From NCBI GenBank assembly GCA_040222015.1, contig JAVJWO010000069.1:64001-128000 (forward strand): 64,000 nucleotides of DNA, in the 5' to 3' direction. Numbering within the stretch: position 1 is the stretch's first letter; the number at the start of each line of letters is the position of its first letter. The DNA is from Coleofasciculus chthonoplastes F2-STO-03. GTDB taxonomy: Bacteria; Cyanobacteriota; Cyanobacteriia; Cyanobacteriales; Coleofasciculaceae. Position numbers and translations under genes: made by a program. Shown piece by piece: positions 1 through 64,000 of the stretch. Below the pieces are notes generated by a model. It saw nothing but the letters and a program-made list of their open reading frames with translations. It had not been told where the DNA came from and searched no databases.

Positions 1-2
1 TT

Positions 3-89
3 GAATATCAAGATGAACAAGGGCGATGGTTTGCGGTGAATCCAGTTTTAAGGGAAACGGAAAAGTTTCAGCGTTTTTGTTGTAAGTAG
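3..89 (+). CDS. 3' end of a gene running in from outside the window; probably the P-loop ATPase that usually precedes cyanobacterial STAND-WD40 genes
   Basis: Frame reads EYQDEQGRWFAVNPVLRETEKFQRFCCK*. The EY..D..G.WF.(V/I)NP.L tail is typical of that ATPase family (recalled, not searched). Confidence 0.55.
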   Translation, partial: EYQDEQGRWFAVNPVLRETEKFQRFCCK

Positions 90-323
90 TCGGACAAAAG
101 AAAACAGTACGCCCATGCTTGTTTTGCCCAAAAGACTCAAACTTTTACAAAGGACAAATGACGAATGACGTAGCTTGCTTCTCGCGAAGCGAGTCCACCT
201 AATTATTGAATAAAGGGCGACCCGACCTAATTGAGTGGAGTGGTCTGTTAATTGATGCAGGCGGGTCGCCCCTACATCCACCTGACTTTTCACGGTATCT
301 GGTGCAACGTGAGTGTGAATTGT

Positions 324-406
324 GTAGGGGCGGGTTTCACGACTATCTTTTCGGTTGCACCCAGATGTAACTAAACCCGCCCCGACGCGCCATGGCGCGT
401 CTCTAC
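324..406. repeat. GTAG-REP palindrome (GTAGGGGCGGGTTT...AAACCCGCCCC) fused to a second REP (ACGCGCCATGGCGCGTCTCTAC)
   Basis: Inverted repeats are directly visible, and both families recur across the window. Confidence 0.85.
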
Positions 407-582
407 AATAGTTTGTAGACTTCCCGTGAAAAGTCAGCTACATCCACAGGTGCGATTAGGTCGTCTGCCCTATTCAATTCATAATTTGTTAAATTTGTCA
501 ATATATTTTTGATAGGAATTTTTCGCCTCTGGGGTGACACAGTATCAGGTGTCAACTGTGTGAGAGAAAGCCTAAGGAGTGT

Positions 583-1674
583 GTGAAAACCGACACCATT
601 TTTTATCGCTTGTTTAAAGGGTTCCCCAGTATCTTCTTTGAACTGATCAACCAATCCCCAGAACAAGCCAAAACCTATGAATTCACATCCCGTGAAGTTA
701 AGGAACTGTCATTTCGACTCGATGGGTTGTTTCTGCCCAAGAATGAACAATCAAACGACCCCTTTTATGTGGTCGAGGTTCAGTTTCAACCCGATGAGAA
801 CTTCTATTATCGTGTATTTACGGAACTGTTCATTTTTCTGAAGCAATACAAACCGACCCATCAATGGCGGGTTGTAGTCATTTATCCCAGTCGTCGGATT
901 GAACGGGAACAACCGTTAAACTTTAGGGAACTTTTCCCCCGGGTTACTCGCATATACTTAGATGAGTTAGGAGAGGCTGCATCGGATTCTCTGGGGATTA
1001 ATGTTGTTAAGCTAGTGATTGAGCAGGAAAAGACAGCGCCAGAACAAGCAAGGCGCTTGATTGAACAAGCCCAAGTCCAGATAACTGATGAGACGACTAA
1101 ACAGAATCTGATTGATTTAATCGAGACAATCATCGTTTACAAATTACCGCAAAAAAGCCGAGAGGAGATACAAGCTATGTTCGGGTTAAGTGAACTCAAA
1201 CAAACTAAAGTTTATCAGGAAGCGAAGCAAGAAGGGTTTGCAGAAGGTGAACAAAAAGCTAAGTTAAAAGCCATACACCGCCTAATGCAGTTGGGTTTGA
1301 GTGTGGAGATGATTGCTGAAGGATTAGATTTGTCGGTGGAAGTGGTTCAACAAGCATCACAATTTTTCTATGAACAAAATGTTGTGGCGTTTATTGAATT
1401 GTTACAGGATCAACGATCGCTCTTTTCGCCGCAAGACTTGGCTGAGTTGGCTGAGTTGATTGAACCGTTACCCAATACGATAGAAGATTTATCTAATGCG
1501 ATCGCACAATGGTGTAAGCAGGATGGACATTCCCTACAGCGTCAGGCTTGGCGTGATCTTGTCTCTGGGAAGGTGGCGGCTATGGTAGAGGAATTATTGG
1601 CGACGAATCTTGCATCCCTGGAAACTTTTGAGGCTTCGGTGAATAAAGCAATCCTACAACAAGCGATTGAGTAG
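583..1674 (+). CDS. Rpn family recombination-promoting nuclease / putative transposase (DUF2887-type) with C-terminal extension
   Basis: MKTDTIFYRLF start, FRLDGLF...EVQFQ PD-(D/E)XK core, ELKQTKVYQEA motif; GTG start. Confidence 0.9.
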   Translation: MKTDTIFYRLFKGFPSIFFELINQSPEQAKTYEFTSREVKELSFRLDGLFLPKNEQSNDPFYVVEVQFQPDENFYYRVFTELFIFLKQYKPTHQWRVVVIYPSRRIEREQPLNFRELFPRVTRIYLDELGEAASDSLGINVVKLVIEQEKTAPEQARRLIEQAQVQITDETTKQNLIDLIETIIVYKLPQKSREEIQAMFGLSELKQTKVYQEAKQEGFAEGEQKAKLKAIHRLMQLGLSVEMIAEGLDLSVEVVQQASQFFYEQNVVAFIELLQDQRSLFSPQDLAELAELIEPLPNTIEDLSNAIAQWCKQDGHSLQRQAWRDLVSGKVAAMVEELLATNLASLETFEASVNKAILQQAIE

Positions 1675-1677
1675 TAG

Positions 1678-1941
1678 GCTGGCAAGGTTTTAAGCTGTGT
1701 CTATCTACTCCTTGACATTTTCCCCCTCATCCCCTAACCCCTTCTCCCACCCCCCTCGTTCCCCCCTGCGAGGAGGGATGACAGAGGATGCTTCGCTTTT
1801 GTTGCATGGGAGAAGGGGAACCGGATTCTCTTACTCCCCTCTTGCTCCCCTCTCCCAAGCTTGGGAGAGGGGCTGGGGGTGAGGGCTGAGGGCTGGCGTG
1901 GGATAGGGGCTGGAGGTGAGGGGTTGTTAAGTTGACACCAA
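1678..1941 (+). repeat. Composite dispersed repeat, direct-repeat partner of 6108-6466
   Basis: 1678-1901 is near-identical to 6140-6466 and ends in TTAAGTTGACACC, the inverse of the GGTGTCAACT end motif. Confidence 0.8.
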
Positions 1942-2028
1942 TAATTGCTCACCTACCCTCTGCCCTACCTACCCTACAATTAAATTGAGCGGTATGCGAT
2001 CGCACTCGGTCTATGTTTCGTCTCAGTT

Positions 2029-5000
2029 ATGACTCATTCTGATCATCCTGAATCTATCGCTGCTGAAAACGATCGCGCGTTGCAGTCTTTAATCCGGGTG
2101 ATGCGGTTTGTCAGTAGACGCCGATTCTCCCTGGTTCTGGTGCGCTGCAATTATGCCAGGTTGCGGGAGGAAATGCTGGAACGGTTGCGCCAGGATTCTC
2201 CGGTGGCGTTTCAGGTGTTGCGGCTGGCGGCGGACGAGCAACGGCTGTATACCAAAATTAAAACAGAATTTGGCGATCGCGCAGCGTGTTCCGAAGGAAC
2301 GTATCGCGAAACCTCGGCGTTGATGGTGGTGGGATTGGAACAGGTGCAGAATTTGCCCGGTTTGCTGTCGGCGAGTAATCAGATGCGGGATGAGTTTGGC
2401 AAGTCGTTTGTCTTTCCGGTGTTTATCTGGGTGACGGATGATGTGTTGCGAAATATAATTCGGATTGCGCCGGATTTCTATAATTGGGCGACGCTGATTG
2501 GTTTTCGGGTATCCACAGAAGAATTACTCGCATGGTTGTGGCGGGAGACTGAGGCGGTATTCGAGGCGGCTTTGGTGACAACGGATTGGTCAAGGTTTAG
2601 CGGTACTCATCCCCAAGCGTATCAGGAATTAGGATTAGCCCGACAGGAGTTGCAGAAACGAGGGGAGACGTTAGCGCCGGATTTAGCGGCAAATGTCTCC
2701 TTTGCTTTAGCAGTTTATGCCCATCAACAGCATCAAATAGGTAGAGACGCGCCATGGCGCGTCTCTACACCGGACAATCATCTGCCTCAATTAAAATTAG
2801 CGGCTGTTAACCTACAGTTAGGATTGGGGTATTTACATCAAGCTGACTGCCATCGCCGCGACTCTCACCGCCATTTACAGGAAGCTAATTCCTATTTTCA
2901 GCAGGGGATAGACGCCCTAGACTCCGCCCAGCGCCCGGATTTAGTGGCAATCTGGATCAGCAAATGGGGCGAAGTGCTGCAACAATTACAACAGTGGCAA
3001 ACCTTGCAGGAATTAGCCAAGAAAGCGTTAACCCTGCATCAAACCCAGGGAACCGCCACACAACAGGCGCAGGATTATGGATTTCTGGCAGATGTGGCGC
3101 TGGCAAGGGAAAAATGGCAGCAGGCGAAAGATTGGGCAATTCAGGCGTTAGAGTGTGAGGAGGCTACCGGGAATCGGGAATCAGGAAGCGTTTCTGAAGC
3201 CGAGAGGATAGCCTTGAAAAGCAGATGCGGTGGGTATCGGTTGCGCTTGGCACAGGCGTTAAATGGACTTCAGCAACCCCAGCAGGCGATAGAAATGCTG
3301 GAGAGGGCGAGACGGGAAAGCCGCCCCCAGGATTATCCCCAAAGTTATATCCAAATCTTAAGGGAATTGCGCCAGAGTTATTGGCAGCAAAAGCAGTATC
3401 TGAAGGCGTTTGAAATTAAGCAAGCCCAAGGGGTGGTAGAGAGTCAGTTGGGTTTACGGGCGTTTATTGGCGCGAGTCGGTTACAACCTTTGCCGGGAGA
3501 AGAATTGGAAACCGTAGCGCTGGAGATTACCGCGTCGGGGCGGGGGCAGGATGTGCAACGGTTAATTGGTAGAGTTGCCCGTGATGATTGTAAGTTAACG
3601 GTGATTCATGGGCAATCGGGCGTGGGCAAAAGTTCCCTAATGAATGCTGGATTAGTACCCGCTTTGGCACAAAAGATGGTGGGGGAGTTTGATGTGCTGC
3701 CGATTGTGCTGCGGGTGTATACCAATTGGCAGGAAGAGTTGGCGGAATTGTTGTTGGAAGGAATTTCTGCCTCAATCTCTCTTTTACCAGGAGAAGGGAG
3801 TATTTCTGCTGGAAAAACCTCTCCCCCAGCCCCTTTTTTACCAGAACAAGGGAGGATTTCTGCCGGAAAAACCTCTCCCCCAGCCCCTCTCCTACAAGGA
3901 GAGGGGGGCAAGATTTCTAGAAATCCTCCTATAAATATTCCCAGCGATTCTCCTAGCAATTCTCCTATAAATATTTCCAGTAATCCTCCTAGCGATTCTC
4001 CTGTAAATACTCCTATAAATACTCCCCCTTCCCTCGCAGGGAAGGGGGCTGGGGGGTTAGGTTTCCTCCTCAACCAATTACGGCAGAATGAACAGCGTCA
4101 TTTAATGACGGTGCTGATATTTGATCAGTTTGAGGAGTTTTTCTTTGTCTGTACCGATACCGCCGCTAGAAAACCCTTCTTTGAGTTTTTGAGTGATTGC
4201 CTGAATCTTCCCTATCTCAAAATTATATTATCCCTACGGGAAGATTATCTCCATTATTTATTAGAGTGCGAACGACTAGCACGGATTGACATTATTAATA
4301 ACGATATTCTGAATAAACATAATCGCTATGAGTTGGGGGATTTTGCCCCAGAGGATGCTGAGGCGATTATTCAAGAGTTGACCGCACGTTCTCAGTTTCA
4401 TCTGGAGTCGGAATTAGTTGAGCAGTTGGTGCAGGATTTAGCCGGGGATACGGGGAAGGTGCGCCCGATTGAGTTGCAAATTGTCGGGGCGCAATTGCAA
4501 GCCGAGGAGATTACTACCCTGGCTGAGTATCGCCAACGGGGGACAAAAGATGAGTTGGTCAAGCGGTATGTGGAAGCCGTAATTAAAGATTGTGGGCAAG
4601 AGAATCAACGAGTCGGGGAGTTGGTGTTGTATTTGTTGACCGATGAAAAGAATACTCGTCCCCTGAAGACTCGCGCGGATTTGATATCGGAGTTAACCGC
4701 ATTACCGATAGATGGGGTGATAGATAGTCAGCAGTTGGAGTTGGTGCTGAAGATTTTTGTCGGTTCCGGGTTGGTGGTGGAAGTACCGGAAAAGCCAGAA
4801 GATAGATATCAGTTGGTGCATGATTATTTAGTTGAGTTTATTCGTCAGCAGGAAGGGTTTGGCATTGTTGCCCAATTGCAGGCGGAACGGGAGAGACGGC
4901 GGCGGAGTGAGGAGCGGTTAAAGAACGTTGAACAGCGGACTAAGCAAATTATTCGCAGAGGATTCGTTGTTCTAGGAGGCATTTCAGTCTTAACTATCGG

Positions 5001-6054
5001 AGTAGGATTGTTATGGTTTAAGGCATGGGGCGGACTTCAGGAAGCGCAGACAGGTACAAAATTAGAACGACAAAGCGTGGCGGCGATTAAACAGTTTGAA
5101 TATCAGAGTATCGAAGCCTTGATGACCGCAATGGAGGTGGGGCAAGAGTTGAAAAAGTGGGTTAAAGATGGTCATCCTTTAGAAGAGTATCCTGCGACTA
5201 GCCCAATGTTGGCACTCCAGACAATCTTGGATAATATTCGGGAACGCAATCAACTCCAACATCAGGGTTATGTCATGGCTGTAGCCTTCAGCCTCGATGG
5301 CAAGCAAATCCTGACTGGCTCAAGAGACAAAACCGCCCGCCTCTGGGATAACCAGGGGAATTTAATTCAGGAATTAACCGGGCATCAGGGTTCGGTCTAT
5401 GCTGTAGCCTTCAGCCCGGATGGCAAGCAAATCCTGACTGGCTCATCTGACAACACCGCCCGCCTCTGGGATAACCAGGGGAATTTAATTCAGGAATTAA
5501 CCGGGCATCAGGGTTCGGTCAATGCTGTAGCCTTCAGCCCCGATGGCAAGCAAATCCTGACTGGCTCTTTTGACAACACCGCCCGCCTCTGGGATAACCA
5601 GGGGAATTTAATTCAGGAATTAACCGGGCATCAGGATTTGGTCTATGCTGTAGCCTTCAGCCTCGATGGCAAGCAAATCCTGACTGGCTCTTTTGACAAC
5701 ACCGCCCGCCTCTGGGATAACCAGGGGAATTTAATTCAGGAATTAACCGGGCATCAGGATTCGGTCATAGCTGTAGCCTTCAGCCCCGATGGCAAGCAAA
5801 TCCTGACTGGCTCAAGAGACAACACCGCCCGCCTCTGGGATTTGCAAGGGCGGCAGATTGCTGAATTTGCCGGATATTATCAGGCTATCAGCCCCGATTG
5901 GCGCACCATTGCCCTGATTCAAGAGGATAAAGTCCTGTTAAAGCCCGTTTACCGCAATTTAGATGAACTATTGGCACAGGGTTGTGATTGGCTTAAGGAT
6001 TATCTGGCGACGCATCCGGAAGCGTGGGAGCGGTTGCCCGTTTGTCGAGAGTAG
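2029..6054 (+). CDS. NLR-like protein: degenerate N-terminal NTPase-like domain, TPR-like helices, STAND (nSTAND1-type) NTPase, hydrophobic helix, WD40 repeats
   Basis: Walker A GQSGVGKSS, Walker B VLIFDQFEEFF, YQLVHDYLV motif, hydrophobic GFVVLGGISVLTIGVGLLWF, five GH...WD repeats. Confidence 0.9.
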   Translation: MTHSDHPESIAAENDRALQSLIRVMRFVSRRRFSLVLVRCNYARLREEMLERLRQDSPVAFQVLRLAADEQRLYTKIKTEFGDRAACSEGTYRETSALMVVGLEQVQNLPGLLSASNQMRDEFGKSFVFPVFIWVTDDVLRNIIRIAPDFYNWATLIGFRVSTEELLAWLWRETEAVFEAALVTTDWSRFSGTHPQAYQELGLARQELQKRGETLAPDLAANVSFALAVYAHQQHQIGRDAPWRVSTPDNHLPQLKLAAVNLQLGLGYLHQADCHRRDSHRHLQEANSYFQQGIDALDSAQRPDLVAIWISKWGEVLQQLQQWQTLQELAKKALTLHQTQGTATQQAQDYGFLADVALAREKWQQAKDWAIQALECEEATGNRESGSVSEAERIALKSRCGGYRLRLAQALNGLQQPQQAIEMLERARRESRPQDYPQSYIQILRELRQSYWQQKQYLKAFEIKQAQGVVESQLGLRAFIGASRLQPLPGEELETVALEITASGRGQDVQRLIGRVARDDCKLTVIHGQSGVGKSSLMNAGLVPALAQKMVGEFDVLPIVLRVYTNWQEELAELLLEGISASISLLPGEGSISAGKTSPPAPFLPEQGRISAGKTSPPAPLLQGEGGKISRNPPINIPSDSPSNSPINISSNPPSDSPVNTPINTPPSLAGKGAGGLGFLLNQLRQNEQRHLMTVLIFDQFEEFFFVCTDTAARKPFFEFLSDCLNLPYLKIILSLREDYLHYLLECERLARIDIINNDILNKHNRYELGDFAPEDAEAIIQELTARSQFHLESELVEQLVQDLAGDTGKVRPIELQIVGAQLQAEEITTLAEYRQRGTKDELVKRYVEAVIKDCGQENQRVGELVLYLLTDEKNTRPLKTRADLISELTALPIDGVIDSQQLELVLKIFVGSGLVVEVPEKPEDRYQLVHDYLVEFIRQQEGFGIVAQLQAERERRRRSEERLKNVEQRTKQIIRRGFVVLGGISVLTIGVGLLWFKAWGGLQEAQTGTKLERQSVAAIKQFEYQSIEALMTAMEVGQELKKWVKDGHPLEEYPATSPMLALQTILDNIRERNQLQHQGYVMAVAFSLDGKQILTGSRDKTARLWDNQGNLIQELTGHQGSVYAVAFSPDGKQILTGSSDNTARLWDNQGNLIQELTGHQGSVNAVAFSPDGKQILTGSFDNTARLWDNQGNLIQELTGHQDLVYAVAFSLDGKQILTGSFDNTARLWDNQGNLIQELTGHQDSVIAVAFSPDGKQILTGSRDNTARLWDLQGRQIAEFAGYYQAISPDWRTIALIQEDKVLLKPVYRNLDELLAQGCDWLKDYLATHPEAWERLPVCRE
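2282..2302 (+). mobile_element. 21-nt SDR-like element inserted into a HIP1 site inside the CDS
   Basis: GCG|CAGCGTGTTCCGAAGGAACGT|ATCGC; removing it restores GCGATCGC. Internal hairpin GTTCC-GAA-GGAAC. Confidence 0.75.
2741..2768. repeat. Perfect 28-bp GTAG-REP palindrome inside the CDS
   Basis: GTAGAGACGCGCCATGGCGCGTCTCTAC; an identical copy lies intergenically near 38332. Confidence 0.9.
3782..4062. repeat. Dispersed-repeat-derived insert within the STAND domain
   Basis: AAAACCTCTCCCCCAGCCCC occurs twice, followed by CCCCTTCCCTCGCAGGGAAGGGGGCTGGGGGGTTAGG and short Pro/Ser/Asn repeats. Same family as intergenic 29502-29600. Confidence 0.75.
5260..5841 (+). repeat. Tandem 123-bp WD40-coding repeats (4 full plus 1 partial)
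   Basis: Units start at 5260, 5383, 5506, 5629 and 5752 and are identical except at a few codons. Confidence 0.97.
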
Positions 6055-6107
6055 AGGATGGGGATTGGGAATTGGTTGAACCCGTACCGTAGGGGCGCAC
6101 CGACGTG

Positions 6108-6466
6108 CATTGGTGTCAACTACAGGCGAGAAAACCAATGCTGGCAAGGTTTTAAGCTGTGTCTATCTACTCCTTGACATTTTCCCCCTCATCCCCTAAC
6201 CCCTTATCCCACCCCCCTCGTTCCCCCCTACCCCCCTCGTTCCCCCCTACCCCCCTCGTTCCCCCCTACAAGAGGGGGGAGGACAGAGGATGCTTCGCTT
6301 TTGTTGCAGGGGGGAGGACAGAGGATGCTTCGCTTTTGTTGCATGGGGGATGACAGAGGATGCTTCGCTTTTGTTGCACGGGAGAAGGGGGATCGGATTT
6401 TCTTGCTCCCCTCTTGCTCCCCTCTCCCAAGCTTGGGAGAGGGGCTGGGGGTGAGGGCTGGCGTGG
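6108..6466 (+). repeat. Composite dispersed repeat with internal tandem amplification
   Basis: Begins CATTGGTGTCAACT and contains GACAGAGGATGCTTCGCTTTTGTTGCA three times; partner of 1678-1901. Confidence 0.8.
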
Positions 6467-6673
6467 ATCTTAAATTTCGCTAGATGAGGGCACGATAATA
6501 TCGTGCCCCTACCCCATGAATTATCCCTGATGTAGGGGTATGGCATTGCCATGCCCGATTCTCTCAAACCGAAACCTGCTCACCAAAATGCGCCACCCTT
6601 TCACCCCGACATTTTTGAGGTGCGATCGCGGTTAGCAATCTGGTGGGTTTTGTTGTTCCGTTAGTGGTGGGGA

Positions 6674-6759
6674 GGGCGGGTTTTGTTGTTCCGTTAAGGG
6701 TGAATATATAAATTTAGTCCCTAAACCCGCCCCTACAGATTCCCTAAACCTGCCCCTAC
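6674..6759. repeat. GTAG-REP (GGGCGGGTTT...AAACCCGCCCCTAC family)
   Basis: Inverted repeat with a duplicated right arm. Confidence 0.85.
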
Positions 6760-6837
6760 AGTTGATCAGTAGTCGGACTATGTATGATTGATAAACGTTA
6801 GCCTAAAAAAATATCTATCCTCTCCAGTGGAATCTTT

Positions 6838-7938
6838 ATGATCGAAGTGGATCGTCTGAGCAAGCTCTATGGCGTCACTCCAGCTATTCAGGATGTCAGT
6901 TTTAAGGTGGAACCGGGGGAAATCCTGGGGTTCCTCGGACCCAATGGTGCGGGTAAAACAACCACCATGCGTATTTTAGCTGGCTATTTACCCGCCACCA
7001 GTGGCACCGCCCGAATTGCTGGGTATGATGTCCATGAAAATTCTCTGGCGGTGCGCCAACGCATCGGCTATTTACCCGAAACCCCTCCCCTTTATCCAGA
7101 AATGACGGTTGAGGGATTCCTGTACTTTGTCGCCCGTCTCAAAGGGGTATCCGCAGGCGATCGCACTAAGCGGGTGAAGATGGCAATTAAACGCTGTAAC
7201 CTCGTAGAAAAGCGCAAAGTCTTGATCCGCAAACTCTCCAAGGGATTTCGTCAACGAGTCGGAATTGCTCAAGCGATCGTCCATGATCCACCGGCGATTA
7301 TCTTAGATGAACCCACCGTCGGACTCGATCCTCGGCAAATAATTGATGTCCGCAACTTGATCAAAAGCCTTGCAGGTGAACATACAATTATCCTGTCTAC
7401 CCATATTCTGCCAGAGGTGAGCATGACCTGTAGTCGCGTCGCCATTATCAACCGAGGTAAAATCGTCGCCACCAATAGCCCAGAAAACTTGATGGCGCAA
7501 TTGACGGGAGGGGCGGGCTATGAGTTAGAAGTGGATGGGGATGCAACTCAACTGCAAAAGCTATTACAAGTGTTGCAGGGAGTCTGCTTAGTCGAAATTG
7601 TCCCCACTCAACAGTTACCCCCAAATCGCTCCTTAATTCGGATTGTGACAGTACCAGGTACTGATCCGGGACGAGATATTGCGGCTGTAACTGTAGGTGC
7701 TGGGATCGGATTGCATGAAATGCGCCGCACTCGCGCTACCCTGGAAGATGTCTTTTTAGAACTGACGACTCAGGAACGGAGGGCTGAGAACCTGGAAATA
7801 GAGACAGGGAACAATTTAGCTGAATCGCCTATCTCTGATTCTCCATCAGAAGTTCCTGAATCCAATGTTTCTCAATCCCAAGTCCCTGAATCAAAAGTCC
7901 CTGAATCAGACGTTCCCCAATCAGGAGAAGATCGTTAA
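6838..7938 (+). CDS. ABC transporter ATP-binding protein (GldA-like)
   Basis: GPNGAGKTT, LSKGFRQRVG signature, ILDEPT, STH switch. Confidence 0.93.
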   Translation: MIEVDRLSKLYGVTPAIQDVSFKVEPGEILGFLGPNGAGKTTTMRILAGYLPATSGTARIAGYDVHENSLAVRQRIGYLPETPPLYPEMTVEGFLYFVARLKGVSAGDRTKRVKMAIKRCNLVEKRKVLIRKLSKGFRQRVGIAQAIVHDPPAIILDEPTVGLDPRQIIDVRNLIKSLAGEHTIILSTHILPEVSMTCSRVAIINRGKIVATNSPENLMAQLTGGAGYELEVDGDATQLQKLLQVLQGVCLVEIVPTQQLPPNRSLIRIVTVPGTDPGRDIAAVTVGAGIGLHEMRRTRATLEDVFLELTTQERRAENLEIETGNNLAESPISDSPSEVPESNVSQSQVPESKVPESDVPQSGEDR

Positions 7939-8738
7939 TGCGTATACTCTTTGGCAATATTGTGGCAATTTTCCGCAAGGAATTGCAGGGCTATTTTGCT
8001 TCACCTTTGGCTTATATAGTGGCTGGGTTTTTCTGGCTATTGTCGGGGTTCTTTTTCGTATGGATTCTATTAAGTCCCGATGGGATTATTCAGCAAGTAG
8101 CGCAACGCGATCAACTGGGAATGCCGACACCACCTGTGGATGTGGCGTATGAGTTTTTGAATATGTTTTTGAGTGTCATGGGTTCTCTGATTTTATTCGT
8201 TCTCCCCATTCTCTCGATGGGACTCTATTCGGAGGAACGGAAGCGGGGAACGTTAGAATTGCTAGCAACTTCGCCAGTGACGAATTGGGCGGTAGCCGTG
8301 GGCAAACTATTAGGCGTGCTAACCTTCTTTACAATTATGGTGCTACCGTTACTCCTGTATGAAGTCATCGCCTTTAATGCCGCCAATCCACCCATTCAAC
8401 CCTGGGTTCCTTTATTAGCCCATGCTGGATTAATTTTACTCGCCGCATCGGTGCTTTCCTTGGGAATGTTTATTTCCTCGTTAACCGATAGTTCAATCCT
8501 GGCAGCTTTCCTCACATTTGTTTTAATATTGTTCCTCTGGGTAATTGATTTAATTGCTAATATTATCGGTGGTGCTTTTGGGGAAGCGTTAGGTTATTTA
8601 TCGTTGATGGAGAATTATACCAATTTGGTTCGGGGTGTTCTGGATACCAGTAGTCTTATTTTATTTGCTAGTTATATCTTTTTGGGCATATTCCTCACCG
8701 CTCAGTCAATTGAAGCGTTCCGCTTTCAGCGTTCTTAA
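7938..8738 (+). CDS. ABC-2 type permease (GldF-like)
   Basis: Multiple TM segments, EERKRGTLELLATSP motif; TAATG translational coupling to the ATPase. Confidence 0.9.
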   Translation: MRILFGNIVAIFRKELQGYFASPLAYIVAGFFWLLSGFFFVWILLSPDGIIQQVAQRDQLGMPTPPVDVAYEFLNMFLSVMGSLILFVLPILSMGLYSEERKRGTLELLATSPVTNWAVAVGKLLGVLTFFTIMVLPLLLYEVIAFNAANPPIQPWVPLLAHAGLILLAASVLSLGMFISSLTDSSILAAFLTFVLILFLWVIDLIANIIGGAFGEALGYLSLMENYTNLVRGVLDTSSLILFASYIFLGIFLTAQSIEAFRFQRS

Positions 8739-8979
8739 TTATTGGTCATTGGTCATTGGTCATTTGTCCTTTGTTATCCTCGCGAAGATAAACCGTAGGG
8801 TGGGTTTCGACTTCGCTCAACCCACCAACTTTAAGTCAGTACCATTCATCTTAAGTCCTTTATTCGTTGTTATCCTCGCGAAGTTAAGGGTTAAATCGGG
8901 GCGGGTTTAGTCAAATCTGGGTTAGGTCAGAAACAATAATCGTAAAACCCGCCCCTACACAATCAAAACGCTATAAACT

Positions 8980-10716
8980 ATGACAACCAAGCCGATTAAG
9001 TGGACGCATTTAAAATATCTATTTTGGTTCGGACCGATCCTGACAGTTATGGGAATTACCGCCCAAGAAGTGGCAGGTGAGTGGTCTCCTGTATCCTTAG
9101 CGCTGCTAATTGCAGGACTATTGATTATTGGCTTGTGGTTACTACTTCTGGATCAAATCGCTCCTGGTTTTTGGGGACGCCGTTCTACCCAGGTGGGAAC
9201 CAATGCGATAATCGCGACATTAGCTATGTTTGTGATTATCGGGTTAATTAACTTTTTAGGAGTACGTTATGGGGTACAAATTGATTTAACCGAAAACCAA
9301 CTATTTACCCTTTCACCCCAGTCACAGCAGGTGGTGAGAAATTTAGATCAATCGGTAAAAGTTTGGGTGTTTGAGAGTCCTGCTAATCCCGCCGATCAAG
9401 AACTTCTGGAAAACTACCGCCGCTATGGATCAAACTTGGAATTTGAGTTTGTTGATCCCCAGCTACAACCTGAATTCGCCCAAAAGTTTAATGTAAATTA
9501 TATAGGAGAGGTTTATTTAGAGTATGGGAATCAACGGGAGTTAGTCCAAACCATTAGCCAAGGGGAACGGTTATCGGAAGTTCAACTAACCAATGCAATT
9601 GAACGGATCACTGGCGATCGCACGGATAAGGTCTATTTTCTCCAAGGTCATGGTGAACGCCCCTTAGAAGCCTCAGACGAGGCGGGATTATCTCAAGCTG
9701 TAAGTGCGTTAGAGACGAAAAATTTCACCGTCGAACCCCTGAATCTCGCTGAACAGACAGCCGTTCCCGATGATGCGTCTTTAATCGTAATCGCTGGACC
9801 GAAACGAGCGCTGTTTGAACCGGAAGTGCAAGCGTTAGAAGACTATTTGGCGCAGGGGGGAAGTCTGTTAGTGATGATAGATCCCGATACTAATCCCGGA
9901 TTAGAACCTTTACTCTCTGATTGGGGAGTGATGTTGACGAATCAGATTGTGATTGATGCGTCGGGTCAAGGGAGGTTAGTGGGTTTGGGTCCAGCAACCC
10001 CTTTAGTGACTCAGTATGGCGATCATCCAATTACCCAAGATTTTGGAACTGGCTTTTCAATTTATCCCTTAGCGCAACCCGTGGACACGCAACCTGTAGA
10101 AGGGATTCAGGAAACCCCTCTAGTGATCACAAACCCCCAAAGTTGGGCGGAAAATACGCCAGAACAACAACCGTTGGAGTTTAACGAACAAGAAGGCGAT
10201 CGCCCCGGTCCTTTAGTATTAGGTGTAGCATTAAGTCGCCAAGCTGAATCGTCTACCGCTTCACCAACATTAGAACCGGAAACAACGGAGACTCCAGACG
10301 CTGAAGGCGAAGATACTGATGAACCGGAAACAACGGAAACTCCAGACGCTGAAGGCGAAGATACCGACGAACCCGAAGCCACCGAAACTCCAGAAGCCTC
10401 ACCTTCACCAATCCAGACGGATAAGTCTCAGGCTAAAGAAGACGACGCTGAATCACGATTAATTGTGTATGGTAATTCAAACTTTGCCACAGATAGTTGG
10501 TTTGATCAGCAACTCAATCCTGATATTTTTATCAACTCTGTGAGTTGGTTAAGCAAGCGAGATGCACAAGCGCTTTCGATTAGTCCCAAAGAACCCGAAG
10601 ATCGCCGAATTAATTTAACACCAGTACAATCCGGAATATTGGGATGGTTAGCCCTTTTAATTGTGCCAGCTTTTGGCTTTTTAACCGCAGGGATGCTGTG
10701 GTGGTTACGGCGGTAA
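8980..10716 (+). CDS. GldG-like ABC transporter auxiliary component
   Basis: DLTENQLFTLSPQS and VYFLQGHGE motifs, N- and C-terminal TM helices, internal 48-bp acidic duplication at 10273-10395. Confidence 0.88.
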   Translation: MTTKPIKWTHLKYLFWFGPILTVMGITAQEVAGEWSPVSLALLIAGLLIIGLWLLLLDQIAPGFWGRRSTQVGTNAIIATLAMFVIIGLINFLGVRYGVQIDLTENQLFTLSPQSQQVVRNLDQSVKVWVFESPANPADQELLENYRRYGSNLEFEFVDPQLQPEFAQKFNVNYIGEVYLEYGNQRELVQTISQGERLSEVQLTNAIERITGDRTDKVYFLQGHGERPLEASDEAGLSQAVSALETKNFTVEPLNLAEQTAVPDDASLIVIAGPKRALFEPEVQALEDYLAQGGSLLVMIDPDTNPGLEPLLSDWGVMLTNQIVIDASGQGRLVGLGPATPLVTQYGDHPITQDFGTGFSIYPLAQPVDTQPVEGIQETPLVITNPQSWAENTPEQQPLEFNEQEGDRPGPLVLGVALSRQAESSTASPTLEPETTETPDAEGEDTDEPETTETPDAEGEDTDEPEATETPEASPSPIQTDKSQAKEDDAESRLIVYGNSNFATDSWFDQQLNPDIFINSVSWLSKRDAQALSISPKEPEDRRINLTPVQSGILGWLALLIVPAFGFLTAGMLWWLRR

Positions 10717-10726
10717 AGGTACATCT

Positions 10727-10800
10727 GTAGGGGCGGGTTTTACTACTATCTTTTGAAATGGTGCGTTACGCTAACGCTAACGCACCCTACACCCGCCCCG
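10727..10800. repeat. GTAG-REP with a second REP (GGTGCGTTACGCTAACGCTAACGCACCCTAC, 10760-10790) nested inside
   Basis: The inner element recurs free-standing near 29772-29802. Confidence 0.8.
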
Positions 10801-10892
10801 ACCGAGTGATATAAAATGTTCGCATCGGAATTATGTTTTTTTAACGCAGAGGGACGCAGAGGTTGACGCTCCAGGGACGCAGAGGGTCATAA

Positions 10893-10951
10893 CCAATGAC
10901 AAATGACCAATGACGAATGACTAATGACGAATAACAAATGACGAATAACAA
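10893..10951 (+). repeat. STRR2-like heptamer array (AATGACN/AATAACA)
   Basis: Tandem 7-mers abutting the next start codon. Confidence 0.85.
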
Positions 10952-11857
10952 ATGAAGCTACAGAAGACCACTTGGGTTTTATTAATTGTCGCCCTTTTCC
11001 TGGGAGGATTTGTCTATTTTTATGAAATCGTAGGAACTCCCCAACGGGAAGCTGCGAAGGAAGCGGAGAAGCAACTGTTTAGTTTTGAAGAGGATGAGAT
11101 TCAACGGGTAAATATTTATATCCAGGAAGAAAGCCGAAAATTTGAACGGGTGAGTGAACCTGAATCTGGTTGGCGAATGACGGAACCGAAGGATGTCCCC
11201 GCCAGTGATCCATCGGTTGCATTCCTATTAAATTTGCTGGTTGAAGGAAAGCGCGATCGCATAATTCCCAATGTCTCCCCGGAAACCCTGAAAGACTATG
11301 GCTTAAACCAACCCCAAGCCATGGTAACGGTGCGACTTAACAACGATGAAACTCATGAAATTATTTTAGGAAAACCAGATTTTAATAATAGTTTTCTCTA
11401 TGCTCAAGTTGATTCATTCTCTGACAAATCCCAAAGATCTAATGTTTTTTTAGTCCCCATGGACTTTGAATATGCTGTCAATCGCCCCTTATCAGAATGG
11501 GAGCAAACAAAAGAGGAAACACCTGAAGAAACTGAGCCATCCGATACGGAAAACGAGGAATCAACGTCTGAAACAGAACCGACTACAGAGGAAACAGAAC
11601 CCGCTACAGAGGAAAAAGACCCCTCTGAAAACCAAGCTACTCCTAATAACTCTGATACTGAAACAGAGGAATCAACCTCTGAACCAACACCGACACCGGC
11701 TAACCAAAGTCCGTCCGCATCTCCCTCTCCTGAAAAGCCGTCCTCTTCTGAAGAGAAAAAGCAGTCAATAGAGGATGAAACGGCTTCTCCCAATGAGGAA
11801 ACAGAATCTGAAAATCCCCCCAATGATTCTGAAGAGGAAGACAGTCCGTCGGAATAA
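10952..11857 (+). CDS. DUF4340 domain protein with acidic low-complexity tail
   Basis: N-terminal TM, LKDYGLNQP motif, position after GldG-like gene. Confidence 0.8.
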   Translation: MKLQKTTWVLLIVALFLGGFVYFYEIVGTPQREAAKEAEKQLFSFEEDEIQRVNIYIQEESRKFERVSEPESGWRMTEPKDVPASDPSVAFLLNLLVEGKRDRIIPNVSPETLKDYGLNQPQAMVTVRLNNDETHEIILGKPDFNNSFLYAQVDSFSDKSQRSNVFLVPMDFEYAVNRPLSEWEQTKEETPEETEPSDTENEESTSETEPTTEETEPATEEKDPSENQATPNNSDTETEESTSEPTPTPANQSPSASPSPEKPSSSEEKKQSIEDETASPNEETESENPPNDSEEEDSPSE

Positions 11858-12136
11858 ATTTATAGTGTTTTCATATTGGCAATCCGAATGTAGAGACGTT
11901 GCATACAACGTCTTTACTGTCATATAGCACTACGAGGATACGTTAGTTAGTCCCAGAGGGAACAGCGAACAGGGAACACTCAAGAATGTCCTAACCTGTC
12001 TTAGTACCGCTATACATTGAAATTGGGTATTTGTAGCGAGCAAGATGCAAAGCCTGCGGCATGGCTTCGCTTAACGCACTACAAGAATTGCACGATTATT
12101 GACAATAAAATTTCTTAATCTTATCCTCATAATTTA

Positions 12137-13231
12137 TTATTTGAGAGGATGAGTGATGAAAGCGTACCTGTCATCAATTCTAACTCTGGCTACCCCCTGC
12201 TGAAATGACCAAGCACTATCAAATTGAGGCTTGATGACTAAATTACCTATTTTGTTAATATAACCCCACTTGTCGCCTATTTTGATGGCGATTAACTCTT
12301 CAGAAAAGTCATACGTGTTATCAAACTGGGGAGCAATTAGCATATTTCCTTGCTGATCAATATAACCAATTTTATCGTTCATCGAGATTCCAGCCACACC
12401 TTGGACAAAATCCCCCGCCCAATCAAAATAAGGTATAATCACAAAGTCGCCTTGATGATTAATATACCCCGATTTCATCGCTTGATTTGATACAGACGCC
12501 AAGCCTTCGGAAAAAGAACTCGCATCTTTAAATTGAGGTGGAATCGCCCAATTTCCGGTTTTGTCGATATAGCCATACTGGTTATTCAATTTTACCGTAG
12601 CTAACCCCTCAGCAAACGGTTCTGCTTCCTGAAATTGAGGCGGAGTAATCCAGTTTCCGGTTTTATCTATATAACCATACTGATTATTATTTTCGACAAC
12701 TGCCAATCCTTCGGAAAACAAATCAGCATCATAAAATTGAGGTAGAATTATTAATGTGCCAGTTTTATCGATATAACCCCAATCATCGCCTTGTTTAACC
12801 GGAGCTAATCCTGCCGCGAACGATTTAGCGCCATCGAATTGAGGTTTAATTACCCAGTTACCTGTTTGATCAATATAACCCCATTTCCCATCAACTTTGA
12901 CTGGGGCTAAATCTTCAGTAAACGAGTCAGCTAACTCAAATTGCGGTTTAATTACCCAATTTCCGCTTTGATTAATATAGCCCCACTTCCCCTCCAACTT
13001 AACCGCCGCTAACCCCTGAGAAAAATCATGTCCCGACTTTAACTCAAACGGGAAAGTAAATTGTACAGGAACAGCATTTTCGCTAGAAATTCGAGAATCA
13101 TGGAAACCGTTGTTAATCGTTGATATAATTTGACATCCAGATAATTGAGTAACCAGCAAACCTAAGAAGAGACTGGTGAACCGAAAAACTAGCCAATGTC
13201 TAAACTTGTAATATAACAATCCTCTACCCAT
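12137..13231 (-). CDS. WG-repeat (KWG) lipoprotein
   Basis: Repeated FSEGLAAV...KWGYID..G units; LSGC lipobox-like motif. Confidence 0.9.
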   Translation of the reverse strand: MGRGLLYYKFRHWLVFRFTSLFLGLLVTQLSGCQIISTINNGFHDSRISSENAVPVQFTFPFELKSGHDFSQGLAAVKLEGKWGYINQSGNWVIKPQFELADSFTEDLAPVKVDGKWGYIDQTGNWVIKPQFDGAKSFAAGLAPVKQGDDWGYIDKTGTLIILPQFYDADLFSEGLAVVENNNQYGYIDKTGNWITPPQFQEAEPFAEGLATVKLNNQYGYIDKTGNWAIPPQFKDASSFSEGLASVSNQAMKSGYINHQGDFVIIPYFDWAGDFVQGVAGISMNDKIGYIDQQGNMLIAPQFDNTYDFSEELIAIKIGDKWGYINKIGNLVIKPQFDSAWSFQQGVARVRIDDRYAFITHPLK

Positions 13232-13452
13232 GGGGTACTAATAACTATTTAGGGCTTGCTAAATAAGTGCTGCGGGGAGCAGGGGAAGCAATGTAGAGAC
13301 GTAGCATGCTACGTCTGGGAGCTGAGAGAGCAGGGGAAGAAAAAATGAAATTAGAGCTTAGCCGAACAGTAATAAAACCGAGCGTGTCATCAGTGCTACC
13401 AACCTCCCACATCCCCACCCCAATCTCTCCAATAAATCCGTGAAATCAGTGT

Positions 13453-14844
13453 TTATCGCCTGGCTACCCCTTCATTCCGTGCAGCTTGTTGTACGGCGGC
13501 GGAAACGGCTGTCACCACGCGCTGATCAAAGACAGATGGGATAATATGTTCAGTGTCTAAATCGGTCGTAGACATCAACGACGCGATCGCTTTTGCTGCT
13601 TCTAGATACATCGTACTGGTAATCACTGAGGCGCGACAGTCGAGGGCGCCACGAAACACACCAGGGAATGCCAGAACATTATTAATCTGATTGGGATAGT
13701 CACTCCGCCCCGTTGCCATAACCGCGACATCATCTAACACCAATTCTGGCTGAATTTCGGGGATTGGATTCGCCATCGCCATAACGATAGGATCTTGTGC
13801 CATTGAATGTACCATGTCTGGTGTCAAAACACCGGGAACACTGACGCCGAGAAATACATCCGCCCCCACCATCGCACCCGCTAAAGCACCACTAGATTCA
13901 ACGGCAAATTCCTGCTTTTGGGGGGTTAAATCGGTGCGTTTCTTGGAGAGAATGCCTTTGGAGTCACACATCCAAATCATCTTCGCCCCAGCTTGACGCA
14001 ATAGCCGCGCGATCGCAATTCCCGCCGCCCCAGCGCCATTAATCACAATTCGCACGTCTTCTAGGGATTTCTTCACCAGTTTGAGGGAGTTAATTAACGC
14101 CGCTAAACTGACAATGGCGGTTCCATGCTGATCATCGTGGAAAACGGGAATATCTAAGACTTGCCGCAGTTTTGCTTCAATGTCAAAGCAACGGGGGGCG
14201 CTGATATCTTCTAGGTTAATCCCGCCAAAAACGGGAGCGATATTTTTAACCGTTTCGATAATTGTATCGGTGTCTTGATTTGCCAGACAGATAGGAAAGG
14301 CGTCAATTCCGGCAAATTCTTTAAACAGCATGGCTTTCCCTTCCATGACGGGTAATGCGGCTTCTGCACCTAAGTTGCCTAACCCTAATACGGCGCTACC
14401 ATCTGTAACAATGGCTACCGTATTACTTTTGATTGTCAGGGAGTAAACCTTTTGTAAATCCTCTGCGATCGCGTTACAAATTCGACCCACTCCTGGGGTA
14501 TACGCCATGGCTAAATCGGCTTGGGTTTTCAGGGGGAGTTTGTTCTCGATGCTGATTTTACCCCCTCGATGCAAATTGAACGTGCGATCGTAGACATCGA
14601 TCACCTTGATATGAGTAAGTTCCTTAACTGCTTGCACAATCTGTTCTGCGTGTTCAGTACTCGTTGCATCGATGGTGATTTCACGAGTCGTAACTTTGTG
14701 GGTTTGGTGAATCAGATCAATCTGTCCCAGGTTTCCCCCCACTTGTGCGATCGCCTGAGTAACGGTGGCGAGCATCCCAGAGCGGTTGGGAAGTTGGATA
14801 CGAATCGTTAAACTGAAACTGGAATTCGGTGTCAGGTCTGCCAT
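13453..14844 (-). CDS. Malic enzyme with N-terminal ACT domain
   Basis: AYTPGVG, VTDGSAVLGLG, GINLEDI, FHDDQHGT, GAGAAG, GRSDYPNQINN motifs. Confidence 0.95.
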   Translation of the reverse strand: MADLTPNSSFSLTIRIQLPNRSGMLATVTQAIAQVGGNLGQIDLIHQTHKVTTREITIDATSTEHAEQIVQAVKELTHIKVIDVYDRTFNLHRGGKISIENKLPLKTQADLAMAYTPGVGRICNAIAEDLQKVYSLTIKSNTVAIVTDGSAVLGLGNLGAEAALPVMEGKAMLFKEFAGIDAFPICLANQDTDTIIETVKNIAPVFGGINLEDISAPRCFDIEAKLRQVLDIPVFHDDQHGTAIVSLAALINSLKLVKKSLEDVRIVINGAGAAGIAIARLLRQAGAKMIWMCDSKGILSKKRTDLTPQKQEFAVESSGALAGAMVGADVFLGVSVPGVLTPDMVHSMAQDPIVMAMANPIPEIQPELVLDDVAVMATGRSDYPNQINNVLAFPGVFRGALDCRASVITSTMYLEAAKAIASLMSTTDLDTEHIIPSVFDQRVVTAVSAAVQQAARNEGVARR

Positions 14845-14930
14845 GCTGGATTGATTTCGGGTCTCAAGCTTTTAATTGTAGACCCAATTCCCAGTTCTAG
14901 GGGAAACTATTGGTGAAGAGGTGCGGGGTT

Positions 14931-14994
14931 GTAGGGGCGGGTTTAACCGATAACGTTGGAGACTAACCCCTAACTTAACTAAACCCGCCCCTAC
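14931..14994. repeat. GTAG-REP, full palindromic unit
   Basis: GTAGGGGCGGGTTTA...TAAACCCGCCCCTAC. Confidence 0.9.
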
Positions 14995-15017
14995 AATTGA
15001 CTTATTACTTTTTTATT

Positions 15018-15452
15018 ATGGCAAGTCTCTATACTGAAATCGAAATTAATGCTCCCAAGTCACAAGTGTGGCAGGTTTTGTTAGACAAACAGCAGTGGAA
15101 GTATTGGAACACGTTTCTCTTTGACCGTGAACCAGAACAGCCCTTGGCAAAAGGACAAGCGGTGTCCCTGTCATTAAGACGATTACCCAAGGATGAAGAA
15201 ACGGAATTTGAACCTTTGATCACACTCTTACAACCCGAAAGTTGTCTGCGCTGGGTTTCATCTATTCCGGGGTTTCGCAATGAGTACGTATTTGAACTAC
15301 AAGAAATTGGTTTAGGTCGGACTAAATATGTTCATAAAAGCCGTTTTTCTGGGATGCTCACTCGTGTTTTTGTCCCCTTTATCCGTCAAGATGAACATCG
15401 GGGAATGCAACGCATGGCGCGGGAATTGAAGCGATATGTTGAGCATTTATAA
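15018..15452 (+). CDS. SRPBCC/START-family (polyketide cyclase-like) protein
   Basis: TEIEINAPKSQVWQVL..WN.F N-terminus and C-terminal helix; ATG at 15018. Confidence 0.8.
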   Translation: MASLYTEIEINAPKSQVWQVLLDKQQWKYWNTFLFDREPEQPLAKGQAVSLSLRRLPKDEETEFEPLITLLQPESCLRWVSSIPGFRNEYVFELQEIGLGRTKYVHKSRFSGMLTRVFVPFIRQDEHRGMQRMARELKRYVEHL

Positions 15453-15503
15453 TTGGGGGATATATGGCTCTTGAGACCAAACGTTCTGCTATTCTCTAGG
15501 ATT

Positions 15504-16070
15504 ATGACTACCGTATTAAACTTAAAGCCACTGACGACAACATTGACGCGATCGCAGTTTTATCAACTGTGTGTAGCCAACCCTGATGTACCATTAGAAC
15601 GTTCGCCCCAGGGAGAGTTAATTATCATGACACCGATTGGTGGAGAAGGTGGTAGCCAAGAAGCCAGTTTAATTGCTAGAGTCGTTGTCTGGAATGAACA
15701 GACTCAGCTTGGTGTAGTTTTTAGTTCCCAAACTGTCTTTAGTTTACCTGGTGGAGGCGATCGCTCTCCAGATGTCGCCTGGGTGGAATTGTCGCGATGG
15801 CAAAGTTTGAGTCAATCGGAACGAGAAAAGTTTCCGCCGCTTTGTCCAGATTTCGTGATTGAGTTGCGCTCGCGCACCGACCGATTAAAGCCACTTCAGG
15901 ATAAGATGCAGGAATATTTAGCAAGTGGTTTGCGTTTAGGTTGGTTAATTAATCATCAGGATCGGCAAGTGGAAATTTATCGAGGGGGAACAGGTGTGGA
16001 CGTTGTAGCGATGCCTGTTGTGTTGTCAGGGGAAGAAATATTGCCAGGGTTTAGATTAGAAATTCTGTAG
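15504..16070 (+). CDS. Uma2 family endonuclease
   Basis: RSPDVAW, CPDFVIELRS, KMQEY..G.RLGWLI motifs; likely ATG at 15504. Confidence 0.93.
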   Translation: MTTVLNLKPLTTTLTRSQFYQLCVANPDVPLERSPQGELIIMTPIGGEGGSQEASLIARVVVWNEQTQLGVVFSSQTVFSLPGGGDRSPDVAWVELSRWQSLSQSEREKFPPLCPDFVIELRSRTDRLKPLQDKMQEYLASGLRLGWLINHQDRQVEIYRGGTGVDVVAMPVVLSGEEILPGFRLEIL

Positions 16071-16296
16071 GGGCGGGTTTAGGGATTTAATTAAAGATAT
16101 CACCGATAACCTTTCAACAAAACCCGCCCTTTTCCTAGATGTAGCCGATCAATAAATTCTGTAGGGGCGGGTTTAGGAATTCAATTAAAGATATCATCGA
16201 TAACCTTTTAACAAAACCCGCCCTTTTCCTAGGTGTAGCCGAGCCATAAATACTGTAGGAGCAGGTTTAGGGATTCAATCAACGATATCACCGATA
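16067..16296 (+). repeat. Tandem cluster of three GTAG-REP units (period 94 bp)
   Basis: Units start at 16067, 16161 and 16255. Confidence 0.9.
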
Positions 16297-16395
16297 AGCT
16301 GTTCGGCATTTAAACCTTAATGTCAATAATGGCGAAAGCATTGTAGTGCGAGCATCTTGCTCGCTACTAATACCCAATTTAAATGCATGACAGCT
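16297..16395. mobile_element. MITE with TA target duplication, inserted in a REP and carrying another REP
   Basis: Imperfect TIRs AGCTGTTCGGCATTTAAA / TTTAAATGCATGACAGCT flanked by TA; removal restores CCGATAACCTTT. Confidence 0.8.
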
Positions 16396-16539
16396 TAACC
16401 TTTATGGTTCGTTACATTTGGCTAACGTAGTTTTATGGGTGAAGGTGTCAATTTGTCAAGATAGCGGTGATAGGAATTTTGTGCGATCGCTCCTGGCATA
16501 GTGGTCAATGTTCAGAGCGCCCATTTTCAGCAATTTAGC

Positions 16540-17631
16540 GTGAAAACCGACACCATCTTCTATAACCTGTTTCTTGAATTCCCAGGTATTTTATTTGAAC
16601 TCATCGATTCGGACCCAGAGGAAGCCGCCATCTATGAATTCACCTCCCGTGAAATCAAACAACCCTCCTTCCGGTTAGACGGCTTGTTCTTACCCACGAC
16701 GGAAGATGCAGAAAAACCCTTGTATCTGCTAGAGGTTCAGTTTCAACCCGATGAAGCGTTATACTATCGATTATTTGGTGAACTCTTTCTCTACTTGAGG
16801 CAATACCAACCGCCTCACCCTTGGCAGGTTGTCGTGATTTATCCCACTCGTAGGATTGAACGAGAACAAACATTTCAATTTGGTGAAATCCTTGCCCTCA
16901 ATCGCGTCACGCGCATTTATATTGATGAATTAGGAGAAACCTCATCTAGTTCCCTTGGGATTGAAATGGTTAAGCTGGTGATTGAGGATGAGGAGACTGC
17001 ACCGGAACGAGCAAGACGATTAGTCGCACAAGCTCAAATACAGATAGATGATCAAGCAACGCAGCGAAACCTGATCAACTTAATTGAGACAATCCTTGTT
17101 TACAAACTACCCCAAAAAAGCCGCGAGGAGATTGAAGCCATGTTCAGCTTAAGTGAACTCAAGCAAACTAAAGTTTATCAAGAAGCCTTAGAAGAAGGTG
17201 AAATCAAAGCCAAGTTAGCCGCGATACCGCGCATGATAGAATTTGGCTTAAGGTTGCCGCAAATCGCCCAGTTGCAAGATTTACCGCTAGAGGTTGTGCA
17301 ACAGACAGAACGATTATTTCAGAAACAAAAGGTTGCGGCTTTTATTGAACTATTAACGAATCAGCGTGACTTGTTTTCGACTCAAGACTTGGCACAGTTA
17401 CAGCAGTGGGTTGCACCTGTACCGGATCGGATTGAAGATTTATCCCAGGCGATCGCACAATGGTGCAATCAGGAATCCCATACCCTACAGCGTCAGGCTT
17501 GGCGTCAAATCCTCTCTGATTTATGGAAGGCGACGGTGGAAACCATTTTGAAAACCTACCCCAAGACTCTGGATCTGACTGCCTCTCCCGTAACTAAAGA
17601 AATGTTGCAACAGGGGATTAACGGGGAATAA
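16540..17631 (+). CDS. Rpn family nuclease / putative transposase, paralog of 583-1674
   Basis: Same motifs and C-terminal extension; GTG at 16540 aligns with the paralog's start. Confidence 0.9.
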   Translation: MKTDTIFYNLFLEFPGILFELIDSDPEEAAIYEFTSREIKQPSFRLDGLFLPTTEDAEKPLYLLEVQFQPDEALYYRLFGELFLYLRQYQPPHPWQVVVIYPTRRIEREQTFQFGEILALNRVTRIYIDELGETSSSSLGIEMVKLVIEDEETAPERARRLVAQAQIQIDDQATQRNLINLIETILVYKLPQKSREEIEAMFSLSELKQTKVYQEALEEGEIKAKLAAIPRMIEFGLRLPQIAQLQDLPLEVVQQTERLFQKQKVAAFIELLTNQRDLFSTQDLAQLQQWVAPVPDRIEDLSQAIAQWCNQESHTLQRQAWRQILSDLWKATVETILKTYPKTLDLTASPVTKEMLQQGINGE

Positions 17632-17638
17632 TTCCAAC

Positions 17639-18247
17639 TCAATTTTCATCCATTCCAATAAAACTTCTCAGAATTCCGATGACTTTACCCACATTTCCCA
17701 AAAAATATTCATTTAAGTCAATTGTAATGATTTGGTCTTCGAGTTGCATAAATTTCCAGAGACTTCCCGTCGTCACAACTCCATAAATTCGGGGAATGTT
17801 TTTTCCTTTTTGTTGATTGAACACCTGAGCCGCAATCATTTCTGCCATGCATTGTCCCAAGCCGGATTCGATGTTATCGTTTTTGGCTTCAACTAAAGTG
17901 ACGATGGGTGCTTCTATAATCAGTTGTTCTGAGGATTGACTAATGAGAAAATCGCAAACTCCATTTAAACCTCTCTGGGTATCGACGGTAAAGTCTTTGC
18001 CAGAAAATAAAGCAATGCGATTGATGAATTGTTTTCTGATTTCTATTAAAATAGGCATGACAATTAATTCTGAACGAGACTTTTCTGAATTAATTGCCAA
18101 CGCTAAAGGGATATTATAGTCTAGGGTTTCGGCTAGAAACTCGCTGTAACTCGCTTCTGGAATAGTAGAAAAAAATCCTACTTGTTCAGATAGGATAATG
18201 CCAAACTCTGACTTAATCTGGTCGATAGTAAATTGACTATAGGACAT
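17639..18247 (-). CDS. PD-(D/E)XK-like cyanobacterial hypothetical protein
   Basis: SEKSRSE, GVCDFL...VEAK..., GLGQCMAEM, YGVVTTG.W.F motifs. Confidence 0.8.
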   Translation of the reverse strand: MSYSQFTIDQIKSEFGIILSEQVGFFSTIPEASYSEFLAETLDYNIPLALAINSEKSRSELIVMPILIEIRKQFINRIALFSGKDFTVDTQRGLNGVCDFLISQSSEQLIIEAPIVTLVEAKNDNIESGLGQCMAEMIAAQVFNQQKGKNIPRIYGVVTTGSLWKFMQLEDQIITIDLNEYFLGNVGKVIGILRSFIGMDEN

Positions 18248-18342
18248 TTGAATGATCCGGGAAAATGTACCATGGCTCCCCCAACTCAGAGACGTTCCAC
18301 CGGAACGTCTCTACAATCCCCCTCACCACAGCACTTGTTCAC

Positions 18343-19587
18343 CTACTGCTGCATTTGAGTTGGCAAAGCACCGGGTTGTACTGTCACCTCAACATTTTTG
18401 CGATCGCGGCGCAATTCTAGGGTTAAATCATCCCCGACTGGAGTCATTTCTACTACCTTTTGGACATCTTCGGCTTCTTTGATTGACTCACCATTAATTT
18501 TATGAATCACATCCCCGGATCGCAATCCAGCTTTATCAGCCGGAGAATTCCGCATCACTCTGGCAATTAGCACCCCTTTGCTTTCATCAACGACAAGACC
18601 AGAATTGGGATTTTTGTTGATGTTTTCTTTCAACTCTGGGGTTAACGTAACCATCTGAATTCCCAAAAATGGATGTTCGACTTTCCCGTTGGCGATTAAT
18701 TGTTGAGCAATCCGTTGCGCTGTATTAATCGGAATAGAAAATCCTAACCCTTGAGCGCCTTGAATAATTGCTGTATTCATCCCAATCACTTCACCGGATG
18801 CATTTAGCAGGGGTCCACCTGAGTTACCAGGGTTAATTGCAGCATCAGTTTGGATAAATTGGACGCGCTTATCGGGAACTCCTACTTCAGAACTCGAACG
18901 TCCTGTCGCACTGATGATACCTGTGGTGACGGTGTTATCTAATCCTAGCGGATTACCGATCGCGATCGCCCATTCCCCCGGTTTGAGTTGCTCCGAATCC
19001 CCTAAGGTGACAATGGGGAGATTATCGGCTTCAACTTTGATTACCGCCACATCGGTTATGGGGTCAGTTCCTAGCACTTTCCCGGCAAATGTGCGACCAT
19101 CTTTGAGAACCACATCCACTTGATCCGCACCATCAACAACGTGAGCATTGGTGAGAATCATCCCATCGGTGTTAATAATAAACCCCGAACCCGTTCCCCG
19201 TTCTACTCGCTGCTGCGGTTGTTCCGGAATTTGAGATCCGAAGAACTCGCGGAAAAACGGGTTATTAAATGCATCGGGAACTTGAGATGTCACAGTTTTG
19301 GAGGCGTTAATCCGCACGACAGCAGGTCCCACAGTATCCACAACCTTAGTAATAAAATTGCTGTTTTGGGGAGTGGACAGGTTAGCTGGAGGAATGATTC
19401 CTCCCAAAACCTGAGAGGATTGGGGAACAATGGAATTGGCTGAAATTTGGGGATTACCGGAAATGAAAGCGTTGGCGCCAAACGTAACACCAGCTCCTAG
19501 CAACATCAGGGATAGATAGGTGACGGCTTTTTTTACCGGGGAAGCGTCACTGTCATGAGATTTGGATGTTTTCGTGTTGAATACCAT
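18343..19587 (-). CDS. HtrA/HhoA/HhoB family serine protease with PDZ domain
   Basis: [24 protein letters not shown] catalytic motifs. Confidence 0.95.
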
Positions 19588-20036
19588 AATGATTCTGCTG
19601 TTGAAATAGGATTGATTTGGATGATATCAGTTACAGTTTGTCGGAGTTCGGCTAATTCGTTTCCAGGTCGAGAAAACCCGAATCATGATCAACTCTCTCC
19701 TACCCATGGCTAACACCCCAATTGACGCTGTGATAATTATTTGCGGATCAGGTATTAACCGGGTCTGGCGTCGGTCGGTGAATCCGTTGCTTGGGAAGGA
19801 ATCACAATGACCTATCGCTGACATTTATCAATATAGATACTTGTTGTGACGTGGTTATGACAGTGTAGTTTCGCTGATGTGAAGATTTCTGGATTGGTGC
19901 TGTAGCCGTCTAGGTGTTTTAGAGGAAATCCTCCCATTGAGGTTGTGCTTACCGTAATTCTAGGATACTCCCTTTTGCATAAGGGAGATGTAATCAGAAA
20001 TAGATGACAACAACTTCCCTGGCTATGGCGAGGATA

Positions 20037-20132
20037 AGCGGTTTGGTATTTAAACCTTAATATAATGCCTCCCATCCTCGTAGTGCGAGCATCTTGCTCG
20101 CTACTAATACCCTATCTCAATGTATGACCGCT
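20037..20132. mobile_element. Second copy of the TA-flanked MITE
   Basis: TA-AGCGGTTTGGTATTTAAA...ATGACCGCT-TA with the same internal GTAGTGCGAGCATCTTGCTCGC REP. Confidence 0.75.
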
Positions 20133-20157
20133 TACTGTACCGCTACAGCGACTCGAT

Positions 20158-21162
20158 ATGAAACACTTCTGGTTCTCTCAACCAACATCCCGACAAATTG
20201 ACATCAAGAATATCGCCTTTGGGTTAGGACTCGTGGGACTCATTCCTTGTCTTCTCTTATCCTTAGTCGCTTATCTGGGAGGATTTCACCGATATTTTGA
20301 ATTACTCTCCCACTTCAAAGTCCAATACTTCATCATTAGTTGTATTGTTTTCCTCTTATTGTCCTTCGCACGACTAAAAACCTGGTGGTTGATCAGTTTA
20401 TTTTGTTTAACCCTTAATGCTGTAGAGGTTATTCCCTGGTATATTCCCCAAGTTTCGGATATGAATACGCCTTCAGGACAACCCTTACGAGTGTTGCTGG
20501 CAAATGTCTATAGTGATAACCAGCGTTATGCTGAGTTTATCTCCCTAGTCAAAGCCGAAAAGCCTCAACTTCTCGTTGTCCAGGAAATTAATCCAATTTG
20601 GTCACAGCAACTGGAAGCCCTTAAGCCTCTCCTTCCTTACCAGATTGTTTATCCGAGATTTGATAACTTTGGCATTGCTGTCTACAGTGCGATTCCCCTG
20701 AGGAATACGGATATTAAATCGTTCACCGAGTATGATATACCCTCTATTTTTACTGAGGTGCAGTGGCAAGGACAAACTGTTTCTATTATTGCCACTCATC
20801 CCTTACCGCCGATTGATGCGGAATATTTTAAGTCACGTAATCAGCAACTTCTAGAACTGGGAAACGAGATAAGTTCAACCAAAAATATTCATGCCGTCAT
20901 CGGTGACTTGAATACAACAATGTGGTCTCCATATTACCGCAAATTTATCCGTCAGACTGGATTGAAAAATGCGCGAGCCGGTTTTGGTATTCTCCCCACT
21001 TGGCCCCAGGGTGCGCCAATGTTACAGATTCCTCTGGATCATTGTCTGATTAGTCCAGAAATCAATGTTTTAAAGATTCGCACTGCCGGAAATATTGGTT
21101 CAGATCATCGTCCCTTAATTGTCGATTTGGTGATATCGGACAGGAACACTAACAGAATATAG
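20158..21162 (+). CDS. Endonuclease/exonuclease/phosphatase family membrane protein
   Basis: N-terminal TMs; VQE, GDLN, LDH and GSDHRP motifs. Confidence 0.9.
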   Translation: MKHFWFSQPTSRQIDIKNIAFGLGLVGLIPCLLLSLVAYLGGFHRYFELLSHFKVQYFIISCIVFLLLSFARLKTWWLISLFCLTLNAVEVIPWYIPQVSDMNTPSGQPLRVLLANVYSDNQRYAEFISLVKAEKPQLLVVQEINPIWSQQLEALKPLLPYQIVYPRFDNFGIAVYSAIPLRNTDIKSFTEYDIPSIFTEVQWQGQTVSIIATHPLPPIDAEYFKSRNQQLLELGNEISSTKNIHAVIGDLNTTMWSPYYRKFIRQTGLKNARAGFGILPTWPQGAPMLQIPLDHCLISPEINVLKIRTAGNIGSDHRPLIVDLVISDRNTNRI

Positions 21163-22380
21163 GGCTAAGGTTCCCTTACTACAAGCCGACTTCAAAATCC
21201 CTCCCTCTAACTGATAAATCGCTGCCATAATGCCATTATCTGGATTATTCAATAGGGACGCCTTAACTTCTTGTAAATAATCCCGAATCGCTTCCCGCAA
21301 AACAGGGCGCTCAACGTTTACGGTATGTTGATAATCCCAAACATCCCAGATAATAATTCCTACGCCAACAATCGGATCAAGAAACTGAGCGCCGAATTTA
21401 CCAGCTACAGCTCCGCCTGTTTTTGCTGCCATTTTAGCGGAGGCTTTTCCGGCAAAGGATACTACTACTTTACTGCCAATCTTGGTGACAACGGGAATCA
21501 TTGCTTTGGCAAATAAGTACGTACTCCCGCCAACTAAAACTTTTAACGATAAATTAGACAGATTGCCTTCCGTATCTCGAATCGTTACCGCAATATCATC
21601 CAAATAGCGCTCCCATTCTCCTTGCGGAATCTGGTACTGAGTTTGAATGTTGGAAATGTTGTTTTCCAAGTCAGCAATATATAAATTTACCGTATCTCTG
21701 GTGATGTGTTCCAATTGAAGTTGGGCAATTTTAGGGCGGAGGACTCGTTTGGTGAATTCTGTTTGGAATTCCTCCGTCATTTTTTCGGCGACGGCTTGAT
21801 TTGGAGTCGGTTTTGTGGTATCCATCCAGTGAGAGACGGCTGAAGATACCCAGACAAATGGAGCGCTAAATTCCAGTTTCTTTTGATTAAAATAATCAAA
21901 ATACCAATCCAGAAAATTGCCATCAACGCGACTCATGAGTTGATTAATCCACTCATCGAGTTGGTCTGAGGCGAACTGTTCTGCTGTATGATGAGCATGG
22001 GTAATTGCGGTTGCGATCGCGCGATCGACCTTCTCCTGATCCGGTACAGTCCGTTCAATGGTGACAATCTCACGTTTCGGCTTCCCTGAACTCCCCGCAT
22101 CGGTTGATAATGAACTGGCAATAAACCCACTTCCGATCAGCGGGATAATCACAATTAGGATCACCGCCACCCAAATATAAGGTGTTACCGATTTAATCAA
22201 CTGACTCCAGGCTTGTAGGCGAGTCGTCATTTCTGTGTAGGTTGGTTTTTCCGATGGATTGGTTGGGGACAAGGTTGGGGTATGAGTAGGGTTAGAGGGC
22301 GTTTGGGTTTTCTCAGCGCCAGGTGATAGGGGCGCAGAGGGATGAGTCGAGGTATAGTCCTGCGATCGCTCTTGGTTCAT
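21115..22380 (-). CDS. Hypothetical single-pass membrane protein
   Basis: 421-aa ORF with a TM near the N-terminus, helical body and Gly/Ala-rich hydrophobic C-terminal segment. Confidence 0.7.
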   Translation of the reverse strand: MNQERSQDYTSTHPSAPLSPGAEKTQTPSNPTHTPTLSPTNPSEKPTYTEMTTRLQAWSQLIKSVTPYIWVAVILIVIIPLIGSGFIASSLSTDAGSSGKPKREIVTIERTVPDQEKVDRAIATAITHAHHTAEQFASDQLDEWINQLMSRVDGNFLDWYFDYFNQKKLEFSAPFVWVSSAVSHWMDTTKPTPNQAVAEKMTEEFQTEFTKRVLRPKIAQLQLEHITRDTVNLYIADLENNISNIQTQYQIPQGEWERYLDDIAVTIRDTEGNLSNLSLKVLVGGSTYLFAKAMIPVVTKIGSKVVVSFAGKASAKMAAKTGGAVAGKFGAQFLDPIVGVGIIIWDVWDYQHTVNVERPVLREAIRDYLQEVKASLLNNPDNGIMAAIYQLEGGILKSACSKGTLALYSVSVPVRYHQIDN

Positions 22381-22425
22381 TGCTATTCTTTGTCCGTTAG
22401 ATCAATAACTAAGGAATGACGGGGA

Positions 22426-22653
22426 ATGGCAGAGGATTTTTCAGTTGATCAGCTTTTGGATAAAATGATTGTCGGAGTGGGCGGTGTGGCAACTTTTGGT
22501 CGAGCGATCGCGGCGAATTTACTGAAAATGATACCAGGTGCTGGGACAATTGTGGGCGGTGCAATTTCCGCTTCTACCGCCGCCGCGCTAACCTTGACGG
22601 AAAAGAGGTTTTATGTTAAAGAGAAAGTAGATAGTCTCAAGCTTCTGGTTTAG
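22426..22653 (+). pseudogene. C-terminal fragment of a DUF697/YcjF-type GTPase-associated protein
   Basis: GRAIAANLLKMIPGAGTIVGGAISASTAAALT matches that family's C-terminal region; the rest is missing. Confidence 0.55.
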
Positions 22654-22665
22654 AAGTAATCAATT

Positions 22666-23283
22666 GTGACTGATGAACGACTTACTCAAGATCAGTTAAC
22701 GCAACTCGTTGCTGAGGTGGATCAATTAGCCAGACGCCACGAGGCTGAAATTGACCACCAACAAGTTCAGCAGATTTTGCAGGAATTGAATTTACCACCA
22801 GAGTTGCTGGATGAAGCGCTAATCCAGCTACGCCGTCGTCAAGCGTTAGCCGTTCAACAAAGACGGAATCGCTGGATTGGGATAGGAGTAGGAGTGGCGA
22901 TAGTGGGTGCGATCGCAGCTTCCACGGTATTCATTGTAAATCGCCAACGTGCGATCGCGACCGTGTCTGTCTCTCAAAGTTGCATGACATCAAATCCGCA
23001 GACGTGTGAACCGATATCGGATTTTAATCGCCAAGAGATAGTCTACCGCGTTACCTTGCAAGATACACCTGTAGGACAAAAACTTTCCTTACAGTGTGAT
23101 TGGATTAACCCCAATGGTCAAATTGTGCATCAGAATCGCTATCAAACGAATAAAATTGACCGAGAGGTTTGGTCTACCTATTGTCGTCATACCTTGGGTT
23201 CTACTGCAACCCTGGGGGATTGGCAAGTGCAGATGAGATTAGGCGATCGCGCACTCGACCAAAAATCATTTACAGTTAAATAA
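22666..23283 (+). CDS. DUF3859-like membrane-anchored protein
   Basis: N-terminal helical domain, single TM, C-terminal beta domain (CDWINPNG...GDWQVQM). Confidence 0.7.
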   Translation: MTDERLTQDQLTQLVAEVDQLARRHEAEIDHQQVQQILQELNLPPELLDEALIQLRRRQALAVQQRRNRWIGIGVGVAIVGAIAASTVFIVNRQRAIATVSVSQSCMTSNPQTCEPISDFNRQEIVYRVTLQDTPVGQKLSLQCDWINPNGQIVHQNRYQTNKIDREVWSTYCRHTLGSTATLGDWQVQMRLGDRALDQKSFTVK

Positions 23284-23289
23284 TCGACA

Positions 23290-24132
23290 CTATTCGCTAT
23301 TTTGCAAATCATCGGGATCAATGCCTAACTCTCCTATTCGTGCGGCTAATTCTTGAACCCGTCGTTTAGCCGTTTCAGCTTCCTGTTTCGCCATTTCTGT
23401 TTCTTGTCTGGCGGCTTCTGTTTCTTGTCTGGCGGCTTCCGTTTCTTGTCTCGCCACCTCTGTTTCTTCCGTGGGTAAAGGAATCCAAGTTCCCTCCAGT
23501 GTCATCCACCGTAGCCACAGTCGGTTAAACCCGCGAAAATTACCTTGCCATACGCCTAAACTTAATCCCAACTCCGGTATCGGTAAACAGCCTTGAGTCA
23601 AATCTACGGATTCGTAATGACCGCCAACCAGATGAAATGCTTGCCATTCATTAGTATAGCGACTAAAAATTACATAGTAAGGAATCCGCAGAATCTCTTC
23701 ATAAACTCGCCACTTTGTCGGCGGATGTCTTAATTCGCTTTCCCTTTGACCCAAATCTTCATCTTCCGTACCCGGAGACAATAACTCCACCACGATAAAC
23801 GGATTCACCCGTTCTTGCCAACACACATAACTCAAACGCATATCACGTTCCTGATAAAGCCTTGGTACACCGACAACTCCGAACCAATCAGGACGTTTAT
23901 ACCAGTTTGAATGAGTAGCGTCATAATAGAGATTCAAATCACAAGCACTGAACGCTCTATTGGGATACCAATTTGGCGGTAAAAACGTCAAATATAGTAA
24001 TAATGGTTGCAAAAAATGGAACTCATCAGGCAAACCAGGTTCCTCCGGATTTTCGCTAGGTAAATCATACATCGTTGGCAGGGTTTGCCACGGGGGAAGT
24101 GGGGGGTCAGTTTGGCGGGGTAATTGAGTCAT
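23290..24132 (-). CDS. Uma2 family endonuclease with repetitive coiled-coil tail
   Basis: LPTMYDLPSE, RPDWF, VELLSPGT motifs; ETEAARQ 21-bp repeats. Confidence 0.9.
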   Translation of the reverse strand: MTQLPRQTDPPLPPWQTLPTMYDLPSENPEEPGLPDEFHFLQPLLLYLTFLPPNWYPNRAFSACDLNLYYDATHSNWYKRPDWFGVVGVPRLYQERDMRLSYVCWQERVNPFIVVELLSPGTEDEDLGQRESELRHPPTKWRVYEEILRIPYYVIFSRYTNEWQAFHLVGGHYESVDLTQGCLPIPELGLSLGVWQGNFRGFNRLWLRWMTLEGTWIPLPTEETEVARQETEAARQETEAARQETEMAKQEAETAKRRVQELAARIGELGIDPDDLQNSE

Positions 24133-24375
24133 TTGATGATTAGAGTTATTTATAAAATCTCTTCCACTATCTTAACGGTTCTTAGTCATGGATGCGAGTC
24201 TATCATCGTGTTGGGTTGCCAATATCCGACAAAACAACAACTGGTTTAATTTTTCTAAATTAAGGGGAATTGCACGCTTTTTAAACCGGGTGGGCATTGC
24301 CCACCCTACGGTACATCCAGGATTTCAGCGCTCCCAAAATATTGATTTTAGTGCCATTCAAATTAAGGTGTTTTC

Positions 24376-24987
24376 TCAAAGATCACTCAACGTTTGTTCA
24401 CCTAACTTAAAGACAAAATGAAGCAAACCCAAAATTTCTTCAAGATGAGCAATACCATAGAGTAACGTTTCATAAACACTGCCTTGAGATGTCAGTTTAT
24501 AAAACCGCCAGCCATCGCCGTTCGTCACCATTCCCAAAACATCAATATCCTTACCGATTCGGCGATTTTGCCATTGACAGGCTTGCATTTCGACCAAACA
24601 TTGAGCCAATCCTTGTTCAAAGTTATCCTTTTTGGCTTCGACGATACATAAAAATGGCGTTTCTAAATAGCGTTTGCGTTCAGCAATTAAATAATCAACA
24701 TTACCGCTTGTTGTCTCCCCTTCTAAACTAGCCCCTTTCCAAATTTTTAGCCGCCCCAGTCCTTCAAGTGCTTCCTCGCAAAGGGCATCAATAATAAGCT
24801 TCTTGGATTCTTCATAGCTTTCCAAGTCAAAACGTTGTAACCTCGCCCACCGTTGTTTAAAAAACTCGCTAGGTTGAATTTGCTGGAACTCAATCTGCCA
24901 AGGGATTAAGTCGATGAGGTCAAGTTGCTTAAATGCCTGAGTTTTGTTAAAACTAGAAAAATTTTTCTTCTTGATTTTTTTATCCAT
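24376..24987 (-). CDS. PD-(D/E)XK-like cyanobacterial hypothetical protein
   Basis: VDYL...IVEAKKD.FEQGLAQCLVEM, VTNGDGWRF. Confidence 0.8.
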   Translation of the reverse strand: MDKKIKKKNFSSFNKTQAFKQLDLIDLIPWQIEFQQIQPSEFFKQRWARLQRFDLESYEESKKLIIDALCEEALEGLGRLKIWKGASLEGETTSGNVDYLIAERKRYLETPFLCIVEAKKDNFEQGLAQCLVEMQACQWQNRRIGKDIDVLGMVTNGDGWRFYKLTSQGSVYETLLYGIAHLEEILGLLHFVFKLGEQTLSDL

Positions 24988-25258
24988 CGGAGGGTTGCGA
25001 ATTGAGTCAATAAATTTTATTTTATACTATAGGGTTTGTAGTTGCGCTGTCTTCGCCATAAAGCTCACGGGTAGACCAGTAACTTGAACAGTAGATTGGG
25101 TATAGATGTGACCATTGAATCGGGCGCACGTCACTACACCCCTACAGTGTCTGGATGGAATGCTAATTCATCTTGCTTAGGTGTGACACACCACTACGAT
25201 ATATTAAAGTGCGTATTTCAGTGCTATTGAACTTAAATTAATTCAAGATTCAATTATT

Positions 25259-27043
25259 GTGAGTAATCCCTATCAATTTATCGGCTATTGGGGTATAGAG
25301 TCACCCGATAAACTTGAAGCGATGTTAACCAAATTAACCCAAGTTCTCGTCGTCGCGACAGGTTTAGAAACATCAACACGATTGAAACATCACCTCAACA
25401 AAGTCCAGGTCAAGGGTAGGTTAAATTGGCGTGTTGGTTATATTGGCAGTAATCCGACTAATTCCTTCACCAATAAAGACGGTATCATCGCCGCATTATC
25501 CGCCTCTGGTTTTCACGACTCAGCCGATGCTTGGGTTAAGGTGGAAAATAATCACCTAATTTTAGGACGCGAACCTTTTGGACGTGTCCCTGTCTATTGG
25601 ACAAAACAGGGAAAGGTTATCTGGTTTGCGTCTAAGTTGCAGCTATTATTACCCCTGCTTAAAACACCAGAGGTGAATAATCATGGATTGTATGGCTATA
25701 GCTGTTTTTCTTATGTTCCCACACCGTTAACGCCAGTATCTACTATTTTTTCCGTAGCGGCTGGAACCCTAGAAACCTGGCAAATTACCTCTGAACACGA
25801 CTTAACCCATAGCACTCACCGTTATTATCAATGGCAATCCGCATCGGAACTGATTCATGATGAAGATGAAGCCATATCTCAACTGCAAATCCTCTTAAAA
25901 AATGCCGTTCATCGACAACTGGAAAATTTGCCTAGTGAACCCGTTGGTGTTTTCCTGTCTGGCGGGTTAGATTCATCTACAATAGCGGCATTATTAGTGC
26001 AAGCGGGAGTCAATGTTAAGGCATATACCTTAGATTTTGGGTTAGCGGGTGTCTCAGAATTGCCCTATGCTGAACAGGTTGCTGACTATCTGAATATTCC
26101 CCTGGTTAAAGTTGATGCGACACCTCGTCGGATTAAGCAAGCGATTCAAGCGACAGCGACGGCGTTAGATTTACCCTTTGGCGATGGGGTAACGGTTCCC
26201 TTATATCTGTTGTGTCAAGCCGCGAGTCAAGAGACAAGGGTTATTTTTAATGGGGAAGGCGGCGACCAACTTTTTGCGGGATGGACAAATAAACCGCTAA
26301 TTGCGGCTGGTGTTTATAATCAAGAACATCCCAAAGGAAATACAGAGTTTACTCAACAGTATTTACGAACGTTTCACCGTCTCTGGGGATATGAAGAGCG
26401 AGTATTTCAGAATCAGATAAACCAGGTGTTATCGGTACAACCGGAACAATGGTTGGCAGAGGCGTTAGATGCTAAGTTTACCACGACTCTTTTAGACCGA
26501 TTGCGTCGGGCGACGTTAATGTTAAAAGGCGCACAAAACATCCACCCACGGGCGACTAACTTAGCATTCTCCCATGGATTGTGGGTGCGATCGCCCTTTT
26601 GTGACATTCCGTTATCGGAGTGGACATTTCAGATACCGGGGGAGTTCTACCTGCGAGGTGCTTGTGAAAAATATATCCTCAAACGTGCGGTGGAATCTTG
26701 GTTACCGTCAGAGGTGGTGTGGCGGGAAAAACGGGGGATGGGAGTACCGTTAACGGCGTGGTGTTTAAATGAGTTATGGTCTGAGGTAGGATATTGGTTA
26801 AATTCGGGTATTTTGGACGCCGAAGGACGATGGCAACCGCAATTACCCCTGCAACTGATTAAAGGGGAATTTAGCGCCTATTTGCGAGGGCGACGAGTTG
26901 GCGAGATTCTCTGGTTACTGATGATGTGGCAAGTTTGGCGCAGGAGGGTGTTAAATGAGGCAGTATCTGGGTATTCTGGGTTACATCCGTTCTGGTTACC
27001 GTCTCGGTTTTGGCGATGGTATTGGAAATTACAGGATGAATAA
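25259..27043 (+). CDS. Asparagine synthetase B-like amidotransferase/ligase
   Basis: LSGGLDSS PP-loop, NGEGGDQLFAG, RSPF and KYILKRA motifs; no N-terminal Cys. Confidence 0.88.
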   Translation: MSNPYQFIGYWGIESPDKLEAMLTKLTQVLVVATGLETSTRLKHHLNKVQVKGRLNWRVGYIGSNPTNSFTNKDGIIAALSASGFHDSADAWVKVENNHLILGREPFGRVPVYWTKQGKVIWFASKLQLLLPLLKTPEVNNHGLYGYSCFSYVPTPLTPVSTIFSVAAGTLETWQITSEHDLTHSTHRYYQWQSASELIHDEDEAISQLQILLKNAVHRQLENLPSEPVGVFLSGGLDSSTIAALLVQAGVNVKAYTLDFGLAGVSELPYAEQVADYLNIPLVKVDATPRRIKQAIQATATALDLPFGDGVTVPLYLLCQAASQETRVIFNGEGGDQLFAGWTNKPLIAAGVYNQEHPKGNTEFTQQYLRTFHRLWGYEERVFQNQINQVLSVQPEQWLAEALDAKFTTTLLDRLRRATLMLKGAQNIHPRATNLAFSHGLWVRSPFCDIPLSEWTFQIPGEFYLRGACEKYILKRAVESWLPSEVVWREKRGMGVPLTAWCLNELWSEVGYWLNSGILDAEGRWQPQLPLQLIKGEFSAYLRGRRVGEILWLLMMWQVWRRRVLNEAVSGYSGLHPFWLPSRFWRWYWKLQDE

Positions 27044-27168
27044 TGAATTTTTTACAGTTAGCTTGACCGAACAAAATTCTGTACGGTTTTCCCCCTTGTC
27101 TTCTTTCCTTCCTTGTCCTCCTTGTCTTGCCCACACCCTAAAATAAAAAACCTACACCTATAAGCTCT

Positions 27169-27304
27169 GTAGGGGCGGGTTTCACTACTATCCTTTCGGT
27201 TGCACCCCTAAGTAAATAAACCCGCCCCGACTGTTCCCTAGCAGGGCGGGTTTCGTTAGGTTATCGGTTGTGTCTACAATGTTATCGGTAAAACCCGCCC
27301 CTAC
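27169..27304. repeat. Two GTAG-REP units
   Basis: GGGCGGGTTT/AAACCCGCCC inverted pairs. Confidence 0.85.
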
Positions 27305-27375
27305 ACCTGGGCGTGTAGATGCGCCATGGTACGTCTGAATATTGCTTTCACTAATGATTACCTGTTCCCTGAAAA

Positions 27376-29499
<2,124 letters not shown>

Positions 29500-29838
29500 A
29501 AAACCTAACCCCCCAGCCCCCTTCCCACCCCTCTCGTTCTCCCCTACAAGAGGGGAGAGGACAGAGGATGCTTCGCTTTTTTTGCACGGAAGGGGGAGCC
29601 GGAAGTCAGTCGATTTTATGTAGGATGAGCAAGATTTATAAACCTTTTTCATAGATTAAAATTGTAGGGGCGCACTGACGTGCGTCCACCACCGATGTGC
29701 GCCCAGAAAACCCATAACATCTATTCTATTTGAACGGTGTCACATCGCCATCCTGGGTTAAGCTTTAGCCATGGTGCGTTACGCTGCGCTAACGCACCCT
29801 ACAAACGCCTTTCAAATATCACCAATGACCCATGACTC

Positions 29839-31014
29839 ATGACAAATGACCAAGAATTACTGAATATCTACGGTTCACCTCTCTATGTTTATCAGGGCGA
29901 TCGCATCCGGGATACAATTCGTTATATCTCTTACGCTGTCCCCTATCCGCGCACTCGGTTCCAGTTTGCGAGTGTGACGAATGGTAATATCGCGTTGCTG
30001 CAAATCTTCCAGCAAGAGGGGTGGGGACTTCACGCCAATACTCCCGGAGATATCTATTTAGGCTTAACGGCGGGATTTGCCCCAGATAACATTGTTTACA
30101 GTGGTAGTAATTTGAATTATCCAGAAATGGAGCAAGTTCTCCACTGGGGAATTACCACCTTAAATTTAGATAGCATCTCCCAATTAGAATTATGCTGTCA
30201 AGTCTATCACTCCTTAACCCCCAAATTACCCCGATTAAACTTAGGATTACGCTTAAATGTACCCGAATTAACCGGAGATAGCCGCATTGGAGTTCAACCC
30301 GAAGACTTCCCCGATGCGCTGAAAATTACCCAATCGACGGGATTACACCTCAAGGGTATCCATTTCTATCGCGGAACGGGGACAAATGCCACCAAAGCCT
30401 TTACCCAAGTGATTGATTCCTTATGCGAGATTGGTCAACAATTACCGGATTGGAACTATTTAGACTTTGGCGGTGGATTTGGCTATCCCTATCAGGGAAA
30501 TGGCGTCGCCTTTGATTGGCAAGGATTTGGTCAGGCGATAACTGAGAAACTAGAGACAATCGGCAGACCTATAGACTTAATTATAGAACCCGGGCGTGCC
30601 GCGATCGCAGGATGTGCCTCCTTGTTAGCAAAAGTGGTTTCTGTCAAGTGGCAAAACGGCAAACAAATTGTCGGTGTTGATACCACCGTGGCGAATTTAT
30701 CGGTTCCTTCGGTACATGGTGGCTATCGAAAAATTGTCAGTCTTACAGATACCCAGCGTGAACAGTATCCCACCGATGTCTGTGGAAATACAACCTATTC
30801 ACGGGATTACTTGGGGCGCAATTGTCAACTCCCGGCGTTAAAGAATGGAGATGTTATCGCGATTCTCGATAGCGGTGCTTACGGATACGCCATGTCGTCC
30901 CATTTCTTACACCGTCCGCGTCCGGCTGAAGTGTTAGTCGAACAGGGGACTCATCGATTAATCAGAAAACGGGAAGATTATAGTATTTTATTAAATAATC
31001 AGGTATTTGCTTAA
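29839..31014 (+). CDS. Diaminopimelate decarboxylase-like protein (fold-type III), atypical active site
   Basis: YGSPLYVY, LDFGGGFG, IEPGRA and GAYGYAMSS motifs; FASVTN replaces YAVKAN. Confidence 0.85.
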   Translation: MTNDQELLNIYGSPLYVYQGDRIRDTIRYISYAVPYPRTRFQFASVTNGNIALLQIFQQEGWGLHANTPGDIYLGLTAGFAPDNIVYSGSNLNYPEMEQVLHWGITTLNLDSISQLELCCQVYHSLTPKLPRLNLGLRLNVPELTGDSRIGVQPEDFPDALKITQSTGLHLKGIHFYRGTGTNATKAFTQVIDSLCEIGQQLPDWNYLDFGGGFGYPYQGNGVAFDWQGFGQAITEKLETIGRPIDLIIEPGRAAIAGCASLLAKVVSVKWQNGKQIVGVDTTVANLSVPSVHGGYRKIVSLTDTQREQYPTDVCGNTTYSRDYLGRNCQLPALKNGDVIAILDSGAYGYAMSSHFLHRPRPAEVLVEQGTHRLIRKREDYSILLNNQVFA

Positions 31015-31416
31015 TTTCCCAGGTTCGTAGGGGCGCACGTCAGTGCGCCCTGCACCTGACCTTTACCTGAGTTTACCTGAACTGCAGCTAACCTTTACCT
31101 GACCTGCGCCCAGAAAATCAGTTATGATACCAAATCTGTTAGGGTGACAATTATATTTTTTCAACGCAGAGGACGCAGAGGATGGCGCAGAGGTACGCAG
31201 AGTAATTGGGAGTATTTGAGTGAACGTTTTAGCGAATTATAGAAATAATATCTAAGACTATGAAATCTATTGGGCGCTCAAAATAAGTGGTTTTAAGTTT
31301 AATTATGTGAACTTGGAAATCAATGCGTAATTAATCTAATCTTAAACTCGCGATGGTTATCTAGGTTAGGCAAAATGAAGGATGTTAATCAAGAATCCTA
31401 TGGAGAAAAGTGAATT

Positions 31417-32694
31417 ATGAAATGCATTCAATGTCAAACTGATAATAATCATAAAGACCGCACCGCCAATCAAGGACGGTGTAAAAACTGTGGACATCCC
31501 TTTGTCTTTGAACCCACAACTATGGGTCAGACCAAAATAACTGATCCATTTTTTGCTAAAGCCATCTCGGATTTATCAGTAAATGGCAGTCTATACTTTA
31601 CCCCTCAACAATTATACTACCTTATCAACAAGAGAATTAAACGCAAGATCAACAATGTTGTCCTGCAAATCTTTGCCTGGATTCTGATTGTTATTATTCC
31701 TTACATCGGAATCCCGCTCTTAATTTTTGCCTGTTACCAAATCAGCAATTCTGCCAATACGTCCAGAAGAGTCCGTAATCGCAATGCTAGATATTTACAA
31801 ATTATTGGTGGATTTTTGCTTCTCTATGGAATTTTATCTCTTTTATTCTCTACCGTCGATGGTAGTGGAGGTAACTGGCTGATTTTTTGCCAATTTGCGA
31901 TAACTATTATTGTCGGTATGTTATCGTTCTATTTAGGAATTCGTCAGCTGCGTCGCCAAAGCACATTCTTACAAACCGTTTCGATTACACTGAGTAAATT
32001 CCAAAGTTGGTTAGAACGTTGGCAACAAATTAATGGCACAGTTGAACAACTTTTACCCTCTCCGAATCAGAAACGTTTACCCACATCCATTAATCCGGAT
32101 ATCACCGCTTATAGTTTTGACCGAGTTGTCGTCTGTGATAGTGCTACCATTGCTCAACTGTTAATTGCTAATAATTTTCATTTTGAAAATAACTGTGCCG
32201 TTTTAAGTATTACCGGGTATCCCCAAAGCATTTTTTCAACGGTATTAGACATGCTCAGACGCAATCCCGAATTAAATGTCTACGCCCTACATAATGCCAG
32301 TCCTCATGGTATCACCCTGATTCATAACCTGCAAACAAGTTCCAATTGGTTTGCTGATAGTACCGTCACCATTTATGATTTAGGATTACTTCCCCGTCAT
32401 GTCTTAAATAGTCGCAATCTTTTTATTGAATCCTCCCCAGAATCAGCAAAACAGGCGAGACAATTAGGGGTAGAGATACGGCAAGAGTTATCGGCTGAGG
32501 AACTAGCATGGTTAGAATCCGGTAATTTTGTCGAGTTGGAATCATTTACACCGCAACGGCTATTACAGATAGTGACTCAAGGAATTAACCGGAGTCAAAT
32601 TAGCACAGGGGGGAGAGATTCAGTATTTATAGATGTTGATAGTGATAGTAGTAGTAGCGGTGTTTATTTGGTTGCATCCGATAGTTTTGGTTAA
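31417..32694 (+). CDS. Hypothetical membrane protein: N-terminal Zn ribbon, TM helices, C-terminal TOPRIM-like domain
   Basis: CIQC...CKNC, three to four hydrophobic segments, ITGYP / VYALHNASPHG / LGLLP / ELESF motifs. Confidence 0.7.
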   Translation: MKCIQCQTDNNHKDRTANQGRCKNCGHPFVFEPTTMGQTKITDPFFAKAISDLSVNGSLYFTPQQLYYLINKRIKRKINNVVLQIFAWILIVIIPYIGIPLLIFACYQISNSANTSRRVRNRNARYLQIIGGFLLLYGILSLLFSTVDGSGGNWLIFCQFAITIIVGMLSFYLGIRQLRRQSTFLQTVSITLSKFQSWLERWQQINGTVEQLLPSPNQKRLPTSINPDITAYSFDRVVVCDSATIAQLLIANNFHFENNCAVLSITGYPQSIFSTVLDMLRRNPELNVYALHNASPHGITLIHNLQTSSNWFADSTVTIYDLGLLPRHVLNSRNLFIESSPESAKQARQLGVEIRQELSAEELAWLESGNFVELESFTPQRLLQIVTQGINRSQISTGGRDSVFIDVDSDSSSSGVYLVASDSFG

Positions 32695-32751
32695 AAAATA
32701 TCATCAAATTCCCTCTTTTGAAGGGAGAATTATGGTAATCTATCCCTGCTA

Positions 32752-33261
32752 CTATCCGGGCATATTTTCTTTAAGCTGGGCGATATTTTCGGGGCTTAGA
32801 GTAAGTTTGACCTCGATTTGTTGCTGCTTATCACGCAATGTGATAATATGATGTTCCTCTTGAGAGTAACTTTCCCATTGCGGATTGGTAATTTCTATTT
32901 TCTGATAGATAACTTCCGGAATTCCCACCCGGATGACTAAATTTTTCTGAGATTGAGGATAAATATAAAGCTGAAGCTGTTGCGGATCAAGTTCAAGTTT
33001 CCAGGGCGTGGTGCTGCGTTCTTGATCGGTGTCCACTTTTTGCCAATAGAGTGTAATTCCGCGAATTTGGGTATTTTGCAGTTTAAATTCGTCGTCAAAC
33101 CGCTGCCATTCCCAGTCAATTTCCTGGGCATTTCCACTGGGAGGAATTAGTCGCTGTCGCCATGCAATTTTACGGTTGTTTAGCGCTGTCCAAAATTTAC
33201 TGGTTTTGGTGAGATTTGCGCCATTTTCAGGATTGTCACTATTTTGTTGCCAAATAATCAT
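32752..33261 (-). CDS. Hypothetical protein
   Basis: 169-aa ORF with ATG start, co-oriented behind the ArsR gene. Confidence 0.65.
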   Translation of the reverse strand: MIIWQQNSDNPENGANLTKTSKFWTALNNRKIAWRQRLIPPSGNAQEIDWEWQRFDDEFKLQNTQIRGITLYWQKVDTDQERSTTPWKLELDPQQLQLYIYPQSQKNLVIRVGIPEVIYQKIEITNPQWESYSQEEHHIITLRDKQQQIEVKLTLSPENIAQLKENMPG

Positions 33262-33294
33262 TGTTTAGGGAATGGGGAACAGGGAATGGGGAAT

Positions 33295-33720
33295 TTAGGA
33301 TTCATTATTTAGATCAGGTTCATCTAGATGTTCGGCGACGGATTGATACAAGTCGAGAACGTGCTGATCTTGAAGATGATAATAGACCTTGCGACCGCGT
33401 TTATGATACCGTACTAATCGCATGGCTCGTAGGGTGCGTAATTGATGGGAGACGGCGGATTCGCTCATATCCAGCGCGGCGGCGATGTCACATACGCAGA
33501 GTTCTGCGATCGCGAGTAGGGAGATGATCCTCAGTCGATTTGCATCACCCAGGGAACTGAACAATTCTGCCATGCGTTGGGCTTTTTCGGTGTTCAGCAT
33601 TTTTGGCTGCAATGAACCAATCCGCTGGCTTTCTACACGATGGGGCGGATGGCAATGAGGTGTGTCTGTGTCTGGATTAGCAGAAACATTTGCCTCTTGC
33701 GTGGATAATCGGATTGGCAT
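33295..33720 (-). CDS. SmtB/ZiaR-like ArsR family metal-sensing repressor
   Basis: ELCVCD box, SESAVSHQLR helix, DQH...EHLDE alpha5 site. Confidence 0.92.
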   Translation of the reverse strand: MPIRLSTQEANVSANPDTDTPHCHPPHRVESQRIGSLQPKMLNTEKAQRMAELFSSLGDANRLRIISLLAIAELCVCDIAAALDMSESAVSHQLRTLRAMRLVRYHKRGRKVYYHLQDQHVLDLYQSVAEHLDEPDLNNES

Positions 33721-33932
33721 TGAGTTACTATCCCTTGGCAGTGGAATGGTCTGACTTTATAGTAGCGAACTCAGGGGGTGTCGGGTGGGGGATGGGGAAG
33801 TTCACTCACGCGCCATGCCCGACAAGCGTTGCGACGGGTCAAAACTCCTGCCATCCATAACTCGTGGTTCAAGCTAAAATGCAGCAAATGTTCATCTGTT
33901 TTCGATGTTAACTCTGTTAGGGAAGGAATATT

Positions 33933-34991
33933 ATGGGTGATTTAGGACAATTGCCTGTCGGCATTATTGGCGCTTCTGGCTATGGAGGCGTGCAATTGAT
34001 ACGCCTATTGATGGATCACCCAGGCGTTGAGGTGGTTTATTTAGGAGGAAGTAGTAGTGCGGGGAAGCCGTTTTCTGAACTGTATCCTCATTTGGGTCAT
34101 TGTGTGAATTTGACCATAGAGGAGATTGATTTAGATAAAATTGCTAGCCGTTGTCAGGTGGTGTTTCTCTCGTTACCCAATGGTTTGGCGTATCAGATGG
34201 CGCCGCCGTTGTTGGCGAAAGGCTGTAAGGTGATTGATCTTTCGGCTGATTATCGGTTTAAGAATTTGGATACCTATAAAACCTGGTATGGGGGAGAACG
34301 CCATGACCAGGAAACTGTAGCTTCAGCGGTTTATGGCTTACCGGAATTATATCGCGATCGCATCGCTGAGGCGAAGTTGGTAGGGTGTCCTGGCTGTTAT
34401 GTTACCACCAGTCTTTTGGCACTTGCGCCGTTGCTCAAACAAGGGTTAATTCAGCCCGATACGGCGATTATTGATGCCAAATCAGGTACATCAGGGGCGG
34501 GGCGTAAGCCGAAAACCAATCTTTTACTCGCAGAAGCGGATAGTTCGGTGGCGGCTTATGGAGTGGCGCGTCATCGCCATACGCCGGAAATTGAGCAGAT
34601 TTGCAGCGATTTGGCGGGTCATGAGGTGATGGTTCAGTTTACCCCTCATCTGATGCCAATGGTGCGCGGACTTTTAGCAACGGTTTATGCAACATTACGT
34701 GACCCCGGATTAGTGCGAGAAGATTTGGCGACGATTTATAATGCATTTTACCGCGCTTCTCCTTGTGTGCGCGTCTTACCCAGTGGGACGTATCCGCAAA
34801 CCAAGTGGGCGTGTGGGACGAATTTGTGTTATATCAGCGTTGAAGTTGATCCGCGTACTGACCGGGTGATTGTTATGTCAGTTACCGATAACTTGATTAA
34901 AGGTCAAGCCGGTCAAGCGATTCAATGTTTGAATCTGATCATGGGGTGGGATGAAAAGTTGGGATTACCGTTGTTGAGTTTTTATCCGTAG
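33933..34991 (+). CDS. argC: N-acetyl-gamma-glutamyl-phosphate reductase
   Basis: GASGYGG, DLSADYR, PGCY, SGTSGAG, HRHTPEI and [11 protein letters not shown] motifs. Confidence 0.97.
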
Positions 34992-35405
34992 ATCAGGTGA
35001 TGGGGTGTAGGGGTGTAGGGGTGTAGGGGTGCGGCGGTGCGGGGAAGATAGGGCGGGTTTTGTACGAATGTTATCATCTCATGGCGAGACGAAAGTCCCT
35101 AAACCCGCCCCTACAAACCTGGTTCCCTCGATCGCAGCTAAGGGTCAACACTCCCCTAATCTCTAGATAGAGATTCGAGAGAATTTTTTTTGCTACAGTA
35201 GCGGACACGGGTATTTAGTAGAATCGATCGCCCGCTGCTTAAAATCGTTCCAATTAGGGTGTGATATTGGTTTCATGAGGGTGCTAAAAAGCTATATCTC
35301 ATTTTTTTTGCTTGTTTACGGGGAAGTCCAGATAGAACTAACTCTGTCTTTGCTCAAACTATTTCCCTTTTTCTCGTTGGATTGAACCAGGCTTAGGTGC
35401 TTACC

Positions 35406-37640
35406 ATGAAAAACCCGTTCCGTCAACATTCACCCTCGTCTTCGCCCACTCCCTCTGAACCGGAGAAGGGTTTGGGTACGTTTGGGGGAGTTTATACGCC
35501 GTCCCTGCTGACGATTCTGGGTGTGATCATGTACCTGCGATTTGGCTGGGTTGTGGGGAATGTGGGGTTGTTTGGCTCGCTGATTATTGTCACCCTGTCT
35601 ACGGCGATTACATTTCTCACCTCACTGTCAATTTGTGCGATCGCAACCGATCGCGTGGTCAAGGCGGGGGGCGCGTATTATATGATTAGCCGTTCTCTGG
35701 GGATTGAAACCGGCGGCGCGGTGGGAATTCCGCTGTATTTTGCCCAGGCGATATCCGTGGCGCTGTATACGATTGGTTTTGCTGAGAGTCTGACGCTGGC
35801 GTTTGAGGGATTAGTTCAGCATCAGCGGCTGATAGCGATTGTAACGACTATCCTGGTGGCAATTTTGGCGATCGCCTCTGCCCAAATTGCGATTAAGGCA
35901 CAATACTTTATTATGGCTGCGATCGCGCTGTCTTTAATTTGTTTGATTTTTGGTTCCCCCGTTGACCCGAATACTCACATTGAACTGTGGGGGGCGAAAC
36001 CGCAAAACTCTGAACCCTTTTGGACTGTCTTTGCCGTCTTCTTTCCCGCCGTTACCGGGATTATGGCGGGGGTGAATATGTCGGGGGATTTACGGAGTCC
36101 TAGCCGTTCGATTCCCATTGGTACCTTGGCGGCGGTGGGGACGGGTTATGTCGTTTATATGGCATTACCGATAATTTTAGCGATGCGGGCGGATGCTCTC
36201 ACCTTAATCGAAAACCCCTTAATTATGCAGCAAATCTCCCTCTGGGGTCCTTCGGTATTATTGGGGGTTTGGGGAGCAACCTTATCGAGTGCGATTGGTA
36301 GTATTCTGGGTGCGCCCCGGGTAATGCAGGCGTTGGCGCGGGATGGGATTTTACCTCGGTGGCTGAAGTTTCTGGGAACCGGTTCCGGACCCGAAGATGA
36401 ACCCCGTATTGCCACGGTGGTTACATTGGGCTTGGTGTTAGTCGCCGTTGCGTTGGGGGATCTCAATTTAATCGCCCCGGTGTTAAGTATGTTCTTCCTC
36501 ACCACCTATTTGGTGTTGAATGTGGCGGCGGGAATTGAAAGCTTTTTACGCTCTCCCTCCTTTCGCCCCTCCTTCCGGGTGCATTGGTCCTTATCTCTGC
36601 TGGGGGCAGTCGGCTGTTTGGGGGTGATGTTCTTACTCAACGCCGTGGCGACAATCATGGCGGCGCTGATTGTATCGAGTGTTTATATTTGGTTAGAACG
36701 GCGGGAATTACAAAGTGCTTGGGGGGATGTGCGTCAGGGTGTCTGGATGGCGTTGGTACGGACGGGAATTAATCGCCTCGACTATACGGCTGATACGAAA
36801 AACTGGCGTCCTCATATTCTGGTCTTTTCTGGTGCCCCGACTCGTCGCTGGCATTTGGTGGAGTTTGCGGCAAATTTAACCCACAAACGCAGTTTATTTA
36901 CTGTCGCCAGTGTAATTCCCACTGGGTCTCGTGATCCAGCCAAGCAGTTGGAAATGGAAGCCACGATTCGCGAGTATTTAGAGAAGCGGGGGGTGCAAGG
37001 GTTAGCCCGGTTAATTTCTGCCCCTGATCCGTTTATTGGGGCGGAACGGTTAGTTGAGGCGTATGGGATTGGTCCATTGGTTCCCAATACGATTCTGTTA
37101 GGGGATAGTGAACAAGCCTCTCATCGTGGGAGTTACTGTCAGATGATCGCCAACTTGCATCAAGCCCGTCGTAATGTGGTGATTTTACGGGATGTAGAGG
37201 AACGGGGATTTGGTCGCCGCAAACGGATTGATGTCTGGTGGGGCGGGTTACAGGCAAATGGGGGTTTGATGTTAATTTTGGCGTATCTGTTGCGAACGAG
37301 TTTGGAATGGCGTAGTGCTGAAATTAACCTTAAATTAGTTGTCGCCAATAACGCCGCCGCCCAAGCCACGCGGAAGAATGTGGAAAACCTGACTAAACAA
37401 CTGCGGATTGGAGCGCGATCGCAAGTGATTGAGGCAAAGGGACGCCCGTTCCCCGAAATCCTGCGTCGGTCTTCCCAAAGTGCCGATTTAGTCTTCTTGG
37501 GTATGGCGAAACCGATGGATGATTATACCAGTTATTACGAACGCTTACAAGATTTAGCTACGGGATTACCGACAACGGTATTTGTGTTAGCCGAACCCGA
37601 TTTTGCCTTCTCGGAAGTGTTACAGGAAGGAGGGGTGTGA
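35406..37640 (+). CDS. Cation-chloride cotransporter (SLC12-like amino acid permease family)
   Basis: LGTFGGVYTP, GGAYYMISRSLG, FFPAVTGIMAG, KNWRP and IDVWW motifs. Confidence 0.92.
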   Translation: MKNPFRQHSPSSSPTPSEPEKGLGTFGGVYTPSLLTILGVIMYLRFGWVVGNVGLFGSLIIVTLSTAITFLTSLSICAIATDRVVKAGGAYYMISRSLGIETGGAVGIPLYFAQAISVALYTIGFAESLTLAFEGLVQHQRLIAIVTTILVAILAIASAQIAIKAQYFIMAAIALSLICLIFGSPVDPNTHIELWGAKPQNSEPFWTVFAVFFPAVTGIMAGVNMSGDLRSPSRSIPIGTLAAVGTGYVVYMALPIILAMRADALTLIENPLIMQQISLWGPSVLLGVWGATLSSAIGSILGAPRVMQALARDGILPRWLKFLGTGSGPEDEPRIATVVTLGLVLVAVALGDLNLIAPVLSMFFLTTYLVLNVAAGIESFLRSPSFRPSFRVHWSLSLLGAVGCLGVMFLLNAVATIMAALIVSSVYIWLERRELQSAWGDVRQGVWMALVRTGINRLDYTADTKNWRPHILVFSGAPTRRWHLVEFAANLTHKRSLFTVASVIPTGSRDPAKQLEMEATIREYLEKRGVQGLARLISAPDPFIGAERLVEAYGIGPLVPNTILLGDSEQASHRGSYCQMIANLHQARRNVVILRDVEERGFGRRKRIDVWWGGLQANGGLMLILAYLLRTSLEWRSAEINLKLVVANNAAAQATRKNVENLTKQLRIGARSQVIEAKGRPFPEILRRSSQSADLVFLGMAKPMDDYTSYYERLQDLATGLPTTVFVLAEPDFAFSEVLQEGGV

Positions 37641-37659
37641 GGCGAGGGAACTGCTTAAC

Positions 37660-37738
37660 AGGAAACAGGGAACAGGGAATAGGGAACAGGGAATAGGGAA
37701 CAGGGAATAGGGAACAGGGAATAGGGAACAGGGAATAG
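37660..37738 (+). repeat. Heptamer tandem array (GGGAACA/GGGAATA)
   Basis: Directly visible; shorter copies near 33267 and 49140. Confidence 0.9.
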
Positions 37739-37764
37739 TTTCAACAGCCTCTTATATAACGGAT

Positions 37765-38328
37765 ATGACAACGGTACTGAATTTAGAACCAATTACCACC
37801 CTGACACGGGAACAGTTCTTTCAACTGTGTCAGGTGAATCCAGATGTACCGCTAGAACGTTCATCAACGGGAGAATTAATTATTGTGACACCTATCGGGG
37901 GTGAAGGGGGCAAACGCGAAGCCAATTTGATTATTCAGGTGGGGATTTGGAACCAACAAACTCAATTAGGAGTGGTGTTTAGTTCCCAAACAGTCTTTAG
38001 TTTACCCGCAGGCGGCGATCGCTCTCCAGATGTCGCTTGGGTAGAATTAAGCCGATGGCAAGGATTGAGTCAGGAGGAACGGGAAGGATTTCCACCAATT
38101 TGCCCAGATTTCGTGATTGAATTGCGGTCTCGCACGGATCGATTAAAGCCACTTCAGAACAAAATGCTGGAGTATTTGGCAAGTGGATTGCGGTTGGGTT
38201 GGCTGATTAATCGTAAGGATCGACAGGTGGAAATTTATCGCCAGGGACAAGAGATGGAAGTAGTAAGAATGCCTGTAGTGTTGTCGGGGGAGGATGTTTT
38301 GCCCAGATTCACATTAGAGGTAAATTAA
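37765..38328 (+). CDS. Uma2 family endonuclease, close paralog of 15504-16070
   Basis: Same motifs; long identical peptide stretches with the paralog. Confidence 0.93.
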   Translation: MTTVLNLEPITTLTREQFFQLCQVNPDVPLERSSTGELIIVTPIGGEGGKREANLIIQVGIWNQQTQLGVVFSSQTVFSLPAGGDRSPDVAWVELSRWQGLSQEEREGFPPICPDFVIELRSRTDRLKPLQNKMLEYLASGLRLGWLINRKDRQVEIYRQGQEMEVVRMPVVLSGEDVLPRFTLEVN

Positions 38329-38501
38329 GCTGTAGAGACGCGCCATGGCGCGTCTCTACAGCCATGGCGCGTCTGGAACAATGGTGACGAAAGTCCTAAT
38401 AGATGTGTCTACTGCTATAACCCCTGACAGTCGCGCCGATATTGCCAAAATCGGTACACTTAAAGCGTTAACTCTGATACTTCAGTGCTACCCCTAATAA
38501 A

Positions 38502-39131
38502 ATGCCACTCGCTAATGCAAATCAAAACAACAATCCCCCCCCAGCCTTCGCTAATACCGCCTTTGATGTCGTCGCCATCGCCGCATCCGCTGGCGGACTA
38601 AAGGCGCTATCTCAAGTTTTATCCCATCTACCGAGTGACTTTCCAGCAACCGTTCTGGTTTTACAGCATCTTGACCGCAGTCACCGTTCTCTAATGGCAG
38701 ATATACTCCGCCGACGGATATCTTTGCCGATTAAGCAGACGGAGGATGGAGACAAGCTAAGTCCGGGAGAAGTTTATATTGCCCCACCAGATTATCATGT
38801 TTTGGTCAACTCTGATGGTACGCTTTCCCTAACGCAGTCACCTATTGTCAATTTTGTCCGTCCCTCAGCAGATTTACTGTTTGAGTCGCTGGCAAATAGT
38901 TATCAAAATCGGGCAATTGCTGTCATTTTAACCGGGACAGGGAAAGATGGCACTAAAGGTGTAGAAGCGATCGCGAAAATGGGCGGTATGGTGATTAGCC
39001 AAGACCAAGAAACGTCGCAACACTTTGGTATGCCTAGTTCTGCCATTGACACCGGGATCGTCAATTTAATTTTACCCTTATCTAAAATTGCTGAAACACT
39101 CATCCAACTTGTAAAAGAGGGTAGAGGGTAG
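38502..39131 (+). CDS. cheB: Stand-alone CheB methylesterase domain protein
   Basis: AASAGG, LQH, RPSADLLF and LTGTGKDG motifs. Confidence 0.92.
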   Translation: MPLANANQNNNPPPAFANTAFDVVAIAASAGGLKALSQVLSHLPSDFPATVLVLQHLDRSHRSLMADILRRRISLPIKQTEDGDKLSPGEVYIAPPDYHVLVNSDGTLSLTQSPIVNFVRPSADLLFESLANSYQNRAIAVILTGTGKDGTKGVEAIAKMGGMVISQDQETSQHFGMPSSAIDTGIVNLILPLSKIAETLIQLVKEGRG

Positions 39132-39226
39132 AATATTTTAATAGTTCTGGGATTTGCTTTTAACTTTTTATTTTTAATTTTTGCTTTTATATTAAGTAAT
39201 AAGTAATAAGTAATATCCAATTACCA

Positions 39227-41098
39227 ATGACAACTGACAAAGAACAAGAAGAAACTAGAATTTTTGAATCCCTACTGGAATACCTAAAAGAAACACGCGG
39301 CTTTGATTTTACAGGCTACAAACGCTCTACACTAAAGCGGCGGGTAACCCGGCGAATGCAGTCTCACAATATCGATAATTTTGGCGATTATCTGGACTAC
39401 CTGGAAGTTAATCCGGAAGAATTTGAGCCGCTGTTTAATACAATTTTAATCAACGTTACCGCATTTTTCCGGGATACCGAAGCCTGGGATCATTTACACC
39501 ATCAACTCCTGCCGCAACTGTTGCAGCAAAAGGATAAGCAAGAGCAAATCCGCGTCTGGAGTGCGGGGTGTTCTTCGGGGGAAGAAGCCTATTCTATCGC
39601 CATGCTTTTGGTAGAAATAATGGGGTTGGAACAATTTCGCCAGGGGGTGAAAATTTATGCCACCGATGTCGATGAAGAAGCCTTAAGTCAAGCGCGTTGG
39701 GCACGCTATGATTCCAAAGCCTTAGAAAACCTGTCCGAAGAATGGCGACAGCGCTATTTTGAACAAGTCGGCAATCAGTATGTATTCCGACCTGATATCC
39801 GCCGGGCGGTGATTTTTGGTCGGAATGATTTGGTTCAAGATGCGCCAATTTCCCGACTGGATTTACTGATTTGCCGCAACACGCTGATGTATTTTAATGC
39901 GGAAACTCAGAAACGGATTTTGGCACGGTTGAACTTTGCGCTAAAGGACAACGGCGCTATATTTTTGGGCAAAGCCGAGATGCTGCTAACTAATAGCAAT
40001 TTGTTTAGACCCTTAAATTTACAGCACCGCCTCTTTACCAAAGTACCCAAACCGAAACTAAGCGATCGCCTGCTGATATTCGCCCAAGCTGGGGATGAAG
40101 AATCGAGTGAGCGTCTGTCTGAGCGGGTGCGGCTGCGAGAAGCGGCATTTAATACCTCACCCATTGCCCAAATTATTATCGATGTCAATGGTTACTTAGT
40201 CTTGGCAAATATGAGCGCCCGGTCGATGTTTGATATCAAACGGCAAGATCTGGGCAAACTGTTTCGAGACTTGGAAATTTCCTACCGTCCCCTAGAACTG
40301 CGGTCAATCATTGATGATGTCTATCGCGATCGCACGTCGATTACGATTAACGATGTGGTGCGGGAGCAGTCCGATAATACTCAGTATTTGGATGTGCAAA
40401 TTACTCCCTTAAAGGAAAATGGCAATGACGATCAGTTATTGGGAGTGAGTGTTTCTTTTCATGATATTACTAGCTACAACCAACTGCACAGTAAATATAA
40501 AGCATCTGCCCAAGAACTGGAAACGGCAAATGAGGAACTCCAGTCGAGTAATGAGGAATTAGAAACCACAAACGAAGAACTGCAATCCACCAACGAAGAA
40601 CTCGAAACCACAAACGAAGAACTGCAATCCACCAACGAAGAACTGGAGACAATGAATGAAGAACTCGAATCTACCAATGAAGAATTGCGGACGATGAATG
40701 ATGAGTTGCGCTTGCGGACGGATGAAGTCAACCAAATGAATGCCTTTTTAAATTCAATTTTAGAAAGCTTCCAAACGGGGGTAATTATTGTAAACCGCGA
40801 ATTTCATATTATCCGTTGGAATGTATATTCCGAGGAATTCTGGGGAGTACGCAGTGACGAGGTACAAGACAAATCCCTCCTCAGTTTAGATATTGGCTTA
40901 CCTGTGGATCAGTTGCGCGAACCAATCCGTAACTGTTTTCAGGGTGAGGAAAATCATCAGACAATCATGGTGGATGCGATTAATCGCCGAGGTCAATCCA
41001 TTCAATGTCGGGTTACGTTCCATGGCTTGAAAGGGATAGAAGAACAATTACACGGCGCGATTATCTTGGTAGAAGAGGTGAATCAAGGAGATGGGTGA
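39227..41098 (+). CDS. cheR: CheR methyltransferase with PAS domains and coiled coil
   Basis: INVTAFFRD, WSAGCSSGEEAYS, ATDVD, CRNTLMYF motifs; ELETTNEELQS repeats. Confidence 0.92.
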   Translation: MTTDKEQEETRIFESLLEYLKETRGFDFTGYKRSTLKRRVTRRMQSHNIDNFGDYLDYLEVNPEEFEPLFNTILINVTAFFRDTEAWDHLHHQLLPQLLQQKDKQEQIRVWSAGCSSGEEAYSIAMLLVEIMGLEQFRQGVKIYATDVDEEALSQARWARYDSKALENLSEEWRQRYFEQVGNQYVFRPDIRRAVIFGRNDLVQDAPISRLDLLICRNTLMYFNAETQKRILARLNFALKDNGAIFLGKAEMLLTNSNLFRPLNLQHRLFTKVPKPKLSDRLLIFAQAGDEESSERLSERVRLREAAFNTSPIAQIIIDVNGYLVLANMSARSMFDIKRQDLGKLFRDLEISYRPLELRSIIDDVYRDRTSITINDVVREQSDNTQYLDVQITPLKENGNDDQLLGVSVSFHDITSYNQLHSKYKASAQELETANEELQSSNEELETTNEELQSTNEELETTNEELQSTNEELETMNEELESTNEELRTMNDELRLRTDEVNQMNAFLNSILESFQTGVIIVNREFHIIRWNVYSEEFWGVRSDEVQDKSLLSLDIGLPVDQLREPIRNCFQGEENHQTIMVDAINRRGQSIQCRVTFHGLKGIEEQLHGAIILVEEVNQGDG

Positions 41099-41102
41099 GG
41101 GG

Positions 41103-42805
41103 TTAGAAACTGTAACATAATCCCCGATCATACCTACTCATGTCTATTCAAAAATGAGTAGATATTTTAGTCGGAAACATTTTTGGCTGTCATTGTATAT
41201 AATACCCGAAGTTGCGTTGACAGGTCGAATCAATGGCTACCATCACATACTGCAAAGGACTTCCCACCCCAGCTGAGGAGTTAAACCCATTGGGTAAAAC
41301 TCAATTGGAAATGTTCCTAGCTGAATACTCATCTATATTCCATGTCTGCGTATGTGAGACAGCCAATCATCTCCTCTGGGATAATAAATTCAACAAGTCT
41401 CAATGGAATACGCATTTACAGCAGACATACGGGATAAACAAGCGCCACGCCAATGGAGTGATAGCTTTTAGCCAAGGGGCGGTGGATGCTGCGTCGGCTA
41501 ACCGTCAGCGCCACGTCAAGGTGCTAACTGCCAAATTCAAATCTTGTCAGAAGTGGATCAAAAAGACAGAACGCAAGCTAAAGAATGCTCGTAAATTTTA
41601 CCGTAGGAAAAACTGGCAAAATAGTAAAACTGGCTGTCAACTACCTCTTTCGGTGTCTATCCAATACCGGGATACTAACTGGCAGAACCTACGCTTCCAA
41701 CTGCACTACAAAAAGCGCAAGCTAAACCACTATCAATTACAGATCGAGTACCTGAAAGCGGCTCCCATTAGGGTCACTATACCCAAAGGACAAGCTTATG
41801 TGGTAGGAGCCGCAACCGAAGCCTGTGGTAATCAAAATTGCCAGTGGAATGGACAAACAATTAAAATTCGGGTTCCCTACTGTCTGGAGGATAAGTTCGG
41901 CAAGTATGTCTCATCTGAAATTGGAGATTTTCATCGGAATGTTAACCGACTGCCAGCAGAGGGCGCTAAAACCTGGCACTTCTACCGGAAGGATGGCAAA
42001 TGGTGTGTGGCGGTACAATTCACTCCAGCACCAGTCAAACAGGTATCTAGACCAATTCAGTACGGGTGTATTGGCATAGACTTGAACCCAGGTTCAATCG
42101 GTTGGGCATACATCGATCCAGAAGGCAATCTCAAGCACCATGGGCAGATATCGATCCAGATGGGTTTACCCCGTGGCAAACAAGACGCCGCCATCAGACA
42201 TATCTGTTTCCTACTTCTGGATATGGCGATTTTCTACCAATGCCCGATTGTGTGTGAGGAGTTGGACTTTTCCGGCAAGAAAAACCAACTTAGGGAGAAA
42301 GGGCGCAAGTACGCCAGAATGCTATCTGCTTGGGCATACAGCCGCTTTTTCGAGCTACTAACCGCCATCGTGTCTAATCGCGGTATAGAGTTAAGACAAG
42401 TCAATCCCGCCTACACCAGCCTAATTGGTCTGGTTAAGTATGTCCGAATGTACGGGTTAGCCAGTGATGAAGCGGCTGCTTTGGCGATTGCCCGTCGCGG
42501 TATGAGATTAGGAGAAAAATTACCAGACTCCATAACCGCCTATCTATCGGTGAACGATAGCAAGCACGTATGGAGCCAGTGGAACCAACTCAATAGTAAG
42601 CTCAAGCGCTTGATCAGAAGTAGACACGCCTACTATGGTATCTCTAACTGGGAGTTTTTGGTTGACGCTGAGCGAAGCCGAAGCGTTGACCCTCAACAGG
42701 GAAGCGGTAACGCACTAAAAACAAGCGCTTGAAGAAACTTATACCGTTGAGTTTTGCCTAGGTTTGTTTACTTGTGAGCAGATATGACTAGGTTTTTGGA
42801 AGCGG
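41103..42805 (+). mobile_element. Non-autonomous TnpB-only insertion element (IS200/IS605/IS607 superfamily); boundaries approximate
   Basis: tnpB with no tnpA; left hairpin CTACTCAT/ATGAGTAG (41134-41161); CTAGGTTT twice near the right end; GG at both putative junctions. Confidence 0.6.
41233..42732 (+). CDS. tnpB: TnpB-related RuvC nuclease
   Basis: IGIDLN (RuvC-I), IVCEELDF (RuvC-II), VNPAYTS, SDEAAA (RuvC-III); no CxxC zinc finger. Confidence 0.88.
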   Translation: MATITYCKGLPTPAEELNPLGKTQLEMFLAEYSSIFHVCVCETANHLLWDNKFNKSQWNTHLQQTYGINKRHANGVIAFSQGAVDAASANRQRHVKVLTAKFKSCQKWIKKTERKLKNARKFYRRKNWQNSKTGCQLPLSVSIQYRDTNWQNLRFQLHYKKRKLNHYQLQIEYLKAAPIRVTIPKGQAYVVGAATEACGNQNCQWNGQTIKIRVPYCLEDKFGKYVSSEIGDFHRNVNRLPAEGAKTWHFYRKDGKWCVAVQFTPAPVKQVSRPIQYGCIGIDLNPGSIGWAYIDPEGNLKHHGQISIQMGLPRGKQDAAIRHICFLLLDMAIFYQCPIVCEELDFSGKKNQLREKGRKYARMLSAWAYSRFFELLTAIVSNRGIELRQVNPAYTSLIGLVKYVRMYGLASDEAAALAIARRGMRLGEKLPDSITAYLSVNDSKHVWSQWNQLNSKLKRLIRSRHAYYGISNWEFLVDAERSRSVDPQQGSGNALKTSA

Positions 42806-42953
42806 TGAGATATGGGTGTCAACTTAAGGTGAAAGCTGGGGAAGCAGGGGAAGCTGGGGAAGCTGGGGAAGCGTCACCATAAATACAGCGCTTTTCAAGT
42901 AAGTGAGGTACACAGACAGATCCCCGACTTCTCGGAGAAGTCGGGGATCTTGC

Positions 42954-43412
42954 ACGCCGCTAACCACGATTCTCTCCTCTAGTGAAATGTTAGAACGGTA
43001 TAGCGATCGCCTGAGTCCAGAACGCAAAACCGTACATTTTCAGAAAATTAGCCAATCTGTAGGCTATATGACCCAATTATTGGAAGATATTTTAATCTAT
43101 AGCAAAGCCGACGCCCTGAAATACTCACCCAACGGTGATCCCGTAGACTTTGAACTGAATCGTGAGGAGAATCAAGCTATAATTATTATTCGCGATCGCG
43201 GCATCGGTATTCCCCCAAACGACCAAGTTCATTTATTTGAACCCTTTCATCGTACCCAGAATACAGGTACAATCAACGGGACAGGACTAGGACTCGCGAT
43301 CGTCAAAAAAGCCGTGGATTTGCATCAAGGCAAAATTTCTGTCCAAAGTAAGATTGATATTGGCACAACATTTACCGTCAAATTGCCACTCCTGAATGTA
43401 AAAAAATTCTAG
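42954..43412 (+). pseudogene. Histidine kinase remnant
   Basis: Starts just after the His box (TPLTTILSS) and joins HisKA directly to the N box (SKAD|ALKYS); the 5' end is replaced by a palindrome at about 42919-42949. Confidence 0.8.
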
Positions 43413-43780
43413 TCGGGACACGACTTGTCGTGTCCCGACTAAAGGTGATATAACCGTTGTGAAATCATCAAAAAAACGTCACTCGCCCTCTAGTCGGAAG
43501 AATCTGATCCTAAAAACTACTATAGTAAAGTGCAAGCTATATAAGCTATAGAAATTTTAAATTCTACTGTTTTATAGAACGCAATCATTTATAAAATGCT
43601 GCATTAACTATAAATAAATCTGAATAGGCTAAACACCCCTGATGTAATGGAGATAACCATGAATCCTAACCAATCCGCAAAAAAAAACTAAATATATCCT
43701 CCGATACCTTAACCGAAGCGATTAACGAGCATATTCAAAACGCCCAAGAACGTTTAGCCCAGACAGAACCTGAGGTTAGC

Positions 43781-45025
43781 ATGTCAGCCGATGAATGCTC
43801 AATTAAGCTAGCCGAAACCGTTACCGAACTATCCACCACCCTCGAAGAACTACAAGTCGCCGTCGAAGAAATCCAAGAACGGAATCAGGAACTCGCAGCG
43901 GCGCATCAAGCCACAGAAGACGAACGCCGAAAGTATCAAGAGTTATTTGAATTCGCCCCAGACGGCTATTTCATCACCGACGCATCCGGTATAATCCAAG
44001 ACGCCAACCAAGCCGCCGCCACCCTGCTGAATATAGAAAAACGGCGTCTAATCGACAAACCCCTAGCTGTGTTTATTGCTGATACAAGCAAACGCACCTT
44101 TCTCAGTCAACTCAACCAACTCACCCACCTCTCCTCCCCCGACTTTCCCACCACCCTACTGTACCGAGACTGGGAACTATCCCTGCAACCGCGCCAGAGT
44201 GAACCATTCCCGGTGGAGATTTCCATCTCAGCCATACTCAACCCCCAATCAGAAATCGTGGGATTGCGCTGGTTAATTCGGGACATGACCTATCGCCATC
44301 AAGCCGAAAGCCTACGCCAACAACTAGAAGCCGAAAAAGAATTCAGCGAACTCAAATCCCGCTTCATCCAAACCGTCTCCCACGAATTCCGCACCCCCCT
44401 GAACATGATTTACGTCTCCGCCCAACTCCTCGCCCGTTCTCACGACGGCTTAAGCGAAGAAAAATGCAATCAATTACTCCAACGAACCGATAAAGCCGTG
44501 CGGCGGATTACAAAAATACTCGATGACGTTCTCGTCTTCAGCCAAGCCAGCGCCGACAAACTGGAACTCAACCCCACATTACTCGACTTAGAACAATTCT
44601 GCCAAACCATCGTCGAAGACTATCAAATCATCGCCGGTAGCAGCAAAACCCTACAACTCAACGCCCCCGGAACCAACCACAGCGTTTGCCTCGACGAGAA
44701 ACTCCTCTATCAAATACTTGGCAACCTCTTATCCAACGCCATCAACTATTCCCAACCAAACAGCACCATAACCCTAACCCTAACCTATCCAGACCATACA
44801 GTATGCTTTCAGATCCAAGATCAAGGAATCGGCATACCAAGAGAAGACATCCCCCGACTCTTTGACCCCTTCCACCGGGCGAGAAATGTCAGCAACCTAC
44901 CCGGAACTGGGCTCGGACTATCCATCGTCCAAAAAGCCATCGAACTCCACGGCGGAACCATCAACGTCCACAGTGAAGTCGATATCGGCACCACCTTCAC
45001 CGTCACCCTACCCTTAGATTTGTAG
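43781..45025 (+). CDS. PAS-domain sensor histidine kinase
   Basis: Coiled coil, PAS, SHEFRTPL, NLLSNAINYS, DQGIGIP and GTGLGL motifs. Confidence 0.93.
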   Translation: MSADECSIKLAETVTELSTTLEELQVAVEEIQERNQELAAAHQATEDERRKYQELFEFAPDGYFITDASGIIQDANQAAATLLNIEKRRLIDKPLAVFIADTSKRTFLSQLNQLTHLSSPDFPTTLLYRDWELSLQPRQSEPFPVEISISAILNPQSEIVGLRWLIRDMTYRHQAESLRQQLEAEKEFSELKSRFIQTVSHEFRTPLNMIYVSAQLLARSHDGLSEEKCNQLLQRTDKAVRRITKILDDVLVFSQASADKLELNPTLLDLEQFCQTIVEDYQIIAGSSKTLQLNAPGTNHSVCLDEKLLYQILGNLLSNAINYSQPNSTITLTLTYPDHTVCFQIQDQGIGIPREDIPRLFDPFHRARNVSNLPGTGLGLSIVQKAIELHGGTINVHSEVDIGTTFTVTLPLDL

Positions 45026-45102
45026 TTCGTAGTTTGGGAACTTTAGCCCATCAACGCAACGCCGAACATACCAACGTAAAACATACATTCAACCTTAACC
45101 AA

Positions 45103-45234
45103 GGGCGGGTTTTGCCACAAACAGTATCAGCAAAATTTCCAATTCAATCCCTAAACCCGCCCCTACAATTTACCCGGTTTACCCACAAACAGTATCAGCA
45201 AAATTACCAATTCAATCCCTAAACCCGCCCCTAC
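45103..45234. repeat. Two degenerate GTAG-REP units between convergent genes
   Basis: CACAAACAGTATCAGCAAAATT..CAATTCAATCCCTAAACCCGCCCCTAC occurs twice. Confidence 0.85.
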
Positions 45235-46259
45235 AATTCACCCTGCTTACCCATCACCCGTTGCACACTCACCAACGCCCGATTCAACTCATACCCCTTC
45301 CCTTCCGGATGCGCCAAATACGCCAACTGTTCCTCCTCAATCATCTGCACATCCTGACGCACCAACCCATCCAACAATCCCTGCGCCGAACCAAACAAAG
45401 TATCCTTAATCAACCGCCGAAACCAAATCGGTAACTTATGCAATCGCCAAAAGGCATTCAGCGACGTAAAATGAACCAAATAAGCGCGAGTTTTCCTTAA
45501 ATTCACCGGACACAATAAACAATAAATCCTAAAATCCTGCCCCAAACTCGATACCCAATGGGGATACACATAACTCACATCCAACGGTTCCGGATGCAAA
45601 CGCCGCAGCGCCGGAAAAAACAACTGAGAAATCGACCAAATCTGATCAATTTTATAATAACTCTGCGCCTGATAATGAGCATCCACCCGATACTCATCTT
45701 CATCGATATCCATCAAAACCGGATCAGCCCAGGCTTGCCAATCCTGATGCAAATGCCCATGATACATATCCATTAAATTCTCAATTAGAAACGAATAATG
45801 GGCATTACAGTCAATCCGAGAAACCGTGGCAATATAATTCAGATGATCCCACTCCGGGAGTCCCATCGGTTGTTGAATGTCCCCATTCCTCTCCCCTGGA
45901 AACAGCCAAATAAACCCATCCTTTTCCCGCACCGGATAAGCACGAATCGTACAACTCGGCAGTTTTTGATTCTCGGCTAAATAGGGAACAAAAACACAAT
46001 TTCCAGTTGACTTAAACTGCCATCCGTGATAAGCGCATTCCAATAAATCCCCCTTAACTTGACCATGACTTAACTGCACCTGGCGATGGGGGCAACGGTT
46101 TTCTAAGGCATGAATTTCACCCGTACTATCGCGATAAATAACAATGTTTTGATGCCAAAGGGTTACGCCGATGGGTTGAGTTTTAACCTCATCGCTACGG
46201 GCGACGACATACCAATGGTTAAGATTAATTCCAAGTTGGCGAACGTCTAAATTGGTCAT
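45231..46259 (-). CDS. Rieske non-heme iron oxygenase, probable CruH-like carotenoid chi-ring hydroxylase
   Basis: CPH...CAYH Rieske motif, ENLMDMYHGHLH iron site; close to a cruE-like gene. Confidence 0.75.
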   Translation of the reverse strand: MTNLDVRQLGINLNHWYVVARSDEVKTQPIGVTLWHQNIVIYRDSTGEIHALENRCPHRQVQLSHGQVKGDLLECAYHGWQFKSTGNCVFVPYLAENQKLPSCTIRAYPVREKDGFIWLFPGERNGDIQQPMGLPEWDHLNYIATVSRIDCNAHYSFLIENLMDMYHGHLHQDWQAWADPVLMDIDEDEYRVDAHYQAQSYYKIDQIWSISQLFFPALRRLHPEPLDVSYVYPHWVSSLGQDFRIYCLLCPVNLRKTRAYLVHFTSLNAFWRLHKLPIWFRRLIKDTLFGSAQGLLDGLVRQDVQMIEEEQLAYLAHPEGKGYELNRALVSVQRVMGKQGEL

Positions 46260-46421
46260 AATTAGTCATAATTCAATTATAGTTATAATGTAATTGTAGG
46301 GGTAGGTTTATCCATTGTAGGGGCGGGTTTAGGAATTCAACTCAGCTATCACTGAAATAACTGAACAGCAAAACCCGCCCTATCTCACTTTTGTTGTACA
46401 GGGGAGAAAGGGGGGTTATTT

Positions 46422-46940
46422 TCATAATATTGTGTCCCGATCAAAATCCGTTAACGCATGAGAACCAAGGGGACATAATATACCCGTGGAAGCAAACGTC
46501 GGCGCTGTCGGAATCACAGGCGGAGACGTGGAAGGCAAATTCGTTTCACAAATCCCTCCAATCCCCTTAATAATCTCACCCGACGATACCACAAAAGCCG
46601 CCCCCGCATAACTTTTTAGTCTCGGATCTTTTGCTTGGGCAATCATAATCATACCCTGACGCGGATTCTTTGCAGGTAGCATCAAATAGCGATAAGTCTC
46701 CGTCTCCTGTAATCCCGCCAAATTTAACTCAGTTAAACTTGGGGCAAACTGAGAATACTCCAGAAAATAATTCAATTGCGCCAGATTTACGGCATTTAAA
46801 TACTCTTGCACCTCCCCTTGCAGCGCCAAGGCTACGGCTGTCTGGGGAATGTAGGGAGGCGATTCCTGCGCCTGTACCGTTGATGAGATTCCTGCGAATA
46901 AAGTAATCAGTCCTAATTTCGCGATCGCACCTTTAATCAT
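46422..46940 (-). CDS. Type IV pilin-like G/H family secreted protein
   Basis: Signal peptide; N.AQ..YFLE..F, ET..Y.Y and LKSYAGA...ICET motifs. Confidence 0.75.
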   Translation of the reverse strand: MIKGAIAKLGLITLFAGISSTVQAQESPPYIPQTAVALALQGEVQEYLNAVNLAQLNYFLEYSQFAPSLTELNLAGLQETETYRYLMLPAKNPRQGMIMIAQAKDPRLKSYAGAAFVVSSGEIIKGIGGICETNLPSTSPPVIPTAPTFASTGILCPLGSHALTDFDRDTIL

Positions 46941-47110
46941 AGCTTGTTCCTCTCCATTGGCGATAGGGGATTGGGTTTAGGAAAGTTCGGGCGGGTTTTG
47001 TTGATATGTTATCGGTAATATTCACGATTGAATCCCTAAACCCGCCCCTACAATTATCTGTACTGTTGGCGAGATTCCTGTTTAAGGCTGGTGGTGTATC
47101 AAGGGTTTCT

Positions 47111-47172
47111 GACGAATGACGAATGACAAATGACGAATGACAAATGACGAATGACGAATGACGAATAACAAA
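47111..47172 (+). repeat. STRR2-like heptamer array
   Basis: TGACGAA/TGACAAA tandem. Confidence 0.9.
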
Positions 47173-49134
47173 TCATATCGAAAAAATCCCTTCTGGATTC
47201 ACCGATAATAGCGATCGCTGTTGCAATCCTTCCCGGTGTATAATCCCATTAGCCGCCAGGAAGCCACTACTTACCGCCCGTTCCATTAACCCACAGGGAA
47301 AAGGCATTTTTACCCAGTCTCCAGCAAAAAATAGATTCGCCACTCCCGAATCAGTTTCTGGGCGTTCCTGATAACTCCCTGGGGGATAACCGGAGAAGTT
47401 TTTCTGATTCACTAACTCCTGATGTAACATCGTCGCCGTTTGTAATTCGGGGACAATTTCATAGAGTTCCTGTGCAAACGTGGTTAATAAAACCTGCTGA
47501 TTGGGAAACTCGTCTTCTTTATAACAGTAAGCGTGTAACTCTACCACACTTCCCCCCGTCTTTTCATGCCACTGAATATAATCATCTTGGATGCGATGAT
47601 ACAAAGTAATACTATCGGTGAGACGATAGCCAGATAGGGAGGTAAAATTACTATGTTGCCAAGCAAAATCTCGATCAAACCAAAATCGGGCAACGGCAAA
47701 AGGATCAGCTACGGCTAATTGTTCCACCTGCATAAATACCTGGGGATTCACCTCCCCTTCTGCCAACTTAAACAAATGTTGTACACCCGGAACATCAGTG
47801 GCAAAGACATAATAATCTGCTTGAATCGTTTCCGTAGCTACCGGGGGCGACTCTGAACTAGAAATTCCCATCAGTTGCACCTCATCCTCCTGGCGTTGCA
47901 TCAGGTTAAATCGAGGTAAATCCCGTTTCGCCGGACCCGCAATCACTTTACCTTCAGAATTATAAACCGCCCCATGACAGGGACAAAGAAACTGACCATC
48001 CCCTTGGCGTTGTACGGTACAGCCTTGATGAGTACAAGTTAGAGAAATCGCTTGATTCTCCTCTGGAAACAGGGCAAACATAGCATCCCCAGCCCCGTAA
48101 TAGTCCACAGTCTGATCAGATTCATTGGTGTCCATCCTGTGATTCCGCTTCACCCAAAATGGCACCGAGGGTTGAGTATTTCCCTGTTGATAGCGAATCG
48201 AATGAATCTGCCCATCTTGCCACTGAATCTGACTCACCGTGGCTTCCGTAACAATTTTTCCCTGTTGATTTTGAATCGCCTGGGCAATCGGTTCCACCAA
48301 ACTTCTACCCATATCCTGGCGCGTCCCATTAAACGCCAATCCCTCCGGATTCCCAAAAAAATAAAAGTGGAAAAACTGCATTAATTCGCCCACACTCAAC
48401 AGATCCGGCGCATTCAGACTGGATTTAGCAAAGGGTAAAAAATACAGATCATAAAGTCCTTGGGGAAACTCACCTTTTACCCAATCGGCAACCGATAACT
48501 GATCCAAACGCTGGAAACTATCGGGAATTTGGAAACCGCCAATTTCCCGAAACACCTGCCAATGTTTCAGCTTCGTCAAATTAATCCCCCAACGCCAGCG
48601 ATTTGAAGACGCGATCGCTAAATCTACCACATTCCAGGGAAAAGCAGAACGACTGGGGCGAAAGACTTCTGGCTGATACTGATTATCCCGAAAAACCACC
48701 GAGTAAAATTCCAGGGAACGGAAGTGATCCTGAATCTCCAACTCAGCCACCAACCGATTCAAATTATAATACTGAGGGAAAAAGCCATGGAACCCATGTT
48801 CCATCCGCAGCGAGTGATCGCCCACCTGAATTTGCCAACTGGCAATCTTACCACCCAATTGAGGCGATCGCTCTAATAAGGTGACATCAAAACCCCGTTG
48901 ACTCAACTCATAGGCACAACTAAGCCCCGCCAATCCCGCACCCACAACCACTACAGATTTCGGCTGAGTCAGGGTTCGGGGTAAATCCAGGGTATCCGGC
49001 TGAATCACCGTCGGTTGCGGTTTCGCCCAGCGAGAATATCCGATCACACTACCCACCCCAGCGACGCCGATAAGTTTCAAGGCGGTGCGTCGGGAAAGGA
49101 AAAGAGAAGTTAATTTTGATTTGTCATTCGTCAT
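47173..49134 (-). CDS. FAD-dependent carotenoid desaturase/methyltransferase with Rieske insert (CruE/CrtU family)
   Basis: GAGLAGL, MEHGFHGFF, CTHQGC...CPCHG and GLMERAVSSG motifs; SRR-containing N-terminus. Confidence 0.8.
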   Translation of the reverse strand: MTNDKSKLTSLFLSRRTALKLIGVAGVGSVIGYSRWAKPQPTVIQPDTLDLPRTLTQPKSVVVVGAGLAGLSCAYELSQRGFDVTLLERSPQLGGKIASWQIQVGDHSLRMEHGFHGFFPQYYNLNRLVAELEIQDHFRSLEFYSVVFRDNQYQPEVFRPSRSAFPWNVVDLAIASSNRWRWGINLTKLKHWQVFREIGGFQIPDSFQRLDQLSVADWVKGEFPQGLYDLYFLPFAKSSLNAPDLLSVGELMQFFHFYFFGNPEGLAFNGTRQDMGRSLVEPIAQAIQNQQGKIVTEATVSQIQWQDGQIHSIRYQQGNTQPSVPFWVKRNHRMDTNESDQTVDYYGAGDAMFALFPEENQAISLTCTHQGCTVQRQGDGQFLCPCHGAVYNSEGKVIAGPAKRDLPRFNLMQRQEDEVQLMGISSSESPPVATETIQADYYVFATDVPGVQHLFKLAEGEVNPQVFMQVEQLAVADPFAVARFWFDRDFAWQHSNFTSLSGYRLTDSITLYHRIQDDYIQWHEKTGGSVVELHAYCYKEDEFPNQQVLLTTFAQELYEIVPELQTATMLHQELVNQKNFSGYPPGSYQERPETDSGVANLFFAGDWVKMPFPCGLMERAVSSGFLAANGIIHREGLQQRSLLSVNPEGIFSI

Positions 49135-49235
49135 TGTTTAGGGAACAGGGAACAGGGAACAGGGGGCGGGCGCGAGTTGCATCTGGGTGAGGCAAGAAAC
49201 AATAATAGTGAAACCCGCCCCTACAGAAAATTCAA

Positions 49236-50009
49236 ATGAATTATTGGCATGAAACAGTCGCTGTAGCCCAGCGCATTTTAATTGAACTGGGGCGCAGACG
49301 CCGCAGTTTGGTGTTTTGGGGAATTTTCCCCATTTCAGTATTATTACTCAACGGTTATATTTTGGCAGAACGCGCCCAATTGTCGATGGCGCAAGCCTTT
49401 GAAAATGCCGCCCCTTCGACGTTGGCAGGTGCTGCCCTGTTTTTTAGCTGTCTGGGGGGTACGGTAGCGACGGTGGTGGGAGAACGGGAACAGCAAACCC
49501 TAAAACGTCTGTTCATCTCTCCGTTAAGTGGCATATCCTATTTTTTAGGTATCTTTTGCGCCCATAGCGCCATTGCTGGGGTTCAAGCGGTTTTGGTTTA
49601 TGCGATCGCAGCATGTTGGGGTGCTAAATTTCAAGGGTCTCTAGTTTTAGGCATCTTGATTATTCTACTGAGTATTATGGCGTATGTGGGAGTGGGATTC
49701 ATCCTCGGTACCCAGTTTGCCCGTCGCACGGAGGATGTAAACGCCTTGGTTGCGGCGTTTGGTGTACCTTTGTTAATTTTAGGGGGCGCATTTTTACCCA
49801 CCTCCTTGTTCCCGGAAACCTTGCTAGACATCGCCCAATTTAACCCGATTTACCACATCAACGAAGCGCTGCTGGCTGTGTGGGCAAATGGCGCAGGATT
49901 GGCGGATATTCGGGAACATTTTGGGTTTTTGGCGGTGTTTGCCTTAATTATGGTGGTAGCCGGATGGTTATCTTATCAGCGGATGCTGAGAGTTGAGCGA
50001 AGGTTATGA
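49236..50009 (+). CDS. ABC-2 permease
   Basis: Six TM segments, EREQQTLKRL..SP, FNPIYH. Confidence 0.9.
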   Translation: MNYWHETVAVAQRILIELGRRRRSLVFWGIFPISVLLLNGYILAERAQLSMAQAFENAAPSTLAGAALFFSCLGGTVATVVGEREQQTLKRLFISPLSGISYFLGIFCAHSAIAGVQAVLVYAIAACWGAKFQGSLVLGILIILLSIMAYVGVGFILGTQFARRTEDVNALVAAFGVPLLILGGAFLPTSLFPETLLDIAQFNPIYHINEALLAVWANGAGLADIREHFGFLAVFALIMVVAGWLSYQRMLRVERRL

Positions 50010-50228
50010 TACAAGATAATAATTCTTCGTAGGGGCGCACAGACGTGCATCCGTGTCAACTTAAGCCCTCACCCCCAGCCCCTCTTCCACCAGGGTAGAG
50101 GGGAGTAGGTTTGTAGTGAGGGCTTTAGCCTTTGACAATTTTGGCAACCTCCCATTTGGGATTTTTGAACTTTCAATTAGTCCGTGTCAGAAACTCATAA
50201 AATTGTCCTATTTTATGTATTAGTCATT

Positions 50229-51116
50229 GTGCTGCATATCGAAAACCTCTGTAAATCTTACGGCGATCGCCATGTTCTACAAAATCTCACCCTACATATT
50301 CCCCCCGGAGAAATTTACGGATTACTTGGACCCAATGGTGCCGGAAAAACAACCACAATTAATACTATCTGTAACTTACTCAACGCCGACAGTGGCACAA
50401 TCTCAATTAATCACCAACCCGTCTCCGACGCCACCAAAACCCTAATCGGAATTGCCCCCCAGGAAAACTTACTCTATAAAACATTAACCTGTGCCGAAAA
50501 CCTACATTTTTTTGCCCGCATCTATGGCTTAAGCAAGCGACAACGAAAGCAACAAGTCCACGCCTGTTTAGACGCCGTTAACCTATGCGATCGCGGTACC
50601 TGTCCAGTCGAAACCTTAAGTGGGGGAATGCAGCGACGCTTAAATATAGCCGTCGCCCTGGTTCATCAGCCAAAACTGGTCATTTTAGACGAACCTACAA
50701 CCGGTTTAGATATCGAAGCCCGATATGAAGTTTGGGACTTGATTCGTCGTCTCCAACGTCAAGGATTAACAATTTTATTAACTACTCATTTACTAGACGA
50801 AGCCGAACGCCTGTGTCAGCGGATTGGCATTCTCAAAGGAGGACAAATTGTCGCCGAAGGGAGTTTAGATACCCTGCGCCAACGGATTCCCGCCCAAGAG
50901 ATTGTGATCATCCAAACACAAGAAGAAGAACGTGCGATCGCGCGGGCGACAGAACTCGGTTTCACCCATCGGCGCTACGGGAATGATTTAGCTTTTTGGT
51001 TACCCGAAGCTTTGGATTTAAAAGAAATAATTGAGCGATTTGAGGGCATTTCCCTAGATTCAATCACTCGCCAACCTGTACGCTTAGAGCATATTTATAT
51101 CGAAGTGACTCGATAA
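50229..51116 (+). CDS. ABC transporter ATP-binding protein
   Basis: GPNGAGKTT, LSGGMQRR, ILDEPTTGLD; probable GTG start at 50229. Confidence 0.93.
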   Translation: MLHIENLCKSYGDRHVLQNLTLHIPPGEIYGLLGPNGAGKTTTINTICNLLNADSGTISINHQPVSDATKTLIGIAPQENLLYKTLTCAENLHFFARIYGLSKRQRKQQVHACLDAVNLCDRGTCPVETLSGGMQRRLNIAVALVHQPKLVILDEPTTGLDIEARYEVWDLIRRLQRQGLTILLTTHLLDEAERLCQRIGILKGGQIVAEGSLDTLRQRIPAQEIVIIQTQEEERAIARATELGFTHRRYGNDLAFWLPEALDLKEIIERFEGISLDSITRQPVRLEHIYIEVTR

Positions 51117-51307
51117 AGGATTGTGGAAGGCAAAGGGCAGAATGAAAGGAGTTTCGCTATACATAGGGCACGGCAATGCCGTGCCCCTACCCAATCAATT
51201 ATCCCTTCGGTTGTGGTAGGGGCACGATACCATCGTGCCCTAATCTAGCTTCATGGAGAATTGGCATTAGACGAACATGATATAAATTCTGAATACCCTA
51301 TTTCTTA

Positions 51308-51391
51308 ACAAATGACAAATGACAAATGACAAATGACAAATGACAAATGACAAATGACAAATGACAAATGACAAATGACAAATGACAAATA
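51308..51391 (+). repeat. STRR2-like array, (ACAAATG)x11 plus one variant unit
   Basis: Perfect tandem 7-mers. Confidence 0.95.
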
Positions 51392-51392
51392 A

Positions 51393-51989
51393 CTAATCCA
51401 ACTCCCGCCGCCCTTCCAACGCCCGTGCTAATGTCACCTCATCTGCATATTCCAAATCCCCACCCATGGGTAAGCCAAAAGCAATCCGAGTCACCTTCGT
51501 AAACGGTTTCAATAGTTGACCAATATACAGCGTTGTCGTCTCCCCTTCCACACTCGAACCAATCGCTAAAATCACCTCTTGAATCTTCTGCTGGCTAACG
51601 CGGCGCACCAGTTGTTCAATGTGCAATTGTTCGGGTCCAATTCCATCCATGGGAGAAATCACACCACCGAGAACATGATAATTTCCCCGATACTCCCGTG
51701 TTTTCTCCAACGCAATCACATCACGGGAATCCGCCACCACACAAAGCGTTGTTTTATCCCGATTCGGGTTACGACAGATATCACAAACCGATTCAGCCGA
51801 CAGGTGAAAGCAAACCTGACACAAGCCAATCTGCTTTTTCGCCTCAATTAACGCCTGCGCCAGGGCTTTGACTTCATCCTCTGAGCGTTTAATAATATGT
51901 AATGCCAATCGTTGAGCGGTTTTGGGACCCACTCCAGGTAAGCGTTGTAGTTGCTCGATCAGTCGAGCGAGGGGACGTGTGTAAACCGT
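51393..51989 (-). CDS. recR: Recombination mediator RecR
   Basis: [27 protein letters not shown]hH, C4 zinc finger, [15 protein letters not shown]. Homology extends upstream of the listed ORF to a non-canonical start. Confidence 0.95.
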
Positions 51990-52123
51990 GGTTTTTCTCC
52001 CAGTCTATGCGTTTACCTTACCTAGGGTACACCAAGGCTAAGGTGACTTGATCAAGTCTGACGTTTCACGGCATCTGGCTGAATGAAAGTGAGGAAGGTG
52101 GGGAACAGTAATGGTTTGAAATT

Positions 52124-52729
52124 TTACACGGATGACGATTTAATGGCTTGGCGAAACGCTTTTGCTGCTTCCAACCGAGACGTTTGAGCCATCAACACAC
52201 AACGGGTGAGCAGATCAATACTTAGCGTTGCCAGTTCGGCAATTTCACTGCGGGTAATTTTTTCGTACTGATTATTCCGTAGGCGATAGAGGCTAAATAA
52301 ACCGTCTTGCCAAAACCAGACTTCTGGCACTCCTAATGCCTGATATCGCTTCAGTTTGTTTGTATCACCACTGGTGACTACAACTTCAATAACGAGATCA
52401 GGAATGGGTTTGGATGAACCAAAACAGTAAGATTCATCGGCTTGAGCAGAAACGACTCCCTCTTGCTCTTGAGTCATTGCACCCGTGGGTTCAAATTCAA
52501 TAGCATTGTCTAGGCAAAATAAGCCAATTAAAAAGCCAATAATTCGACTAAACATTTCATGTTCGCGTCCCGGCATAATAATTTCAATTGTGCTGTTATA
52601 GTAAGCCAGTCGAATACCCGAAGAGTGGGCAAAACCAGCCTGAATTAACTTAAATTGTTCCCAGGTAATGCTGGAATAGACAATACGTTGATCAGTGGAA
52701 GGTGGAGTAAGAAGGGGAGCTTGGGTCAT
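52124..52729 (-). CDS. Uma2 family endonuclease
   Basis: ADESYC, PDLVIEVV, Y..LGVPEVWFW. Confidence 0.9.
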   Translation of the reverse strand: MTQAPLLTPPSTDQRIVYSSITWEQFKLIQAGFAHSSGIRLAYYNSTIEIIMPGREHEMFSRIIGFLIGLFCLDNAIEFEPTGAMTQEQEGVVSAQADESYCFGSSKPIPDLVIEVVVTSGDTNKLKRYQALGVPEVWFWQDGLFSLYRLRNNQYEKITRSEIAELATLSIDLLTRCVLMAQTSRLEAAKAFRQAIKSSSV

Positions 52730-52977
52730 AGACGTACCATCACCGGGCGCGGCATTGCATTATTTATGATAACGAAGGAAGGGTATAGAGTGAAATGGAA
52801 AACCTGCGATCGCACTACTGGACTGACACAGCTAAAATTGTGGGATAGATTTTGCGGTGAATTGGGAGAGTCGGGTTGGGAAATTTGCGGTTAAATAAAT
52901 ACAGTCCCCAGCGAATCAGCAAATTTGACTCAATTCGCGGCAAAGTAAGTTAACCTCTGTAACAAGAGCGATCGCGC

Positions 52978-54264
52978 ATGATGGAACCGTCTCTCACTCA
53001 ATTCGGTACTCAGATGTCCAACCTGACGGGCGTCCGGGCTATTATGAAGGATATTATTGAAACGTTACGCGCAGCTCAGGGACAGGAGTTTATTAACCTC
53101 AGTGCCGGAAATCCGGTAATATTGCCAGAGGTGGAACAACTGTGGCGAGACTGTACCGCCCAACTCTTGGCAAGTCCCGAATACGGAGAGGTGGTTTGCC
53201 GTTATGGGTCATCTCAAGGATACCAGCCCTTGATTGACGCGATCGCACGGGATTTTAATCAGCGTTATGGCTTGAGACTGACTGAACGGAATATCTTAAT
53301 TACTCCCGGTTCTCAATCCATTTACTTCTACGGCGCAAATGCCTTTGGCGGCTATACCCAAGCCGGGGAATTAAAACAAATTGTTCTCCCCCTGAGTCCC
53401 GATTATACCGGGTACGGTGGCGTCAGCTTAACCCCAGAAGCACTAATCGCCTACAAACCCAGCCTAGAGATTGACGAAGCGGCGCATCGCTATAAATATC
53501 GTCCCGACTTCAGCCAATTGAAAATTACCCAAGATACAGGATGTGTCATATTTTCTCGTCCCTGTAATCCCACAGGTAACGTTCTCAGTGATAACGAGGT
53601 GCGAAAAATTGCCGAACTCGCCGCACCTAATAATGTACCAGTATTCATTGACTCCGCTTATGCACCCCCATTTCCGGCATTAAATTTCACCGAAATGACG
53701 CCAATTTTTGGTGATAATATAGTCCATTGCCTGAGTTTATCCAAAGCCGGACTACCCGGAGAACGGATTGGCGTCGCTATTGGTGATCCGGATATGATTG
53801 GTATCTTAGAATCCTTCCAGACGAATCTGTGCATCCATTCCTCCCGCTACGGACAAGCCATTGCAGCACGGGCGATTGATTCTGGCGCATTAGCTGAGAT
53901 TTCTGTTAATGTAATTCGTCCCTATTATCAGCACAAGTTTACCGTATTAGAAACAGCGCTGAATCAATTTATGCCCCAAGATTTACCGTGGTTTTTACAT
54001 CGGGGTGAAGGCGCTATTTTTGCCTGGTTGTGGTTCAAGGATTTACCGATAACCGATTGGGACTTGTATCAACAGTTAAAGCAGGTGGGAGTAATCGTGG
54101 TTCCCGGAAACACCTTCTTCCCCGGATTACGGGACACCTGGGAACACCAGCATCAGTGTATTCGGATTAGTTTAACCGCCAGCGATCGCGAATTAGAAAC
54201 CGCCATGCAACGGTTAGTTAAAGTGACACAACAGGTGTATCAGCAAGCCGTGGTGGAGGTTTAA
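52978..54264 (+). CDS. avtA: Valine--pyruvate transaminase
   Basis: SAGNP, SRPCNPTGN, DSAY and SLSKAGLPGERIG PLP motif. Confidence 0.92.
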   Translation: MMEPSLTQFGTQMSNLTGVRAIMKDIIETLRAAQGQEFINLSAGNPVILPEVEQLWRDCTAQLLASPEYGEVVCRYGSSQGYQPLIDAIARDFNQRYGLRLTERNILITPGSQSIYFYGANAFGGYTQAGELKQIVLPLSPDYTGYGGVSLTPEALIAYKPSLEIDEAAHRYKYRPDFSQLKITQDTGCVIFSRPCNPTGNVLSDNEVRKIAELAAPNNVPVFIDSAYAPPFPALNFTEMTPIFGDNIVHCLSLSKAGLPGERIGVAIGDPDMIGILESFQTNLCIHSSRYGQAIAARAIDSGALAEISVNVIRPYYQHKFTVLETALNQFMPQDLPWFLHRGEGAIFAWLWFKDLPITDWDLYQQLKQVGVIVVPGNTFFPGLRDTWEHQHQCIRISLTASDRELETAMQRLVKVTQQVYQQAVVEV

Positions 54265-54409
54265 TGGTGAGGAAAGTAGGGGCGGGTTTAGGATATATCG
54301 TTTCGCCATTGATGATAACATAATGTACCGATACCCAATATCCTCGACTTCTTAGAGAAGTCGGGGATCTGACTGGAAACCGCTATAATACTAAGCAACC
54401 GTTAATACT

Positions 54410-55714
54410 ATGAAACTAGGTAAACGTCGCATCGGTTTAGAACAAGAATTTTTCCTCGTAGACGAAAGGGGAAAATTTTCCAATCATGCCGATGAATTCT
54501 TACAAAATTGTCGCCAAGAAGCCGAAGCTATTGGCTTAAATACCGATTACTTTATGCCGGAATGGGTGAAGGGAATGATCGAAATTAATACCCCTCCCGC
54601 TTATACGCCCACAGAATTAGCCAAAGCCTATCTTAAAAATTTACAACTGGCATTACAGGTGGGGCAAAAGATGCATTTGCGGCTTTATCCCCTATCCAGC
54701 TATCCCTTACATTTAATTCCCGTCATTCGAGATAAATTGAACTATCATGTCCAGGTTCGCACTGTTGGCTATGACCGATTTTTGAATGCGGGTAAATGTA
54801 CGGGTACTCATATCCATTTAGAAGTACCGCCAGGAGTAATTGATTCCCGCGTCGGCGTTTCTTACAACAGCAGCGCCGCTGAACACGAAGAACTCATTAA
54901 TATTTATAATTTAGCAACAGCATTAGATGCCGCCCTCATCGCCTTGGGACGCGCCTGTCCCTTTTATGAAGGAGAAGCCACGGGACTTGCCTATCATATT
55001 GTCCGTTATCGGGGGAGTGACCGATTTGGCTGGGAAGGCGTTTATACTCAGTTACAATCTGTCGGCGGTTTAATGCCCTATGCCGATTCTGTGGAACAGT
55101 TAGTGGAGTTGCAATTTGAACGCTATTATGCATGGCTAACCGCGATGGATAATGCTAGAGTTGAGCGAAAGTTGTTTACTGAAGGCGGCGGAAATTTACT
55201 GAAATCAGGTTGGAATCCGGTGCGACTGAATGCATTAGGAACAGTGGAATTGCGGGGAATTGATAGTAATTATCCAGACGTGATTTTCACAATTCTGAGA
55301 TTAGTTTACAATGCAGCTAGGCGAGTCAGGCAGGAAGGAATAACAGTTAGACCTGCTCAAGGCGTTCATACCTTTGAGTTACGGGGTAATTGGCTAGTTG
55401 TGCCAGAGTTTGACTATCTCAATGGTGAATTATTATTTGCCGCTGTGACGGAAGGGGTGAAGAGTTCTAAGGTTACGGCTTATCTGGATTCTATTTTAGA
55501 GTTTGCCATTCAAGATGGTAGTGAGGAAATTAATTACCTGGAAAAGTTGAAATCAGATTGGGGTGAATATCAAACGACAGAGGCGGAAATTTTACAAGAG
55601 TTTGTTCCCGCAGGCGCTCATCTGAAGAAGGAAGAAGGGTTGCGGTTAGTCCGTGAAGCGTGCGATGAGTTAGAAGCCCAGGTATCATCGTTTTCACAAA
55701 AGTATTCTTTTTAG
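54410..55714 (+). CDS. Glutamate--cysteine ligase family 2 (carboxylate-amine ligase)-like protein
   Basis: IGLEQEF, MIEINT, GTHIH, W.PVR...GTVELRGID motifs. Confidence 0.8.
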   Translation: MKLGKRRIGLEQEFFLVDERGKFSNHADEFLQNCRQEAEAIGLNTDYFMPEWVKGMIEINTPPAYTPTELAKAYLKNLQLALQVGQKMHLRLYPLSSYPLHLIPVIRDKLNYHVQVRTVGYDRFLNAGKCTGTHIHLEVPPGVIDSRVGVSYNSSAAEHEELINIYNLATALDAALIALGRACPFYEGEATGLAYHIVRYRGSDRFGWEGVYTQLQSVGGLMPYADSVEQLVELQFERYYAWLTAMDNARVERKLFTEGGGNLLKSGWNPVRLNALGTVELRGIDSNYPDVIFTILRLVYNAARRVRQEGITVRPAQGVHTFELRGNWLVVPEFDYLNGELLFAAVTEGVKSSKVTAYLDSILEFAIQDGSEEINYLEKLKSDWGEYQTTEAEILQEFVPAGAHLKKEEGLRLVREACDELEAQVSSFSQKYSF

Positions 55715-56092
55715 GTTACATCTGTTTCAGTTTTAGAGAGGAGGCGATTGAAATCGCGGCTACACAAACATAGGCGAAGCCTTCCCGAAGGGTAGTCCGC
55801 CTGCGCGGACTAGGTTATAACGAGGGTCACGTTCCCCGGATTTGGTATTAGTCCATTTTAATGGACTTGAGCTCTAAGCCAAGAACTTGAGTTCTTGGCT
55901 TGTTTTAGCTTCAATTGAACCGTCAAATCTATTCCGCCACCCTCTTGGATATCGGCTGTACAATTCTCCCTAAAAGAAATAACGGATCAGTTTCGCGGCG
56001 TAAATTACTGATCTCAAACTGGGTGTGACACTCCTGATCTCCAAAAGTAATGATGAGAGTAGTAGATGTAGCCAAGTGTCTTGAGAATTGTC

Positions 56093-56986
56093 ATGAAAAC
56101 TGCCACATTAGAACGTTCAAAGGGACGCTTAAGTTCAGCATCAAACCCGATAAAGCGGTTAACCCAAGGAGACTTCACGCAGCGGTTTGGTCGTTTCCTC
56201 ATCTGTCGGAGAATATATAGTCTTCTCCAAGCTAGGCGACAGCGCCTAAATCCCGATTTCTATAAAAAACGCCTGAAGATTGCTTCCGATTCAATGTTTG
56301 ACAGTGTTTCCCTAGATAAATGTGTCCAACAACTCCGTCATGAAGGAGTAGGATTTGGTCTGCATTTATCGCCGTCAATGGTAAAAGAAATCTATCAATA
56401 TGCAATTCAAACACCTTGTATTGAACCTGAGTCTGACGACGAGTTTTTCATCGAAGAGGTAATTAGAAAGGGTCGAAGGCGAGGTGAGCATCCAGTAATG
56501 CGTGTCTTGGTGCGTGATGTAATGAATTGCCAAGCCATTCAAAAAATTACCCAAGATCCTCTGCTGTTGCAAATCGTTAAGAACTATCTGGGGTATTGGC
56601 CCAACCAAATTACCCAGCATCTGACTTGGAGTTTAGTTTCAGATCTGAGAGAACCGGAAATTAGACAGAGTTATCCACCCACTAATTTTCACTATGATAT
56701 CGCTGGGTACAACTTTATGACCGCCTATTTTTATATCACCGATGTGAAGGCTGATTCTGGCGCTCATGTTATGATCAAAGGATCTCATCAGAAAAAGCCA
56801 CTTTACATGACCTTTTCTGGGGGTCGCCAGTCGGACAAGGCGGTGCTTAATTATTACGGGCAAGACAATCAACTGATCATTGAAGGAGAAAGTGGATTTG
56901 GTTTTGTGCAAGACCCTTCCTGCATTCACCGAGTCATTTCTCCGGTTAAAGCAGATAGACTACTGCTGCAAATCCGGTATTCTTAG
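56093..56986 (+). CDS. PhyH-like Fe(II)/2-oxoglutarate dioxygenase
   Basis: FHYD...YITDV..DSGAH..IKGSH...CIHR facial-triad pattern. Confidence 0.75.
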   Translation: MKTATLERSKGRLSSASNPIKRLTQGDFTQRFGRFLICRRIYSLLQARRQRLNPDFYKKRLKIASDSMFDSVSLDKCVQQLRHEGVGFGLHLSPSMVKEIYQYAIQTPCIEPESDDEFFIEEVIRKGRRRGEHPVMRVLVRDVMNCQAIQKITQDPLLLQIVKNYLGYWPNQITQHLTWSLVSDLREPEIRQSYPPTNFHYDIAGYNFMTAYFYITDVKADSGAHVMIKGSHQKKPLYMTFSGGRQSDKAVLNYYGQDNQLIIEGESGFGFVQDPSCIHRVISPVKADRLLLQIRYS

Positions 56987-56989
56987 ACC

Positions 56990-57184
56990 GTAGTGGACTG
57001 ACACAGTTAAAATGCTGGAATAGGTTGGGTTCGTAGTAGGGGCTTTAGCCCTCTCCAGCTAGGCGGAGAGAGAACTAAAGTTCTCACTACAAACAACGTC
57101 CTATTTTAGTTGGGTCACGGCAGTAGTGGACTGACACAGTTAAAATTGTGGTATAGTTGGGTTCGTAATAGGGGCTTTAGCCCC
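56990..57184 (+). repeat. Duplicated ~60-bp module (GTAGTGGACTGACACAGTTAAAAT...GTA.TAGGGGCTTTAGCCC)
   Basis: Copies near 56990 and 57126; related sequence near 52817. Confidence 0.75.
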
Positions 57185-57229
57185 TAATTGCATGGGTTTT
57201 CAAAAACAATGTATTTGGATTACAGAATC

Positions 57230-57585
57230 TCATTCCTCTAAAGCGTCTGGATCAGTCAAAGCAGCTTGCCACCAACTTAGTAAAGGATGGTTTTTACGTG
57301 GTAAATACCGTCCCTTGACCCGAATTGCCCTGAGTGCATCTCGTAATATTGAAGCATCAAGAGCGACTTTCTCTGACCAATGCTTGATTATCTCTGGAGT
57401 TGATATAATTTGAAGCTGGGAGATCTCCCGTTGAATAAACGAGATTGCCTTCTTATCGTCAGTTGCTATTGCCCATCCTCGGTGAGACGCGATCGCACAG
57501 CAGGCAGATTCTCCATCATCGCCTAGTTCAAAAACATAGTTGACAAATGATGTCTCTTCTGATTCTGATTTAAAGTCCACTGGAA
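57230..57585 (-). pseudogene. PIN-like protein, 5'-truncated
   Basis: LGDDGESACCAIA..RGWAIATDDKKA PIN C-terminal motifs; no N-terminal DxxC/DTS strand, and it abuts the XRE gene end. Confidence 0.6.
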
Positions 57586-58757
57586 TACTCTCGCAACACT
57601 TCGGCAATGCGACGGGCTTCGAGGCGATCAACATGAAGAAAATCAGCGAAGCGCCCTTCAGTAATCAACCCCTGATCAAATGCTTCAATGGCAAGATGTT
57701 GGTAATGGACTGGCATCCTATCAGTACGTTGGGGGATTTCTTTTAGCCCTGAGCGAAGCCGAAGGGCTAAGCCAAGTTCCTCCTGTACTTTTCTAACTTT
57801 TAATCCGCGATCGCTCAATCGATCCCATGTTCCAGATGGCAGAAGTTCCATTTCCTCTAACCGATAAATAAGTGCTTGTACGGATACGCCATAGTAATGA
57901 GCCAACGTAAATAAATTGGTGGGAGTGAAAGTGAACTTACCATTGGCGCGGTACATATCGTTAAATCGTTTAAGTAAACCACTCGTCGGCATCAGGAAAT
58001 ACTTGGGGAAGGCTTCAGCGAGTCGTTCACTTTCTGGCATTCTCTTGTACTGTCCCTCAAAATCAAGTACAGGCTTGCGTCGATGAGCAAGAAAATGAAG
58101 ATATCCGTGAGCTAATGACCAACGTCGCCGTTCTTCGGGGTGATGAGCATTAATTGCCATGCAGCCACCCCGTTGCTCGTCGTAACTATAGATTTCTGAG
58201 TATTTTGGTGGCATCTTTAAGTAAAAGATACGGAGTCCTACACTCTGCTCTAAGATGTCTCGAAGCAGAGGAATCGGACCATCTCCAAGACCGAGGCGTT
58301 GACGTTCTTCAACAGCAATACTCTCCGCCGCCCGTTCTATGGGCATACCACTCAGATGGTACTCGCGAGGATAGTTTCGCGGGAGTGGTGCATCCATAAT
58401 TTCTTCAAGTTCCAGGTAATTCTGGCACAACTCCTCTAGGAGTCGAATGACAGGTTCAATCTGCAACTCTTCTACTTGATTGCGTCGGTAGGCGGCTCGG
58501 AATTGAACCTCGAACGGTTGCGCCACGGGAGGTTGTCGCACAAAGTCGCTGACGGCTCGTCCGTAAGCACGGGCAAGTTTGATCAATTCATTGGGCTTAA
58601 GACGGCGCTCTCCTTTCTCAATCGCAACCATCGTTGTACGCGCTGCATCGATGACTTTAGCCGCATCCGCTTGGGTCATGCCACACTGATTACGCGCTTG
58701 TTGAAGGAGTTCCCCCAATCTCTGGGTATCAATTTTGTCAAGGATGTTGTTCGTCAT
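57570..58757 (-). CDS. XRE family HTH fused to ImmA/IrrE (M78) metallopeptidase-like domain
   Basis: N-terminal HTH (TQADAA...IEKGER), RRRWSLAHGYLH, E..A..F...FLMP, YGVS..A..YRL. Confidence 0.88.
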   Translation of the reverse strand: MTNNILDKIDTQRLGELLQQARNQCGMTQADAAKVIDAARTTMVAIEKGERRLKPNELIKLARAYGRAVSDFVRQPPVAQPFEVQFRAAYRRNQVEELQIEPVIRLLEELCQNYLELEEIMDAPLPRNYPREYHLSGMPIERAAESIAVEERQRLGLGDGPIPLLRDILEQSVGLRIFYLKMPPKYSEIYSYDEQRGGCMAINAHHPEERRRWSLAHGYLHFLAHRRKPVLDFEGQYKRMPESERLAEAFPKYFLMPTSGLLKRFNDMYRANGKFTFTPTNLFTLAHYYGVSVQALIYRLEEMELLPSGTWDRLSDRGLKVRKVQEELGLALRLRSGLKEIPQRTDRMPVHYQHLAIEAFDQGLITEGRFADFLHVDRLEARRIAEVLREYSSGL

Positions 58758-58992
58758 GGCAAGAGTCCCTCAACGGTGTGGAGTGACAGATTTGATGAAG
58801 TTAGAACATTAATATAACAATGTCAATCATTAAGTTGCATTTTGGGTTTATAATGTCAGGTTTTGGCGGTGGCAATTAACGGCGGATCAACCCAGGAGTG
58901 CGATCGCTCTTTCAAGGCATTCACAATATAATGATTTGCAGCAAGACCCTTACTTGAGTCGGAGAAAGTAGCAGAGATATGAGTGAGCAATA

Positions 58993-59448
58993 ATGCCAGA
59001 AGACGAGTCTATCTCCGATCCATTTTGGGAAAATCTTCTCGAAGGATATACTGAAGCAGTCTTAAATGAAAGAGAAGCAACTAAAACTCATATTGTGCAT
59101 TTGCTAGATGAGATAAAATTAGCCTATCAGAATACTCAAAGAGAGCGAAAAGAAATTGTGGATAATTTTCGTCCATCTAATGAAGAGTTTTCTCTGTTAG
59201 AGGAAATTGAACTGTTAACGGTCACTCTCCGGGGCTATGCCAATCAAATTCAGGCGCAAGGGTGGATTATAAATGAAACCCAGGTAATTGAGCAATTACG
59301 AGAAATACGAGTTTTTAGAATACCTGTTATCGTCCAGTTTTACTTTGGCAGTAATGGCAAGTATGAGCAAATGAAGGGTTATATTAGAATGTTGGATTAC
59401 TTGCGTTTACTGATTCTGGAATATTTGCAGTATGAACAATTAAATTAA
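58993..59448 (+). CDS. Hypothetical protein
   Basis: 151-aa helical ORF with ATG start. Confidence 0.65.
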   Translation: MPEDESISDPFWENLLEGYTEAVLNEREATKTHIVHLLDEIKLAYQNTQRERKEIVDNFRPSNEEFSLLEEIELLTVTLRGYANQIQAQGWIINETQVIEQLREIRVFRIPVIVQFYFGSNGKYEQMKGYIRMLDYLRLLILEYLQYEQLN

Positions 59449-59634
59449 AAATCCGGCAAAGATTATCAATATTGATCCTATTCTATGCACCTATGTTCAG
59501 GACGGGTTTATTCAATTGAGGTCTTTTAAATTGCTCCCCTCTCCTTGCAGGAGAGGGGTTGGGGGAGAGGTCATCTTTAGCTGTTTGTAGTAAACGATGC
59601 GAACACTTGAGGCGAAGACAGCGCAACTACGAGC

Positions 59635-60501
59635 CTACAAACCTAATTTCTGCTGTAAGGATTCTCGCATGATCTTAACGGGTGGTGTTTGTCCTAACCA
59701 AATCTGTAACGCGGCTGCACCTTGTTGGACTAACATTTCTAAGCCGTCAATGGGAATCGCGCCTTGTTGTTTGGCTTGTTGTAGAAATTTTGTGGGATTG
59801 GGGGTGTAAATTAAATCATAAGCGATCGCACCTTTGGGTAATCTCTGTATTATTTCTTCATCGATAGGAGATTGATCGATATGAGGAGACATCCCCACAG
59901 GCGTTGTATTCACCAGTAAATCGGCTTGTTGTAGTAATTGTGGCATTTCCTCCCAGGGATAAGCCTGGAGAATTGGAGATAAGGGAGTATTTGCCCAACT
60001 TTGCTGAAACTGACTTAGTTTATCGGGATTACGACCCACAACCCAAATCTCAGGACAACCCAACTGCATACACCCGACGACAACAGCGCGTGCTGCACCA
60101 CCATAGCCTAATACTACCGCCTTGGTGTGATGCCAATCTCGCTGATATTGGTTCAAGGGGGCGATGAACCCTAAGACATCGGTATTTGTTCCACTCCAGC
60201 CTTTATCAGTACGCCAAACCGTGTTCACCGCACCCACCAGTTGAGCGATATCGGATACCTCGGCTAAGAGAGGGATAATGGCTTGCTTATGGGGAATCGT
60301 GATATTAAAGCCTTGCAACCCTATCGCCGCAAACCCCGCCACGGCGACATCTAAATCCTCTAGTTTGACGGGGAGAGGGAGATAGACATAATCCACACCC
60401 AACTGTGCGATCGCGCGATTGTGCATAATTGGTGATAGAGAATGCTCCACCGGATGACCAATTACGCCTAAGAGTTTGGTTGTCCCTGTAATCTGTTGCA
60501 T
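59635..60501 (-). CDS. aroE: Shikimate dehydrogenase
   Basis: HSLSP.MHN, NITIPHK, GAVNT, NTD, GYGGAA, NTTPVGM, DLIY and GLEMLVQQG motifs. Confidence 0.97.
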   Translation of the reverse strand: MQQITGTTKLLGVIGHPVEHSLSPIMHNRAIAQLGVDYVYLPLPVKLEDLDVAVAGFAAIGLQGFNITIPHKQAIIPLLAEVSDIAQLVGAVNTVWRTDKGWSGTNTDVLGFIAPLNQYQRDWHHTKAVVLGYGGAARAVVVGCMQLGCPEIWVVGRNPDKLSQFQQSWANTPLSPILQAYPWEEMPQLLQQADLLVNTTPVGMSPHIDQSPIDEEIIQRLPKGAIAYDLIYTPNPTKFLQQAKQQGAIPIDGLEMLVQQGAAALQIWLGQTPPVKIMRESLQQKLGL

Positions 60502-60677
60502 TGTGCTATTTTAGCAGGACAGGGGATGAGGTTAATCACCAATCAATCCTCTTTTCCGACGATTGAATTAGCTGGGGTAGTCCCACCAAACCGAAATAAT
60601 ACCACCAATGATACTATTATTTCAGATTAATCTGTTCCCAGTTACCAATGAATCGTTCAATTCAATAATTTTCTGAT

Positions 60678-61139
60678 ATGCTGCGAAAATTTCTTATCCT
60701 TTTCATGTCTTTGGCATTGTGTCTAACCACTCTAGCTTGTGGTTCGCCTTCTGTCGCCCAAAGCCCAAATCAGACGGTCAATGTTACCTCAAATGCCCAG
60801 CAGTTCCCTGATGGGAAATATCCGGTTCAACAAGCCACCTACGATGATGTTAGTGGTGAATATAGCCTGATGTTGCTAAATACACCACCCGGTACACCCC
60901 CTGTCTTGCGTAGTCCAGATTTGCGCTTAGCCCGTCTAACTGATGAGGAAATAGCGACAGGTGAAAAGACTTATTTGCAAATCGAAAATGGTCAAGCCGA
61001 TATGCACTTAAGTGAAGACTTTCGGATTGAATATGTCCATAATGTTACCGAAACTCAAAGGGAAGAAGACGGCGTTAAATTGTCATTCGTCATTCGTCAT
61101 TCGTCATTCGTCTTATGTAGGGGCGGGTTTAGCCACTAA
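60678..61139 (+). pseudogene. Conserved cyanobacterial lipoprotein, probably 3'-truncated
   Basis: TLAC lipobox and YPVQQATYDD motif; the frame runs into a TCATTCG array and a REP after HNVTETQ. Confidence 0.6.
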
Positions 61140-61227
61140 CTTGGATTGTCACCGATAACGGAACAACAAAACCCGCCCTCCCCACCAATAACGGAACAAC
61201 AAAACCTGTCCTTATAACTATTCAGCT

Positions 61228-61824
61228 ATGCCCTATAGTGAATTTACTACTATTAGTAAAGTCAAAGAAGCGTTTAATTTAACCACAGCCGAAGGGATTC
61301 ACTTTTTACCAGATATTGAACCCATTCAACCGTCCCCAACCCTGACATCCTTTTTAGAAGAAAGTTTACCCTTAGCGGCATCGGCTAGTGAAAAAGCGCG
61401 TTCGGAAGGCATTATTTACCCAGTTTTGCTGGAAGTTCGGCGCATCCTGCAACGGCGGGTCAGCTTATTTTCCGGGGAGGATTTCACCGTTGATGAATCA
61501 CTTGGACTCAATGGACGGTGTGATTTTCTCTTGAGTCGTTCCGAGGAACTTCTAGAAATTGAAGCACCAGTCTTGATTATTATCGAGGCAAAAAAAGCAG
61601 ATTTGAGAACAGGATTTGGGCAATGTATTGCTGAAATGGTGGCAGCACAGCGATTTAATCAGGCAAAACAAACACCTATTTCCACGATTTATGGGGCAGT
61701 TAGTAGTGGCACTCAATGGCGATTCCTTAAGCTAGAAGAACAAACCGTAACCATTGATTTGATTGATTATCCTCTGCCACCTGTGGAGCCAATTTTAGGG
61801 TTTTTGGTGTGGATGATGCAGTAA
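61228..61824 (+). CDS. PD-(D/E)XK-like hypothetical protein, paralog of 17639-18247
   Basis: SEKARSE, GRCDFL, IEAKK, GQCIAEM. Confidence 0.8.
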   Translation: MPYSEFTTISKVKEAFNLTTAEGIHFLPDIEPIQPSPTLTSFLEESLPLAASASEKARSEGIIYPVLLEVRRILQRRVSLFSGEDFTVDESLGLNGRCDFLLSRSEELLEIEAPVLIIIEAKKADLRTGFGQCIAEMVAAQRFNQAKQTPISTIYGAVSSGTQWRFLKLEEQTVTIDLIDYPLPPVEPILGFLVWMMQ

Positions 61825-61946
61825 GCTGGGGGAGTTCAGTTATTGGTGAGGTAGGGCGGGTTTTGTTGTTCAGTTATTAATGACAAGCAAGTTTAGTGTC
61901 TAAACCCGCCCCTACATAAGACATAATACGATATCCACCGTTAACA

Positions 61947-62945
61947 TTAATTGCCCCCGTTTAAAAATGCTTGATAATCGCCTCCCAACGCTTCGACAAT
62001 AGTACGGGTATTAGTAATCAGCATTTTCACATAAGTATCCGCTTCAGTTCCAGGTGCGCCTAGGGAATCGGAATAGAGTTCGGATGGGGCTAATTTAACC
62101 CCCGCTTCTTCCGCAACCGTTTCAATTAAAGCGGGGTTAATTGTGGTTTCGGCAAAAATAGCGGGAACTCCGGCTTCTTCCACGGCATCGGATAGGGTTT
62201 TCACAGTTTGGGCGCTGGGTTGTTCTTCGGTGCTAATTCCTATCAGCGTGCCAATCACTTCTAATCCATAAGCTTGAGCATAATATTGAAAGGCGTCATG
62301 GGTGGTGACAAGTTTACGCTGATTCTCAGGGATGGTTTGAATTTGCTGGGTAATCCAGGTATCAACTTTTTCTAATTCAGCCGTGAGTTGGGCGGCGTTG
62401 GCGGTAAATTCGTCTTCGTCTTCCGGTGACAGTTCAATTAAGCGATCGCGTATGGCATTGACCATTTTAATCCCACGCTCTGCATCTCCCCAAACATGAG
62501 GATCAGGTTCCGTTTCTCCCTGATATTCAAAGTCTAAGGGGGTGACAACTTCGCCAACGGCAAAGGTTTTGGCTTTTATCCCGGCTGATTGCATGAGTTT
62601 AATCAGTGCGGGTTCTAAGTTATACCCGTTGTAGAGAATCAAATCGGCTTGTTCTAAGGCAATGGTATCGGCGGGTACGGGTTCGTAAACGTGCGGATCA
62701 GCACCAGGTTCCAGGATTCCGGTTAATTCGATCTCATCTCCCCCAACTTGTTCTGTCCAGTCGGCAATAATGGTATTTGTAGCCACAACGTTAGGTTTGT
62801 CCTCTGCATCGGTTCCTGAGAGATTCGGATTAGTCGCCTCGCAGCCACTCAGCCAAAGTCCCAGCATCACCCCAGCCAGAATCTTCCATCGGGAAATTTT
62901 CGAGAAATTAATTCTACCCTGCGACTGAGTTATTCCGGTCATCAA
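61947..62945 (-). CDS. mntC: Mn/Zn ABC transporter substrate-binding lipoprotein (MntC-like)
   Basis: LSGC lipobox; DPHVYE, DPHVW, THDAF and YSDSL motifs. Confidence 0.85.
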   Translation of the reverse strand: MMTGITQSQGRINFSKISRWKILAGVMLGLWLSGCEATNPNLSGTDAEDKPNVVATNTIIADWTEQVGGDEIELTGILEPGADPHVYEPVPADTIALEQADLILYNGYNLEPALIKLMQSAGIKAKTFAVGEVVTPLDFEYQGETEPDPHVWGDAERGIKMVNAIRDRLIELSPEDEDEFTANAAQLTAELEKVDTWITQQIQTIPENQRKLVTTHDAFQYYAQAYGLEVIGTLIGISTEEQPSAQTVKTLSDAVEEAGVPAIFAETTINPALIETVAEEAGVKLAPSELYSDSLGAPGTEADTYVKMLITNTRTIVEALGGDYQAFLNGGN

Positions 62946-62958
62946 GTTTATATAGTTG

Positions 62959-63011
62959 TTTTCATATTGTTTTCATTTTTGAGGATACAATATTTTCATA
63001 CTTGTTTCATT
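62959..63011 (-). promoter_or_regulatory. Two ManR-type direct-repeat boxes between divergent mntC and mntA
   Basis: Minus strand AATGAAAA-CAA-TATGAAAA (62959-62977) and AATGAAAC-AAG-TATGAAAA (62993-63011) fit the cyanobacterial ManR repeat with a 3-bp spacer. Confidence 0.75.
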
Positions 63012-63035
63012 TTCTGGAGTCTCCCCGGTTTAATC

Positions 63036-63827
63036 ATGTCAACAGTTATCTTTACGCGAAACGATCGCACTCCCCAAAACCCCACCATTACCCACCAGGA
63101 ACCCATACGGATTGGACATCTCAGCGTGCAGTATCGCTTTGTGGAGGCGCTAAAGGATATCACCTGTCAGATTCAACCGGGGCGACTGACGGGAATTATT
63201 GGTCCCAATGGCGCGGGAAAAAGTACGCTGATGAAAGCGATGCTAGGGTTAGTGCAGACAAGCTGTGGTACGGCGATGTATCAGGGGAAACCGTTGATGG
63301 ATCAGTTAAAAAGGATAGCTTATGTACCTCAGCGATCGCAGATTGATTGGACATACCCAGCAACCGTATGGGATGTGGTATTAATGGGGCGGATACGCAA
63401 GACAGGATGGTTTCGGCGTTTCTCCACCGTATCCCGACGCATCGCCGCCCAATCGTTAGCACGGGTGGGGATGAGTGATTTTCGCGATCGCCCCATCGGG
63501 CAATTATCCGGGGGACAACAGCAGCGTGTTTTTCTCGCCAAAGCATTAGCCGAAGAAGCGGATATTTTCTGTTTTGATGAACCCATGGCGGGAATTGACA
63601 AAAAAACCGAAGCCATTATTTTTGAGATTCTCCACGAATTAGCCGATTCTGGGAAAACCGTGTTAGTGGTTCACCATGATTTAGGGGAAGCTATTACCAA
63701 TTTTGATGATTTAATTTTATTGAATCGGGAATTAATCGCCTCAGGTTCCCGCCCACAAGTCATGCAGGCAAATAACATACAACGGGCGTATGGAGGTCAA
63801 GTCGTCTTTTTCTCAGACGCCGCTTAA
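63036..63827 (+). CDS. mntA: Mn/Zn ABC transporter ATP-binding protein (MntA-like)
   Basis: GPNGAGKST, AYVPQRS, LSGGQQQR, FDEP, VHHDL; likely ATG at 63036. Confidence 0.85.
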   Translation: MSTVIFTRNDRTPQNPTITHQEPIRIGHLSVQYRFVEALKDITCQIQPGRLTGIIGPNGAGKSTLMKAMLGLVQTSCGTAMYQGKPLMDQLKRIAYVPQRSQIDWTYPATVWDVVLMGRIRKTGWFRRFSTVSRRIAAQSLARVGMSDFRDRPIGQLSGGQQQRVFLAKALAEEADIFCFDEPMAGIDKKTEAIIFEILHELADSGKTVLVVHHDLGEAITNFDDLILLNRELIASGSRPQVMQANNIQRAYGGQVVFFSDAA

Positions 63828-63864
63828 AGTTTTGACCCTTCGCTTCACTCAAATGTCCGAGTTT

Positions 63865-64000
63865 GTAGGGGCGGGTTTAGGGACTAATATTGATTGTTTG
63901 TGTTAACGTTTCTACAAAACCCGCCCTGGCTAACGTTTGAGGTATTTAACAAATGACGAATAACAAATGACAAATGACAAATGACAAATGACAAATGACA
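63865..64000. repeat. GTAG-REP followed by STRR2-like heptamer array
   Basis: GTAGGGGCGGGTTTAG...AAAACCCGCCC, then (ACAAATG)n to the window end. Confidence 0.85.

What the first reader, a model, noticed from the sequence alone, without database searches (positions are those of the whole stretch)
43700..45800. Kilobase-scale strand-skew domain independent of gene orientation
Seen: the plus strand is strongly C/A-rich across both a plus-strand gene (44701-44760: 22 C, 3 G) and the convergent minus-strand gene (45361-45420: 24 C, 6 G). The kinase therefore uses C/A-ending codons and the Rieske 3' half G/T-ending codons. The REPs in between differ from sister copies largely by T>C and G>A (TATCGGTGA to TATCAGCAA). 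Similar patches occur near 48-49 kb and 50.2-51.9 kb, and opposite G/T-rich patches elsewhere (4741-4800: 22 G, 8 C). Inference: localised strand-specific mutagenesis (C>T and A>G on the minus strand, a deamination-like ssDNA signature), perhaps from repeated nicking and strand displacement at REPs or from local error-prone synthesis. I know of no described mechanism for this.
Basis: partly seen in the sequence, partly recalled or inferred. Interest (0 to 1): 0.72.

Follow-up and report, generated by a model that had tools for sequence, protein, structure and literature searches.

The report
Site-anchored kilobase strand-skew domains, cyanobacteria
In this cyanobacterium short stretches of 1-3 kb have one DNA strand pushed towards C and A whichever way the genes point; this stretch is the strongest, and a weak version of the pattern flips direction at HIP1, a very common cyanobacterial sequence whose job is unknown.

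Summary
Synonymous sites of the plus-strand kinase and the minus-strand Rieske gene are C/A-shifted on the same strand (z 13.4, 9.1). The gap between them is the strongest peak of 4182 intergenic regions in this genome, a Coleofasciculus-like cyanobacterium. The domain is conserved in the 8 congeners searched and missing from Rieske orthologues of other genera. It is one of about 400 domains that ignore gene direction and replichore.

The REP-nicking and hypermutation reading fails: the REP family explains 0.3% of the signal, and divergence is not raised.

Two other anchors emerged. A four-unit CCTCTGCG repeat centres oriented peaks (54 of 62). HIP1 (GCGATCGC) sits at a weak G/T-to-C/A switch that repeats in four other families. 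Neither lies at or predicts this peak, and together with REPs they explain about 10% of the signal, so the focal anchor is unidentified.

Best guess (0.4): strand-polarised recombination or repair tracts at a hot spot that has also lost a methylase cassette and grown tandem arrays. My ten open-access searches found no description. The HIP1 footprint makes HIP1 function testable.

The parts
43700..45900 (+). Core C/A-rich domain; joint top-scoring of 418 domains in the genome
43781..45025 (+). PAS/HisKA/HATPase sensor kinase; third positions 201 C, 128 A, 48 T, 38 G; residual rises towards its 3' end (0.24 to about 0.4)
45026..45230 (.). Intergenic peak, strongest same-sign peak of 4182 gaps (0.40/0.35). 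In G003, G005, G007 and G008 a methylase plus a second gene sit here, and each end of that cassette has its own peak
45026..45088 (+). Locus-specific repeat (GTAG-type palindrome followed by a CAACG-rich tail). One strong copy in G000; found at both ends of the cassette in relatives, so it is the likely deletion junction (inferred)
45089..45235 (-). Two REP copies (GTAG on the - strand) carrying amino-ward changes; 19 exact end-motif matches at about 120-bp period in G002
45231..46259 (-). Rieske [2Fe-2S] gene; 3' half strongly skewed, fading to background over about 900 bp (0.43, 0.29, 0.30, 0.22, 0.04)
46260..51932 (+). Weaker C/A shoulder across pilin-like, oxidoreductase, ABC ATPase and recR genes of both orientations (z 4.2-6.4; ABC permease -0.2)
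43408..43443 (-). 16-bp hairpin with T tail at the left edge; not seen at this junction in G001 and G003, which keep the skew
42903..43412 (+). Remnant of a tandem paralogous kinase (full length in G001, G002, G005, G007), only weakly skewed: a same-family control
43004..43200 (.). HIP1 pair (43004, 43193) just left of the domain edge; the next HIP1 is at 46922 (gap longer than 94% of gaps)
33300..37700 (+). Opposite-polarity (G/T-rich) domain, also seen in G007 and G008
10828..10888 (-). CCTCTGCG four-unit element; no marked skew at this copy
31148..31207 (-). CCTCTGCG four-unit element; no skew at this copy (residual -0.03)

Best explanation
The patch is an old footprint of a strand-polarised DNA process that works in 1-3 kb tracts around fixed sites. 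SHOWN: same-strand C/A shift across convergent genes; a peak on the intergenic gap with decay on both sides; conservation through the genus; directional substitution; no rise in total divergence; sequence anchors elsewhere in the genome (CCTCTGCG arrays strongly, HIP1 weakly). INFERRED: the gap is a recombination/repair hot spot where the same strand is always the one exchanged, resected or re-synthesised. Transition mismatches or lesions in the tract are then settled one way, and C and A are fixed on the + strand. LEAST CERTAIN: the chemistry. Either G:T pairs are rejected more often than A:C pairs in heteroduplex with a + donor strand (the repair preference is recalled, not tested), or lesions on an exposed - strand are fixed. 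The cis signal and the protein at this particular site are not identified.
For: With G008 as outgroup and bins set by G008's own skew, amino-ward changes shared by several lineages are raised in skewed DNA (T>C OR 2.70, p=5e-8; G>A OR 1.73, p=0.005). Private changes shift less (1.42 and 1.25, not significant). The shared:private ratio is 110:71 for amino-ward against 147:147 for keto-ward changes, p=0.02. This leans towards biased fixation. Domains also gain GC. The sharpest switches are G/T to C/A (6 vs 0 at z>10; 14 vs 8 at z>8), the polarity expected if 3' tails point at a break (inference). HIP1 sits at such a switch, and a homologous HIP1 raises transformation in Synechococcus 7002 (bioRxiv 2024.09.10.611283, passages). 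The focal gap is structurally unstable: cassette present in 4 and absent in 4 of the 8 genomes profiled, plus tandem arrays.
Against: The fixation signal is modest (p about 0.02), rests on 7 chosen regions plus element loci, uses one outgroup, and compares species rather than populations. Private C>T is also reduced (OR 0.75, p=0.03), which fits a mutational asymmetry. At z>5 the switch counts are even (110 vs 122). HIP1, 7-mers, the CCTCTGCG element and REP together explain 10.5% of signal variance and predict about zero at this locus. No RecC match was found; AddAB was not searched. Private rates 3' and 5' of HIP1 were equal, at low power. Nothing here measures recombination.
Confidence: 0.4

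Rival explanations
1. Locally fixed direction of DNA synthesis: dispersed origins, polar fork barriers, restart sites or Pol I tracts make short regions always leading or always lagging, so ordinary leading/lagging asymmetry is redistributed without raising the total rate.
For: G/T versus C/A is the usual leading/lagging axis (established knowledge). Total divergence is flat. Private T>C is up 1.4-fold and C>T down to 0.75. Many cyanobacteria replicate from multiple origins and have irregular GC skew (PMC7198777, passages). The element's four spaced direct repeats plus A tract look iteron-like (recalled resemblance).
Against: Decay over 0.7-3 kb is far shorter than a replisome run. The sharpest switches have terminus-like, not origin-like, polarity. 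Private A/G rates show no net asymmetry. dnaA is present, though that does not show it is used.
Confidence: 0.25
2. Methyl-directed repair at HIP1 (G-meC model of Elhai): a nick opposite methylated GCGATCG starts a 1-1.5 kb repair tract that favours C 3' of the site. This is a good account of the weak background (about 0.4 for that component) and a poor one of this peak.
For: HIP1 is the top switch motif of 67,941 9-mers. C-over-T is +0.026 on the 3' side, fading by 1.5 kb. The one-sided 7-mer GCGATCGH keeps the 5' G excess and loses the 3' C excess (n=1657). MutL is present. The model's tract of about 1000 nt matches (PMC4390886, passages).
Against: HIP1 explains 3.7% of signal variance and predicts about zero here. 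The skew stays positive right up to the next HIP1 at 46922. The 7-mer switch was not significant in other genomes (n=205, t=0.3).
Confidence: 0.1
3. One reading: repeated nicking and strand displacement at GTAG REPs exposes the - strand to deamination.
For: The peak lies on two REPs that form tandem arrays in relatives. Arrays of 3 or more copies have higher |skew| (0.072, n=13, p=0.03). 17 Y1-transposase matches are in the genome.
Against: No oriented effect in 647 copies; 0.3% of variance. The second ancestral peak, between kinase and methylase, lacks this REP family. Divergence is not raised, and A>G exceeds C>T.
Confidence: 0.1
4. Unannotated antisense transcription or R-loops keep the - strand single-stranded, and G-richness feeds back on itself.
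For: Genes at 45231-49134 are on the - strand. A terminator-like hairpin for a - strand transcript sits at the left edge.
Against: 57 of 108 extreme genes are C/A-rich on the coding strand and 51 G/T-rich. Switches fall inside genes. The element effect is similar for either flanking-gene direction. The Rieske 5' half is barely skewed. No stranded RNA data were seen.
Confidence: 0.1
5. Foreign DNA, small inversions of replichore-skewed DNA, or selection on codon use.
For: A methylase cassette comes and goes at this site.
Against: The Rieske gene is syntenic with the oxidoreductase in other genera, and only its 3' half is skewed. Contig-scale skew is tiny (SD 0.0085 over 40 contigs). The gradient is smooth and crosses opposite genes and intergenic DNA (rho 0.20).
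Confidence: 0.05

Closest known systems
Replichore GC/keto skew (leading G/T-rich, lagging C/A-rich); irregular skew in multi-origin cyanobacteria (PMC7198777)
   Same: Same base axis, independent of gene direction, visible at synonymous sites.
   Different: Scale is 1-5 kb rather than megabases; hundreds of domains; amplitude up to 0.3-0.4; the sharpest switches have terminus-like polarity. The passages read treat the skew only as irregular at chromosome scale.
HIP1 and the G-meC mismatch-repair model (PMC4390886); HIP1 as Chi-like or uptake signal (bioRxiv 2024.09.10.611283; PMC13756078); HIP1 selection and periodicity (PMC5861425)
   Same: Predict strand-directed processing within about 1 kb of HIP1; the profile found here has that range.
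   Different: The word 'skew' occurs 0 times in PMC4390886 and PMC5861425, and only for taxon sampling in PMC13756078. HIP1 does not account for the focal peak.
Local strand asymmetries around eukaryotic CpG islands (PMC2817419, listing and start of abstract only), replication N-domains and recombination break sites (both recalled)
   Same: Point-anchored, decaying, strand-asymmetric substitution footprints with a polarity switch.
   Different: Bacterial, motif-anchored, kilobase scale; includes same-sign peaks as well as switches.
REP/BIME arrays with RAYT tyrosine transposases (recalled)
   Same: GTAG palindromes, tandem amplification at the peak, Y1 transposases in the genome.
   Different: REP orientation and presence do not predict skew.
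Chi sites, KOPS/AIMS octamers, iterons (recalled; Chi and AIMS are also named in PMC5861425)
   Same: The CGCAGAGG unit is a G-rich polar octamer on the G/T-rich strand, in four direct repeats beside an A/T tract.
   Different: Only about 35-70 clustered, intergenic, positionally conserved copies, each centred on its own skew peak rather than following a replichore.

Membership tests
Replichore skew | Polarity constant over hundreds of kb, switching at ori/ter | tested here: not met
   Autocorrelation gone by 3-5 kb; contig-mean SD 0.0085
Transcription-associated asymmetry | Sign follows the coding strand | tested here: not met
   Neighbour correlation in + strand terms: convergent 0.26 (601 pairs), divergent 0.24 (531), co-directional 0.28 (2391); 57 of 108 extreme genes amino-rich on the coding strand
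Transcription-associated asymmetry | Unannotated antisense RNA over the domain | not tested
   No reads were laid on the region
REP/RAYT-driven process | GTAG palindromes and tandem arrays at the site | tested here: met
REP/RAYT-driven process | Skew polarity or size tracks REP position and orientation | tested here: not met
REP/RAYT-driven process | A RAYT-type transposase for this REP family | tested here: inconclusive
   17 PF01797 matches, subtype not determined
ssDNA-deamination cluster | Strand-coordinated C>T and A>G | tested here: met
ssDNA-deamination cluster | Raised substitution rate | tested here: not met
ssDNA-deamination cluster | C>T dominates over A>G | tested here: not met
   0.136 vs 0.184 in the top 100 domains
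Y-family error-prone synthesis | Pol IV/V gene in the genome | tested here: not met
   PF00817 0 matches; rang in 10 of 14 control genomes. dnaE2 not searched
HIP1 G-meC-directed repair (Elhai model) | Abundant HIP1, MutL, strand-directed effect within about 1 kb | tested here: met
   6058 sites
HIP1 G-meC-directed repair (Elhai model) | GCGATCG on one strand acts one-sidedly | tested here: inconclusive
   Clear in G000, not significant in 205 sites elsewhere
HIP1 G-meC-directed repair (Elhai model) | Accounts for the focal domain | tested here: not met
HIP1 G-meC-directed repair (Elhai model) | Methylation-dependent nicking enzyme | not testable with these tools
   No biochemical data
Strand-biased gene conversion | Bias stronger in shared than in private changes | tested here: inconclusive
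   p about 0.02, species-level sample
Strand-biased gene conversion | Raised recombination at the peaks | not tested
   Needs population genomes
Canonical Chi/RecBCD | RecC present | tested here: not met
   PF04257 0 matches; AddAB not searched
CCTCTGCG-element peak (defined here) | Element at the focal peak | tested here: not met
   No copy in the focal gaps of the genomes printed; the HMM finds only 10828 and 31148 in the window

The most novel reading that the evidence does not exclude
HIP1-rich cyanobacterial chromosomes are tiled by a sawtooth of kilobase strand-polarised repair or recombination tracts. Each GCGATCG directs processing on its own strand, which would be a genomic read-out of HIP1 function. 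A second, undescribed polar signal (the CCTCTGCG four-unit array) and a few hot spots such as this gap do the same much more strongly, through strand-specific biased gene conversion that overrides codon usage.
Probability: 0.35. Interest if true: 0.9.

Novelty: new variant of a known kind. Interest (0 to 1): 0.74.

Why it matters
HIP1 has lacked a known function for three decades. A strand-specific, distance-decaying footprint that repeats in several families tells experimenters what to measure: which strand, which side, which base change, over what range. It also bears on why many cyanobacteria have irregular GC skew, and it warns that codon usage, dS and alien-gene calls in these genomes are distorted gene by gene. 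The CCTCTGCG array is a defined bait for a binding protein. The focal domain is the largest natural example for a reporter test.

Tried and rejected
- REP families: seven GTAG families profiled, none with a consistent oriented effect. The family just after the kinase is weak (0.02-0.03).
- Degenerate CCTCTGCG element at the focal gap: a likeness by eye, but no HMM hit there.
- A CAGTGATAAC signal came from one repetitive gene (22 of 40 hits) and vanished on collapsing.
- Methylase loci: several top switches lie in genes that look like restriction-modification genes (label recalled from the printed N-termini). A motif-defined set gave flanks >0.1 in 15% (n=13) and 33% (n=6) against 8%, too few to conclude.
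- Tandem repeats: own skew versus flank skew rho 0.04-0.11.
- HIP1 density: not clearly lower in domains (0.71-0.83 vs 0.78 per kb). HIP1 flanking bases add little.
- Private rates on the two sides of HIP1: equal but underpowered.
- One control pattern (GATC with flanks) includes HIP1 itself and is disregarded.
- HIP1 switch: not seen in G010 (n=55, t=0.9), G013 (n=18), G018 (n=10) or G026 (5 sites).
- The recR-anchored replicate shares one anchor gene, and I did not remove sites near recR.
- No Rfam match in 41-53 kb; promoter scan at chance level.
- Sequencing runs were listed but none was laid, so they give no evidence.
- Four earlier-findings look-ups returned nothing.
- Genes are my own ORF calls (5398), not a curated annotation.
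Full report
SETTING. The window is G000:C69:64001-128000, in a 7.7-Mb, 219-contig genome with 6058 HIP1 sites. The closest named recR hits are Coleofasciculus spp. at 97% identity. The stretch holds a PAS-histidine kinase (43781-45025, +) converging on a Rieske gene (45231-46259, -).

All quoted counts are exact. The region's amino skew is 0.292 against a genome SD of 0.055. To remove protein effects I called 5398 genes and scored 1.89 million synonymous transition sites against codon-family means, in + strand terms. Kinase z is 13.4 and Rieske z is 9.1, with the same sign. The focal mean is 0.327 over 572 sites, against at most 0.114 in 20 permuted genomes. It is joint top of 418 domains covering 907 kb, and its intergenic gap is the strongest same-sign peak of 4182.

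IT IS GENOME-WIDE AND IGNORES GENES AND REPLICHORES. Neighbouring genes correlate at r=0.26 (601 convergent pairs), 0.24 (531 divergent) and 0.28 (2391 co-directional), and the correlation is gone by 3-5 kb. Of 108 extreme genes, 57 are C/A-rich on the coding strand. Contig-scale skew is negligible (SD 0.0085, 40 contigs). Several sharp switches fall inside genes.

IT IS OLD AND DIRECTIONAL, BUT NOT HYPERMUTABLE. Third-position C/(C+T) in the Rieske 3' half is 0.70-0.90 in 8 of 8 congeners, and in the kinase 0.62-0.84 in the 7 of 8 where it was recovered. The nearby cheR gives 0.40-0.45 in 6. Orthologues from other genera of the family lack the pattern; one more distant locus, L021, has a C/A-rich flank that I did not follow up. 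The genus consensus of the Rieske 3' half has 88 C/9 T/70 A/1 G, against 42/48/65/13 for the outgroup majority, with T>C 7, G>A 3, A>C 5, T>A 1 and no reverse transition. Pairwise synonymous divergence from the lowest to the highest skew bin is 0.089 to 0.098 for C/T and 0.090 to 0.063 for A/G (locus view). Using the window region, six other regions chosen for strong skew and the element loci, with G008 as outgroup and G008-defined bins, changes shared by several lineages are biased (T>C OR 2.70, G>A 1.73). Private changes are less so (T>C 1.42, G>A 1.25, C>T 0.75, A>G 1.32). The shared:private contrast has p=0.02 and holds without G000. This leans towards biased fixation with some mutational asymmetry; it is not decisive. 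No Y-family polymerase or RecC was found; DnaA, MutL and 17 Y1-transposase matches were.

ANATOMY OF THE SITE. In G003, G005, G007 and G008 two extra genes lie between kinase and Rieske: an N6/N4 DNA methylase (PF01555, E=1e-15) and a gene without a Pfam match. The second gene's nearest named Atlas clusters include restriction endonucleases at 0.77-0.78, a lead only. In those genomes there are two peaks, one at each end of the cassette, with a trough in the second gene. Both ends carry a repeat that is single-copy in G000, so the G000 state is probably a deletion between the repeats (inference). G002 has a roughly 120-bp tandem array with 19 exact REP end matches. The upstream paralogous kinase is only weakly skewed.

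REPS ARE NOT THE DRIVER. The GTAG family at the peak shows no consistent oriented effect over 647 copies and explains 0.3% of signal variance. |Skew| is 0.043 with one copy (n=402), 0.038 without (n=2806) and 0.072 with three or more (n=13). The amino-ward changes in the local copies fit a consequence of the domain.

TWO OTHER ANCHORS. Unbiased k-mer scans point to two motifs.

(1) An intergenic element of four CCTCTGCG units and an A tract. It centres a same-sign peak of about +0.2 that fades over 2-3 kb on its 5' side and about 1 kb on its 3' side. 54 of 62 copies are positive, whichever way the flanking genes run. 22 of the top 100 domains hold it in the matching orientation and 2 in the opposite. 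The strict pattern occurs in 8 of 151 genomes of the order: 33-37 copies in each of three congeners and 1-3 in five others, several of which also sit in local C/A peaks. Of 52 copies taken from G001 and G008, 40 had a testable orthologous site, and G000 has the element at 34. The other 6 map to 4 G000 loci, 3 of which are still skewed. So the element is old, and skew can exist without it. It is absent from the focal site, although the focal decay is similarly lopsided at first.

(2) HIP1 is the top switch motif of 67,941 9-mers. C is favoured over T by 0.026 on the 3' side of each strand, fading by 1.5 kb. This holds after correcting for position in gene, and for HIP1 in + genes, - genes and gaps. 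The switch is 0.0188 against a shifted-site null of SD 0.0013 (200 shifts), and positive in 92 of 102 contigs. It repeats in 47 of 65 usable recR loci, of 78 given, from other cyanobacteria (t=5.2). It also repeats in tiles of G022, G024, G029 and G019, four other families (t 7.0, 7.1, 5.7, 3.8), but not in G010, G013 or G018 (n=55, 18, 10). Control palindromes are null or slightly negative. HIP1-poor G026 shows little kilobase mosaic (SD of z 1.33, against 2.3-3.6 in G000, G022, G024 and G029), a single case. The 7-mer GCGATCGH keeps the 5' G excess on its own strand and loses the 3' C excess (n=1657), as a one-strand signal would; this was not significant in 205 sites elsewhere.

LIMIT. HIP1, 7-mers, the element and REP together explain 10.5% of signal variance in G000 and predict about zero at the focal domain. 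Most strong domains, this one included, have no identified anchor.

MECHANISM. I favour strand-polarised recombination or repair tracts (0.4): point anchors, kilobase decay, flat divergence, stronger bias in shared changes, net GC gain, G/T-to-C/A polarity of the sharpest switches and structural churn at the site. Fixed local synthesis direction is the main rival (0.25). HIP1-directed repair fits the background but not this peak. REP-nick deamination and R-loops get 0.1 each.

LITERATURE. I read passages, found by term search, of PMC4390886, bioRxiv 2024.09.10.611283, PMC7198777 and PMC5861425, and the abstract, outline and passages of PMC13756078. PMC2817419 and PMC3269016 I saw only as listings with the start of the abstract. 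No supplements were read; they could hold flanking-composition analyses. Ten searches found no report of kilobase skew domains in cyanobacteria, of a skew switch at HIP1, or of the CCTCTGCG element. The library covers open-access papers only. Chi, KOPS, iteron, RAYT, N-domain and mismatch-repair preferences are recalled.

VERDICT. Real, widespread and apparently undescribed. I rate it a new variant of a known kind (strand-asymmetric substitution footprints), interest 0.74, mainly because the HIP1 footprint makes a long-open question testable.

Noticed in passing
genome-wide; window 43004, 43193, 46922 and others: HIP1 sits at a weak G/T-to-C/A skew switch, replicated in four other families; sawtooth profiles anchored on HIP1 clusters are visible in G029 (for example L416).
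   Followed up: yes
window 10828-10888 and 31148-31207 (- strand); about 60-70 copies in G000: Four-unit CCTCTGCG element with A tract, positionally conserved in the genus, centred on oriented skew peaks; the two window copies show little or no skew.
   Followed up: yes
L037:9241-11838: N6/N4 methylase plus a gene with no Pfam match (possible restriction endonuclease) between kinase and Rieske in four congeners, absent in G000, G001, G002, G004.
   Followed up: partly
L004:1-1500 (G002): Tandem array of about 120-bp units made of a REP plus duplicated pieces of the Rieske 3' end.
   Followed up: partly
window 41233-42732: 499-aa ORF with no Pfam match, found at other places in relatives and apparently truncating the paralogous kinase; looks like an IS200/IS605 TnpB-type insertion (label recalled).
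   Followed up: no
G000 C134:46600, C52:100120, C40:89800, C41:55200: Several of the sharpest two-sided G/T-to-C/A switches lie inside genes that look like restriction-modification or defence genes (labels recalled from printed N-termini).
   Followed up: partly
genome-wide; window 47110-47172, 51308-51390: ACAAATG/ACCAATG heptamer arrays are associated with a weak switch of the opposite polarity (counts inflated by tandem copies).
   Followed up: no
G000 whole genome: No Y-family polymerase (PF00817) or RecC (PF04257) match in a 99.99%-complete genome.
   Followed up: partly
genus-wide alignments: Private changes are strongly AT-biased (C>T about 0.15 vs T>C about 0.05) everywhere, while composition stays near 44% C at these sites.
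   Followed up: partly
L021:1-1500 (G021): C/A-rich flank (+0.2 to +0.3) beyond the 3' end of the Rieske orthologue in a different family.
   Followed up: no
G000 C47, about 60950-62650: CRISPR-like repeat-spacer array inside a skew domain.
   Followed up: no
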